The translations under genes and the position numbers were made by a program. From Phoronis australis (taxonomy: Eukaryota; Animalia; Phoronida), in NCBI GenBank assembly GCA_002633005.1, contig NMRA01000302.1:126180-190179 (forward strand): a stretch of 64,000 bases of DNA, in the 5' to 3' direction. Under the pieces are notes generated by a model, which was given only the letters and a program-made list of their open reading frames with translations, made no database searches and had not been told where the DNA came from. Positions within the stretch are counted from its first letter, which is position 1; every line of letters starts with the position of its first letter. Below, in pieces: positions 1 through 64,000 of the stretch.

Positions 1-104
1 CATTTCTAGGGACACCAGAACAATTTTATATGATTATTGTTAGACAATATGCCATTTGGGCATTTTTGGTACATTGCAGTACAACGAAATAGACAACGAG
101 ACTG

Positions 105-3100
105 TCAATCATCACTGTCATCATCACTGTCACCATCATCATCACTGTCACCATTACCATGGTCACTATCATCACTGCAGTCACCACTTCCTGCACCGCT
201 TTTACTTCCACTGCCAGCCTTTTCCTCCTCACCACCACCAACGGCATTGTCACCCTCCTCCAGCATGTCGGCAAAGAACTCATTTTTATCACTCTTATTA
301 AGACTCTTATTTCTGTGAGCCTTCTTGGCTTTCCTGCTGGCGTCCACGCTCTGATTGGGCAGATCCTCAATATTCCAAAATTTAACCGTCTGATCATGTG
401 AACAACTTACGAGGAACTTGGAGTCATGGGATTTGCTCATGTTCTCCACAGGGAAGTCGCCGTGGCTACCGATGCTCCCCATGAATCTGTTTGGCAGGAT
501 GTTGACGGCACGGATGACACCATCCATGGAGCCGGTGCAGAGGATGTTCTCGGTGATGGGAACAATGCAGTCTATGGAGAGGGGGTGGCCAGGAAACCGG
601 TCGCTGATGTTTCCCCACTCGCTCCAGTTGAAAATGTTCAAGACACCGTCTCCACTGCCACACACAACTTTTGTCCCATCCTGTAATTACCAATGGAATG
701 AAGTAAAAGAAGGAAACAAGCCGGGCTATCTGGCAGCTTTAAAACAAAATATTAAATGCTGCTGAAAGATAAAGCTGTTTATCATGCTTTTCCATAAAAA
801 AGAAAAACAATGAATATAAGTACAGGAAGTACTTGCTTAACCAATTTCTTCTAGAACCACATATGCAAGTGCCAAATAAATTTTAAGGATAAAGTCACCT
901 CCTGATTGGCTGTCAGTGACTAAAAAGAAGTTATATCAGTGGCTCATATGCAACAGCGCCACCTTTAGTTACTGCTTATCAATTGCATTTTAGTGCTCAA
1001 ATCTATTCCTAGGGCATGTCAGCCTGCTATTATTAACAAACAAAAGAACAAGAGCAACACGGAGCACTGAAATGCGCCCACGAATGTATCGCAAATGGTG
1101 TGCTTTTAGGGTTATTTGCATCATAAAAATGGCCACTAGATGGCGCGTACAATCTGTCCACAAATGGGAACATGCCACATTTCATAAAACTCTGTCAAGA
1201 TCAGAGAAACAAAGAAAACAGAACAAAATGAAATTGCCACTACTGGGCACAGCATCCGTTCTATCTGCCTGAAAGTTGTCTGTTATCCTCATATAAATTC
1301 ACTTACTAAATTTAATAAAGATCCTGCAGTGGGTTTTGAAGATACAGCTGTGGGCGCAAAACAAAACAAAACTACCACTAGGAGGCGCCACAGTAGTCAA
1401 TCACCATTATCAAACGTCCTCTTCACACTGAAAACAGGTACGCCAATTTTCAAAACCACCCGTAGAATGATTTGGTTGATCGAGGAGTGGACGTCAAAAA
1501 CAAGATTTGAAAACGGCAAAAACGGCCACGAGGTGGCGCAAAATACCTCGATTCCATTCAAAAACAGGATGATAGCGTCATCTCACCAATAGATGCCTAC
1601 AATCAAAATTTTATGAAAATCTGTTGAGGACCTTTGAAGATAGAGACTGGTAAATATAAAACTAAAATTGCCACTAGGGGGCAGACCAGAAGTCAGATCC
1701 GTCCGAAAGTCGTCGTTGTCCATAGCCAACATCATATAAATACACTTCCTAAGTTAATTAAAGACCCTGCAAATGGTTTAATAGATACAGCCATGAGTGC
1801 AAAATCAACAAAACTGCCACTAGGAGGCGCCACAATAGTTGAACTCGGAAAATCGTCGTCAGCTGTCCGCTTCATAGTAAAATTAACATACATGCAAATT
1901 TCCACAATTATCCTGAAAGTCGTTTGGTTGACAGACGATTGGACGCCAAAAAACAGACTCGAAAACAGTAAAAATCATCCTTTAAGCAGTTTGGTAGGTA
2001 GAGGGTGGACGCAAAAAACAGTAAAAATGACCACTAGGTGGCACAAACTACGTCAAATCCATCCGAAAACGGGAGGATAGCATCACCTTCCTAATAGGTG
2101 CCTATATACCAAATTTTATGAAAATCCGTTCAGGACCTTTGAAGATACAGAGGTAAACGTGAAACACTAAAATTGCCACTAGGGGGCACACTGGTAGTCG
2201 GATCCGTCTGAAAGTTCGCTCATGCCGTCCCATACACAGAATAAACACATGTGCGAAATTTCATGAACATACGCAAAGACATTTTAGAGATAGAGCAGCA
2301 AACGCCAGACGGACGGACGCCCGTACGAACGGAGATGACGGCATAATGCGTCCACATATAAATATGTGGGCACACAAAAACGTCAATTTAAAAATTCTCG
2401 TAAATGTGGAATAATCTCCTGGACTGCTTGCAAATTGTCGTGTGGCAGTGCTAATTAGGTCATATAAACAGGTAGAGGTCTTCTTAGCCGCAAACAAATA
2501 TTTGTCTAATAGGAAAGCGTCACCTGATGTTCACTAAGTAAACTGAACATCCGGGTTTTGATCCAATGTCATTATCAGAATGATATCTGACGAGTACCTA
2601 GTCGGGCTTGCCCATCGCAGCCAACAGCCATGCAAGTAATCGGTGATGACTCTCAAAATCAATTCAAAATTGTGCCTCCAATCGGAAATAATGCATTCCT
2701 TTCTGAAAAAATTCTGACTCCGACAACTCTTCATAGAGCCACGGGTCATCGATTGCACCACTTATTGACCATACCTTCATCATAGCAAGTGACAGCTGCT
2801 CCGAGTCTAACAACTCTGACTGCATGTCCATCTTGTGCTTGCGAATGTTGAACGCCGTCAGCGTGCCATCACCACTTGTCGCCACCAATAGACGACCGGC
2901 ATCATTGACGAGCATGTCACTGATGAACTCTTCATTTTCCCTAACCTCCATCACTGTTTTCTTGAATCTCATGTCCCAGACCTACGTCAAAGGACAAAAG
3001 GTTCATACAAAATATGGTACAAAGCACCACTGGTTACTGATGCTATGGTTGGTGCATAGTCATTCGCACTTGCATGGTCATTGCTTAAGTTCAACAACAG

Positions 3101-4772
3101 AAGCCATTGGAAGGGTTGTTGAAATACTACTAAAATTGGCCTCAGTTTCACCTCCGTTGTGTCAGAAACTGGGATAAAACTTGCATGTAAATAACAGGAG
3201 ATTTAGAAGAAAGTTCTGTCACAATAAAACAGTCAATTATTTCACAAGGAGATCAAAAATAATAATTGCACGCTGTGTGACACGTTGTACCAGACATGGG
3301 CAGGGCCCTCAAATGGGCCCATTGCACTGATCAGCTGAAACCCTGGTTATCAGGGACGGATCCAGGATTTTGAATGGGGGGGGGCAGGGCAGAGTATTAG
3401 ACAGGATTTTAGCCGTGAGATATTCGCACCCCCAAACTGCCAAGTGAAATCTGGGAGAATTTTAGGGGGGTCATGGCCCCCTTCTAAATCCGCCACTGGT
3501 TATACCTTATTAAATAAATGTGTAGTTAAGATCGAGCTGAGGAGCTAGAGGCCTGACTCAAGTGTCTCACAGTGTGAACCAGAGATACTTGAACCCACGA
3601 CCTTGAACCCATGACCTTGAATATAGGAAACACTTATCTCACTAGGCCACACTGCCTCCTCTCACAAGGAGATATGATCATAATTTGTTTTAAAATGATA
3701 CCAATAGAAAGTTGCATGTAAATTGCTAAATGCAGTTTTAAAGCAGAAATTTTATGATTTATGCAATGTCAACCCTGTGTCCAGACCAAAAAACGCAAGA
3801 TCATGGAATACGTCACGAGATATCACCATGTACTACAACCGAGGCACATCGCACGAGTTAGATTCCTTCGAGATTCTCGAGTCTACAGAACTCAGGCCAA
3901 GGTAAAGTTAACATTTCCACATTTTATTTTCCAATTTCAAATTAAATCTGGGCGCACAGTCTGATTAGCATAGGATGTATAAAAAATAACAATGCTTTAC
4001 TTTCCAAAGAAATTTAGCACATGCACACACCACTTTTTGTTAAAATGAAGACTTTGGATGAGACAAACATGCATCCACGCCTGTTGAAGGAAATGGGTAA
4101 GTCCTCAGACATGAGAGAACTTTTGTTAAATAAAGACTCCATTATCACGAATGTTCTGCTACAGATTGCAAACACATACTATTTGACTAATTATGCGATT
4201 TGCAGCAAGTAATTCAAAGAATCACTGGCCCATCTCTATGGAAACTATTTACATGGACGAAAAAAATTCTCTGTTTGCATACTTGAACACAATGCCAACA
4301 ATTTCATGTTGTTTTCGAAAGTTAAAAAAATTTCATACAGCAAATCAAGTACTGAGAAACATCACGTGATCACTACACAACATACCTTCAAGTTACCATC
4401 ATCATCTCCCGTTGCTATGATGTTCTTGTCCACAGGAAGCAAGCAATAGATCGGAGATTCGTGCGCTTTCTTCAGTCTGTCCAGTACAGTGCCAGAGTTC
4501 AAATCGACCACGGCAAACGATTTGTCCTTCGAAGCTGTATACAGACACTCACCGTCGTCACTGAATCGCACGGCTCGGCAAGCTTTTTTATGATGTCCAA
4601 ATGACATCAGTTCATGATTGTCCTCTGAACAAGAGTACGAATGTATCGAAACATCGCCCTCGATGGTACCAACAGCGAGGACATCTTTGGATGGATGACA
4701 TTTCACGTCCACAACAAGTGTGTCAAAGGTCAAGTCTTTTGGTTTCTCCGCAGAAGAACACTTATTCGCCAT
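105..4772 (-). CDS. WDR55: WD repeat-containing protein 55 (ribosome biogenesis WD40 protein); 3 coding exons 4772-4386, 2981-2775, 680-105; ~389 aa with acidic C-terminal tail
   Basis: Exons join in frame at GT-AG sites (1170 nt). Peptides HHKKACRAVRFSDDGECLYTASKDKS, IATGDDDGNLKVWDMR, ATSGDGTLTAFNIRK, WGNISDRFPGHP and SCSHDQTVKFWN are typical of WDR55. The ATG is in strong context (aaaATGg). Confidence 0.93.
1047..2380 (-). mobile_element. Non-autonomous Helentron-type (HINE/DINE-1-like) element in WDR55 intron 2, with internal ~150-bp subrepeats
   Basis: Reverse-complement homolog of 53750-55255. It has a T-rich end with a subterminal inverted repeat (atgcgtccacat...atgtgggc), a GTCC-type microsatellite (gacggacggacg) and a CTTGT terminus. 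CCACTAGRNGGC motifs recur at 1133, 1375, 1526, 1671, 1817, 2031 and 2176. Confidence 0.7.
3351..3498. mobile_element. Short MITE with CAGGGACGGAT.../...ATCCGCCACTG termini
   Basis: Imperfect terminal inverted repeats with poly-G/poly-C subterminal tracts. GGTTAT occurs on both flanks. The terminus type matches 60819 and 63550. Confidence 0.55.
3535..3660 (-). mobile_element. tRNA-derived SINE head fragment
   Basis: The minus strand shows an A-box-like GTGGCCTAGTG and a duplicated B-box-like GGTTCAAG. No complete cloverleaf is present. Confidence 0.45.
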
Positions 4773-4841
4773 TTTCAATTTTTCCGTCACTTCTAGTCCA
4801 ACACTTTAAATAGTGCAAACAATGTGAAGAAGAGTCCAACT

Positions 4842-7800
4842 CTATAGTTTGCTTGTAATGCAGAGGTAAACCCCTATCAACACCAATAGCATGCCAAAAC
4901 AGGATTCTGAAAGGAGAATCAAAATAGGTCGAAATTTTCTTACAGAAAATAAAATGTGCGAGTTTTACCAAGATAAGAAACCAGGCATGGATCCAGAGAG
5001 GCCTGTATTCTCACTGCACTGCTACTTTTGTATTGATGATCAGGAGGAACAAAACAAAATGTATCCTCTTTTCATCTCCCTCTGTAATCAACTTGGCGGC
5101 AAAAATAACATGTGAAATCCATTGAAAAGGTACGAAAATATAAAGTACATTTAAGGTTGTAAATTTTCAACGTACTTCATATTCACATCATTGCATTATC
5201 TTGTGTTACTAATTCGGCCAAACAATAACAGAGATAAGGAATTAGCACGCAAGTTCCACTTTAAGGACAATAAATAGGACACTGCAAAAATGTCCAACTT
5301 TTGCAAATTTCGGAGCATCTCACCAAAATGGACGTTAAAATTAAAATAAACTTTTCAGATACCACGCTTTACGTACTGTTCTACAAAATGTTGTTTTTTT
5401 GCTAAATTTTACTAAAAAGACATAGCAACCTAACCAATCAGTAGGATATTGGCGTAGTCAAAAACCACCAAAATCTACGGGCTGTTTTCTTTCAGGAAGT
5501 ATATGATATTAAATACAAACACCAGTCAATAAATCTATTACTGGATTTACGGTACGTGGAGATGGCTACGTTGCGTCCTCCTCTCGAGGACTTCATCAGG
5601 CCACTGAGTTGTCACGTGACTTGTTATGTGATCTGTCGTATAGTTTCCGCGGGATTCTCTTCAGCGCCCTATCCCATGTCCTAGGTAAGTGAGAATCCCG
5701 CGGAAACTGTACGACAGATCACATGACAAGTCACGTGACAACTCAGTGGCCTGATGAAGTCCTCAAGAGGAGGACGCAACGTCGCCATCTCCACGTACCG
5801 TACGTCCAGTAATAGATTTATTGATTCTTATACTATGACCCAACTGGATGACTCAAAACATTCACTGTACAAACACCAGTCAATGATATTCTACATAACA
5901 ATAAAGCTGCTGCGTTTGCCCATTTTTTAGTTTTGAAAATCACTAGCAAAGTGTTTTAGTAAAATTGTACTTCCAGTATATTGCAGTTTATTATTTTTCT
6001 GGTCGTTAAAGTTGAATGGATCCAATCAACAATATTTGTAATATTTCAATCACCAACAGTTCAATTCAACGGGGAACAAAACGACATGCCTTGTGTCAAA
6101 CATAAATGTTTCAATCAGGCCAATTTCTGTACAGTTATAAACTCAGTCTCATTGTTTTCTGGTCTCGTATTAGAATTGATTTCAAGACTTGGGAAGAATC
6201 ATTATTGGTTCAGACTAGGGCCATTAACTTGCTCGTCATGGTGCGTTGGTTTCAGCACAGTGGCTGTTAGCTGAATTCCAGGGAAAACCAATTTCTATCA
6301 ATCGAACAAAAGCGATGCGAACATGACGACGGCGCTTTGGATTATCGAATAGGCAAGTGCTTTTAACACCAGAACTTGCTTTCTAGTGACTTCAAACAAA
6401 CCCCATCTCGTACCTTTGTTAATTTTCTCACCCAGCAGCAATCCACTGACAGAGGTGAAGATGAACGTCAGAGAGTTCGTTAGGGGTACGGCCAGCGATA
6501 TGTCTGGAAATGAACAGAAAAATGTGAAATAACTCAGTAGCATTTGAGCTAAATCTGCAGAGTTATTTTGTAAATTATAACAAAGCTACAGTTCTTGCCA
6601 CAGTCTCTCACTGATATCCAGACTGGTGACTTTACCCGATAAATAGGCTTAAAATTCTCTGTCTTTTATGACTTGTGATTTAGCACTGCCAGCACAGCAC
6701 TGAACTGTGACTGCGAGGATCCCAGGTTCGTCTGAACTCCACTTTCATTGCTGATAATACCCCTTTTAAGTCTTAAAAACTTTTTCAGGCAGATATCTAC
6801 TCACTCGCAGATGCTAGAGTTAAATAGTAGACAGACATCTACTCACCCGCAGATGCTACAGTTAAATAGTAGACAGATATCTACTCACCAGCAGATGCTA
6901 GAGTTAAATAGTAGACAACAGAGCCACTTTGATTTACCAGAAAAGGTAGCATATACTGAAATGAGACAACAACAACAACAACAACGGATGAGAACGGAGT
7001 GCTGAACTATTTCCACTTTAAAGAAAATCTCAAATCTTATTCACAAAAATTGGACATTTTTACAGTATTACAAACATGTCTACCAAAATACCTTCATCTT
7101 CTTATTTCTCAGCGAACTTCAAAAACGAAATATATACAGTGCAGCGAGAAAAAAGATTTAGTAGCACCACCTTGGAAGCACACAAACGACTTGTTAACAA
7201 AACTAAACTAAAAGACTCATCGAAATTCCTAACAGCATTTTTGAGATAACTGGTGAAGTTTTCATTAAAAATAAAAAAGTTTCACTAAAATCAACTGAGC
7301 TGTTATTTTGCTACGAATGCACCTTTCCTGAAAATGAAATTTCGACTTAAAAGGTGTTAACGTAATAACAATAATGGCACATAAAATATATTTTTATCAT
7401 CACTGATTTTTTTCTTTCACAAAACATAATACTTTTACTAGTTGACAAAGCCTGTTTTGATATATACGAGTTAGAATGAATGCTACTCAATAAGGGTTGA
7501 GATAACCTTAGTTAAAGTTGGTACAATACACAGTAACGAACATCAGCCTGTTCAGAAGTCCAAAGTTTGTCATTTCCAAGAGGAAAAGGTCCAAACTAAG
7601 TCAATGCAAAACACTTTGAGTCACCAGGTATTGAATATGATTTCCTTTGTTGCACTCACAGCTGAAAATAAGTTCTAACAAAGACTATGTTGAATTTTTT
7701 AAATCAAGTCATGACTTATCAAACCTTAGTGTCGGACACAAAATTGATTGATTTAAAGAACCATTTAACAGTTTCACCAGGACACCACAATCCAAAGATT

Positions 7801-10800
7801 CACCATCCTCACAAAAATTTATTCTGAAGGAGTTACAACACAGTTTATTAACTAAAAGTTTTTGTTAAAGCAAAATCCTCTCTTAAAGTGGGTCTGCTTG
7901 CCTGAGCAATACTATTATCATATCATCAATAATTAAATATGGAAATTACAAACATTTTGACTTTATTAATTGTAACGAATTTCAAAACTTTGTTGAAACT
8001 TCAAATATACTGTACAGTAAGTGGGCCTTCAAATTTTGAGTTAAAAAATTAATATAAAACAACAACAATGAAAAGAATAGATTATAGAAAATACAAAATT
8101 CCTAACAAAAATTCCAAAATTGTTTCAGTCTAAAATTTGTAAAAGGCAACAGCAGCTCACCTTCCAATTGAAAATCAAAAACTTCAGTTCACAGAAGAAC
8201 TGACAGATGGCAGACGCCTCCTTGATGTTCTCAATGCCTGCACTCCCCCGTTTGATGAATGGGTTGGTCCCGCCCCACAAGACAGCCACAACAGTTAACC
8301 AAAAACCTTGATCTAAAAAGACAAAATGGTCACTCTTTGAGAATTTACAGAACATTTACAGTTCAAAACCAAAGCAAAACAATAACAGTGTGAATACAAT
8401 ATCTGATTTTCTCTGGGAAATCGGAGTCATGAGTATTTGACATCTAGCAGATTGTGGTTAAAGTTTCAACAGGACTCATACGTGGTCGTCATGGCAATTC
8501 TCTCCATATGCTGGCGGCTGCCCTGTTGATGGCATCAACCACTGCGTTTCCTACACAGCCCCTTTCATGTTTTTGCACAATTGTTATACACCAATGAACT
8601 GCTACCTTGCCTCCATCAAACTGCTGCAATGGGAACTATTTTCACCAATATTCAAGGTGTATTTCACAGTGTTCTTTTGGTAACTGAAGTGATATTTTGT
8701 CTTTTTTATCTTTTATCTGGTATCAGGAAATGATTATAACAATGATTCCATGGAAAAATATGTGAAAGTTAGAATTGTCCATCTTATTACGAATAGCAAT
8801 CACAATTCAAAGCAGAATCAAGTTAATGCCATGTTATTATCGTACTTGACCACTCACGTGACCTCCAACCTGAATCTAATCTGACTTGGTAGCATCGCCT
8901 CCCAATGTCAGTGAAATTCCTACAGGTATCCTATTCCTTGGATTCCAAAATTCTAAGCATTCCTTCTTTACAATAGTGTGAAAGCTCCAACTAGCGCCAT
9001 CTTTGAAAACCGTTGTTTAGGTTCAAGTTTTGGAATGGAACCCTCCTTTATTTTATTTTTTTTAACACAGAGAACTGTTTAATCCCACACCATAACCACA
9101 GAGTCAATTAGTTCAACAGGAAGAGTCATCACCGCAAACAAGATTTATTCTAGTCTGAAGTTTCTGGCTTCACCTTGACCTAATTAACACTGTGACTGAG
9201 CGGAAGGAGACGATTAAGCGGTAACTAAAAAAAGCTTCCAAGATGGCCACTCATCATATTTGTTCGAGTTGGAAAGAGTTGAAAGCTTCCGAAAGTGTGC
9301 CTCTGTTGCAACCCTAACTGGTGCCTATACCAAACTGAAACTACGGGTAACTGTATGTTCTCAAATTACTATCAGTATTTTATAGGATTACTTAACAGTT
9401 ATCAGAAAAGAAATTGAATGCAATGAGTGTGGGGTGGTGCGTAATAGTTTATCAGGACACTTCCTACATGTGGTTAATCCATATAAGGATACGTGAGTAC
9501 TCTTTTTCGTCAATTATGGTTCTGATGAGCATTAAAAAATCCAAAAAATCATTGGCACTAACTTGGGAACTAATGGTAGCTTCAGTTTGGCACATGCATC
9601 AGTTTGGTTCACCAACCCATGATAGATTGATGTGCACCAAAGCAGTTTGGCGCAGGTATCAGACTGGGCTGCAACACCTCTGCGCTCAAATTTATACTTA
9701 AAGCTGCAGTTGAAGTTAATTTGATGGTTTAGCTAGTTTGAGGCGTAATTTGCTGAAGAGATTCCCCAAATTTTGGCTGGCATATGAGCTGACCAGTTTA
9801 CTCTAAGCTAGGTAATTACATCGCCCTGTAATGTAGGGACGTGACAAAAAAATTCAAATTCTTATTTAATATTTAAAAATGCATTGATTTAAAAAAACAT
9901 CAAAAACAGATTCAAACAAAAAAAATTAACAAAATCCGTTGAGCCGTTGACTTTTTATGAATGTTTGAAGAGCGATAATTAGCCTTTTTTTTAGTCCACT
10001 GAATACATGGGAATTAGAGGAATTTATGTGACCCAAAATTAGTTTTTTCACAATAACTTCCTCAATACTTTTAATAACAACATGAAAATTTCAGGATATG
10101 ACAATCCTAGCATTTACTTGGTGAGAAACATTTTTAAGACAACAAAAAATTCCAAATTCCAAAATGGCGGACAATATGGCCACCATTATGACTGCAAAAA
10201 CGTCTTATTGTTTTACGTTAATGAACTATATGGTGTAATATACCATTAACGAACTATATGGTGTAATATACCAAATGATAGGTCTTTTCATTGCTTTTTT
10301 GAAGAGAATGATGAAAAACATGTTCAGGCAATATTTTCGACATTTCCGCAATAGCTACCAAAATGGCTGCCAACATTACTGCGTTAACGACCACAAGAAG
10401 AGATTGATTCAGTAACCATGATGTACACGTAATATATGAATATTGAAGGTGTTTTTATGAACTGCAAGGATATCATACAATTGGGTTATGCATACATGTT
10501 TATTTTGTACAAAATGGCTGCCAAGATGGCTGCCACCCATAACAGAAAAGTAGTTGCAGTAATACAATTTTACAAGACAAATGAAACCAAAACGAGATTC
10601 GTTCAACTTTAACAACAAATTTTTGCTTGACCGCCAACAAGACTACCCAGAGGTTCAAAAGTCCATCTGTAACAAATACAAGGGCACACTAAGTGCATCG
10701 CACAGATACAAAGGATCGTCATTATTTTAATCCCACTAGGGGGTGCAATGCAGATGGAGCAAATGCACTAGAAAATTTAGGTAATGCAGAATACATCAAA

Positions 10801-13549
10801 TATGTCTGAAAATGGAAATGCATTGTAGTCTCCTTAATAGAAACCTAACTACCAAGTTTCATGAAAATCCATCAATGAACTCTAAAGATACACAAGAAAA
10901 CACACAAAAAAGTTGCCCTTGGGGGCACACAAACCGATTCCTTTTTTCTTTTGTTCAGTGGTAACTTTCTGGCGCTTTATCTGCTGTGTCAAATGTTTGA
11001 TCTGACATGCTTTTGCAGACTTCAGTGAAGACTTGAGATCATGAATGGTTTTCTTTTCCTTCGAAACATACTGTAGCCGTCTCTTTAGTTTTTGTTTCCT
11101 AGGTGTTAGGACTTCTCGCTAAGAGGATGGTGTTGAGGTGGATGGCTCTGATTCAACTGAAGGGCCAGCTTCAAGCTCTGGTTGTGTCAGCTCAGGAAAT
11201 ACAGGTTCATGGTGAGGGTCAGCAACTGCGCAAGACACAGGTTCTTCACTGGGTTCAGGAACGAGAGGAAACAACTCTTCGCACACTTTAAACTGGGACA
11301 TGCTTCTTTCATTTGAAACTGATACTCTTTAGTGACCTATTCACCAGCGAGTTGATATATTGCTTCTAGTCATTTTCCAATTACCAATAAGTTCACGCTT
11401 TAAAGTTGACACAATCTCAGTCAGTGATTTGTTGCACTGTAAGAACACAGGTATGACCATTTTTCATGTTTTCACTGGGAACAGAGTTGAAGTTCTCTTG
11501 CAGGAACTGTCTTGCTTTGCCAGATTGAGATAGAGCTGACAACTTTTTTGGAGGCATTCTGAAAATATAAAAAAGACATGTAAGAAAATTAACATACCAA
11601 TGTACAGTGTCATAATATATTTGTTGTACACCAAATGATTCAGACTGCTTTGTCCTGTAATTACTATTAAACACTCACTACGAACCCTAAAACTAAAGTT
11701 TGAATTTTTTTACACTGATGTGCAACAAAGTTAAAAGCATCCTACTTAGATGCGCAACACATAACAAAAAATTATACTTTTTATGAGGCACTGATTTATC
11801 ATTTTTCAAAAAATTGAACAGTTCCTTTCCTTAATAAGTGCACTTCAAGAACTTGAAAACTACAAATGTAAAATTCTCCAGTTGTGGACACAATATCATG
11901 TCAGGCCAGTGGAATTATATTTTGTCAAATACCTCAAGAAGGTAAAGGAATCGATGTACCTACTCAATGATTTTCCAGGCACCAACTTAACTTTTGAAAG
12001 AATGACAATATTAGCAACTATTGTTGTCTCAAACTGAAGAATTTTTTTAATGTGTTTGATTAGAAAATCATTACATGTTATTCAATGAAAAAATTAACAA
12101 AAGCACTGCTGTCTTATGGAATACACAAACTGTCATAAAAAACAGTAAAACATGGCAATATTGTGAAGAAAATCTAGCCAAAATCACACTTACCGGTAAA
12201 CATTGTCAAAGAATTCGGGTTTTGAGCCAATCAAATCTCTGGGATTTGATCACGTGACCAAAATTCGCCGGACCAAGATTACCTATACTACACCTTACAA
12301 AGTCATCGATATACAAAAAATACAAATGAAAATGTATGGAACTTCATCCAAATTGATCAATTCTGCTATTAATTTACATAAATTAGTCAATCTACCTAAT
12401 TTAAGAGCAATTGTTAACCATAAACGGCAATGCTGATACACTGGTCCGTAATGGCTGGTCAGCGAGAATGCCTGCCTCGGGTCTTAACTTTCACGGAGTT
12501 AGCAGATCATGATACGGTGATTTGATTGGAATGAAATTTGGTGAACAGTTGCAAAAGATATAAAAAAAGAAAACATATTACATTTCATAAGAATCAATGC
12601 CCTACCTTTCAAAATACAAGCTGTCAAACAGGAGCGAAAAATTCCCCAACTTCTCACCAGTCACATGCTTTAACAAGAATGTAAACACAACAAAGAAAAT
12701 GACGCATGCCTAGAAGAATTTACTGTCTACGTCATCAATAATGTGGTTCCCTGTTTTCTTGGTTTCTGGAGGAGAGAGAGTGGAAATACTATAGGCACCG
12801 TGAAACAATGGCTGTCTAATCGATAATCGCCATTACGCAACATTTGGGAAAATCCAATCAGCGTTGAGATACGACTTTGTCACGTCCCTACTGTAATGCC
12901 ACTGGTATGCAAGTCAAAGTAATTGCTCAGCTTATAGTAAGCATGCATATGTACATGTAGGTTATAATTAAAAATACCGTGACTCTGGGGACGATTTTGT
13001 CAACATAATTTAAACAAATCCCTGAAAACCTTTCGAGTTTCACTAGAGCACAGCTCCTCTCACCGGTTGCCATTTTGCGGAAATTACGTGAAATCATGGC
13101 AGTTGACAAGCAAAAAGTCCAAGGGACACAAATCTTACAACTTCCACTGGATTTCAACGCAATCTACATTTTGCAAATGTCGTGCACCAGGTCACGAGGT
13201 TTGTTCAATCTCACGCTTGTTGTTGCCTAACTCATGTGAAGTCAATTGAAATTCTCTGTGGTTTTCATACACGGTGAAAAAGTTAACAGCGACCAAAAAG
13301 TGCCAGGGGCTGGAATTCTTTGCCAAAGTCATCTCAATTCATGTGGACATGCTTCATCGAAGATATGTATAAAACCAGAAAGGATCGCTGAATGAAGAAA
13401 ATAAGTGCTTTTTCAAGTGACAATTAAGTGTAAAATATTTTTTTAACAAGCTGAAAAACCGCTTATCCTATGACCTATGCCCTATGGCTAGTACTACGTA
13501 GTATAGTCCGGTTACCTATTGTCGTCAGGCTCCAAAGGTCGTCCGCCAT
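4842..13549 (-). CDS. TMEM234: Transmembrane protein 234 (EamA/DMT-like); 5 exons 13549-13516, 8312-8161, 6955-6889, 6503-6414, 4906-4842; 135 aa
   Basis: The spliced CDS is 408 nt with consistent phases: MADDLWSLTTIDQGFWLTVVAVLWGGTNPFIKRG...[39 protein letters not shown]...GEKINKESCFGMLLVLIGVYLCITSKL*. It carries the TMEM234 motifs LWGGTNP, PFxxNQSGS, LAVPxxNSL and GMxLxxIGxxLCITS. Confidence 0.92.
5562..5604 (-). ncRNA. Minimal type-I hammerhead ribozyme motif, minus-strand copy (GUA cleavage triplet, variant G12-C13-A14 core)
   Basis: The reverse complement reads GTGGC CTGATGA A GTCCTC GAGAG GAGGAC GCAAC GTA GCCAT. Confidence 0.6.
5746..5788 (+). ncRNA. Minimal type-I hammerhead ribozyme motif (GUC cleavage triplet, variant G12-C13-A14 core)
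   Basis: GTGGC (stem I) CTGATGA A GTCCTC-AAGAG-GAGGAC (stem II) GCAAC GTC GCCAT (stem I'). The canonical core would read GAAAC. Confidence 0.65.
6791..6916. repeat. Three tandem copies of a 42-bp unit spanning the 3' end and donor site of TMEM234 exon 3
   Basis: Unit AGATATCTACTCACCAGCAGATGCTAGAGTTAAATAGTAGAC repeated 3x with a few substitutions. Confidence 0.9.
9834..12890. mobile_element. hAT-superfamily DNA transposon (~3.06 kb, non-autonomous/degraded) in TMEM234 intron 1
   Basis: Perfect 15-bp TIRs TAGGGACGTGACAAA (9834-9848) / TTTGTCACGTCCCTA (12876-12890). The 8-bp TSD CTGTAATG lies at 9826-9833 and 12891-12898. An interrupted minus-strand ORF remnant occupies ~10930-11560. Confidence 0.88.
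10636..10930 (-). mobile_element. Nested HINE-like fragment inside the hAT element
   Basis: Begins AACAAG and contains CCCACTAGGGGGTGC and ACCAAGTTTCATGAAAATCC, similar to the 1047-2380 element. Confidence 0.4.
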
Positions 13550-14300
13550 CTTGTTTCGCGTGCAGCGCAACCACGCGGGACTTAGCGTTCCAATTTGGAG
13601 TGCTCGTCTGCACGTTAGGTACTAACCTCTCGGGAGAAACACGCATAGAAAAAGTGAGACTAAAATTAGTGCATTTACCGACTGTTTTTTTGAGACCACT
13701 TAAAAACTTGTCGATTTTACTAATGCACTTTTTTGTTCATTTTCAGAAGATATTTTCGAAATTAAATTTTCTTCAGACGGAACAAAAAGCAACTCAGGGA
13801 TTGTCTATGCAATGTATCTATTTGTCCCAGGCACTAACCGACACCTGNAAACTTCCGAATCGATGAATGCGGTATATCTGTGAGAGTTAAATCGAATCCT
13901 ATTCAGATCATAACTTTGAAGTGGAATAATTCGGTGAGTACAACAGCAAGTCGGTTTTATGCTTAGGCGGACGACCATTGGGTTCCCGAGTATAGTATAG
14001 TAATGAACTTACACAAGTCGGTCATTACAAGCGATAGTTCGCTGGGGTTACAAATTCTATATGAACCATAAGCACCCGAATCTTGCAATGCCTCACAAAC
14101 TGATGACAACAAAGGAGACACAGCGTTGGCGTCAGAGGTGGAAACGAGGAGCAGATAAACTCTAGAGCTTGTGATTTGAACAAAACGTGAATCACAAGGG
14201 AGCAGACATCTTGAAAACACATGCGCGATAGGCAATTTGATAGAGACTTCCGGTCGTGGTTCATTTGCCGGGAAGACAGTTGTTCACATATTTCTGTAAA
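13550..14300. promoter_or_regulatory. Bidirectional promoter region of TMEM234(-) / eIF3i(+)
   Basis: The divergent ATGs are ~750 bp apart. An ETS-type ACTTCCGG lies near 14247, and a YY1-type AAGATGGCGG overlaps the TMEM234 ATG. Confidence 0.65.
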
Positions 14301-17300
14301 ATGGTGAGAGTTTAGAGTACAGTAATCATTCGTGTTTATGATTATAGTCCTTAGATACTTTGTGCCATTGATTTTAGCTAATTTGTCGCCTCTGACTTGA
14401 AATTAGTATGTAAAATTTACATAATGTGGTTGACGTTAGCCATCCATCTAACTTCGTACCATCCAACCAGGCGAGGCTTATCATGAATATGAAGGACCCA
14501 TGAGGCTAGGATGACTTGAGCTGAGTGCACCTCTTCCCTTCAGTGTGTGGTTACTGTCGCCATCGGAGCTTATTTCCATGCCTGTGCTGTATACCATATG
14601 AGTAAGGGCTCGGGCAACAAGCAGGTAAATCGGATAGGTGAATCCCGCTTTGCCCTTCAAATGGAGAGTAATAAACAAAGTGTAGCGTAAACAACATTTC
14701 TTCTTTTTCAGAAACCCCTTATGTTACACGGGCATGAAAGGTCCATAACACAGATCAAGTACAGTCGAGAGGGGGACCTTCTGTTCTCATCGGCAAAAGA
14801 TCAAGAACCCAACGTCTGGTATTCATTAAATGGTGAACGATTAGGCACCTTCCGAGGACACAGTGGGGCTGTGTGGACATTAGATGTCAACTGTATCCTT
14901 GGCAAAAGTCGTTTTTCTGATTACCGTATGCAGTTGGGTTGATATCGGCTAAATCACAATCAAGGTCCATATTCGAGAGTTGACTGTGTTACGGTCTAAA
15001 ATAATTTTTTTTGGTCACTTACCTAATGCCAACTGAACCTCATATGCAAAGAGGTATTTAGTTGTGCAAATTAAAAAAGAATCATCAAAATTTGACAATG
15101 TTTTTGTCTGTGAATTTCATGCATTTTTAGCGTTACGAGTGGCCATTTTAAAAATTACAATTTTCAATTGTCAGCAGTAGAAATGAAATTTTTTATCAAG
15201 TAAGCAATTGCTTAGATATGACTGGGAACAACTTGAGTCACTTTTAGAATCACTTAGATGAAGTTGTGCTTAAACATTGAGAAATGGGTTCATCATAAAA
15301 CAGGCACTCGTTACGAAATTTGTAAATTCTGTTTTTCTAACCCTCACCTACTGTAAAGACGGTTAAAAACTAAAGTTCAAACTCTGTCATACAAAGAACT
15401 GCAGAATATGTTAGCCTAGGCAACACAGCAAATTACTCAATATCTAAATCAAAATCTGGATATTGACTGGGTTCTGCTATGTTGAAAATGGGCCAAAAAG
15501 GCTAACAAAATGTAGTGTACATACCCCCATGTGGAATTCAGTAACACAAATGGTCATTGCAAATGAAATTATTGCCTTTTAAATAACAACATGGTGCTTA
15601 TTTTCATCAAAGAAAATAAATGGCCATACAACATTATGTTACCATGTGATGCAGAAACAGTGATGTAGTGTACGTACCTCCCTTGTAGTGTACGTACCCC
15701 TATGTTTACAAATGCCATGCAATTAAAATATCACTGGGTAAGTGAGCAACACTGGTCATAGACAGTTTCCTTCCTTAAAATTGTTAGGTTAAAAGAGTGT
15801 TGTTTGTCAATACATTTGTTTTGAGTGAAATATTAGCATTTGTGTACTGAAAGTACCCCCATATTTTAATTTGTGCCTATTTTCAAAGTATGGCAGATAT
15901 GCACACGAATGCTGTCCTTTTTATTTTTGCTCTTTGAATTGATTTAGTAAATCAACTAACTCTCAGTAGATTCTTAGTATTTAGTTACAAACTTGACATG
16001 TCATTGAAATTACATAACTCTGTGTAGTGTACGTACCCCGATGTGAACAAATGCCGTGAAACAAAAATATTATACCGTATATAAGCAACATTTGTCAAAG
16101 ACAGTTTCATTCATTAAAAATGCTCAGTTAAAAGGGTTTTAATTACAAATACATTTGTTTTGAGTGAAGTATTAGCATTTGTGTAGTGTACGTACCCGTA
16201 TATTTTAACATGTGCTTGTTTTCAAAGAATGACAGACAGATATGCACATGTGTGCTGTGCTTTTTATTTGTTCTATTTGAATAGATTTGGTAAATGAACT
16301 AACTCTCATTAGATTCTAAGTATTTTTTATAAACCTGACAAATCATAGACATGTAGTGTATGTACCCCTGTGTAGTGTACGTACCCTCAACCTCTATGAT
16401 ATAAAGTATTGCCCACAAGTATGTTTATATACTGCTGTTCTCATGAACAATACTGATATTTCCTAAATGAATACAGTCTGACAAAAAAAAACAATGGACA
16501 TTATCAAATTTTTGGGCAATAAAATGCCACACAGGACTTGGCTAGTACTTCACATCCTAGAAGACAACGTCATGTGACAACTGATGTTGCAGAGGCAGGT
16601 TCTCTATCTCTCAAGACAACTTGCAACAAACCAACCAGTACTAGTAGAAGCAGCTCAAAACTCAAGACCATCCCATACAATTGTAACTTAGTCAAAATTT
16701 GAAGTTGATTGACTGTGTAGTGTACGTACCCCCCAACCAGTACCATTTTTTTACTATTTACAAGTGGAAAAGTGGGCCTAGCATTGCTTTAACAATTTTA
16801 ACTAACTGGTGATTGTATTGAAAACTAGGCAAATAGCACCAATAAAGTTTTTGAAAAAAGTAGTAACTTGTCATTTACTTTTTGTAAGAACATATTGCAA
16901 GAGAGGAAGTTCTCATTATACTGTGTTAAGATTATGTAATGTGTCATCATCTAGAACAACTTGATCAGCACGGTAATAACTTTTCTTACTTTAGTATGGG
17001 ATACTTCTTCAATTTGATCAAGAACTTGTTAAATTAACAGCTACCTTATGAATTTTTGCATGGTAGAAGTTGGCTGTGACCATAAGTTGTAGTGTACGTA
17101 CCCTTTTGTACAACTGTGATGCATTAGGCCATAAAATTTTATTCGGTGGTTCTTGTGCAAAAATGTTTTAGATTACAAACCTGGAATGATGGTACTTTAA
17201 AATAACCCAGCTTTTACAGTTTCATGACAATCTTTTTATGCAACGGTCCCTAAAATTTAGGGACGTCCCTAAAATTTAGGGACGTCCCTAAGACTTAAGG

Positions 17301-18605
17301 ACATCCCTAACATTTAGGGACTGTTTCATGCAACCGGGCACTGTTCCTCAATTCAAAGGAGCTTAATGGTTGTGATAGTCTCTTGCATCTAGTAAGAAAT
17401 TTTAATCAGTGCATGACATCTAGCTTGACGCACTTGGCGACTTGGCGAAAATTACAGGTCTCCAAAACTGACGTCGAAAAAAAACACTGTAATCTGTTGA
17501 ACTCTGAAAATTACGCATTGCTCTTCCATTTCTCTCTAAATCAATTCTTGGTAACGAAGAATGCAAATGATTGCATACTCTGGTGGCACTTGTTTCTTGG
17601 TCCGATTTTTGCCGAGCAATTCCGACTTCTGTCTGTTTGATGTTTGCTGGCTGCTGAGAGATTTCACGAAATAAACAGAGCAGTTGTGAACCAAAAGTAT
17701 TAAATCTAGGAAAATTGTTACTAATTTAAAGTTTGGAACTTACCACAAACTTTGAAACAAATTTTGAGGAGTTATTATCCGACTTTGATACTCGCTGTGG
17801 CTTCTATGTGGCGACTTTTTTCCGAGGTCACCAAACGCAATCTGATGTCGCATCTGTGACGTGCATGTCCCCATATCTGTTAATTTCCTGTAAAAGGTAT
17901 GATAATATGACATCTAGATTTCATTATTTTTGGAATCTCTTGTTATTTGACTGTATTCTGAATTACCATGACTGGAGATGATGGACTGATACGTTTCTAT
18001 GGCAACAGCCACTTCAAATGTTAAAGGTTAAGACAAGTCCTTAACGTACCTCTAGGGGATACCACCAAACTTCTAACAGGTTCTGCAGACAACACATGTA
18101 GGCTGTGGGATTGTGAAACAGGTACGTGGAGCTCTTGAGGTAGGCGCAGGTATACACTTTAATCTGATAAAATGACCTGGAATTTCTAGTCATGACTGTA
18201 GAGCAAGGTGGAATTCTCTGTCATTGCCATCATAGTGATCATAGGTAGATACATCCTACCTGCATGTAGAGTATCTGACGTGTGTACACTTTATTGGAAT
18301 GTTGTTGTGTGTAAGTTATGGTGGTTGCTTGGGTTTTGTTAGGTGTGCTATACTGTTTGAAGACATGTCTTGTGATGTAGAAGTTTGAAAAGCTATTTCT
18401 GCCATTCTTGGACCTCCTGCAGCAATGGTGTAAATTTTAGGTGCTCGTATTGAAATAATAATTATATGTATTAAATTATTTTTATCATTATCATTATCAT
18501 GATCATCATTGTCATCACCATCTTCATCTGAATAATTTATTGAAAACATTGGAGTGTGCATGCAAATGTTTTTCAAGTATCATCAAAAAATAAAGTCAAT
18601 TATTA

Positions 18606-18642
<37 letters not shown>

Positions 18643-21600
18643 GCTATTATTATTGTATTATTATCATTTATGTTACTGTTGTTATTATTATTAATTATTA
18701 TCATTATTAGTTTCATTAGTAATCAATATCCAATACTAACTCGAGTAGGGAAGCATTCTCTTTGAATCCCACCTCTTCCTAAAACCGCCACGATTCAGTC
18801 CCAGGTAGTACTTGTCTTTCATTTCAGGTAAAGAGATCGACGGTATTGAAGTAAAGACGGCAGTGCGAACATGTGGCTTCTCGTACTGTGGCAACACTGT
18901 CATGTTCACCACAGACAAAGCTATGGGCTACCAGTGTGAACTGAATATCTTGGATATCAGAGATGGTCGACAAATAAGTAAGTCGAACTTCACCATCAAC
19001 TAGCTACTGGATTGTCAAATGCATTTGGGTTAAAGTTAGTGCAGGACAAATTAGATTTAGCCGAAGTCCTAAATTGAAATAAATGGAGCTAACGGCGGTC
19101 AGTCTTCTCACTGGACTGTTCAGTGAACTCTTAATTGGTCAATGGTTTTATTGTGAATGTGTAATTGGAAATGTAAACTCGTTTTAAGTTAAAATATCTA
19201 AACGAAGGATCCTTCCAAAAACGGTTGTTTTCAAACATGGTCGTGGGCATGGGTTTTTAACATCCAGGGCATTTAAATCTCGAGTTAAAAAAAATGGCGC
19301 ACGTTAAACAGAACACGACATACCAAGATCGGGTAAAGAGAAGTTTCTTGTGAACTGGGAGTTGGGCATTTTTCTGAACTTAATGCTGTGTATACAAGCA
19401 ATCGGTATAAACTGACTTCAGTTGGATTAAAGAATCATTAGGTTCTTTAAAGTTCTCACCCTCCGCTGTAGCGTATTCATCCTAATTTTGCCTTTATTCA
19501 AACCATTCAATATAAGAAACCCATGAGCCGTAAATGTTCTCGTTTCTACAGTGTGTCATTCATATTGTTGCATGACAAGTTACACTACCTGCCATGGGAC
19601 ACTCAAATATCCCATGGGAGAAAGCAATGCTCCATGGCAGAGACTCCCTTTGTCCCATGGGGTGCGGGTTTTGATAATTACAGCTAATTAAAATATTATT
19701 TTGGGAAATTTTACACGAACCATTACATAATCTTACTTAATGCACCAACTTTTATCTGAAATTTTTTGAGACTTGAGAAATCACATTTCATTTGGAAACG
19801 GTTTGTCAGTAGTTGTTCCAGTCCATATTAACCTGATGCATTTCACCATTGTGTTTGACCGTTCATCGCTACCCTCATGTTGTAGTGCTCGACGCTTAGG
19901 TTGATGCCAGTTGCAAAATGCGACCTCGTGACAAACTCAGGTACCCAAAAGTGACGTCGAAAAAATTCTGTTCTTGAAAAATTACTCCCACCACATTTAA
20001 TCTCTAACTCAATTCCTCCTGCAGTCGAAAAACACAGATGATGGGTACACAGGAGGCATGTGTTTCATGGTCCGACTTGGCCTGGTTTTTGCTGAGCAAT
20101 TCCAAGTTCCGTCTGTTTACTTATGTTGTAATTTAAGCACGTGTTTGATGGGTTCTGACCAGCTGACTGCTGAGGGTGGCAAATGCACTGATTTCACAAA
20201 ATAAACAGAACTATTGTGACTAAAAGTCTTGAATCTGAAAAAATGTTAGTGATTTAAAGTTTGCATATCACCACAAATTTTGAAGAGTATTTCGGGGGAA
20301 TTATTGTCCAACTTTGGTACTGATTATGGCGACTTCATTATGACTTAGAATTTTTCCCAGGTCGCCAAACACAATCTGAAGCTGCACTGTTAAGCAGCAG
20401 GTTGCCAAATCTACCGCTGTGTTTTTACAGCAGAACTTGTCTCACTGATCAGCTTTGCATCCTTCTATTTGTTTACCTACATCATGCTTTATGCACATGC
20501 TGTTTCCGCACAAAACGACATGATTTATTTTTCTTTCCAGGAAACTCAGAACCACTACTCAGAATACCCGTTACTGATTCAAAAATTACAGCCTCGATGT
20601 GGGGTTCGTTGGATGAGTTTATTGTGACGGGACATGAAAATGGAATGCTTTGTCAATGGGATGTCAAGGTACCCCTTTTAAATTTTGGTAACCATGAACA
20701 AAGTTATGGTTACAGTTACTTATACGGTGTATGGTAACCATGATCATTTTGTTGATACGTTATAGCATTAATAATTTAGGTGTTTTGTTCAATTAACAGT
20801 CCAATGTTTATGTAAAAGGATACTTAATCTAAACATTTTCATTGATGCAAACTGATTATTTGTGGTTGCAGTTGCGTTTTCGTCTCTGAAAATATGTCTT
20901 GTTTACATTATGTTGTGTTATAATAATTCAGGTGGCTATAACTCAGATAATGTAGAAGGTGACTCCTTCCTATGGGTTCACCGTTTTCTTCTTCTTTTCG
21001 TGTCAGTCTGGTGACCGAGTAACACAGAAGACAGATGACCACTCAAACTCTGTCAACAATATTCAGGCGTCTAAAGATCTTACCATGTTCATCACCGCCT
21101 CAAAGGACCACACAGCTAAGGTAGATGGATGGCAGTGACTGTGATAAACACTTCGTCTTTGATTACCATGAGTATTTCGCTAACCGTTTTACCGTGCTTT
21201 TAGGCCCATGGGCTCATCTTCAAAATAACGCCTTTTTTCGCAGCCCTTTTTTAGCCAAGTGGTTTGTATGTTGGCACATGCACCTAAGTTTCGCTTATAA
21301 AAGCAGTTCACACAGACGCAATGTGATATAGCAGGTTGTGAAATTAGATGTCATCGGCATTTCTGTAAGATGCAAATCGGAGGGGTGTAAGTTCCACGGT
21401 ATGCTTCTCATTTGTACCCTGGACCCTTCTCGTTAGTTGTGTTTTGTCTTACCCATATATCTTGGTCCAGTTTGATGCGACTTCTGTGACTTTTACTGAA
21501 GAAGGCGTTATGTTGTTAGTGGCTAAACTCATGGTGACAGCCCACACTTCTTCTCTTTGGTAGTCTCTCAGTTGTGAGTCTTAATTTGAAGACAATCGTA

Positions 21601-24449
21601 ACTATTGCTCCACATTTCAGCTTTTCGACGCCGCAACATTGGATCAGCACAAAACATACAAGACTGAACGTCCCGTAAATTCAGCTGCCATCTCGCCTCT
21701 TAAAGACCACGTAAGTAAATAAAAGCCCATGAACCAAATAATTTGTTGTGTCTCCTGATAAAGCAGTTGCCAATTGAATGACTATCTTTTCACCCAATGG
21801 GATACTTTCTGATGGTTTGGAAATATTACAATGGCCAGAATCATAAATGCTCTGGCCTATCTGGTAATTTAATGTAGCATAAATACAATGGCGAGAGGTT
21901 TCATCTACGGTCAACAGTCAGTAACCCTCCAAGTACTACGAGGACCACCCTGTGACCTGTCTATCTTGATGGTGGCCTTATAATTTGGACAAGAATGTAT
22001 TTTTCTTTTTGTTCTTGTCTTCTTGACCTGTAGAAAAGGGTTCATTAAGTTTACTGAGATAGATAGCCGTGTGAACTTTAGTTATCTAAACCGTGTGAAC
22101 TTAAGTTGTCCAACTGTGTAGAGGGCGATTGGTGATGGTAATGCGTCTTATGCCAGAAATGTGTTTCAGCATTGTACTTGATTGAACTCCAGTGTTCCCT
22201 GGAAAATCACGTATCCCGTGATTTCTGTAAATGTGATGAATATTATTTTTTTTCAGCGTAGCACACCAATTGATTGTAACTGTGGGAAGGAACATAAGAT
22301 ATCTTGTAGCAGTTCACAACTCAAATTTCAGCAATTCTTACAAAAAGTCCAAAAATATGTAATCGTAGTAGACAAGCCAAGGTATGCTGAGGCAGCCCGG
22401 CAGAAGGTATTATCTATTCGGTTTGTCACGCAATCCCTTGAATTAATTGCAGAATAATGGCGAGTGAAGCACTTATCTAAATTATCCCGCTGCTATGCCA
22501 AGGGAAATAATGTTCACGTTTATCCAAACAATGCTGAGTGCAATTGAGTTGAAGCCATTCGTTACCTACATCGAATACTGACACAAACTCTTACGTGTAT
22601 CCGACTTGTTCCCAGCATCCTCATGTGACCTAAATTTCCGAAGACTTCTGATTAAAAATCCAGAATTTTCTGTGGCTTGTTACAAAGTTAGTGCATTTTC
22701 CACGGAAAGTGATATAGTTGTTATGTTTGCGTATCATACGGGTTTGTGTGTGATCCCGTTCTCATTGCAACCTCAACACTTCACTATGTGGGTATACCAG
22801 TATCAGGTCACTTCATTGTCTTCCCTTCAGGTGGCGCACCATGTATTGCTGGGACATACTTTTAGTTCAATTGAACCTTCTTGTACAAAATCTGTTATTG
22901 CTCACTCACTCTCACTCTGCACAGGTGTTACTGGGAGGTGGTCAGGAGGCTATGAGTGTCACCACGACATCCGCACGGATCGGAAAATTTGACGCTAGGT
23001 TCTTCCACCTCATCCTGGAAGAGGAGTTTGGTCGAGTCAAGGGTCATTTTGGTCCAATCAACAGTGTCGCTTTCCATCCAGACGGAAAGAGGTAACATGT
23101 TATTTTCAACGTATGAATAAATATGGTAAAAATTCACCAATTTGGAACAGTGAATCTAATTATTTTGGTCAAGGTCAGAGCTTTTCCAAATTCTTGAAAT
23201 AAAACAATATTGACCATCCTAAATTCAAAAATCACCGAAAAGACGGCAAAGTTACTCATTATGTAGACTGGACACAAGTTGTCCGAAATTTTAGCAATAT
23301 GGTGAATGACAAAATCGCCCTTGCCCTAAATTCCAGAATCAAGAAAATTTTTGCAGTAATTTCCTTGTCCCAAAGTCTACAGACTGTCTCAAATTGGAGA
23401 ATTTTTACCGTAAACCCTTTAATATAGCCTTGTATGAAGCTGTTCTGATATGCCAATTTGTGTGCATGGGTCTGTATGAACATACAGGGCAGTATATGGA
23501 AAACGTGGAGTGCAAGAACTTGTGAATAATTTACTGTTACATATATTTTTATTACAAGTACACCATGTACTCCGGAAAGGTTGTTAAGTTTCTTTTCATG
23601 AAAGCTGTAGTAAACTGGTATTAGTTAGATCCAAGTGGATTGGGATTTTACTCCAGTAAGGCAAAATTTGACTGACCTGAAGAGCCAAGTTCACAACAAA
23701 CTGTGATATCCACTACCACTAGGTGGTGCTAATGAATGAAGTTCCCTCTTTTTAAAAACATATGAAGTGCAGAAAGCATTACATCATAATGGTTGTGTCT
23801 GTGTGCTAAGAGTCCCAGGTGACTATCCAATTCATACATTCATTCAGGTGGGAGTGTGTCTCATTAGCACCACCTGTTGGCAGAGAGCTTCAGTGACATG
23901 TCATCACCAACTCTTAGTTTCAAACAGGGCTTGGAATTTTCCTCTTTAAAGAGGATTTCTTCTTTTCTGGTTTTTATTTCCTTTTTCTTGATTCCCAGTT
24001 TACTTTTTTTCATCTCTTTTTATCATTACTTTGACTTTATTCATGCAAACACGTTTATTTCAGTTAAATCTTATGACACATAAAATATTTTTATCACACA
24101 ATTTTGTGGAACGATAGATCACCTGGAATTGTTTCCTCTTTTCTGTCATTAGTCATCCCAAGCCCTGTCATTAGTCATCCCAAGCCCTGTCATTAGTCAT
24201 CCCAAGCCCTGTCATTAGTCATCCCAAGCCCTGTCATTAGTCATCCCAAGCCCTGTCATTAGTCATCCCAAGCCCTGTCATTAGTCATCCCAAGCCCTGG
24301 TCTAATGAGTTCAAATATTTGTTGTGATCAAGTACAACTGGCTTTATCTGCTCTAAACATTTTTCAGCTTCAGCAGCGGCGGAGAGGATGGCTATGTCCG
24401 CGTTCACACGTTTGACCCAAACTACTTCCAGTTCGAGTTTGAGTATTGA
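14301..24449 (+). CDS. EIF3I: Eukaryotic translation initiation factor 3 subunit I; exons 14301-14303, 14712-14892, 18056-18121, 18828-18977, 20541-20668, 21007-21120, 21621-21710, 22925-23091, 24368-24449; 326 aa
   Basis: The spliced CDS is 981 nt: M|[26 protein letters not shown]...[17 protein letters not shown]...[12 protein letters not shown]...[25 protein letters not shown]...[20 protein letters not shown]...[25 protein letters not shown]. This is near-identical to eIF3i. Confidence 0.97.
15500..17105. repeat. Transposon-like region with about 9 dispersed GTAGTGTACGTACCC motifs and a ~340-bp internal direct duplication
   Basis: The motif occurs near 15512, 15665, 15684, 16024, 16183, 16353, 16372, 16717 and 17089. 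Segment 15684-16020 resembles 16021-16350. Confidence 0.7.
17234..17343. repeat. Tandem array of palindromic 19-mers (GTCCCTAAAATTTAGGGAC) ending in a MITE-like terminus
   Basis: About 4 units, then TTCATGCAACCGGGCACTG, which resembles the terminus of the MITE at 24614-24771. Confidence 0.7.
17430..17860 (+). repeat. Interspersed repeat; diverged direct copy at ~19920-20390
   Basis: Shared blocks in both eIF3i introns: TGACGTCGAAAAAA, GAGCAATTCC..TTC.GTCTGTTT, ATTTCAC.AAATAAACAGA, ATTTAAAGTTTG, CCACAAA and GGTC.CCAAAC.CAATCTGA. Confidence 0.65.
18470..18720. repeat. (ATT)n/(ATC)n low-complexity microsatellite
   Basis: Runs of ttattattattatt and atcattatcatt. Confidence 0.85.
24143..24299. 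repeat. Minisatellite: 7 perfect copies of the 22-bp unit CTGTCATTAGTCATCCCAAGCC
   Basis: Copies start at 24143, 24165, 24187, 24209, 24231, 24253 and 24275. Confidence 0.97.
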
Positions 24450-24613
24450 TGACGACAACTGTCTAGAGCATGGGAGGTTTTTTTCTTATTCAACTCGTGA
24501 GCATTGTTGCTATGTATAAAAAGTGGAAGTCTGACAATAAATAATTTTATTGATAAATAGATTACAGATTGTTTATCATTTTTGAGGTCAACAGTCAACA
24601 AGAAAGCTATACA

Positions 24614-24771
24614 CCAGGGCCCAGTTGCATAAAAGTTATACGCCGTATAGCAACAATGACGTTGCATAATCACGCGTCATGTTGTTATTGTTGAACAATG
24701 CACCTGACGTCATGCAACAATCAAACTTATCCAGTGGATAACTTTTGAAGCTTTATGCAACTCAGCCCTGG
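24614..24771. mobile_element. MITE (possibly PIF/Harbinger-derived) just downstream of the eIF3i stop
   Basis: Imperfect TIRs CCAGGGCCCAGTTGCATAAAAG / CTTTATGCAACTCAGCCCTGG, with CWG at the ends. Confidence 0.65.
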
Positions 24772-25920
24772 GGTACTGTTTCATGAAACTATTTTAGTTT
24801 TAACTTTGACCGGAATTATTTTTTACAGTGCTGTCAAGTTCCATCATGTGACATTGCGCTTGTTGAACTCCAAATTTTTATTACTACGTGTTTGCAGTGG
24901 ATGTAATTTGACTCAGAAGGTAGAGTTGGTGTGATTTTGATAAAGATTGTCACTATACAAATAAAAAACAGTCAGCCTTTATAAAGCCTGTCATATCCAG
25001 TGCACTTTGAGAAGTTCCACAAACCAAATTTTTAATCCAGGATTTGTTAGTACATGGTTTGCATATGGGTGGGTCCATTTTCAGTAATTCCATGTACGTA
25101 AGTGAGCCAATAACAAGTTAGAGTGAATGATTGACTGAAACAACACATTTACTGCTTGTCAATCTGCATGGAATGGTTGGCACGAAACCTGAATCTGTTA
25201 CAGGGAGCACTAGATTGTCTTTCAGTGGTAAATAATAATTTGTAGCTTCAGTAAAAAGTACAGATTCACTTAATAAGAGTGCTACAAAGAGCATTGCAAC
25301 ATAACAAAGCAGTAATCGGCAATGAATTTTTAAACGTTTTGAGAAGGTGGAAGGCATTTTTCACAGACTCTAACAAGTGTATAACAATGATTCTTTAAAA
25401 AATACAATCGCAAAAACTGCATTCCTAAACAATAGAATATGCATGGAGTGGTTCAGTAGTGAGAATGTCAAACATTTAAATTTTAACAATTTCACCCGGG
25501 TCTATAGCGATTGAAACTGAAGTGTGTTGGACAACATTAGGCATTTACATTTAGCCACCAGACAACTTTGGAAATGGTAAGTTGCATCGTTGGTTGCCTT
25601 TAAACCTTGAATAATCCGTGGATTGAATTCATTTTTCATCTCTTGGCAAAACCAAACGGAAATTGTCAGAAACGATTCAAATTGACTTATCATTAAATTT
25701 AATTGTGGCTCTTTCAATATTTTTATGGATTTAGGAATACAGTTGACATGTACGCTCTGCAGAACAGCTGAATGAGTAGGCACTCTACCCGATTTGTCAG
25801 AGGCGTATCACTGCGACTATGTACGTCCCTCATTTGTGCTAACAAGTTCACCACCAGCACGCAGCAGGTTTCCACTTTGTCTCACTGGCCTTCGACAAGT
25901 GGTGTTACCGTGGTGTTGTC

Positions 25921-28900
25921 TTATTTCCTTTTGTCCGGTGTTTTGCCCGATACTTTTCGGCTGGAGTCCTTTCTCTTGTCCTTGTTCACAGCTAGTGGTG
26001 TTTTGGTCGAGAACCGTGGTGGCGGACCTGGGACAGCAATAGAGTTCTCACAAACACTAATACAAAATATGTGAAGTAACATCATACTGCAAAGTGTTCT
26101 TTTTGTCGTCTCAATTATACGGCAAGATTAACATCGAAAGTCTGCCGGTGTGTGCTTAGTGTGCTAAAAACAAATACGGTAAGGTTTATTATGTATTGGC
26201 TCTTAGCAGCTGGAATGCAAATGAATCACTCGTGAAAACCATGTTCAGAGCAAAGAGCTCGCAATTTTTAATTAGCGGGCAACCTGCAAACCTTTCCCGA
26301 CAGGTACTGTCGGTTAAAACAGTACGATGACTCGCATACAGTATAAGACGAAGTATTTGGACAAAATACCGTATCCCCGTCATGACGACTAACTCTTTAA
26401 AAAGCAAAAGTGACCGGCAATAACTATTTGGGCGTTCTAATTCTAATAACTATTTGGGCGTTCTAATTCTAATAACTATTTGGGCGTTCTAATTCTAATA
26501 ACAGAATAGGGAAACTACTCTGACGAGGAATTTTGACTTCTGCTCAGCTGTCATGACAAGGCATTCTGGGTAATTTTGTTTGAGTAATAGTTATGGTGTG
26601 TACTCACAGTGGGTCGAATACACCTAAACAGCAAGATTTTATTTTTTTAAGATGAAATTGAACTTATCTGAAGGTCTTTATAGTGCAAAATCATACGGTG
26701 GACTTTTATCTGAGTTATAGAGTGTAGGATATATGTGGGCACGGTTGTATCCAGCCTGCCTACCTAGTTCAGTAGGCCTTGGTAGTGAGACCATGTCTAG
26801 CTTGATGTCTAGCTCATCTCTTGTGTCGTCTATGATAGCATTCAAGTCATCGGTGACTGACGAGACGTGCTTGTCTAATACTTGTTTCATGATCTTGATG
26901 AATTCCTGTTTTAAGACATAAAATATAGGGGTTAATAGTAACAATCTCACCATTTTTGTCAAAATTTATTGCAAAAGTCATCCTTTTTTGTTTTTAAGAG
27001 CTTTTAACATCATTGTGAAAGTCAATTAACATAAATTATAGTAGTTTGTTTTAATCATTCACGGAATTTATCCACCATTAGCAAAGTGCTCATTACGAAA
27101 GATTGTGCAAAACTGAATACTTCTCTATCTATCTGCCTGTCAGGCCCCTCTTCCTCAACAGATGTCTCCACCAGTTGGTCAATGGTTTCCTTCTTGGACT
27201 GCAATCTCTCCTCTACAGCCACCATCTTTTCTCCCTCCCTCTGCTCTATCTCCTTATACTTCTGATGGTATTCCCAGATGTGGTTTGGCGTGGCTGAACT
27301 AAGTTTCTCCGGAGGTACACATAGGTGAATGTCTAACTCTGTGTGCGGACTGAACACTTCTCGATCTTGGGTCATCACAAACTGGTATAGCTTAAAGTGT
27401 TTCATGTATGTCATAAAAAAGTACTCGGTGAGCATCTTGAGATTGGCTTCTCCAAATATGGTGGCGTACTGTGCGACTTTGTCTCTGTAAATTCTTATAG
27501 CTTCTGGTAAAGTAACACCTACAAACAGCAACACGAATTTACAAAAATAAAAAATCATTGGCAAAAAAATGACTATATGAAATAACAAATGGGAAGTATG
27601 TTTTAAACAACAATGATTGTCTAAATGCTGACAATAAAATTTTTGCCACATTTAAGTGCCAAGTAGATCACAATATTTCATAATCTTAAGAAAATTAACA
27701 TCAGTCACCAAAGGCCATTTAAAATCTGTTGACTTATACATCCATAAAGCGGCAAGTTAGTGGATGTGAGTCGAGATTTTTGGCTGGTAAGTCATGTGTT
27801 GTAAGTAGGGCATGAGTCGGTGAACAGAGTTTATAGCTGGGGAGCACTTGAACAGTACATGTTCATAAGTGAAGTATTAAGAATAAGTCTGCAAGCCATG
27901 TTGTTCAGGGATACTACATGGGCGGCCCAGCATTGAAAAAAGTGGGGGCTATAACCCCCCAGACCCCTATGGTGTGCCCCCCCCCCCTTTCGTGAACAAT
28001 TGAAAAAGACTCCTTAAATTTACACTATTACACACTACACTCATGGATGGAATGGAATGGACTGCTTCTTGTCAAGTTTTATTACTATCTGCCAACCTTG
28101 TGTTTCCAGTTGTATTTCAGCAGCCACTTGCAAAGCAGAGCACACTTGATTCCAGGGAAATCCTTTGTTTGATGCAAAAACTAAAATATCGTAGTAATAG
28201 TCCAACAACACACTCTGTCTCATCTCGCTGCCTTCATCGATTTCGCTCCAATTGAGAAATTTCTGCAGCTTCCGTCTCCCTTCACCTTTCTGTGAAAAGA
28301 AAAAGAGTAATTGGTGTTGTGTGTAATAAGAGATACATGTAGATTGATTGGTTGCAAATTTCATTGAAAAAAAGCATTAGAGTATATACATGCAAAGGCA
28401 TATATGGATGACACCAAAAATTCTAGTATCTTACTTATCCTGTAGTCCTCAAGTGAAGTACAAAATAAGATTAAATAAATTACACTTTTACAAACAATAA
28501 CAGTTGACAAAATGAAGTAAAGTTGAAGAACTACATTTCAGTATTGGAGATGGATAAAGATTGGCTGCCAAAAGTGGTCAAATGTGGATCTAGTTTACTA
28601 TAGCTTTCATAGGTATTTTTACAACGACCATGATGGGTTTTACGATGCTGAAAGTTCATGGAGAACAAGAAATTATGCGATAGTTAACTGGTCTGAGATT
28701 TGCATGAGTTCGGGAAGTCTGGCTTTAAGAAAAACAGTGTTTACATATGACTCATTGTGGAAGGTAGCAAATGTACTCGTTGACAGACTGGAAAAGATCA
28801 ATGGCTCATCATGCAATCTCACTATTTAGCCTGTATGCTTGAAGGGGATATGACGTCATATCTCCTGTCAAGAGTGGTGTAAAAATACCCAGCTGCTGAT

Positions 28901-29543
28901 TTGGGCAAATGACTGCTCGAAAAACATTTGATTACAGGAGTATTTGTTTGAGTTGGAAGGAATTATCGAAAACCTCCTAATGTGTCCCTCAGTGCCATGC
29001 AAAATGTACTTATAGTTATAGTAACGTGACTGGGATGTTTTAATCAGTGTGAAGCATAATTCGCCGAAAAGCTTCCGATAGACAACGTATCTAGTGCTTA
29101 GTCCTAGAGACAGTGCAGTCGGCTACGAGTACTAGTGCCAAGTAGTGGAGTGTGGCATATCCAGCCTATCAAGACAGTACTGAGTTTGTGAATTCTGTTG
29201 ACTGGCCTGTCATCAAATTGTGACTAAATAGGAAGGCATCCAAAATTTTTGCCGTTTAACTTAAGCCCTCTGAAGATTATAAACCTGGCGCTTACGGCTT
29301 TAGCCAGTAGCCTAGGTTGTGCCTTGTGGACCATCGCCGCGCCGTGGCCATGAGTTTTGCGATGTGTAACATGTTTTTAACACTATTGTATTGAACAAAA
29401 TGCACTCCTCAAGATTTACTTGACTAGATAAACGCTGAATAATTTTGAAATGTACAGTTACACTTGACTGTCAAGGGAGGATAACGTAAACGTACCGCAA
29501 GAGAGACTACGACTTTAGCCTGGTCTGTTGTTATCGACGCCAT
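25921..29543 (-). CDS. C8orf74: C8orf74-like uncharacterized protein; exons 29543-29496, 28289-28097, 27518-27121, 26905-26764, 26027-25921; ~295 aa
   Basis: The spliced CDS is 888 nt: MASITTDQAKVVVSLA|KGEGRRKLQKFLNWSEIDE...RQSVLLDYYYDILVFASNKGFPW...EYFFMTYMKHFKLYQFVM. This matches the C8orf74 pattern GRxxLxxxLNWxE, GFPW and HYKLYQYV. The last exon choice is less certain. Confidence 0.82.
26419..26502. repeat. 3 perfect tandem copies of the 26-bp unit AATAACTATTTGGGCGTTCTAATTCT
   Basis: Seen directly in the sequence. Confidence 0.95.
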
Positions 29544-30397
29544 GATTGTTGCTACAGGGAAGTGTACTGCTTTACCGATAGATGACACGCCGCTCGCTGT
29601 GAAGTTTCTCTGATCTACCGATAGAGTACACTACATTTGACAGACCTCAATTCAGTGAGGAAGCCCGCACACTAAGTCAGCAGAACTCCCGCACCGAAAA
29701 ATTAGGCGGAGGGTGGTCGTACAACAATTGGTTATAGATCTGGGACAAAACAATGATTTATAGTAACGCCTACAACAAATTCTTCAAGTTTCCATATTTA
29801 CGATATTTTATGCTACAGTAATTGGTCTCGTTTTTCGGTTTTCAGTGTTTTTTACAGAATGCAGCAAATACAAGTGACGGTTTCCGGCGATTAAGTGTTC
29901 GTTTTGACACTCATTCAGTTGACATCTGTTTATTCTGAAACGTTATACGTATATAGAAAATAAAATAGAAGTGTGAGTGGACGTATAAACCAGTAGTTAC
30001 AAAGATCAAAACACACTAATATGTTTCACTGATCATTTTGACCAGTTTCTATTGGCCTGTCCTGCTCGTGAGCTCCGTGACGTGCAAATTTAATATTGCC
30101 ATGGGTTGTTATGAGAATCACCTGAACAAAACTTAAAAAGCGACGCATGAACATAGGATGCTGTCGTAGAACTGGCCGTTATCGCTATCTGGGTGAACTT
30201 TTTACTGTTTCGAAAGTGTGAATCGTCGTCAGCTCGTTGCCTGCGGTTGATAAGAGTTATTCTTCGGACACTATTGTAACTTGAATCAACTTGAAACCGA
30301 ACTTTCAGCTTACGTGCACCAGCCGCCATTCAGTTCCCAGTTTCACACGTAAATCTATGCCTTTACGCATTCGATTGTAAAAAATCGGTATTTTTCG

Positions 30398-30485
30398 GGA
30401 CCATACAACGTGCCTGCATTTTGAGAACCATTTTTCTCCACGGGCAGGCAAACTGGTTCTCAAAATTGGGCACATTATATCCGAC
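30398..30485. mobile_element. ~100-bp hairpin MITE; family member also at 40107-40207
   Basis: AACGTGCC...TTTTGAGAACCA / TGGTTCTCAAAATTGGGCACATTATATC inverted arms, similar to 40107-40207. Confidence 0.5.
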
Positions 30486-32273
30486 TATTGCCGAAATTCT
30501 TCAGGGCCGGGGTGGGGGCTGTGAGAGAGGGTGGTGAATAAATTATGCTGCACCATAAAACCGTGATGGATGTATAAGCAACATTATGGCAAGGGTATTT
30601 CTAGACGGCCTCTGAAAGGAATAAAAGAGGAAGGGGCTACCAGTTGTAAGACAAGAACTCCATTACACCATCAATTATACATGCATTGTTCTATTCCGAC
30701 CCGGTAATATCCCGGGTTGCGGTATCATGGGGTGAGGGTGAATTCCGTGTGGGCGTAGGATTTTCGAGATTTGGAAGTCGCCAGTATTTTCGCCCCGTTG
30801 AACCCCCCCCCCCTTTCATGATCGGTCGTCAATTGCTTTCCATAGATTTTTCTGTTGCCGTTTTCAGGGCCGGGTAGCTGGCAGTCAACTTTATGTGTGG
30901 CCGGGTGGCCAAGCGCCTCTGCTTTATACGTGTAAATGTTTGCATTTGGACGTAAATCAGTTTGCCATCTCAGTAATAAATTTAACCATAAATTGTTCAA
31001 CTATTCCTCGACAGTTAGAAAATGGCTTAGTCTTGTTGGGATTGGAAGGAAAATGTCAGACAGTAAGAATAGAAAACTGCTACGATTTGGCGACAGTTTA
31101 CCAGATACACGTAAGTGATCGTAGTAAAACTATATTTCACTGCAGGATATCAAACTATTTTACTATTTACGTCTAATTATTTCTCATTGTGGTAAGAGGT
31201 TTAAGATTTTCATTTCCTTATGCTTAGAGGAACACTCTGCCTTTTGTGGCCTTCGAAAAACAAAGTAATACGTCAAGTGGTGATATGTGTTGAAGGTGTT
31301 GTCAATAACGTTTTATGCTTAAATTTTATTTCACGCTACACTGATTTACAAAAGCACGTCACTGTCAAAAATAAAATTCTCTAAAACTTTAGTTCACACT
31401 AAAATATATTACTCAAAGACTGTGTTGCATAAAAAGTGACTTTTAAAATACATCAGCGGCATATGATGCGTGACGTTAAAGACACAGTTGAGGAAAAGAA
31501 CTGAGACGCACGATGACGTCCATGCACTCTTGCGTACAAAATTTGAAACCTATGTACTAAATTGGTTCCTACACATAATTTTAACGTAGCCGGGCCAGGA
31601 AAACCAATTCATTGTTTTAAAGCCCGATGCAGCACCATCTTTGTCTGTAAACCATCGTTTTGGTTAAAGTTTAGGGCATCTCTGCTTTTTATTGTTTAAT
31701 ACGGCGGGTTACTGTTCCTAATTAAGCACGATAACACTGAAGATCAAATGGAGTTCCTTCCTTCTTTCAAAACAAGATTCCGCGCCGCTAACTCGATTTA
31801 TTCCAGGTTGTAAGTGCGGATGGCTTGCTACTGTACATAGCGCTGCATAGGACTTAAAAATTCTATTGACAAATGCGATAAGTACGTGTAGCTAATCACA
31901 GACACGGGGCATCAATAAAAACCACAAGATAATTAATACAATGGTACAATGGCAAATATTAGCAAAATTTGGAATGGTTCTCCATAATTATACTCCCGCC
32001 TAAAACAAGCGGTCACTAAATATATTTACCACTAACAAGCAAGTGCACTAGAAATAGGAAGCAGTAAGACGTGGACAACAAAAACGACGCCAGAGGACAG
32101 CACAAAAACGACGTTTCGATACTAATCAAATATCATCATCAGACACAATATTAGACAGATAACACATCACAATGAATGGCCAAAAACCAATATTAAAAAG
32201 AAAACATCATATCGTTCACCCAATAGGATAATGATAAATAATTTGACAAAACGCTTGAGTTGTCTGTTTAAAG

Positions 32274-34742
32274 TTAACATCGCCTGTGATGCGCAATCTT
32301 AGTTGCTTCACAAGGGGGTTGCTTTCGAGCACCTGGGGTAGGCTCAACTATGGCTCGAAAAAGTTGAACAAGATATTCAAAAAATTCAGGCGAATCAATC
32401 GCAGTGTTTTGCCAGATATCATAGTGTGGGATGGGAGGGGACCCGGACAGGCCTCTTATTGAACCACATTCTAGAATATCAGCGTCTTCTACTACCGTAA
32501 AACTGCAAAAACCTCGTTTAACAACTGATTCACGAAGAAATTCCACATCAAACCGGAAGTTCTGTGACCATTGCGTTGAATCAGACAAAATAACGACTAA
32601 AAAATTGTCACTGCTGTCTGCTGCTTTTCCAAATTCATCATAAGGCAATGAACCTGGGCAAACAGCAGCAGGGTCGGCAACATAGGCATTCAAATCAAAA
32701 TAGTTCTCAAGCAGTTCTTGGAAGTATCTCAGATGAGTTGCATCGGACAGTTGTTCGCCACTAATGTACACGTCATACAGACTATGCCTACCATGACTCT
32801 CGAGGTTGCCAGCAGCGAAATATCCATAAGCTTTTTTGAAATGCTGTTTAGCTTCAGTAAACCGCTTTTCCACAAGAAATGCTGCAGCTGCTTTGATGGC
32901 AGTTTCTTTAAAGATTTCTCGGCTTTTGAGAACATTTGTTGCAAGTTCCGGAGGAATTTGCGCGTCAACAAAAAACAGTGCATCCGCATATCTACAGGCA
33001 CTTGCCAACGTTTTAAACTTTTCAAAACAATACTCCCAGTTACAAGGGTCCGATGCTATCTTATCATCAAGAAGCTCCAAAGATCTGCCATGTTTGTTTA
33101 TCAACCTACTAAAATAGCAAAATTCTAAACAAGATGAAACATCAGATGGATCCCCTTTAACTTTTCCATGTAGGATATCATAAAGTGTAATATGACATTC
33201 ACTTACAAATTCAAAAGGTACATTCATTGCAATACTAGCAGAATTTTCAATAGCTTGCAGAAAATATGACGTTGCCTTCTGAATTAGTACTTGTTTTTGG
33301 TCTGGGTGGTCCTCTGGGATGGTGTGGCTTTTATAAACATAACATTGTCCAATGAGTTCACAGGCAATCATTGCTTCTGCCAGTGACGAAGATTTCAAGT
33401 GAAGCACAGAACTGAAATAATTAATGGCCTCATCAGTTTGGCCAAGTTGTAAATGGACTCGTCCTTTGTGAATATATACCGCAGCTACATCACTTTTGCT
33501 GACGTCATAGGCCTTCCTATAATACTCTAATGCTTCTTTAAGTTCATCAATTCCTACATCACTAACTGATGTTGAAGCGTACGGTAACTGACTTTGAAGA
33601 TTTAAATGTACTTCAGTACTTATAAGTGAAAAATTACTAAAGACGTCTTCAACAAATCTAGTATTTGACAAGGTTTTGAAAGGGAATGTCAACTGAGGCT
33701 CGGTTTGGACATTTTCAATGGCTCCTGCCCGTTTTCTACTTTCTTCAACTTTATTTTGCCATTTTAAAACTTGGATGTCACCCAGATGCAAATAAATGAC
33801 AGTATTACCCTGTATCTCTTCTGCTTTCTTAAAATATTCTATAGCTTTATTAAAATTCCCTTTCTCTTTTTCGTATTTACCGCATTCTTGTAAAACAGTG
33901 CGATCTTCAGGTGCTAGTCTTATGGCTTCTCCAATACAATATTCTCTCACTTCATCAATAGAGCCCAATACTTGACTCAGTGAAAAGCTATTGACTAGTT
34001 CAATAGCACCACTAACATCCCTAAACTCAGTTGGCAAGGAATTGTAAAGCGCAAGGAACGACTGTAACTTTGTCCAAGCCTTTGCTTTCACTGCAGCGTG
34101 AGCTTTATCATGTCGAACAACCACAGAAAAAGCTTGCAGCGCCTCAACGAACAGTTCGTTTGCATCAAAGTCGCCAGGGTTTTCCAAATACCATTTTGAG
34201 GAAAGACATCTTTGCAGCACAAGAAAATAGCCGAATTGCCACAACCAATTGTCTTCATGTTGTTCGTCTATGACTTGCTTAAACCAGTATAAAGCCTCTC
34301 TGTGAAAGTGAGGCCCAAACCGAGAATAGCTGAACGCAATCTCGCTCTTTGCAGTTGCCAATTTGTACTTAAATCCATCATCATTCTCCATAGCGTCGAG
34401 TCGATTTAGTTCTTTTTCCCCATCGATTAAATTCTTATCATGAATAGCGAGATATACGAAGTTTGTAACAGCTACAATGTTCTCAGGATCGTTTTTTCTG
34501 ACACGTGCATTCAATTCTGAAGCCTTTTCAAAATTGCTTCTCTCAAAATACAAGTACGACAGGAGATTGTCATTCCGGTTGCCATTGTATGTTCGATGAT
34601 CGTTCAATTGCTCTTCCTTTACGGTTTGTATCACTTTTTTCACACGCATCGACCTTTCGTTCCCCTTCAGTTTCAACTGAAATGAGCTAGGAAATCTACT
34701 CAGACGCCTCTTTAAGTTCTCAATCTTGTTACCAGACTCCAT
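32274..34742 (-). CDS. Single-coding-exon IFIT/TTC22-like tetratricopeptide-repeat protein with C-terminal TIR-like domain (~822 aa from the Met at 34742; ORF open from 34943)
   Basis: Uninterrupted 889-codon ORF. TPR/IFIT-like segments: LSRFPSSFQLKL, NLLSYLYFERSNFEKA...DPENIVAVTN, SEIAFSYSRFG...ALYWFKQV and EAIRLAPEDRTVLQECGKYEKEKGNFNKAIEYFKKA. The C-terminal YDVYIS...CPG...FLVVILS...SQNFRFDVE follows the TIR betaA/BB-loop/betaC/alphaC pattern. Confidence 0.8.
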   Translation of the reverse strand: MESGNKIENLKRRLSRFPSSFQLKLKGNERSMRVKKVIQTVKEEQLNDHRTYNGNRNDNLLSYLYFERSNFEKASELNARVRKNDPENIVAVTNFVYLAIHDKNLIDGEKELNRLDAMENDDGFKYKLATAKSEIAFSYSRFGPHFHREALYWFKQVIDEQHEDNWLWQFGYFLVLQRCLSSKWYLENPGDFDANELFVEALQAFSVVVRHDKAHAAVKAKAWTKLQSFLALYNSLPTEFRDVSGAIELVNSFSLSQVLGSIDEVREYCIGEAIRLAPEDRTVLQECGKYEKEKGNFNKAIEYFKKAEEIQGNTVIYLHLGDIQVLKWQNKVEESRKRAGAIENVQTEPQLTFPFKTLSNTRFVEDVFSNFSLISTEVHLNLQSQLPYASTSVSDVGIDELKEALEYYRKAYDVSKSDVAAVYIHKGRVHLQLGQTDEAINYFSSVLHLKSSSLAEAMIACELIGQCYVYKSHTIPEDHPDQKQVLIQKATSYFLQAIENSASIAMNVPFEFVSECHITLYDILHGKVKGDPSDVSSCLEFCYFSRLINKHGRSLELLDDKIASDPCNWEYCFEKFKTLASACRYADALFFVDAQIPPELATNVLKSREIFKETAIKAAAAFLVEKRFTEAKQHFKKAYGYFAAGNLESHGRHSLYDVYISGEQLSDATHLRYFQELLENYFDLNAYVADPAAVCPGSLPYDEFGKAADSSDNFLVVILSDSTQWSQNFRFDVEFLRESVVKRGFCSFTVVEDADILECGSIRGLSGSPPIPHYDIWQNTAIDSPEFFEYLVQLFRAIVEPTPGARKQPPCEATKIAHHRRC

Positions 34743-36068
34743 AATACGAAAGGTCGTGTACAACTTTTCCAACTTGTTGCTTCCTACTTGACTGGAATCT
34801 TCCAAGAAAAAGACGTCACTGACGCAAAGGATTATGGGATAGCAATCCTCCAAAGCAGCACGGCTGGTAGGCAATGACCATCGCCTATGTTGGCCCGAAC
34901 CAGAGTATACTATCCCACAAATCTCTCGGGCATGCGCGCACATCAGTCCCTTTAAGAACTAGGTCAACGTTAGAGGGCAGTCACACAAGGAAGTTGAACA
35001 TTTGAAGTTAACTTGTGATGAATGAACTATGCAATTTACATAACGTAAAATTGCCGCGAGGACTTGACAGGGACTTCAGGGGTCACACACTCCACTGATT
35101 TATCCACATTATTTTGAAAACGCTTGGTCCAGTCACACATTGTGTGTCATAAAAGAGATAAGCATACCAAGTAGAACTACTCTCGTTTATCACATTGGTG
35201 TAGACTCACAGTTGAACTGCATGTGGTTTTCTGTAGTGAAGTACGGCGAATAGTGTCATCCTTAGGAAAGCGATGCAAGGTACCCAAAGCGCGTGTAAGA
35301 CGATAATGAGAACATCCTGGTACGCGGCAACAGCGTGGAATGTTGACTGACTCGTAAATAAAAGCAAACGACGACCAACTTATGTCAGCCGAGGTAGAAC
35401 AATTTGACTGAATTGACAGCTCTCACAGTCTGACGTGCTGTATGAACAGAAATTGGCGCAAAATTCTTGCCTCCCAAATCGTCACTTCCGGAGTAGAGGA
35501 CGAGAAATTAATTAAATTACGAAAAGCTGTAATTCAGTGAAAAATATGTCTGGGATACTCAACAGACCTTATTTTTGCTAAACGTGACATGAAAAAAGGT
35601 TGCCTTCGCCTTTAAAATCATGTCACAGTATATTTTACGGAGGGATGTGACCTTAAAGTTTGGTTCTAACCCGGCTTCAGTAAATGAAAGTTTAGGCCCT
35701 TCTACCAGGTACGTGCGGTAATTTTCTAAAAAGTATTCTCGTGTATTTGCGTGGCCACGTAGCAGTGTAGACCCGTGCATGTATATGTTATTACTTTTTT
35801 CATTGATTTTACAATAACTTATTAATGTTCTATGTTCACTGTAGCGCAACGTTATTTGAAATTCTTAGTAGAATGTTATATGCATGCATACAGGTGTACC
35901 TATACCTGTGAAATAAAATTAATGAAAAGTTTACGCCTTGTAAAAAACCCAGTCCAATACTTCGTGTTATCGACATCATACTGTGCGTTGTACAATGGTT
36001 CCGGTCTTGGAGGACTGTCCCACTTGTTAAATTTTCCCACCATCAAATTGTCCCCTTTTCACACCGTC

Positions 36069-36240
36069 ACGGCGAAATTGACGTTATGGCGGCTTTGTAC
36101 GTTTCCCACGCAACGTAAAGTCCTATTTTCCTGTTTGACTAAAAAGAAAAACGGCGAAATTGACGTCATGGCGGCTTTGTCATACGTCAGTTTCCCACGC
36201 AACGTAAAGTCCTATTTTCGTGTTTGACTTAAAAGAAAGA
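36069..36240. repeat. Tandem duplication of an ~80-bp unit
   Basis: ACGGCGAAATTGACGT.ATGGCGGCTTTGT...TTTCCCACGCAACGTAAAGTCCTATTTTC.TGTTTGACT.AAAAGAAA occurs twice. Confidence 0.85.
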
Positions 36241-39200
36241 GAAAACGGGACGTTGTTCATAGGTTTTGAGGTACATAAAATTAACCGGATTCGAAGAAAT
36301 TAAGTCCAAGGGGTGCTGTCGGGACGTACGTTATGGTGCCCTGTTGCGCCGATTACTGATTTCACCAGCCACACTCCGTTTTGGCATACACGCAGAAGTG
36401 CCGCTGCTTTACGTACAGTAGGTCTCGCATTTCAACTAGTTGACAAAATAATATTGTCTCTTTTGATATAAATATTGTTACTTTTACAGTCCACTTTCGT
36501 TAGAGTAACATAACAATTAGAATTATGTGTTCACTCTTGTTTATACGGTAACACACACTAGAGGCATCCGTATCGCTACTGTTTACATTCTGGAGAAATA
36601 CTTTACTTTATATCGAAATTTGTATGTCCTTCACTGCAACAAATGTTACGATCCATCCACAATATATTTAAATCTAAACTATGTTTGCGTATTTTTAGCC
36701 TGAATTTTACTCAAGAATAAAATTGGCACTGAAAAGCATAAAAACTCCAGTCATAAGTACATGGAAGATGTATAATTTCGAACTGAATGACTGCATGGCT
36801 AATTCTTGACAACGACTGCGACTAGGGAATTCTATTCTACTGAAAATCTGTCTTTATCCAGTATCAATCTTTTGAATAAAAAAAATTCCTTAATATTAAA
36901 AGGACGCTAAATCCTGTTTTGATGGTATCAACCAATCCTCGTTCTGTCACCTGCTAATGCATCATTGTCGCCAATTCTGCAAGCTAAAGGCACTGCACGA
37001 ATCGACTAAAAACTTGGTGGGTTTTTTCCCACGGTTGCCGTGTAATTCGCTAAAAGCGTAGGTCACGCTTGTCTGTTTAACAAACTTTTAAAGGAGTTTT
37101 CATTTTTTTCTCAAAACTTTTGATTGTTGTCTTGGGTTACAAATTATTTTGTTTTAGAGAAATGGATGGACTGGATGGGGAAGTCTTTTTTGTATCTGTT
37201 AAGGTTTGGTGTCCGTTACACAGGTTAATTAATTAACTAATTTTAGTTAATTATGGTTTAACTAATACGTTCTGCTATTTTTGGGGTTTGGTAAAAATAA
37301 AAACCCTGGATTCTTAGACCTTTCTAAATCTGTTATACAAAATAATGACATGCATGGATTTTGCGTTGGATTAGTCTTCCAGGCAACTTCTAGGCAACAC
37401 CCAGTCGTATAAAATTTCAAATGGTGACAAAAAAGATAATTACCCATCCTGTCGTCACTTTGTGCCGTAGTTTTCATGCTGGGTATGTGAACTCTTTCAA
37501 CCAATACTGCAAGTTCATTGATGAAATAAGATTACCATATGACAGGATAAAAAGACATTCCGGTGCGTTTTCTTGTGACTGGCGTAAGTTTAACGTTGTA
37601 CACCGTGTAATTGCTAGTTACTTGTTCATTTAAATAATCTTCATTACATTTCCGACCAATACCGTCATTTCACTTAAAGCCTCAGAACGAAAAAACAGGG
37701 CCATGAAATACAACACTGAGGCGTCTCAACTGACATTCATGTATTGTGTCTATGACTACTCAGTAGTCATCAGTCATGACGTATTGTAAAACTGCAAGTT
37801 CGTAACAGGGTTTGCCCGAAAATACAGGATGTAAGCTAACTCTTTGTAACATATTACCAGCTTAACTAGTATTCCATACCTTTCATACTTACAAATAAAG
37901 GTTGCGGATATACATGTCCTATGAAAACATTATTTATTTTCAAAGAAGGCGCAAGGTCGCGTTTCAGGTAGAAGATAACAACTACAGATCATGAGTACTT
38001 CGACTATAAAACAGTTTGGTGTGCTTCTTTTCAAACCTTATCAGTCAGGCTGCTGATCATTCCAAACACAAGCGTATGTAATGTATTTCCTGTGCTATGC
38101 TTTACCGTGTTGAAATCTTTTTACCTCTTATATTCCAATCCTTTTGAGGATTCATCGAAGGATTGTTAGTTGCGTATTTCCCTCCCTATTAATGCAATCC
38201 TGCCATCTGAGGAACATGTGAAACATCAACACTGACTAATTGCTGTTCCATGCCAATACAAAAATGGGAGGGGTCGGGCATCCAATATTTGAGAATAACA
38301 CCAACCCCTTATATGGTATCATGTTGACACAGAGAAAATAATAAAACATGGATATTCATTTTTTACTTTTACATGTTATATTTGTCAATTGGAGCTACTT
38401 ATTAAGAATCAATCATGTACATGCCAAGTTCTCTTATGATTAATGTGTTTTTATACAGTCACCCTGAAGAGTGTTTTTTTGTTTGGATGGCACTACTCTA
38501 AAGCTCTCTAATTTGCCACGAAGTGAAATTTATTTATTTTGCTCAAGGCTGGAGGCTGCCCAAATTCTAGAAAAAGGCATACCTGTCTGTGCCAAATGCA
38601 AGAATCGCAAGAAAGACAACAGTGAAATTAACCACGTCCCAAATTCTGGAATTATGCGGAATATTTGTCCCAAATTCTAGAGACTGTTTCAAATCAGAGA
38701 ATTTCTACCGTACATATTTTTGGCACCCTAATAAAGTGTATTACATGAAATATCCCTTAAAGGTCAAAATCTTACCCTTATAATAGGAGGATTTAGGGGG
38801 GGGGCAGGGGCCCCGCCCCCCTCCAAAATGAAACAGCAACAGCGTGAGGAAATATTGAGTCCAGAAGCTAGGACCGGTATAGGGCTCAGACGTGGATACA
38901 CGGTCCTGTTTTTTTTTAGTCCACAGAAGGTTTACATCCTTGGCCCAAGCAACTTTCCGGCTGCCTGTGCACTTACAAACGAGTTGCCCAATTCCCCGAG
39001 GATGTTGGTATCCTTATGGTATCCTAGATACACCAATGCTTAACGTGTCACGCACAAAACGATACTCAAGGTTCTGGCAGCCGCTGCCTCCTCCCAAACA
39101 CAATACATTGAAGATGTCCCAAAGTTCAGTGACTGCAATTCACTTAGACATATCTCTATCATTTATCTTCTCTAGACTCCTTTATTCAAAATTGAACATG

Positions 39201-39803
39201 ACAATTTTGATTAGACAGAAAACATCACAGGTTTCAGCATTTTCCAATACTTCAGTTGGACCCATTACAAAACTTTTTACACATACATGTAGGTGCGGCT
39301 TGCTCTGAACAACATTCTTCAACCCACGAACACCACACGGTTGCAAATGCTGGTATTTCTAAGTTACAGAGGGTTGAAAAATTAACCATTTTTCCGTGGT
39401 CATAATCTGCAGAGTTTACTATAAGGCATTCTTTTCTGGGACCATTACGTAACAAACAAAACAGCACACATCAAAATGTACTGCCAAAATAACTAATTAA
39501 AAACAAAGTTAAATCTATACAAAATACGGAGGCATTTAATATATTATACAACACAGAAAAACTGCGAACTATTAGACTTCTGTACACTAAATAAATGTTA
39601 TGCTTTTAAGAATACTTATGAAATAAATAAAAAAACTGTTGAGATAGTACAAAACATGATTGAATTTAACCTTTGCCAGCACCCTCAATGCCATACTGCT
39701 CAATGTCTACAAGAATCTTTCGCACTTTGCACAATTTCACAATTCGGGAACTCCTTTTTGACCTTCATGACCTTTTGACCCTTATTCAAGATGCTTTCAA
39801 ATC

Positions 39804-42800
39804 CTACAACTCATCTTTGTTATCTTGAGCCTCAGCCGCATCAACGGCTTTCTTCACCTCCATATAGATGTCCTCGACAGAATTCCATGGTCCCCAAGCT
39901 TTGATCACCTTACCGTCGGTGTCGATTAAGTACTTGAAAAAGTTCCACGACGGAGGCACGTGAGAATCACCTGTTAAGAGAATCTTGATGGATTAATACA
40001 CAGCATTCTTAGCGCTGCGGGGTCATTCATTGGTAGTTATGTAGACGCAAGAATCTCGCTCAGCAAGCTAGTGCGATCACGTGGTTCTAAAGCGAGTTTG
40101 GCAATAGTCTGATATAACGTGCCCAGATTTTGAAAACCACTTTGATGCCTGTTATTCAGTGCAGAAAACTGGACAGGTTCTGAAAATTCGGCCGCGTTAT
40201 ATCAGACCATAACTGTGATTTTTTTTACAGAACAAAGGTACACAACACAGATTTAAAGAGCAGATATCAATAGTTTTCTTTGAGAAAATAACATGTTGGC
40301 CATTCCTAGCAATATCCCAATTGTCATGACAATTCATTTGTAAAACTCGTTCAGTATCGAATGCAATTTTGGGGAACAGTGAAATTTCATTTTAGTGGAT
40401 TTCTCAACAAAAATTACTAGACAGAAAGTTTGATCTCGTTACTAACACTGCTTGAATTGAAAATTGAACATTGCAAACTTTTAGCACTGCAAAGAGAATG
40501 GCAAAATTATTATTTTGGTATCTCGTCCTATTTGCCAAGGTCACTGATTACTATATCATGCCACGTTGACCTCTATAGTACGTCAATGATAAATCAAATG
40601 CTTCACAAGTAATAAGACTATTTCCTTGGAACATCCCATTTCCCACAATGGCACAGGTCAAGTTTGAATCAATTTAACAATGGTCACAAAAAATGAGTTA
40701 ATGCTTCTTGCTTTTTATTAATGGTTCTACTGAGCAAAGAGTAGAGCTCACTTCCCTTGAAACACCGCTTAATTTTTATTTTACCTTCCTTTGAAGTTGG
40801 CCAATTTGAATCTTATGATGTAGCACACTTGATCACTGACAAAAGATTCGCAACTCCAATATTTTTCTATGAAATTCCCACAGGAGAATCGACCCTCAGC
40901 GTGAGGTTAGTAACGGGATAATGTACTAGCAGGAGGTAAAACTGGTCATCACACCAGGTGCTGCTAGTGAATAGCAATGTTCGGACCAATAGCAAAACTG
41001 CAGTAAAGTTGGTCGCAGCTGAAAATAAATGGAGCTGGCAGTCCATGTTTGTCAATGTTAGCACCCATTGCATCCCATCATATCTTCAGGCTCAAAACAG
41101 ATACCAGTAAATATACTTCATGTTGTGTTAGCATTACAATGGATTACCATGCCCTCAAAACCATCTCACTGGTGGCATGAAAGACACAACTTCGAATTAT
41201 AAAACTCTTGTCCATTTCCATTTCTCTTGTATGTTTATCAGCCATTAATAGGGCCTGTATCCAATAACAGGCAAGGTTTCAGCATCCCTTTTGTCTAAGA
41301 TTAACAAATAATTTACAATATCTATGTGACCAAGTGACCATTCACAAATTAAAGTAATCCGTCACCATTGCTACCAGTTTTAAAACAAATTTGAATTAAG
41401 AAATGTGTGAAGTGATAAACTTACTGATAAGATATAACCATGAGAAAGGAACCTGCTCGTCTAAAACATTGATCTTGGCAAACATAGGAAAGTTCACGCT
41501 GTACTTCTCTTTTACAAACTGTGCAATCTCAGCATTGCTCTGCAACATGAAACATCAGTACAAAGCATTACAAATATCTCGCATTAAGTGTCAACTCCCA
41601 ACGAGAGTGCTTTGAAATACAGATATCCATTGTAGGGCATCACGGCTCACGCCCCAATCATCTACCACACTCAAACATTTAGTAGCATCGGTGCTTTATT
41701 GCCAAGAACTTAACGCCAACACAGAAGTTACTCTGCTTCACACAATTGTTTGGATCCATCTTCATGATATTGAGGGTTGACAGCATTCGTGGTGCTTGTA
41801 AAATTCTATTGATGAAGTACAAAATACTGTGAAACGGGTCAAATTTCTAATGGTGTACGTAGAACTTTGAAATTTAAAAATTTACCATGTGTGGTAAGTA
41901 GCGTACCATTAATGAGTTAATGAGCAAACGTTAATGGAATTTTGCATGGGTCATCTCACTGAAGTCACAAATATGTAAATTAATCCTCGCTTACACATGA
42001 CCTTGGGACCCCTCGTGTTCGAAGTCAAGTGACACAAACTTCATAAATGAGGATGAGATATCAATGAATACCAAGCAGTTATAAGCCTCTGCATGGAATG
42101 TAAGTGCTCAGCAAAGTTTAAGACTTCATATTAGTAAGCTACAGTTAGTCAGCAATCAAGAAGATAACCAAGTCGAAAATGAGGCAGTCATGGAAAAGCT
42201 AGACGGTTTGCACAGGGTATGGTCAACACGTGAAATGACCTTTATGTCAAACTTCTAATTAAACAAGTTCAAAGTGAACCTTATGAATTTAAATTCTGTA
42301 TTATTAAAAACATGGTTTCTATTATATAACTGTCACCACAAAACAACATATTTCATTATTTATAACTTTGAGTTAGACTTTGAAAAATCAAAAATGGCCA
42401 TTTATTGTATGAAAATAACCATAAGCCTCACTCTATAGCTCAATCAAAACACTTCCATTAACCTGATGATAACCTTCTTCTGCCATAAAAAGGTTCAACA
42501 GGCCAGTGCTCCACTCTTTCAAGAAATTAAATTCACATGATCCTACTTGTACTCATTTCAGTGTAGCCCATCTCCTACTAAACTCCCACCTTTGGCTCCT
42601 GAGCCCCGAACTGGTTGCATGGGAAGGCCAGTACAGTGAACTTTCCATTCTTTCCAAGGCTCTTGTGCATGCTCACTAGCGCCTTGTAGTGGCCATCGGT
42701 GAAACCACACTCACTGGCCACATTCACGACCAGGCTAACCTAAATAAAACGATAAATGTGAGATGCACTGGCAGACCTAAGAAATCTCAAATGTGGACCA

Positions 42801-45547
42801 ATTATAGCTGTTAGGGAAAACGTTCAAGTCAGCCATAAAATCCACAAGTAAGAGACATTTCATTTGTCACACCTGGGGCTGTGGCCCAGCCTGAAATCCA
42901 CAAATGGTACACACAAGAGTATCTGCTCCTACCATCACTCACATTTCCAGATTTTCAAGCTTTAACAACCATGTTCCAACTAGTCTTATGCTGAGCTAAA
43001 CATCTCCAATGTACTCATCAGGTTTTTTAATTGACCCGCCCTAAATGTTGACTGGAATTGGATAGGCCAAGGAAATGGCACAATTGTTTCTGGGCAGTGG
43101 TTTGCTTGAAACTTAATGCAGTGACACTGTATTTCTCAATAGTTGTCCATTATCTCAAAATAAAGTCACCCAATGTCATCCTTTTGTACCCCGAGTTACC
43201 TGATGCCAACTGTGATGAACATCTCTAAGAATGAGATACTATTTTTTCTTCAACATGAAAAAATACAAAAAACAAAAGAATGTAAATGATGAGTACATCT
43301 GAACATGGAAAAGACAGCTAAAAATGTGTCTTACCATGCCTTTGAATTTTTCCAGCTTTATAACTTTTCCTGTTATGTCAATTGCAATGAATGAGTAAAA
43401 CGTCTGTGGAACATCTAGAGGTTTTTCTTCTATATTGTCAAGGATTTTGGAAAAGTCATCATGGACGGGTATTTCCTCAACACTATCTGTATCTTCATTC
43501 TGAACATCATCTGAAATAAATTGCAGGATATCAAGAGTTACAGTTTAAAGTTACATAACTCAAATACAATAAAGTTACTCATTTGTGTGTGAAAATATCA
43601 CATTTACTGGCAAAGACTCAAGAATGCTTATCCCTAAATCGAAATTTTGAAGGATGTGTTTAAGTATAATTCAAATGGAAAATATCTCTATTCCAAAAAC
43701 TGTGAAACAATATGAAAAATTTAACAACACATAGACCACCCTAACTCGTTTGTTTTCTTGAGTAAACATGAGTTCAAAATTTGCTGTCAGGTGTCGATAT
43801 GCACATGCGTGTGAGTGGTATGCGTGTGTCCTTTGTCGATTGTACATTGCTTTTATGTTTTCAATAACTATACTAAAAATGTCTTATAGATTATAAGATC
43901 CACATATAAGTATAGGAATATTTTCCGAGATGAACCCAGGCACTGATACACAAAAGCATCTCTGAATGCAAAAAAAACAAAATATATTTCAGTGAAGGTA
44001 ATGCATGGGATATATCTTCAAAGGCACAGTAATCACAGAGATTAAAGAGAACAATCAAACCAATAATTTGAGGTCAATAAATCTTTAATACAATTTTAAA
44101 AAAACAATGCCAAAGCTAAATTTAACTTGAGAGAATATTAACTTTGAAGTTTAGATTCTTGTGACAAATGTTAGTGAATCATAAATTTAAGTGTGGAGGG
44201 TTGTGTGAAAATTATAGACGTATGGACCACGTACAGACAGACCAAGTTAGCAAGCAACATGTCATTCCTCATTACAACAGCTTCCAAATCCAGACATCAA
44301 CATAGTCTATTGGTTAGTGAACTCACGGTCTCTTATTTCATATTATAACTCGCTCAGTTAACTTGGTCTGCCTACACGGTCCAACCTCGAAAACCAAATA
44401 AACTTCAGCACCCGAGTTGCAGCCAACCACTCAAATCTGAATGTTTCCCTCAAGTTTAGTCTGCCAAATACAGATTTTCCTAAGTCAATTTCAGTTTTAT
44501 GAGCTTCATTTTAACTCCCTCCCCAAACAGAAATTATAACAAACAGAAACTCATAAAACAATTAAAGTCTACTTTAGGAAAGTCGCATTTGGCAGACCTC
44601 AGTGTAGTTCACTTGGTCTGCGAGGTTGGACCACTGCAAGCAGAGCAAGCTAACTCAATCTCTTTAACTTACTAATGGTCTACAATGCCATTAAAGACTA
44701 CACTAGTCCTTGAGTAAAATAAATACAGGTGTTGAAAAATAGCCATTGTATGGTGGTTCTGCAGTTAGTATTTTATTACCACCATGCAAACCAAATTTCT
44801 GAGCAAATAGTGGTTCAGCGAAACTCTCATTGCATCTCCCATTTAAGATGTTGCAAAAAATTTAGAAAAAGGCATGTGTCATGTGTGAATGATTTTTAAC
44901 ACAATGACAGAGTTTTTAATTTTGTCACAAAAGCCAAAGAAAGTTAGAAAAATATTGTTTATTAGATCAACTGTTTTTCACTCAAATTCAGTTTACGGCT
45001 GTGGGCCAAGTACAAGGTGACGCCATAGTATTCAAAGTATACAGTGACAACCGTCTCTAGCTAGTACAGCGTACAAAGCCCCTATAGGAGCTTCACTGTC
45101 TCTACTGGGGCCAGCTAAAGTCACTGTCCCACCTTCCCTGAATTTGAATTTTGTCATGATGAATTTGACTTGTGTCGAATTGATTTAAAAATCAGTGTAA
45201 CAAGTTTCAGGTACTGGGATATTACTAGTAGTCAAATTGGGACATTTTGGGTTTTAGTTAATACTTCAACGCATTTATTCTGGCAGTGTTTATCACACTG
45301 TCACTGACCGCTCTGGCAGGTCATCACTCATTGACTATGGCCAGACAGGCCAGGCATAGGCAAGCGGCTACGCTAAGCATTGGCCATATGTCCCAAAATC
45401 ACGCAACCAAAGGAACGCCACTGTAGTGATGCCGGGGCATTGGATAGAAATAGATGCACCTGATGAATTAACTCCAACAGACAACATAAACATCAACAGC
45501 ACTACAGCCACCATAAACTTTGCTTTAGAAGTTTTCCAACTCATCAT
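39804..45547 (-). CDS. GPX7: ER-resident Cys-type glutathione peroxidase 7-like (GPX7/8 family); exons 45547-45460, 43510-43335, 42739-42590, 41539-41425, 39970-39804; 231 aa
   Basis: The spliced CDS is 696 nt. It encodes a signal peptide ([28 protein letters not shown]), [53 protein letters not shown] and C-terminal NKDEL*. The catalytic codon is TGT (Cys). Gln in QEP favours GPX7 over GPX8. Confidence 0.92.
40107..40207. mobile_element. ~100-bp hairpin MITE in GPX7 intron 4
   Basis: TIR GTCTGATATAACG / CGTTATATCAGAC plus inner inverted arms. Confidence 0.6.
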
Positions 45548-45629
45548 CTATCACTCTGTTTATTTACGTTTACCGCCACACACCGAACAGGAAGGAAGAG
45601 GAAAACGTGAGAATTCGAGACTGAATACA

Positions 45630-45735
45630 GCTTGACCTATTTTTAGAATCATCCAATCAAAGTTGTGCTTTTAGAATACAGGCCAATCAGCGGCAGTTTC
45701 AAAATTTCTCTTGGCGAGTATTTCGACGGTAAGTA
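45630..45735 (+). promoter_or_regulatory. Compact bidirectional GPX7/CDC20 promoter with G2/M-type elements and a probable non-coding first exon of CDC20
   Basis: CCAAT boxes at 45653 and 45683 (30 bp apart). An inverted CHR, TTCAAA, lies at 45698-45703 and an E2F-like TTGGCG at 45711. A strong donor GTAAGT at 45729 pairs with an acceptor TTTCAG ending at 46682, just before the CDC20 ATG. Confidence 0.68.
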
Positions 45736-46695
45736 AGCTTTGCAAATTTTAAGGCGTATTTGCAAGTTACTGTGTGATTACGACTTATGTTTCAGACGTA
45801 GTCACTGACAGTGACGAAAAGAAAGATTACGTGAGTGTTCACAATGAAAAATACTGAAACTGCTTTGAGATACAAGTCGAAATCGTCACATTCGACACGA
45901 TGTCCGGTCTGACGGGTTTTAAAAATGGTGGACGAATGAAGTCTTTTTAGGGGTCTTAGGAGTTGTTCAGTTATGATAATCTAAGTAAAACGTTTATTTT
46001 AGATCCCTGTAAGTTAGTAGATACGACATAATAAAGTTATCACAATGTATAATTACTAGTAATATGAACCACTGCCGCAATCAGTGCCAGCCAAACATTT
46101 CGAACCCGACGTCTGAACAGAACAATTCAACACATCGCAGTTTAAAATACCAAAACAAGCTAGTAAATTGTGTTAGCCTGCGGTGAGTAATAGAATGGAT
46201 TATGCTGTCTAATTTTAACTTTCAAATTAATTGTGAGTTTCTTCAATTTTATTGATGTTGTACAAGCAGTGTGTGTGGATTGGCCAGCCAGCTAGCTGAA
46301 TATTTACATAAAGCGTAAGTTTTTTGACACGTCTTCCCGTTATTTTGTGCTTTTATAATTTATATGAAGTCCGGGGTATTTCTGGAAAAGCTCCCATATC
46401 TATCTTTCGTGGTGTGGCAGGGAAGCCTGTACATGACTCACAGTTCTTGTGTGTTCCTAGAAAGTGCACACCCATGGGCATCAGGTAATGAATGAATTTC
46501 ACATTTTACCGACGCTTGCATACATAAATTTTTTAAAATTAAATAAAAACAAATTGGCCTAACACATTTTTAGCCGTGGACGAACATGTTTATTTTTTAG
46601 ATGTTGCCTTAACAGTAACATACGTGAGCGATAAAAGGAATCACGTGTGACCTAAGAATCACAATGATGTTCGATGTTTCAGAGTATATGCAAAC

Positions 46696-49600
46696 ATGGC
46701 ACACTTTGCTTTTGAAAGTGACATGAGCAACGCTCTTCGAATGGACGGGCCCATCACTAAAGGTCCTGCAATGAGATGGCAGCGTAAACTGAACGAATCA
46801 ACGAACACATCACTGAATTGTTCTATGAACACCAGCATAGCTAAAGGTGACAAAACTCCAAAGAAATTATCAAATCGGTCATTCAGTGCCAATTCCAAAA
46901 CTCCAGGACAGTCAAAGACCCCAACAACAGGTATTGTATGTCAACTATTTTTTAGCCACATCACAAATATTTGTCATTATAGAAGTTTATTCTGTGCACA
47001 AATTCGCGTGCCGGCAACTGGAATAGTATAATGTGAAAGGTAACCATTAGAAAATTGTTTAAACTTCAGGATCATTCCTGTACATTATGGTGCTGCACTG
47101 TGCTTCACAAGCTCTGAGCTGCGTTTAAACTCTAGAGAGCCATGTTTAGAAAATCTGAACTTTTTTCACTTTACAACACAAGGGATCAGTGCAGTTGTAC
47201 CGTACTTGTTTTATTTTTCATTGTAAAAGTGAAAATATTTACTGACTGTAACTTTTTTGTTTGTAATTGCATTGTTACTAGTGAAGCAGAAAGCAAGACT
47301 GGATGCAATAATGCAGAATATAATGCAGACTTAAGTTTTGTCCGAGGAAACTCTGTACTTTTGGTACAGTATGTAAGTTCAGCTGCTAGTTATGCCTAGA
47401 CTAACTTTGAAAAAGGTCTCCTGTGTGTGGTAAGTCTCGATTGTTTTGCATGGAGAAAATTTTCACACTTGACGTTATTTCTTTTTTATTTTCCAACGCT
47501 GACTATACAGCCACGCCGACAGCGGATTAAAATTTTTCTTAAATTTTCAATTTTTTGAAGAATTGCAAAAAGTCAGAATGAAATCCCACTGCCCTCCATA
47601 CTGTATGTGTTAAATAGGTGAAGCATTACCGTTATTAGAAAACTGCACGTGTTAAGTCTTCGATTTTGAGAAGCTACCACAACCCAACACTTCAGCACCG
47701 TGTCAATATGGAATGTTAAATACAGGAAAATGTAAGCTTAACGGCCTGTAGAGCTCAGATATCATGGAGGAGGGATGAAACTGGTCTTAACCTGCCTAGT
47801 TTGATGAAGACTTGTCCTAATTCTATTCAAAGTTTATATAATTCTCCAAATACCAGCCTTAAGGCTCGGAAGCGTTTGATGTAATTTCCAGGAAAAAACA
47901 GAACGCCAGGCCGAGGCTCCAAAACCCCCAAGACGCCGTCATGCGCCGACCGTTTTATCCCCAACCGCAGCTCCACCCAGTTTGAGCTTGCTAACTACGT
48001 GCTGGCGAACGACTCATCACGCGAGGCAGAAGATGAGCTGATGAGCCCGTCAAAAAGAGAGTTTCAGCGGGCTATGAACGAGAACTTGAATGGGACTGCC
48101 CTCTCCAGTAAAATTCTGTCCTACAAGAACAAGGCACCTCAAGCCCCAGAAGGTATTCATGGCTAGGTTAACTTTATTTATAGAGGATCAAACAATATAA
48201 ATTATAAAATCTATTTGCCGCATAGTCGTCTGGCCTCTTCTTAATAAAACTATAAATTGTAATACACTTTTAAAAGTCACTTAAAAAGAGCAGACTATGT
48301 GAAACTGCTATCTGTGCATTGTACAGTTGAATCCTTGTACCATATTTATGTTATTTTTTTAGAGCCTAGTTCTCCGGATGTCCATTCTGAGCTTCTGCTG
48401 AATGTACTACGTACTCCACAACTTGATCGTTTTTCATTGACATGAATTTGTTTTTCTGCTCCAGGATACCAGAATAATTTAAAAGTAATCTACAGTCAGA
48501 ATAAGACTCCGGGATCGACGAGGAAGACAAACAGACAGATTCCACAGGTGCCCGAGCGAGTGCTGGACGCCCCTGAAATACTCGACGATTACTGTAAGAC
48601 TTCAAATAAATGTTTCCCGCACTTTTTCATTCCATTACAAGAGTTGACCTATTGCAAACTCCACCCTCTTGCAAAAAGCCGACAAACAAACAATAAGTTT
48701 CACCCGATGACGTGTTGTTTGTCGAAACAAAGTTGTGTCAAGAATGCTGCATTCTGATTGGTCATTTAAGCCGTCGCTCAAAATCGGGCAATAGGTCAAT
48801 TTCGCAGAAGTTTCACTTCAGGATCATTCAGCAGAAAATTTTGATCACGATCAAATGTCACCGCCATGAATAATGCTGCAGAGTACTAACTGCTGAAGCC
48901 ATTCCAATTTTGCTGACACTGATCCACAGTAGCCATTTGTCCAGGGTCAGCACCTAAAGATGTTCTGTTATTCATCAGTATTGGTGCAGGTGCGCTAATT
49001 GATACAATATACATTTACTATGGAGTTTGTACTTAGTGTATCCAGGGTGTCTAACAGGGTGCTTTGAAATCGCCTGTGCCTTGTTAAGCCCCCCCCCCCT
49101 CACCAGTGTGTCAACTTTTACCGAAATATTTTTAGTAAATGTTCATCTGGGCCTATGCACTAGGCATAATAAACAGAATCAAACAAAATATAAGGTGATG
49201 TTGAACGGGTTTAAATTTATATTTATCTGGAAATGCGGGTTCCTTCTCTATCAGGTGTTTTTCATCAGCGTAAAGCCCAAGAGTCTGGTTCCTGAAAAGC
49301 GACATAAGTCAGAAGTTTGGTGTGGTGCTTTACACTGAAAAACAATTAAATTTCACTTGGAGAAAAGTGCAGTCTCTAAAAACATATGAACACAACTAGT
49401 ATTTACTAGCTGGATAAATTCTATGCATTATCTCCAAGGCTGTGCATTTAGATATTAAATTCTATGCATTGTCTCCAAGACTGTGCGTTTAGATAAATTC
49501 TATGCATTATCTCCAAGACTGTGTTTATAATGACTTAGCCAAAGCTTTATACAGCAATTGTGAAGCAGGAGCGTGAGGCCAAATTTCTGTCTTCAGTCAC

Positions 49601-52600
49601 AAGTCACATTTCATGACCCCTTGAGTGAAACTGATATCATGCAAGATTACACCTAGAGTTTGTTGAATATCCGTGGAATATCACCTTTAGTGAAATGGTA
49701 AATGTACCTTGCACTCATAAGTATTGGAACTAGCAATACTGAGCAAGCCCCGGGTCATGACGTCTGATTCCCCATCTCTGTAAAGTATCCTAAGCACCTT
49801 GACTGAATATAGGCAATGATATTAGTATCACCACTATACCTTTTGTTTGCTACTCAGACCTGAACTTGCTGGACTGGTCCGTCAACAACCACCTGGCCGT
49901 GGCACTTGGCGGTCACATCTACCTGTGGAACGCTGGAACTGGCGACATCACCCAGCTTTTGGAGATGGAGAGTCCAGACGATTACGTGTCGTCGGTGGCC
50001 TGGATCAAAGAGGGCAATTATCTGGCAGTTGGCACGAGCAACGCCGAAGTGCAGGTAAATATGCAGTGATCTTGTGGTGTATGAGGCCTACATGCGTGAA
50101 GATGTGGTTCTACGCTATATCATAAATTGCTTCTAGTTCTAGACCCTTATTGAGATTGCTTGTTCCCTCTTTATGATAGCCCTTTGAGACGGTACTTGGC
50201 AAACTTTGGCCCAACATACAGTACAAGACAAAAATAATCTGACAAAATATTGTTTCCCTATCACTGCTGCTAATAATGTTGACGACAAAAATGGGTATTA
50301 ACTATATTGGGTCAACCGTGTAATTACAGAATGGCTAATTAAGCCACCTTTACTTACTTTCTTGTTAAGTTCCCTTCATTCTCAGTCACAAGGGAAGACT
50401 ACTCTAATGATGAATTTGAATTTGGCTTCCGCTTAGCTGTTGTGACTGGGAATTCCGGTTCATTTCGACTGAATACCACTGGCTTGTAGCTGTATTTATG
50501 TTGTCATTTCAATACCCCGTATTCATCATCATCATCTCCACTACTCCTGCCAATCATTGCCGTTATCATTCTCAGCATCGTCATCTCCAATCTTGGTCTT
50601 ATCATCATCATTATAACTAATCTCATCCTTGTCATGATCACTCTACTTACCAATCATTATGATCATCGTCATTCTAATCATCAGTCTCATGGTCGTCATC
50701 ACCATTGTTATGATCATGATGTCACAACCACTACTCCCACAAATCTTTCTGGCAGTCATGAATCCCCCCCAATCACCATCATCATCATTATTAACGTCTC
50801 TGTCATAATCATCACTAATATCATCATGATAATCCCCAATTCCCCAACCAGTCTCCGTCACCATGACTACGGTCAACATGTATACACCTTCATTGCAGCT
50901 GTGGGACGTAGAACAACAGAAGAGACTTCGCTGTATGGGAGGCCATGCTGCCAGAGTTGGCGCCCTCTCCTGGAATTCATACATCCTCAGCAGGTATGCA
51001 CAAAGACATCTGCTAACTACATGAGGCTGTTCTAATGGTCGCAGCAATTATTCGTCCAGACCATCAAGCAATGCATTAGTTGAGGCAGCCACTACTTAAT
51101 TAAAACCTTATTAGGCAAATATTGAAGGACTAATAAAATCTTAGCTAAAGGTTCGCTCCCCTGCCGATTTTTTCTTCTTTTTTTACCCATGCGAACACGA
51201 ATAACTGATGGTTATGGGATCTGGCTCACGAACCAGCCGCCTGGATGAACTGGCATATGGAATCATGTGTAACCTTAGATTTGATCACTGGCTTATCTAT
51301 TTTTCTGACTGTTTATTGAGTAAACTAATGACATATGCTGATTAGGAAACAAAAAATGTGCATCTCTCAACTTAATCACATTTCCTTGTAGCAAGATAAT
51401 CAGCCTTTGAAAATTTACTTGAATTACTACACTTTGAAATCATCCATTCATGTCTCTCCGTGTCACTAGTGGCTCGCGGAGTGGCCAGATCCACCACCAC
51501 GACGTGCGGCTTCCCCAGCACCACATCGCCACGTTGTCCAATCACACGCAAGAGGTGTGCGGGCTGAAGTGGTCACCAGACGGACGCTACCTTGCCAGTG
51601 GGGGTAACGACAACCTGCTCAACATCTGGCCCAGCGCCATGGGCGACATTCAGGGTGCCACTACACCTGTCTATACGTTCAGTGAACATCAGGCCGCAGT
51701 CAAGGTAATACTGAACACAGGGTTGGCTGGAAATGGGCTAGTTCTCTTATCTAATGCTAGATGGGGTTACTAGTTAGTACATGAAGTCACATTGTTGCCG
51801 GTGTATAAATAGGCAAGCCCTGTCAACCTGACTTCTTGAGACTGGTCATGTCTGGTCTCAAGCTCCAAAATCACTTTAAATCAGAGTACAGGATTGGTGA
51901 ATGAATCACTACAATAATTGTTTAATGGTAATCAGACCAAATGAAATATCATTTTTTGACAGAAAGGAGATGCGTGGTAGTTTAGAAATAGAAGAATGTT
52001 TCTGTATTGGAAATTCTCCGACCAATAAATTTTATTTACCTACCATCCATTGGCAGGCACTTGCCTGGTGTCCATGGCAACCCAGCTTATTAGCCAGCGG
52101 TGGAGGTACAGCGGACCGCCATATACGGTTCTGGAACTGCAGCACAGGTGCTGCCCTCAGCAGTGTTGACACGAAATCACAGGTACTGTCCGAGTTAATA
52201 TTTTCAGTAATCTATTTTTCTTAAGAAGGGGTGAGATCAAGTTTGGAAACAAGTTATCACTGCCTTCTAGATTTCCATAATTTCATAATCACGTCCGGTG
52301 CTCATAGGCAGTAGTTTTGGCTTTCTAAAACAACATGTCAAGACCTCTTGACCTTTGAAGTTGCAGGTAGTCTCAGTCTCTTCATATCCAGTATTATCAT
52401 GTACATTGTCCTTCAGGTTTGTGCTCTCCTGTGGTCAAAGCAGTACAAGGAGCTGGTCTCCAGTCATGGTTTTGCTGACAACCAGTTGATCATCTGGAAG
52501 TACCCCTCCATGGCCAAAGTGGCTGAACTAACAGGTACGTTCATTTGTGCATAATACGGAGAATGCAGTCATTTTCATAGTCTATTGTTCTTTCAATTGG

Positions 52601-53676
52601 CAGGCAAAATTTGACACAGGCACTGGTTGTGCTTTGAGTGGATAAAATATGAGTGTTGATACAAGCAAAGTCTATCAATAGTTTTAAACAAAAGTAACAG
52701 TTGGACAGAAAACTGTCTCGTGTAATAAAGTGCTTGGTTGTGAAAACTGGGAATTTCATCTCATTTAAATTGAACCTCAAAAAAAACATGGTATTAATAA
52801 ACTGGGAAATTTGTACAGCAGTTTGTTTTGGAATTTCCGTCTATAATTGTCACCTAAAGGGATTCCACATTTTGAGAGCCTGTTTTCTCCATTGAATAAC
52901 AGACATCAAACTGGTTCTCAAAAACAGGTGACCCCTGTATGTGGTTATTGACTTTCCGTCGTCAAATCAACATTCTGAGACTATTTAATCTTGCCGCGAA
53001 ATAAGTCTTTGAAAGTTTACTTGCTACAGGCTTCAGGTGGTGTACTCTGATTTTAGTTGTATATGAAACAACTGAACTTGAGAGGAAAGGCTCAACAAGG
53101 TTTGAACTGTCAATCTTTTATATTACATATTAATAGGTTAGTGGAGCATGGCGAGGTTTGGTTGCCTATGGTAAAAAAATACATGCAATTTCCACCCATC
53201 GGGGATAATTTGGAAAGTGAAAAAAAAAATCTGTGCAGGAAAATGCATGGAAAATAAAAAGGGTAAGAACAAAATAAAGCCTCATTTTTCAAGTCAGTCT
53301 TCAAGTTCATGCATTCACTTTTGGTTGCCAGTAATAAACGCTTTTGGCTACTTAGCGGGATCTTGGACTGGCATGATCTTGCTATGTCCGCAAGGTACAA
53401 GCCTTACTGAAGGGACCCCTGTATATTTGCTTGCTGGTGCATTAGAGCCAGCAAGACAAACATGCCTTCAATCATCCATCATGTTACGTTCCAGGGCACA
53501 CTGCGCGTGTCCTGCACATGGCTATGTCACCAGATGGCACCACTGTTGTGTCAGCAGCGGCCGACGAGACGCTGCGTATCTGGAAGTGTTTTACAGTTGA
53601 CGCACAGAAGAAAAAAGAAATGTCCTCCAGTAAAGGCCACAGTTCTAACTCTATACTGAGACAGAGCCTGCGGTGA
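46696..53676 (+). CDS. CDC20: Cell division cycle protein 20 (fizzy; APC/C co-activator); exons 46696-46930, 47892-48152, 48465-48593, 49858-50054, 50899-50993, 51470-51704, 52057-52182, 52417-52534, 53495-53676; 525 aa
   Basis: The spliced CDS is 1578 nt. It contains MRWQRK, C-box DRFIPNR, the Mad2-binding [83 protein letters not shown] and a C-terminal LR tail. Confidence 0.97.
49413..49525. repeat. About 3 tandem copies of a 38-41-bp unit (GATAAATTCTATGCATTATCTCCAAG.CTGTG...)
   Basis: Seen directly in CDC20 intron 3. Confidence 0.85.
50520..50870. repeat. Degenerate (CAT)n low-complexity tract in CDC20 intron 4
   Basis: catcatcat/atcatc-rich sequence that generates spurious His/Ile-rich ORFs. 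Confidence 0.8.
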
Positions 53677-53749
53677 TCTGTTGTCAGTAAGCTTCACACA
53701 GCTCAGGTCTAGTGCGTTTGACTTCAGGTCTTTTTCTTTGATACTGCGA

Positions 53750-55255
53750 TTTTTATGCGCCCACATATGTGGACGCATTATGCCGTCATCTCCGTCCGTC
53801 CGGCGTCCGCTGCTTTATCTCCAAAATCCTTTGACATACGGTCATGAAATTTGGCACGTATCTTCCATTCATGAATGAGACGGCATGTGCGAACTTTTGG
53901 ACGGATCCGACTACCGGTGTGCCCCCTAGTGGCAATTTTAGTTTTTTTACACTTACCTTTGTATCTTCAAAAGTCCTGAACGGATTTTTATGAAATTTGG
54001 TATATAGGCACCTATTAGTGAGATGACGCTATCCTTCTGTTTTCAGATGGATTCGACATAGTTTGCGCCACCTAGTGGCCATTTTTAGTGTTTTCGAGTC
54101 TGTTTTTGTGTGTCCACCCCTCTATCAACCAAACCGCTCGAAGGATGATTGTGAAAATTAGCATGTATATGCTTACTATGTAGAGGACGGTTGACGATGA
54201 TTTTTAGACGATTTGGACTACTGTGGCACCTCCTAGTGGCAGTTTTTTTTTGCGCCTATGGCTGTATCTCCTAAACCGTTCGCAGGATCTTTACGAAATT
54301 TAATATGTGTATTTATATTATGTTAACAACAGACGATGACAACTTTTGGACGGATCCGCCTACCAGTGTGCCCCCTAGTGGCAATTTTATCTTTTTACGT
54401 TTACCTCTGTATCTTCACAAGTCCTTAACGGATTTTCATGAAATTTGGTATGTAGGCACCTATTAGTGAGATGACGCTATCCTACTGTTTTCAGATGGAT
54501 TCGACGTAGTTTGCGCCACCTAGTGGCCATTTTTACTGTTTTCGAGTCTGTATTTTTGCGTCCACCCCTCTATCAACCAAACCGCTCAAAGGATGATTGT
54601 GAAAATTGGCGTGTATGTGCTTACTATAAGGAAGACAGCTGACAATGATTTTCAGACGATTTGGACTACTGTGGCGCCTCCTAGTGGCAGTTTTGTTTTT
54701 TTGCGCCCATGGCTGTATCTCCCAAACCGTTTGCAGGATCTTTACTAAATTTAGCAAGTGTATTTATGTGATGTTGACAACGGACGATGACGACTTTAGG
54801 ATGATTCTGATTACCGGTATGCCTCTAGTGGCAATTTTAGTATTTGCCTCTAGTGGCAATTTTAGTATTTTACATTGACCTCTGTATTTTCATAGGTCTT
54901 CAGGTGTATACTTTGTGTTACTTCGTGACTATGAAGGAAAAGTTCCAAGTAGAAATTTGTTTCTGGCATTCTAATGCTGTGCTAATCTCGCATGTTGGTA
55001 AATTTGTTTTTAATTCTATATTCCTGTGGTGCTTTAAGCAACTGATGTATAGGATGTGCTTGTATTATGAAGATCACTCACATTTTGCCCCTAGCCTATT
55101 GAGGAGACAATGACCATGCCTTTCCATTTTGTAAAGTACAACATACTACATATATGCCCTCTACTGGCCACTTTATGGTACCAATAAACAACCCTAGAAG
55201 GATACCGTATACGGTGCATTTGTGGGCGCATTTCAACGCTCTGCGTTGCTCTTGT
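53750..55255 (+). mobile_element. Non-autonomous Helentron-type (HINE/DINE-1-like) element ~75 nt after the CDC20 stop, with ~448-bp internal tandem units made of ~150-bp subunits
   Basis: The 5' end TTTTATGCGCCCACATATGTGGACGCAT contains a subTIR plus partial inverted repeat, followed by a CCGTCCGTCC microsatellite. The 3' end has GTGGGCGCAT, the stem-loop CAACGC-TCT-GCGTTG and CTCTTGT. Segment 53899-54346 repeats at 54347-54800. Confidence 0.75.
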
Positions 55256-57136
55256 GTAATTTGTTGTTGATACTGTCGTAGTTCACCTGAATCACCCAGG
55301 ATGGATTTATATTAAGCTGTAGTTCAGCAGGAATTAGCCAAATTGCAAAGTGCATTGAATTCAAGTTTTGTAATAATTCAGTGCATTTTGCATGTATGCA
55401 TCCATACATATAGTCTGTGCAGAACTACTGTTGTTATGCACATTGCCTTGCATGTTATAATCTTGTGCTAATTTCGATGGCTAGTGAAAAGTTTCGACTT
55501 TTTGTCGTATTTGTATTTCCAGTATTGATATAGACAATTATTGAATAGTTTTTTTCTTGGAAAATTGTCGTTTGTGAGCATGTGACTGAGTGTAGAAGTC
55601 TGATTAGCCAAATCAATCATGTGTGGCATTGGGCTGCAAATGGGCTAAATAAATAGCACTTTCGCCCCCCTAGATTTTGGTGTGTACGGAATTTGCATCC
55701 AGTCGAGAGGTCTCTTTCACTGAAGGGCTTGTGTCATTTTTTGATAGTTTTTGCTAGTCAGTAAAAATCAGGTCTAAAAGCCATAATCAAGATTTTTGGA
55801 CTTTTGTCTGCAGTGACTAGTTTGTTTGGTTTATCCCTTGACATAACTTGAAATGACAGTGTTATCCATTTTTCCTGAAGAGGCCCACATTGTTTCGTCA
55901 CGAGTTCTGTTGTTTTTGAATTGTACAACTTGTAAGTTGTATGTGGATTTTCTGTACGAGTCATATAATGAATGACATTTTGAAATAAAACCGTTCTTTT
56001 ATTTCATTTATTTTTGTGGCTTTAGTACTGCTGGTCATAGTTATGGAAACAGGAAAGGGCAAATCTGGCATAAATATTGACTATATGATCGGATACACAA
56101 TGGTTATACCTTGAATCGTCATTAAACTGGGTGCTGTTTATTTTTACTCGAGGTTGCTTTTGTTAGTTTATCTGTCCTATTCCAATCTGGTTTCCCCCCA
56201 GGGAACAACACAATGCAGGCCCTTGAGTCTTTCCACTCCGCGTCCACCACGGGCACCAACACTAATTGTAGTAATGTTTCTTATACATGTAGGATTGAGT
56301 CATTGAAAACTCGTGTACGTGTGAGAAATAACTTAAAAGTCGTGTCCTGGATCTCCAGTCATCTTTCAGAATATGAACACGGTCCATAAAATGTGCAATT
56401 CTTTTGAAAACAACCTTTCATGGGCATTGTCAGAAATATGACAACTTACATGTACCCCAGGTATGACTCTTTAATTGCTTTCCAAAAACTAAAAAATAGC
56501 GAACTTTATCGCTTGTGACAGACTCACATCGTGCGCTTACCTCATGTCACTCCTATTCCAAAACAATGAGGTAAAATGTTCTGACTTCCAAAATAAGCTC
56601 GTAGTAAGCCGTAAATGTACATGTAGTACACGTAGATACAATGAGGCGGGGTTTGGATTTGTTTTGTCAGTTAATGCAGTAAGTACCGAAGGTAACGCGC
56701 TGAGCTCGCCCCATGCCATGAGGAGTTACGCGAAAGTCAACGAAAGCCAGCAAGTGACGGTTTCATTTAACCATGCACCCGTCGAGACAAAAGTTTCATG
56801 TATCCTTTTGGTGCACATGTGAGCTAAGGTAATCATTTCATCTTTTGGCAACAAATCTCTCGCTGCCTCGTAATCGTGTGAACTTCATTTACGCTGAGTA
56901 CTGCGTGTCGCCGGTATAGCTCTTCGTTTGCTCTTCGACCAGCGCTTGAATACATGTGTGTATGCGCCCGTATTTAAGAACTTTGTTCCAATTGCTGCTT
57001 TGAAAGCAATTCAGTCATTCTGTCGTGTGTTTATGCGTTAATGATGACGCAGACGACGTTTTCTGTCTACTTTTAAGACCACATATCTGTCATTCCAGAA
57101 AAAATAGTCAATTACAAAAATTGTGAACAATTTTCG

Positions 57137-58333
57137 ATGGCACGGATTTTTAATTGCCAAACGAAAGACTTTTTGTTTCACTATAAAGGTTTTGATGAAG
57201 ACTTTGTACGCTTTAAATTCCCGTTACATGAAGATAAATGTCTTGCTTACCGCGCCTTAGTTGCACTGTATGAACTAGCGTGGCTTCTTGTGGATATGAT
57301 ATTCCTTCCTAGATCAGAACAGCAGACGACGGCGAAATATTTCATACACTTGATGGGTTGGCATTACACAGGTGTTGTTTTATACTATCTCGTTGCATTT
57401 GCTACGCATTTATACGTCGTGAAGATTAAGCAGCGAACAGATGTATGCCGCGTGAATGATACTGATATTTCAGAACAGTCGTCTGCGTTAAATCGACCCA
57501 TCAGCTGGTATCTGCGGTTACGTTGGATGTTGTTCAACGTAAATATTAATATTCTCATGGCTTCCGTGTTCTTTTGGGTTGTGGTAAAAGACACCTATAT
57601 ATTTACCGACTATCATCGTAATCTCGTCACGCCACTCCTAGCGATGGTGGAGATCTATATCGTCAATCATCCAATATACGTTTTCCACTGCTGGATGATG
57701 CAGTTAGTTTTGGTGGTTTACACGATTTTTGCGTTTATTTACTTATACAGTGGAGGCGTTGATCAGTTTGGTCTCAAAAAAGCCTCCGTTAGTTTCTATC
57801 TGGACAATCCCATGTGGATTGTAGGCATAATGGCCGCTCTCTGTCTAATTGGTGTGCCGGTAAATCATTTGATCTGTTCTTTGCTATATAACATTCGCCA
57901 GCAGTATTTCTCTAACGGAGAATCTATCCTTCGTCGACCTGATAAGATACCTCAGGCTTCTGGTCATGAGCCGCAATCAAACAGTCTAAACGGCTGGATG
58001 ACCGAGGAAACTCAAGGTAATAAACCTTTCCATGAAATAAAAAGGGAAGCATATTCCCACGACGCTGCTGGGGTATCACAAGGAATAAAGAAACGCCAAC
58101 AACAAAGACCGGGTGCCCATAAGTTGAAGGCTAAAGAAACGGACGTGACTATTTTGAGTGAGTATATTGTTCGAGACAAGGCTAGTCTGATGAGCAACAA
58201 CAGGGCTAACTTGGAGAGCGATTCAACTTTCAGTGACGCGGGTTATTCGATCGGCGATCTGTCGCCGTCGTCATCTAATCAAATCCACCAGTTAAACCCA
58301 CAGAACACACGAGTGGATGTCGTCAGTCAATAA
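57137..58333 (+). CDS. Intronless rolling-stone-like (FAR-17a/AIG1/ADTRP-related) multipass membrane protein, 398 aa, with a long disordered C-terminal tail
   Basis: About 6 hydrophobic segments. The family pattern is YRALVALY...KYFIHLMGW...LRWMLFNV...VFFW...EIYIVNHPIYVFH...YTIFAFIYLYSGGVD. Several conserved positions are diverged. Confidence 0.72.
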   Translation: MARIFNCQTKDFLFHYKGFDEDFVRFKFPLHEDKCLAYRALVALYELAWLLVDMIFLPRSEQQTTAKYFIHLMGWHYTGVVLYYLVAFATHLYVVKIKQRTDVCRVNDTDISEQSSALNRPISWYLRLRWMLFNVNINILMASVFFWVVVKDTYIFTDYHRNLVTPLLAMVEIYIVNHPIYVFHCWMMQLVLVVYTIFAFIYLYSGGVDQFGLKKASVSFYLDNPMWIVGIMAALCLIGVPVNHLICSLLYNIRQQYFSNGESILRRPDKIPQASGHEPQSNSLNGWMTEETQGNKPFHEIKREAYSHDAAGVSQGIKKRQQQRPGAHKLKAKETDVTILSEYIVRDKASLMSNNRANLESDSTFSDAGYSIGDLSPSSSNQIHQLNPQNTRVDVVSQ

Positions 58334-59299
58334 CGTAGCTACTATGAACAGAACAAGGAGAAGACAACCCTGGTCTCCAAGGAAGATGAAACACACAGCC
58401 AGTGACGTCACTGTATTAAAGGTGAAATATCACTACTCGTGCTTATGTTAATTGACTCTGTGAATATAAATTCAAATGATATCTAGTCAATCAACTAAAA
58501 ATTTTATCGATTACGCGTTGTCTCGATACGTAGGCGGCCTACATCAGTCCTCTGTTGTTAGGCTATATACATGTATTACTGAACCGTCTTTCATGCCAGA
58601 TGGCGGTCTCGAGTCCCAATCGTTCTGAAAGTTTGGCTACTGTAACGTTAAGGTGTTAAGAAACGCCAAATTTCGTGACCCATAGTTCCCCTTAGGATTT
58701 TGTCCGTCGTTTGATTGAAATCGCCCGGATGATTGTCCTGACAATCAATATGCGTGCATGCTTCCAAATTCAGTGAATAGGAGAAAAATGAGACCGAATT
58801 TATACAGTACACGGTGGCCAGCGTAACCCGATTACCAAGTTAAAGCGGCACTAAACCCGTGTTTTCGGTTGCCGAAAACTCCCACACTAGTATTTTGACT
58901 GAGGGACAATTTGAGACCAACTCTATAACCGAAACGTCATTTTTGACAGAAAACACGTGTTTTTGTAATCCCACTTGAAGAAGATTCCTCAGGTAGGCCA
59001 CCGGTTACACTGGTTCGCCTAAGTGGTTGACCGAAGTGGGACTGACTCGGTGGTCATTTGAAATAATGGTGCAGTGAAAATGCGGCTTTTCCGCATGTAC
59101 AGGCCCTTTGCGTAGCAGTTGCTCCGTAAACATCGACCATGCTATGAAGCACGGAATAAATCCAATAGAAAGAATGTAGAATGATACGGGCTATTCAGTT
59201 CAGGCACCCTTCAAAAATTGTATCTGAACACATATATGCAACTGAGGGAGTTGCCGCCTGTGCCTTTACGAAAATTCGTGTAAAATATTTTGTTTTTAT

Positions 59300-59516
59300 G
59301 CGTACATGCATGCATGCATACATGTACATACATACTATATGTACAGGCATGCGTGCAAGCATACATACATACATAAATACATACATACATACATACATAC
59401 ATACACACACACACATACATACATACATACATACAAGGCCGCATACATACGTACCGTACTACATACATGCATGTACGTGCATATACATACATACATACCT
59501 GTACAGACATACATAT
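59300..59516. repeat. (TACA)n/(CA)n microsatellite
   Basis: Runs of atacatacatac. Confidence 0.95.
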
Positions 59517-60818
59517 AATACCTTGCTAAATTGCGGCTGCTTAACTCAATTTTCCGCGTGGAAAAGGTTAGAATTCAGTAGTCAAAATTGCATTATTGAT
59601 TGAATAAGTTCAGAGTGTCTTACCATATTCAAAACTTTCCTTGTGTTTCTCAAACTCGTTCGACACTGAGTAGACCTACCTCTTTACTTAATTCCGTTCA
59701 ATAACTTTTCATTCCGAGCCATTTCGTTTCGACCCATCAGTCGGCAGGATTATACGTTAGTTCAAAGCCTGCATTCGTTTATACTGATTACAGTTGTATT
59801 CGTTCATGTTATTTTGGGATTGTTTTTCAGTCAGTACACTCACTACGTCGGAGTGAGGTAGATGTCTTAGTGTCTGGGTATAGGACTAGGCAGCAGAAAG
59901 TACGATAAGAGACAAATTTTCAGTGCTACTTGATGTTAAAACACGATTCAGTATGAGTACAGTTAGTGATCAGGGCTGGCCACCAAGAGCAACGATAGCT
60001 AAGCTGTCTTCAGAATTGGGGAAGTCGTTAATTTTTACTTTATCTAAACGACGAATTTTTAAAAACGTGAAACGAAACCAATCTGGCCATTTCTTTAGTA
60101 TGTGACCCAAACAGGATATGCGGACAAAGAAATAACTATTTCAGTCGGTCATGACGAAGTAGTCTACTAAATGAAGCTGGAGAAAGGGGCTAGCCACTGT
60201 AAGAGACCAAAAATATAAAACTGTAAAAATAAACAAGTGTTGATACAGATCAGACAATACCAATGTTCGGTCGCTCGGGCGCACACTTTAGTTCCTTATA
60301 AATGGGTGGCCTACGCGTTCGAGCCCCCCCCCCCCTGGGTGCGCGCAATCAANGAGTATCGTAGTCAGTGTTGCCGCGAGCTCGTTTTTTAGAAGCCGGC
60401 AAAATTTTGTAATAATATCGATCTAGCTTCTTTCGGTTAACTGCGGCCAAGAAGTTTTGTCTGTCTTGACAACAGGCAAGCCCGAATTATCCACCAGGCT
60501 TTTTACAGACCACGTACGTGTGAACACATGCAGTCAAACCCGGAGTCAGTTGGTGTATTCGGAAAGAATAGATTATTAATTGTCGTAACTTCGGTTGCAA
60601 GTTGGGCGATTTTGGTGATTCAAAAACTTAACATGATCAGCATTTGACGAAGATTTCAGTTTATGTTCAAATACTGTATGTTATAACTTAACTTTTATTC
60701 ACAGGCCAGTCAGGCTAGATACGACCTTATTGGAGTTATCGAACAAAAGACTCGGAGAGCTGGCCCTCCAACCTTAAATGTCAGAACATGTAGAGTCAAT
60801 CAGTCGTGTAAGATATTA

Positions 60819-61306
60819 CAGTGGCGGATCAACGTTTTCAGTAAAGGGGGGGTTAAGATTCCTGCATGGCGCGTGGCGAGGGGGAGGTCGGGGTAACCCC
60901 CCCTCCCCCCTCCCGTGTAAGACAACATTTTGTTTTTGTAGCCAAACAGTGAATTTTCCATGCATCCTGGTATGTTTCTGGCACTTAACATCTCCCTGGA
61001 GTTTTTCTTAAGATAATTAAAAACCATTCTCGATTTCGTCACATGAACTTGGCTTATAAGTTTATATAAAAAAAATAATTGCAGGCGGTCTGATACACGT
61101 TGTACCATACGTGCGCAGGCCTCGCATGTGGGCCAATTGCACTGATCATAGGTTTCGTGAAACCATATTTGTGCACATCTGGGTATGAGTCACACCACCA
61201 GCAAACATTTTTGTTGAAATATCTGCTTATACGCACCTTTGTAGAATACGAAAAAGTGTGGTGTGTGTGGGAGGGGGGGGNTTAGACAACTACCAAATAT
61301 TCAAGA
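60819..61306 (+). mobile_element. Non-autonomous element beginning CAGTGGCGGATC; close direct copy at 63550-63970
   Basis: About 450 bp of high similarity between the copies, e.g. TTTCTGGCACTTAACAT, TTTTTCTTAAGATAATTAAAAACC and GTGCACATCTGGGTATGAGTCAC. Confidence 0.8.
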
Positions 61307-61444
61307 CGATCGCAACAGCCTCAAGCTGTTTAAGAATGAAGACCTGTACTGTTAGTACGGAAATGAACATGTGTTCTGTCTCATACGAGAAAAACTGGCG
61401 AAGGATGGTGCTCTCAGCTCATAGTCTATTATTAAAATGGCTGT

Positions 61445-61772
61445 AATTTACTTAACCTTTTATATCCTGCCTGTCTTAATCATGTCATTTTTTCATTGTC
61501 GTAAATACTCTCATTGTCTAGAGTCATCTCTTAATTTATTTCATCTGTCTTAGTTAAATTTTTACCATTATTTGTCATTTAGTTGTTGTCTTAGTTCTCA
61601 ACTTTACCTGTTTTAATTGTATCTTTGTTACGTATATTTCATTGTTGTTTTATTACTTCATTGTATTATATTACTGTTTTTCCTGTTGAGGGCCCTCTTG
61701 GAAAGCAGTGCTATAAGAGGCCACCCTCATTTTAAATATCACATTAATAAATAAATAAATAAATAAATAAAT
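61445..61772 (+). repeat. Probable LINE 3' tail (T-rich UTR, terminal hairpin, (TAAA)n)
   Basis: Hairpin GAGGGCCCTCTT...AAGAGGCCACCCTC followed by (AATA)n. Confidence 0.4.
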
Positions 61773-62169
61773 TAAAAGCGACAATAAATAATTATCACTT
61801 TATTAAACTGAATCACGTTGACAACAATTGAAAAACGTCAAATGTATCATGAAACAAATCATCTGACAACAGTTTCACGAAACCAAAACATTCTGTACAC
61901 CGTGGTGAAAAGATATACAGGAGCAGGTCGCAGAGGGACCAATTGTACACTGAGAGTACACAAAAACTCTGGCCTGGACCGTCACGAGACCAAAAGTACA
62001 TCTGGGCTTATTATCCCTATAAAATAGTCGACCTGTTGCGGGACCAAACAGCTGAGATAAATAGTTTTACAAAGCACACTTTGGTAAAAAAACATCACAA
62101 GACTAGTTCGCCGAGGGACCAGAAGTACACTGAAACTCGATATCTACACAGATCAAGCTGTCCTGGTCC

Positions 62170-63485
62170 GTCGCGAGACTTAAAGAGTACAAGTTGCATA
62201 AAACTTTGAATTGAAAACTTCTCTCTAGACACTTTTTAATCCCGAGTGTTTGCTCATATGTGTAGTTTACACATCTGGTGGTCAACTGCTGCGAGAGGTT
62301 GTCTATAGGACGGGTTTTCGCACCGTTCTGTAGTACTCACTGGAACTGAGAAACAAGTATTGAGTACAGATTTAACTACGCACTATGTGAAATGGATTTT
62401 GGATATGAAGCAGATAGACTCAAGTGGTAATACAAACCAGAATCGGTTTCTGTTCGCTCGTAGACCCTCTGCTGTACTGGGTAAATTTGGCATGTCCAAA
62501 AATAAATTCTATTTCGTTTTCATTGTGCACAAACATAAACAACCGACAATATTACAACCTGTGTAGAATTATAACTTATTACCTGGGTGTTTCTCCAGGA
62601 AAGTTGGTCCTATCTTTCTGTTGTCTAGACTACCAAGGAATCTACATCGGATCCAATGGCGTTTGCTCCTCAACCAGTACCCAGAAATCTTCGACGTTTG
62701 TTCCCAACACTTGCGGCGTCAACTGCTGTGTCAATGAGCTTGTACGCCTCTACAATGTCAGCATCTAGTTTCGCAGCTCAGTTGCCACTAAGCCCCCTGA
62801 GGTTACCAAGTACATTCAAAAGACTTACAGCATGCGCAACTAAATTTGATCCGTTCATGATCATCGACTACTTCAAACCTTGACGATGTATCCCAGGACC
62901 CATTTGCATCTCTTGCAATTTTCGAAATAAACGCCTCAATGTCTGAACGCTTGAAACCCGAAGTACTAACATCAAAATACTATGCCCATGGGCGGGTGGG
63001 TCCGGCTTTCTGCGGAAATTTCTTGAGTATAGAAAACGGCAGTGGTCATTGCAGCCGTTTACGGTAGGTGTTGGGGTCGGCACTAGGGCTCCTTAGGAGG
63101 CCTATTGAACAAGACTTTGTTGTGAAAATACAGCCTCCCCGCAATTTCTGGTACTGTACACTGTTCGCGAATGCGCCGTCACTTTGTCAATGTGAGTGCC
63201 CCCTTGGTCCGTCATTCCTTGTATAGACACGGTCCGGATCTTCAAACAGCCTGACACGCGACCAGACCACGGCACCCGCCACAATAGCAATTCTTCGGAA
63301 AACGAGTTTTTTCAAAAGTATTACATGTACACTGTATGATATTGCGCAAGACAACTTTACTGTGCAAATTCGAGTTACAACCGTGTGGCCGGCGTAATGT
63401 CACCGGCATGACCGTGACAGCTGAGGAAACTTTGCACGGTGTCAATTCGCCTGAATGTCAGGGTTGCGGCACCACAGCATTTACC
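62170..63485 (-). pseudogene. Heavily degraded hAT (THAP12/P52rIPK-like) transposase remnant
   Basis: Frame-broken minus-strand peptides occur in the expected hAT order: CTVPEI...LFNRPPK, ILKKF...TRPW, LNVLGNLRGLS...DIVEAYKLID, then CLERSF (dimerization-domain ERSFS-like). Multiple stops and frameshifts. Confidence 0.45.
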
Positions 63486-63549
63486 CTAATCAAATCAAAA
63501 TATCATATCTTAGAGTAAAGAAACTAGATACCTAAAGAAATCAGCTATT

Positions 63550-63970
63550 CAGTGGCGGATCTACGTTTTCACCAAGGGGGGTTTAGGATTCCCGCCAAGG
63601 TCGAAACTTAGGCGCGTGGCGCCGAGCGTGGGGAGGTCGGGAGGGGGGTTTCCCCTACCGTGTAAGATATTTTTCTGTTTTTGTAGCCAAATAGTGAAAT
63701 TTCCATGCACCCTGGTAAGTTTCTGGCACTTAACATGTCTCTCGAGTTTTTCTTAAGATAATTAAAAACCCTTCTCGATTTCGTCACATGAACTTGGCAC
63801 ATAAGTTTCGTGAAACCATATTGTGCACATCTGGGTATGAGTCACGCCACCAGCAAAAATTTTTGTTGGAACATCTGCTTACACACACCTTTTTTAGCAT
63901 ACGAAAAGTCGTATACGAAAAAGTGTGGCGTGTATACAGGGGTTTAGACAATTTCCAAATATTCAAGAGC
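63550..63970 (+). mobile_element. Second copy of the CAGTGGCGGATC element (see 60819-61306)
   Basis: Direct sequence similarity to 60819-61306. Confidence 0.8.
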
Positions 63971-64000
63971 ATAATTAAGGAGCACCGACGGGGCGTAAAA

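What the first reader, a model, noticed from the sequence alone, without database searches (positions are those of the whole stretch)
4770..4906. TMEM234 and WDR55 appear to share one transcription unit (candidate dicistronic mRNA)
Seen: the final TMEM234 coding exon (4906-4842, ESCFGMLLVLIGVYLCITSKL-TAG) is followed on the same strand by the WDR55 ATG (4772) after only 69 nt. The gap has no AATAAA/ATTAAA, no ATG and no room for a normal 3' UTR plus promoter. The ORFs share a frame but an extra TAA intervenes, so single readthrough cannot fuse them. A cryptic acceptor (ACTAG|AA, exon start 4792) is phase 1, matching the TMEM234 donors at 13516, 6889 and 6414, so alternative splicing could give in-frame WDR55 with a TMEM234-derived N-terminus. 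Inference: WDR55 is expressed from the TMEM234/eIF3i promoter by reinitiation or leaky scanning, by alternative or trans-splicing, or from a promoter inside TMEM234 intron 4. This would couple a ribosome-biogenesis factor to eIF3i. I know of no described TMEM234-WDR55 bicistron.
Basis: partly seen in the sequence, partly recalled or inferred. Interest (0 to 1): 0.8.

Follow-up and report, generated by a model that had tools for sequence, protein, structure and literature searches.

The report
Two genes sharing one spliced exon
In this invertebrate, RNA reads show that the end of a small membrane-protein gene (TMEM234) and the start of an unrelated gene (WDR55) lie 69 bases apart in one continuously transcribed, spliced exon, so one messenger RNA likely carries both proteins; two-gene messages are known in flies and humans, but this pair appears undescribed and likely arose in this lineage.

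Summary
Observation confirmed: 69 nt, no ATG and no A[AT]TAAA between the TMEM234 stop and the WDR55 ATG. Stranded RNA-seq from three runs with the same species label covers 4906-4386 without a break. Depth is zero in the flanking intron bins examined. The only loose ends are the splices to TMEM234 exon 4 and WDR55 exon 2. No read group supports the 4792 cryptic acceptor, a spliced leader, a poly(A) tail or stop-codon editing. Junction reads are 116 (TMEM234) versus 115 (WDR55). So one 521-nt exon carries both reading frames, and most WDR55 RNA likely lies behind TMEM234. How WDR55 is translated is untested. Leaky scanning plus reinitiation fits: there are no out-of-frame AUGs and the gap is unstructured. 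Against it, the first AUG is strong, depth rises 1.4-fold into a CpG-rich WDR55 exon, and a minor own-promoter mRNA (0-40%) is not excluded. No long read links both full ORFs. The pair is on different contigs in 20 of 21 other animals. Verdict: new, likely lineage-restricted member of a known kind (animal dicistronic mRNA).

The parts
13516..13549 (-). TMEM234 coding exon 1 (predicted): ATG at 13549 in a TISU-like context (11 of 12 positions), phase-1 donor
   Evidence: sequence; TISU consensus; splice joint not among the rows shown
8161..8312 (-). TMEM234 exon 2
   Evidence: Pfam PF10639; homologues; minus-strand RNA depth
6889..6955 (-). TMEM234 exon 3; starts with the internal in-frame Met64 codon (CDS offset 189) nearby, weak context
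   Evidence: joint 6503/6889 in 27, 23 and 19 reads
6414..6503 (-). TMEM234 exon 4
   Evidence: loose ends at 4908 read exon-4 sequence in 19, 21 and 7 reads
4386..4906 (-). Shared 521-nt exon: last 65 coding nt of TMEM234, 69-nt gap, first 387 coding nt of WDR55
   Evidence: continuous stranded depth in 3 of 3 runs, zero in the flanking intron bins
4842..4906 (-). TMEM234 C-terminal coding segment; holds the last in-frame AUG, which opens a 16-codon mini-ORF ending at the same stop
4773..4841 (-). Intercistronic gap: 69 nt, AUG-free, no stable fold (z -0.61), second in-frame stop, no UGGGA; motif GAAGTGACG resembles an ETS/CRE promoter element (resemblance recalled)
4386..4772 (-). WDR55 first coding segment; strong start context (A at -3, G at +4); CpG o/e 1.04
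   Evidence: Pfam PF24796
2775..2981 (-). WDR55 coding exon 2
   Evidence: loose ends at 4384 in 19, 28 and 9 reads; joint to exon 3 in 20, 17 and 22 reads
105..680 (-). WDR55 last coding segment with acidic tail; the 3' end of the mRNA was not located (only 104 nt of UTR lie in the window)
14301..14303 (+). Predicted eIF3i ATG followed by a GT donor; head-to-head neighbour of TMEM234
   Evidence: sequence; Pfam EIF3I on ORFs at 14691 and 22754

Best explanation
TMEM234 and WDR55 share one transcribed, spliced exon, and the locus likely makes one dicistronic mRNA (135-codon TMEM234, 69-nt gap, 389-codon WDR55) from which WDR55 is likely translated by ribosomes that scan past the TMEM234 start. 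Shown: the shared exon, its splices on both sides, similar RNA levels for both genes, and no leader, cryptic splice or poly(A) read group. Inferred: the full-length molecule, the start at the TMEM234 promoter, and translation of the second ORF. Only three AUGs precede WDR55, all in the TMEM234 frame and all ending at the same stop. A scanning subunit that misses the first either passes the weak second and moderate third, or translates the 16-codon mini-ORF from the third and reinitiates across the unstructured 69-nt gap. A minor WDR55-only mRNA may coexist.
For: Depth is continuous across the gap in 3 of 3 runs (gap bins 28.8/29, 19.5/15.7, 11.9/11.7) and 0 at 4926-5100 and 4351-4375. Of 107 partly fitting reads, 103 are the two splice ends. 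Junction reads WDR55/TMEM234 are 115/116, ratio 0.99 (0.77-1.28; upper bound 1.43 if mates are not independent). Overlap models that keep poly(A) tails predict 20-25 or 33-70 tail-clipped reads; none was listed, and no 3'-end pile-up either. Out-of-frame AUGs in the TMEM234 CDS: 0 against 1.72 expected (P 0.12); together with the AUG-free gap P is about 0.03. Gap fold z -0.61. Sizes match green-algal leaky-scanning bicistrons (ORF1 median 291-357 nt, ORF2 1113-1185, gap 40-183; PMC11892635 section 6) and Drosophila dicistronic-only loci (-34 to 319 nt). The TMEM234 stop has two spliced introns behind it, yet the RNA is as abundant as WDR55 RNA; translation of the second ORF would explain escape from junction-dependent decay (idea in the PMC3951408 abstract; whether decay depends on junctions in this animal is unknown).
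Against: No long read or read pair was seen linking TMEM234 exon 4 to WDR55 exon 2; reads are 151 nt. The TMEM234 AUG matches TISU at 11 of 12 positions, a context that resists leaky scanning in mammalian assays, whereas algal first ORFs have weak contexts. Pooled depth rises from about 58 in the gap to about 100 at 4450-4525; the ratio 1.39 (runs 1.10, 1.42, 2.12) exceeds the 97.5th percentile of a single-mRNA simulation, 1.26. A model with 35-40% of WDR55 RNA starting in the gap fits the depth best under one library model (rms 0.07 against 0.20); under another, 20% fits only slightly better (0.17 against 0.22). Overlap models without visible tails fit the depth equally well (rms 0.066). WDR55 exon 1 is CpG-richer than TMEM234 exons 2-5 plus gap (21 of 80 C against 8 of 85, P 0.007). 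The AUG depletion in the CDS alone is not significant. No conservation was found.
Confidence: 0.55

Rival explanations
1. The long mRNA exists, but WDR55 is only its 3' UTR. WDR55 protein comes from a shorter capped mRNA made from WDR55's own promoter inside exon 5 or the gap, with a very short leader.
For: Depth rises 1.39-fold into WDR55 exon 1 and a 20-40% internal start fits better than none. CpG-rich WDR55 exon 1. The motif AA[ACG]ATGGCG occurs 5 times in the window, two of them at these two ATGs; YY1 acts through the related TISU element. In Drosophila 69 of 159 dicistronic loci have one gene with an extra monocistronic transcript.
Against: Junction reads are equal. No 5'-end pile-up in the gap and no step in depth: 56-61 across 4726-4825, then a slow rise; the only pile-ups are at 4616 and 4680, inside the CDS and different between runs. 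An internal share of 70% or more fits badly. 3' and GC bias, which were not modelled, could produce the slope.
Confidence: 0.28
2. Two separate, overlapping monocistronic mRNAs: TMEM234 ends at a non-canonical poly(A) site in the gap or inside WDR55 exon 1, and WDR55 starts in exon 5 or the gap.
For: With free end points, and tail-bearing reads assumed lost, such models fit the depth as well as any (rms 0.066). Variant hexamers exist at 4810, 4766, 4592 and 4472.
Against: No canonical signal in the exon. At most 4 of 107 partly fitting reads are unexplained, against 20-70 tail-clipped reads predicted, and there is no 3'-end pile-up. It needs matched abundance in three runs. A clean break in the gap is rejected. 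Caveat: the reads look trimmed and the tool skips some repeats, so poly(A) clips may be hidden.
Confidence: 0.1
3. The pair is an operon resolved by spliced-leader trans-splicing, or WDR55 is made by alternative splicing to the AG at 4792, or the ORFs are fused by double stop-codon readthrough.
For: The gap is short and U-rich, and the 4792 acceptor is in frame.
Against: No loose end at 4792 or anywhere in the gap at a 2% threshold with 3 or more reads, and no depth step. Weak pyrimidine tract. Two stops, unedited in RNA. No fused TMEM234-WDR55 protein among the 100 WDR55 hits of 336-2000 aa or the 10 hits of 89-2000 aa for TMEM234 exon 2. About 18-19% of each run was read, so rare forms can be missed.
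Confidence: 0.05

Closest known systems
Drosophila dicistronic loci (159 pairs in FlyBase 6.04; PMC4528330, section 6 read whole)
   Same: Two unrelated genes on one processed mRNA without a spliced leader; gap within the -34 to 319 nt range of dicistronic-only loci; a possible extra monocistronic form for the downstream gene.
   Different: Different genes and a different animal group. No spanning cDNA or start-site map here. TMEM234, WDR55 and two recalled, unverified fly gene ids were not found in the paper's 11 readable supplements.
Green-algal bicistrons translated by leaky scanning (PMC11892635, abstract and section 6)
   Same: Short first ORF (408 nt), long second ORF (1170 nt), short gap (69 nt), few AUGs before ORF2.
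   Different: The first AUG here is strong and TISU-like, not weak; no conservation was found; no ribosome or mutational data.
Human bicistronic mRNAs such as MIURF-MIEF1, PYURF-PIGY, ASDURF-ASNSD1 and STREMI-SLC35A4 (PMC13303939 passages)
   Same: A conserved small protein is encoded upstream of a larger conserved protein on one mRNA.
   Different: Here the first cistron is a 135-codon, five-exon gene that stands apart from WDR55 in other animals, so the pairing looks recent.
Viral TURBS termination-reinitiation (PMC10275272 section 13)
   Same: Downstream ORF shortly after a long ORF.
   Different: TURBS needs stop and start within about 20-30 nt; here 69 nt and no UGGGA (motif recalled).

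Membership tests
Animal dicistronic mRNA locus | Two separate, intact, conserved ORFs on the same strand | tested here: met
Animal dicistronic mRNA locus | Stop of ORF1 and start of ORF2 lie in one continuously transcribed, processed exon | tested here: met
   3 of 3 runs
Animal dicistronic mRNA locus | Single molecules span both complete ORFs | tested here: inconclusive
   short reads only; junction counts and the absence of end signals favour it
Animal dicistronic mRNA locus | Both proteins are translated from that mRNA | not testable with these tools
   needs ribosome profiling or reporters
Leaky-scanning bicistron (green-algal type) | Few AUGs before ORF2 | tested here: inconclusive
   0 out-of-frame against 1.72 expected, P 0.12; with the gap about 0.03; two internal in-frame AUGs
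Leaky-scanning bicistron (green-algal type) | Weak start context at ORF1 | tested here: not met
   A at -3, G at +4, TISU 11 of 12; exon 1 itself is predicted
SL-resolved operon | Spliced leader on the downstream gene at an intercistronic acceptor | tested here: not met
   no loose end in the gap; rare forms could be missed
TURBS termination-reinitiation | Stop and start within about 30 nt, with an 18S-complementary motif | tested here: not met
   69 nt; no UGGGA
Stop-codon readthrough fusion | One open frame after a single stop | tested here: not met
   two in-frame stops, unedited in RNA
Ancient conserved dicistron | Same pairing in other lineages | tested here: not met

The most novel reading that the evidence does not exclude
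A young dicistron caught in the making: in this lineage WDR55 landed directly behind the stop codon of TMEM234, replaced its 3' UTR and poly(A) site, and is now translated from the same leaderless-spliced mRNA despite a strong first AUG, while relics of its old promoter persist in the gap. With a second such locus noted in the same genome (unchecked note e1-10593768), this animal may build two-protein mRNAs routinely and use an unusually efficient reinitiation route.
Probability: 0.25. Interest if true: 0.72.

Novelty: new member of a known kind. Interest (0 to 1): 0.48.

Why it matters
Outside flies, mammals and SL-splicing animals, I found no paper on processed two-protein mRNAs in this part of the animal tree (one search listed none). 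This is an RNA-backed case in an invertebrate that likely is a lophotrochozoan. The genes are apart in 20 of 21 other animals tested, so comparing near relatives could show how a dicistron is born. The locus also gives a clean test of how a housekeeping gene is translated behind a 135-codon ORF with a strong start, and of how an mRNA with two introns behind its first stop avoids decay. Gene annotation would tend to lose or mis-join one of the two genes.

Tried and rejected
No whole genome is held. No RNA holder was listed by the word index; X1-X4 came by species label. X4 had no depth over the shared exon and gave nothing. The WDR55 tree did not place the animal: quick tree only, no starred group holds it, nearest rows Lingula, an unnamed row and Lineus; it lies outside the starred hemichordate-echinoderm group. 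TMEM234 is closest to Solemya and Patella (72%, 71%), so 'likely lophotrochozoan' is as far as it goes. The out-of-frame AUG null used one ORF on the wrong strand; one search is the corrected figure. A synonymous permutation within WDR55 did not show excess CpG in exon 1 (21 against 22.2, P 0.70); the contrast holds only against TMEM234 exons and WDR55 exon 3. Fewer variants in exon 5 plus gap (0 of 8 sites) is not significant (P about 0.09 by hand). One unnamed TMEM234 and one unnamed WDR55 hit share a contig length of 1173, too short to hold both, so coincidence. No Rfam match in 1-16000; no stable fold or IRES-like structure in the gap. PMC7986045 had no passage on lophotrochozoans, and one search listed nothing useful on spliced leaders. 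Earlier findings on this pair or look-alike stretches: none.
Full report
Observation. On the minus strand TMEM234 has five coding exons (13549-13516, 8312-8161, 6955-6889, 6503-6414, 4906-4842; 135 codons) and WDR55 three (4772-4386, 2981-2775, 680-105; 389 codons). The gap is 69 nt, has no ATG and no A[AT]TAAA, and holds a second in-frame stop. Pfam and named homologues confirm both genes. The WDR55 ATG aligns with the first residue of scallop WDR55. An empty 69-nt stretch is common by itself (216 of 927 tiles).

RNA. Three stranded paired-end runs with the same species label were laid, about 18-19% of each; they come from one study. Over 4351-5100, depth runs without a break from the acceptor at 4906 to the donor at 4386 in 3 of 3 runs, all on the expected strand. 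It is zero at 4926-5100 and 4351-4375. Only two loose-end sites were listed: 4908, reading TMEM234 exon 4 (19, 21, 7 reads), and 4384, reading WDR55 exon 2 (19, 28, 9). These are 103 of the 107 partly fitting reads. Nothing was listed at 4792, no foreign leader, no poly(A), and no base change at either stop. The exon-4-spliced reads have median loose lengths of 51-58 nt, so half of them run to about 4812 or further, past the TMEM234 stop. Single reads covering both stop and start should number about 25-30 by arithmetic from the depth table, but the tool does not list them one by one. Joint counts were 27, 23, 19 for TMEM234 exons 3-4 and 20, 17, 22 for WDR55 exons 2-3. Summed with the loose ends this is 116 against 115, ratio 0.99 (0.77-1.28).

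What depth can and cannot settle. A clean break in the gap predicts gap/exon-5 depth of 0.10 (0.05-0.19); observed is 0.98. Against a pure single mRNA, pooled depth climbs slowly from about 58 to about 100 within the exon (ratio 1.39; simulation 0.77-1.26). With uniform fragment starts, a 35-40% internal start fits best, and overlapping monocistronic models fit as well if tail-bearing reads are lost. With fragmentation then size selection, the best internal share is about 20%, barely better than none, and overlap models fit worse and predict 33-70 tail-clipped reads. No such reads and no 3'-end pile-up were seen, though trimming could hide tails. So most WDR55 RNA likely lies behind TMEM234, a minority form of 0-40% is open, and no read seen here links both full ORFs.

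Translation. Between the TMEM234 AUG and the WDR55 AUG there are only two other AUGs, both in the TMEM234 frame: one in a weak context and one in a moderate context that opens 16 codons ending at the same stop. Out-of-frame AUGs are 0 against 1.72 expected (P 0.12; about 0.03 with the gap). Three methionines is the median for the family, so these are not special. The gap does not fold more than shuffles. The reinitiation review gives 79-140 nt and 39-42 nt as preferred distances in two mRNAs, and under about 30 nt for TURBS (PMC10275272, passages and section 13). That short ORFs reinitiate better than long ones is partly in those passages and partly recalled. The best-fitting route is leaky scanning, aided by reinitiation after the mini-ORF. 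Its weak point is the first AUG, which matches TISU at 11 of 12 positions; TISU resists leaky scanning in mammalian assays (PMC3177215 passages). The main rival is a short WDR55 mRNA from a promoter in exon 5 or the gap: WDR55 exon 1 is CpG-rich against TMEM234 exons 2-5 (P 0.007; not so against a within-gene permutation), and the gap ends in ETS/CRE-like and YY1-like motifs (the ETS/CRE resemblance is recalled). These could also be relics of a recent move.

Conservation. The proxy is rough: clusters can pool assemblies, and the Nematostella pair probably does. No annelid or nemertean had both genes listed, so near relatives are untested. None of 79 metagenome WDR55 loci carried TMEM234 (121 queries; the same queries found four TMEM234 exons in the window), but those loci are mostly distant and many are short. 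No fused protein was found. TMEM234 sits head-to-head with eIF3i here and in human (PMC5930751 passage), so WDR55 is likely the newcomer. The animal could not be placed beyond 'likely lophotrochozoan'.

Known kinds. Drosophila has 159 dicistronic pairs, 45 dicistronic-only, and 69 in which one gene also has a monocistronic form (PMC4528330 section 6). Human has at least 14 well-supported cases (PMC13303939 passages). Green algae use leaky scanning with similar sizes (PMC11892635 abstract and section 6). Searches for TMEM234 with WDR55 and TMEM234 with bicistronic returned 0 papers; searches listed none on this pair; most subscription journals are not in the library. The role of WDR55 in ribosome biogenesis is recalled, not taken from a call.

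Verdict. The feature is real and backed by RNA. It is a new, probably lineage-restricted member of a known kind. Functional dicistronic translation about 0.55, own-promoter supply about 0.28, overlapping mRNAs about 0.10, splicing or readthrough routes about 0.05. Interest 0.48.

Noticed in passing
window 8313-9660, minus strand (TMEM234 intron 1): Strand-specific RNA depth (pooled about 10 in bin 8741-9200) with no second copy in the window, a consensus donor at 8857 and a YY1-like ATG motif at 9003. It could be a second first exon that omits the TMEM234 start; none of its 7 ATGs reads into the TMEM234 frame without a stop. It could also be reads from a repeat elsewhere.
   Followed up: partly
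window 6790-6900: The end of TMEM234 exon 3 with its GT donor is repeated head to tail about three times (unit about 46 nt, seen by eye); the joint shown in RNA uses the first donor at 6889.
   Followed up: partly
window 11558-12606: A spliced joint with CT..AC ends in 21, 31 and 74 reads inside TMEM234 intron 1, in a stretch whose reads carry many indels; probably a repeat expressed from other copies. No Pfam match for the ORF there.
   Followed up: partly
window 5520-5830: Inverted-repeat, MITE-like element in TMEM234 intron 4, seen by eye, with reads on both strands.
   Followed up: no
window 13614-13860: Repeat-like coverage and one N between the TMEM234 and eIF3i starts, so a single shared promoter is not certain.
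   Followed up: no
window 32274-34958, minus strand: Uninterrupted 894-codon ORF with TPR repeats.
   Followed up: partly
window 27055-28376 (minus), 46651-52224 (plus), 57077-58333 (plus): A CLAMP-domain gene, a CDC20/Fizzy gene, and a 418-codon membrane-protein-like ORF without a Pfam match.
   Followed up: partly

Follow-up and report, generated by a model that had tools for sequence, protein, structure and literature searches.

Vertebrate IFITs bind 5'-triphosphate or cap-0 viral RNA, and TIR domains scaffold signalling or cleave NAD+ through an alphaC glutamate. Two studies of IFIT1 and IFIT5, in the passages on RNA binding, report that the channel residues are needed for it (PMC3950709, PMC13197388). 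In the relevant passages of a 2013 survey, IFITs are specific to jawed vertebrates and arose with interferon, and candidates from acorn worm, amphioxus and lamprey were rejected (PMC3688568). Here we analysed a 64-kb stretch of Phoronis australis DNA (the window), in which computation reveals a transcribed gene whose product is akin to IFITs along their whole length, keeps four basic channel residues and ends in a TIR fold lacking the catalytic Glu. In our literature search no IFIT-TIR fusion was described; members may be listed as TIR-TPR in subscription papers on the TIR proteins of bivalves and amphioxus.

The stop-to-stop open reading frame runs from 32274 to 34958 on the minus strand and holds 894 codons, the longest in 30 shuffles of the window being 204. 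The first-pass annotation had read it as uninterrupted coding sequence, and it is transcribed, with no splice joints seen in the coding region. Stranded RNA reads, their strand calibrated on spliced reads from adjacent genes, cover 31300-34716 on the minus strand, in every bin at a depth of 3-12 in run X8 and patchily (0-6.6) in runs X6 and X7; no splice joints are listed in the RNA reads below 35295. Expression was low in all three raw-read RNA runs, whose sample treatment is not stated. A single DNA contig covers 30803-35072 with 10 differing letters and an in-frame 3-nt insertion at 34924; as it spans the gene, we rejected an assembly artefact. Read-through from the upstream peroxidase gene was also rejected, since bins 35788-36451 and 37116-37779 lack RNA, and read-through or intron signal from CFAP119 is unlikely, X8 depth being 4-10 over the gene and 0-1 over CFAP119. 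The ORF, the RNA and the DNA contig make the coding region essentially one exon, with room left for a small 5' exon.

Translation had been thought to begin at 34943. It likely starts instead at Met68 (34742), because that codon lies in strong Kozak context, relatives begin there (the aligned column is M in 79 of 83 family members), an RNA contig ends nearby at 34775 and a repeat lies upstream. Residue numbers here count from M1 (34943), not from Met68. A possible splice acceptor, CAG at 34794-34792, is visible in the sequence of the upstream extension. The gene region comprises:

31322..32273, minus strand: about 950 nt of 3' UTR, whose end lies just past AATAAA at 31330
32274..34742, minus strand: coding sequence, 822 aa from Met68 to the stop, no introns seen
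34743..34943, minus strand: in-frame upstream extension M1-I67, likely untranslated, with a repeat at 34868-34905

The neighbours are multi-exon housekeeping genes, as first described: eIF3i, CFAP119/CLAMP, a glutathione peroxidase, CDC20/Fizzy and WDR55. No paralog was found within the window. An ISRE-like motif, GAAANNGAAA, matches five times in the window, at chance level (5.7 expected), the nearest at 36235, and motif scans found no ISRE-like or NF-kB-like site close upstream of the gene.

Ahead of the TIR, the protein divides as follows:

32991..34739, minus strand: IFIT-like module of TPRs, residues 69-651, that aligns collinearly along all of IFIT1/IFIT5
33867..34334, minus strand: predicted RNA-channel residues, mapped by profile alignment
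33570..33704, minus strand: low-confidence insert, residues 414-458, at a profile gap near IFIT1 residue 308
32793..32990, minus strand: extra linker helices, residues 652-717, joining the IFIT module to the TIR

The IFIT/TTC22 motifs quoted at first reading are all present, but the IFIT-like part extends over about 580 residues rather than about 330 and is broken by the insert, which is hypervariable across the family (1-431 aa, median 99). A family profile (A1) built from 84 sequences matched IFIT1 and IFIT5 best among natural proteins in the PDB (E 1.5e-35 and 2.9e-33); outside the IFITs, OGT came next among these (4.5e-19). The alignment is collinear, positions 4-183 matching residues 2-189 and positions 251-558 matching residues 232-469 of the matched chain. 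Single amphioxus and lamprey members also had IFIT5 as their first natural match. The alignment-based AlphaFold model (pLDDT 85.5, pTM 0.82) took IFIT5/IFIT1 as Foldseek ranks 1-7 (target TM 0.62-0.73; listed non-IFITs at most 0.34), and its VIA superposition on IFIT5 took in 456 of 476 residues at Z 25.7 (rmsd 4.8), the best non-IFIT giving Z 20.2 over 285 residues. Profile, model and structure matches all support an IFIT/TTC22-type TPR fold, and kinship with IFITs spans the whole IFIT length.

Other comparisons gave a more generic picture. Direct pairwise likeness to IFITs was weak (IFIT3 only, E 0.005), and a word-based homolog search found no matches with the single protein and 18 rows of generic TPR proteins only with the alignment. 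Generic TPR proteins stood above IFIT2 (Z 19.2 vs 17.1) in a wide VIA search and filled its best 50 rows, among which full-length IFIT1/5 were absent. In the ESM Atlas, TTC22 clusters (0.96) were level with IFIT clusters (0.95), so the kinship need not mean antiviral function.

The basic residues of the predicted channel are mostly kept. By profile alignment, F204, R208, H214, R245, K356 and K359 are the equivalents of IFIT1 W147, K151, Y157, R187, K259 and R262, so mapped, four of five basic channel residues remain (R208, R245, K356, K359). The R255 equivalent is Q352 here and basic in a fraction of only 0.06 of the family, and the R263 equivalent is not kept. R187 (0.94), R262 (0.90) and K151 (0.87) are the three columns richest in K/R among the first 320 of the profile, and K259 ranks sixth; all four are kept together in only 47 of 83 members. 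The His equivalent to H289, present in 72 of 83, is Leu in the Phoronis australis copy. Thr107 lies at the site of IFIT5 Thr37 and IFIT1 Arg38, a placement that may lean slightly towards uncapped 5'ppp RNA as ligand. The later TPR and TIR parts of the protein are acidic.

Beyond the linker lies the last domain:

32343..32783, minus strand: TIR domain, residues 721-867, five strands, from model and profile

The proposed C-terminal TIR-like module is upheld by model, superposition and profile, and its quoted motifs are all there, YDVYIS beginning at 32777. The model is a five-stranded parallel sheet with alternating helices that superposes on solved TIRs (positions 654-800 in the model's own numbering on the IL-1RAcPb TIR: VIA Z 12.5, rmsd 2.9, 140 of 146 residues). 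The top solved match of the C-terminal profile was oyster TIR-STING (5e-9), followed by TLR15, TLR6, IL-1RAcP and MyD88; bacterial NADase TIRs ranked lower (E 0.003-0.009). Built without the Phoronis australis protein, the profile scored it at 24.5 bits, the best of 1000 shuffles reaching 5.9. A Pfam search of the protein detected no TIR; TIR_2 was found in 6 of the 13 members of alignment A2. By model and profile the domain is of the animal TLR/MyD88/TIR-STING type, and a bacterial origin is not favoured, animal TIRs coming first by profile despite bacterial neighbours in the ESM Atlas. An AAA+ match (Z <6) was rejected as noise, coming from a single-sequence model of the C-terminus with pLDDT 41; the alignment-based model is a TIR. 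The homodimer prediction for the TIR scored 0.00, giving no verdict either way.

The BB-loop Pro-Gly is P763-G764 (32657-32652), with Gly in 51 and Pro in 36 of 77 relatives. No TIR column reaches 90% conservation, and a conserved Pro at 824 is departed from in the Phoronis australis copy. The Asp noted at the SxWCxxE position, Asp799 (32549-32547), was confirmed by alignment at the place of the catalytic Glu. NADase activity had been called uncertain; the case for it is weaker than that, as the column aligned to the WCxxE Glu is mostly Leu, Tyr or Phe and is Glu or Asp in none of 77 relatives. Glu801, two residues further on, is Glu in 20 of 77. Helix C of the TIR aligns loosely. Because the catalytic Glu is absent from all 77 relatives, NAD cleavage is unlikely, and any signal would probably pass through this TIR as a non-enzymatic scaffold.

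The gene is not a one-off: it belongs to a wide bilaterian family, which makes up 131 of 150 among the matches listed, from molluscs, hemichordates, amphioxus and lampreys. The description as a candidate invertebrate receptor holds for the TPR-TIR architecture, but "invertebrate" is too narrow for a family that includes lampreys. A TIR is present in 77 of 99 long members (12 of which built the TIR profile), spread over molluscs, hemichordates and amphioxus and weaker in lampreys; 22 score below 15 bits, several of which, ending inside the TIR, look like cut gene models. The family shows lineage-specific expansion in molluscs and identity of about 20% among members. The Phoronis australis copy sits on a long branch (1.51) and is no more than 24% identical to any of the other 36 rows. 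Of 11 read variants checked in the gene, 6 alter an amino acid and 5 are silent. The five files of an oyster poly(I:C) supplement (PMC7064767) held no IFIT- or TTC22-named row and none tied to this family.

We propose that the protein is a cytosolic sensor of RNA 5' ends that signals through a scaffold TIR, a reading from sequence and model to which we give an even chance. The TPR channel would clamp the 5' end of foreign RNA, most likely an uncapped triphosphate; by analogy, binding of RNA ends as in IFIT5 and IFIT1 is fairly probable. Closing or crowding on RNA would then unite the TIRs and recruit MyD88- or TICAM-like adaptors, leading to NF-kB/IRF signalling or cell death, a course that taken as a whole could equally well hold or fail. 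Jawed-vertebrate IFITs, and probably TTC22, would descend from the same family with the TIR lost.

Other functions would fit parts of these data. The protein might sequester RNA and block translation as IFITs do, its TIR serving self-association or localisation or being vestigial. The channel residues outdo every TIR column in conservation, all of these being below 90%, over a fifth of the long members (22 of 99) miss the TIR profile, and jawed-vertebrate IFITs function without a TIR; yet the domain is kept in the other 77, the BB-loop Gly is largely retained and several misses resemble cut gene models, and we consider sequestration unlikely. A TTC22-like, non-immune scaffold for cellular RNA, protein or phosphopeptide, with the IFIT likeness due to ancestry only, would suit the ESM Atlas tie, a gene standing alone among housekeeping genes and its low expression in each RNA run. 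Such a role seems distinctly unlikely: an animal TIR, mollusc expansion, identity of about 20% and a hypervariable insert fit immune receptors, and the most conserved basic residues map to IFIT phosphate-binding sites.

The family may sense RNA while the divergent Phoronis australis copy has changed its ligand or is losing function, as its branch and low identity, the departures at the H289 equivalent and Pro 824 and the residue-changing variants would allow; with the 822-codon frame intact, a transcript along its full length, a confidently modelled fold and all four core basic residues retained, this is improbable. That the TIR is an RNA-triggered NAD+-cleaving enzyme like SARM1 or bacterial TIR-STING seems very improbable. 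The acidic Asp799 with Glu801 nearby, the loose alignment of helix C and the bacterial TIR clusters neighbouring the domain in the ESM Atlas (0.90-0.92) could be read that way, but the relatives' Glu column and the closest solved TIRs, which are TLR/IL-1R/MyD88-type scaffolds, are against it.

The origin of IFITs would move from jawed vertebrates to the bilaterian ancestor, since a TIR-bearing family with the IFIT fold and channel residues occurs in molluscs and in the groups that the survey rejected. Because the fusions are found in molluscs, acorn worms, amphioxus and lampreys, we suggest that IFITs originated as signalling sensors before interferon. The protein would represent an undescribed bilaterian class of cytosolic pattern-recognition receptor for non-self RNA 5' ends, from which TIR loss gave jawed-vertebrate IFITs and TTC22; we hold this broader view tentatively, as somewhat short of probable. 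Older than interferon and surviving in lampreys, the class would be a parallel to RIG-I made of TPRs and a TIR; with the TIR lost, a receptor that signals would have become an effector induced by interferon. It is also a candidate explanation of viral RNA-end sensing in animals without interferon, farmed molluscs included.

Among known systems, human IFIT5 and IFIT1 (PDB 4hot, 4hor, 5w5h, 5udi, 6c6k) share a collinear TPR architecture with this protein over their whole length, basic equivalents of K151, R187, K259 and R262, an aromatic equivalent of W147 and a coding region in one large exon, the IFIT layout being that given in passages of PMC3688568. IFITs are TPR-only proteins of about 470-480 aa without a signalling domain, whereas the Phoronis australis protein, at 822 aa and 15-17% identity, adds the variable insert, linker helices and C-terminal TIR, does not keep R255 and R263, has no ISRE-like match close upstream and is found in animals that lack interferon. 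Vertebrate TTC22, compared by ESM Atlas feature score alone (0.96, residues 68-410), forms clusters of 496-514 aa for which no TIR family is given. The 'TIR-TPR' class in invertebrate immune-gene surveys of oyster (PMC4346834) and Aplysia (PMC9334734) has both domains in one protein, and the passages on it mention neither a relationship to IFITs nor the order of the domains nor a function. One amphioxus family member passes the Pfam TIR_2 cut-off, so some family members may sit in 'TIR-TPR' counts. In the Phoronis australis protein and in most members Pfam detects no TIR. Oyster TIR-STING (PDB 6wt6/6wt7), the closest solved TIR by profile, shares the logic of a cytosolic nucleotide-binding sensor joined to an animal TIR, whose role there is unclear in the relevant passages of PMC10732462. 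Unlike TIR-STING and the TIRs of TLRs, MyD88 and IL-1R, the protein described here has an IFIT-type TPR clamp as its putative sensor, a C-terminal TIR and no WxxxE Glu.

The IFIT-TIR gene lies on the minus strand as an ORF of 894 codons, stop to stop 32274-34958; the longest ORF across 30 shuffled windows had 204 codons. One DNA contig spans it without a frameshift, and minus-strand reads from the stranded RNA runs cover it; coverage is unbroken in X8, at depth 3-12, and patchy in the runs X6 and X7. No splice joint inside the ORF was listed from these three runs, in agreement with the uninterrupted coding exon described in the first-pass annotation. The RNA contigs run from 34775 to 31322, just beyond an AATAAA at 31330. 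As there are RNA-free gaps upstream and the gene sits between a glutathione peroxidase gene, which has spliced reads, and CFAP119, it forms its own transcription unit. It is a real gene, and it has no paralog within the 64-kb window.

Translation probably starts at Met68 (34742): the Kozak context is strong, relatives start there and the upstream extension contains repeat. Further upstream, outside the gene, DNA depth reaches up to about 90,000, compared with about 45 for single-copy sequence, and the following elements are likely a transposon remnant within the promoter region.

35039-35615 and 36905-37100: repeats of high copy number, judged by DNA depth, close to the upstream side of the IFIT-TIR gene
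35180-35422: decayed THAP-like frame in these repeats (Pfam THAP, E 0.03)

Elsewhere in the window, a tandemly repeated element occurs twice in opposite orientations (1170-2380 and 53750-54898), the copies being about 75% identical. A 418-codon ORF at 57077-58333 (+) has several hydrophobic stretches and a weak Pfam match, and found no match in a PDB search; its product presumably resembles rolling-stone-type membrane proteins.

Pairwise, the IFIT-TIR protein matches IFITs faintly (IFIT3, E 0.005). With an 84-sequence family profile the first natural proteins were IFIT1 (1.5e-35) and IFIT5 (2.9e-33); a single engineered consensus TPR ranked above them, and OGT followed at a wide distance (4.5e-19). 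The alignment to IFIT1 is collinear from the N-terminus to the IFIT1 end, with a family insert near IFIT1 residue 308, and IFIT5 was also the top natural protein for single amphioxus and lamprey members. The AlphaFold model (pLDDT 85.5, pTM 0.82) retrieved IFIT5/IFIT1 at Foldseek ranks 1-7, and the VIA superposition search aligned 456 of 476 IFIT5 residues (Z 25.7; best non-IFIT Z 20.2). Against IFIT kinship, the wide VIA search ranked generic TPRs over IFIT2 and the ESM Atlas did not separate TTC22 from IFIT. The IFIT/TTC22-type TPR fold proposed earlier is supported; IFIT1/IFIT5 lead the natural proteins in the profile and Foldseek searches, and the Atlas leaves IFIT and TTC22 tied.

IFIT1 residues were mapped to profile columns by hand from the profile-IFIT1 alignment; the functions of the mapped IFIT1/IFIT5 residues follow the available parts of PMC3950709 and PMC13197388. 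When the first 320 columns are ranked by K/R content, the top three are the equivalents of R187, R262 and K151; the K259 equivalent ranks sixth and that of R38 17th, and the columns for R255 and R263 are not basic. The predicted equivalents in the IFIT-TIR protein are:

R245, K359, R208 and K356: basic channel (R187, R262, K151 and K259)
F204 and H214: equivalents of W147 and Y157
T107: R38 equivalent (Thr37 in IFIT5)
Q352: replaces R255

In the basic channel offered as a check, four putative positions are basic and that of R255 is glutamine. The insert (columns 316-392) spans 1-431 aa across the family. At least two RG pairs occur in it in 19 of 83 members and might provide further RNA contacts; the insert of the IFIT-TIR protein is 71 aa and not basic.

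The TIR-like module of the first-pass annotation takes a TIR fold in the model. Strands and helices alternate across model residues 656-799, and the IL-1RAcPb TIR superposes with Z 12.5 (rmsd 2.9, 140/146 residues). A 13-sequence C-terminal profile found oyster TIR-STING (5e-9), TLR15, TLR6, IL-1RAcP and MyD88 ahead of bacterial TIRs. Six of the 13 sequences match Pfam TIR_2; the IFIT-TIR protein itself gave no match to it. The amphioxus member exceeds the curated Pfam TIR cut-off. Two lamprey members gave no match to Pfam TIR, so it is the family profile that identifies a TIR in lampreys. The IFIT-TIR protein has the BB-loop Pro-Gly.

A search of the full library with the 822-aa protein gave 357 matches at E <= 0.001. 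Of 150 listed, 19 were removed by hand as generic internal TPR, leaving 131 members; among these listed matches 99 were at least 650 aa long. The TIR-region profile scored at least 15 bits in 77 of the 99 (12 of the 77 built the profile) and in none of the 32 shorter members. Many of 26 short or TIR-less members inspected stop mid-repeat or within the TIR, as would be expected of truncated gene models. A C-terminal profile was made from the final 190 residues in each of 84 relatives, leaving out the IFIT-TIR protein, and residues 675-798 of that protein score 24.5 bits with it; the best of 1000 shuffles scored 5.9, so the two-part build is common to the family.

Of 30 members looked up, 22 gave sources (18 molluscs, two hemichordates, two lampreys); two amphioxus and three more lamprey proteins also belong. 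Nearly all are annotated 'uncharacterized', with one Biomphalaria cluster member automatically labelled IFIT5. Trees of 90 rows show distinct gastropod and bivalve expansions. In an IQ-TREE analysis of 37 of these rows our protein (P0001) falls, on a long branch and under a midpoint root only, in an 8-row set (support 98/99) with hemichordate, amphioxus, lamprey and two further rows. Lampreys have several paralogs (P0057, P0195, P0196, P0197, P0071) whose divergent C-terminal domain Pfam TIR misses. The Batillaria protein P0002 (1941 aa) has two tandem IFIT-TIR units; in the Sinanodonta mussel protein P0036 a TRIM-like RING, coiled-coil and fn3 precede the unit, which may be a true fusion or a merged gene model.

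The likeliest reading, to which we give about an even chance, is that the protein is a cytosolic receptor joining a TPR clamp for non-self RNA to a signalling TIR. The clamp would hold the RNA 5' end, and capture would lead to TIR assembly and then recruitment of TIR adaptors. The domain anatomy is shown by the analysis; binding, activation and immune role are our inference. An IFIT-like effector that sequesters its target and carries a passive TIR is somewhat unlikely, and a TTC22-like scaffold with a non-immune role is unlikely. A degenerate or retargeted copy is improbable.

Least probable is an NADase. The catalytic residue of NADase TIRs is the WCxxE Glu; the aligned column holds Asp799, as the first-pass annotation had read it, and is acidic in none of 77 relatives. 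Although the helix C alignment is loose, the missing Glu makes NAD cleavage less likely. The distinction between scaffold-type and enzyme-type TIRs is drawn in the part of PMC8204762 available.

This fusion of an IFIT-fold sensor and a TIR is a member of a wide, uncharacterised bilaterian family. A literature search, with most subscription papers outside it, found no account of such a fusion, and none is described in the accessible portions of PMC8195603 or PMC6723221. A 'TIR-TPR' class is named, with no detail, in a figure legend of PMC4346834 and the abbreviations of PMC9334734. In the sections available, PMC3688568 confines IFITs to jawed vertebrates and judges acorn-worm, lancelet and lamprey candidates non-homologs; these may or may not belong to the IFIT-TIR family. 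Not being TPR-only, the IFIT-TIR protein is not strictly an IFIT. As a working likeness it may be pictured as IFIT5/IFIT1 joined to a TLR-type TIR. Its design logic is the same as that of oyster TIR-STING, whose TIR is of animal origin and has an unclear role according to the excerpt of PMC10732462.
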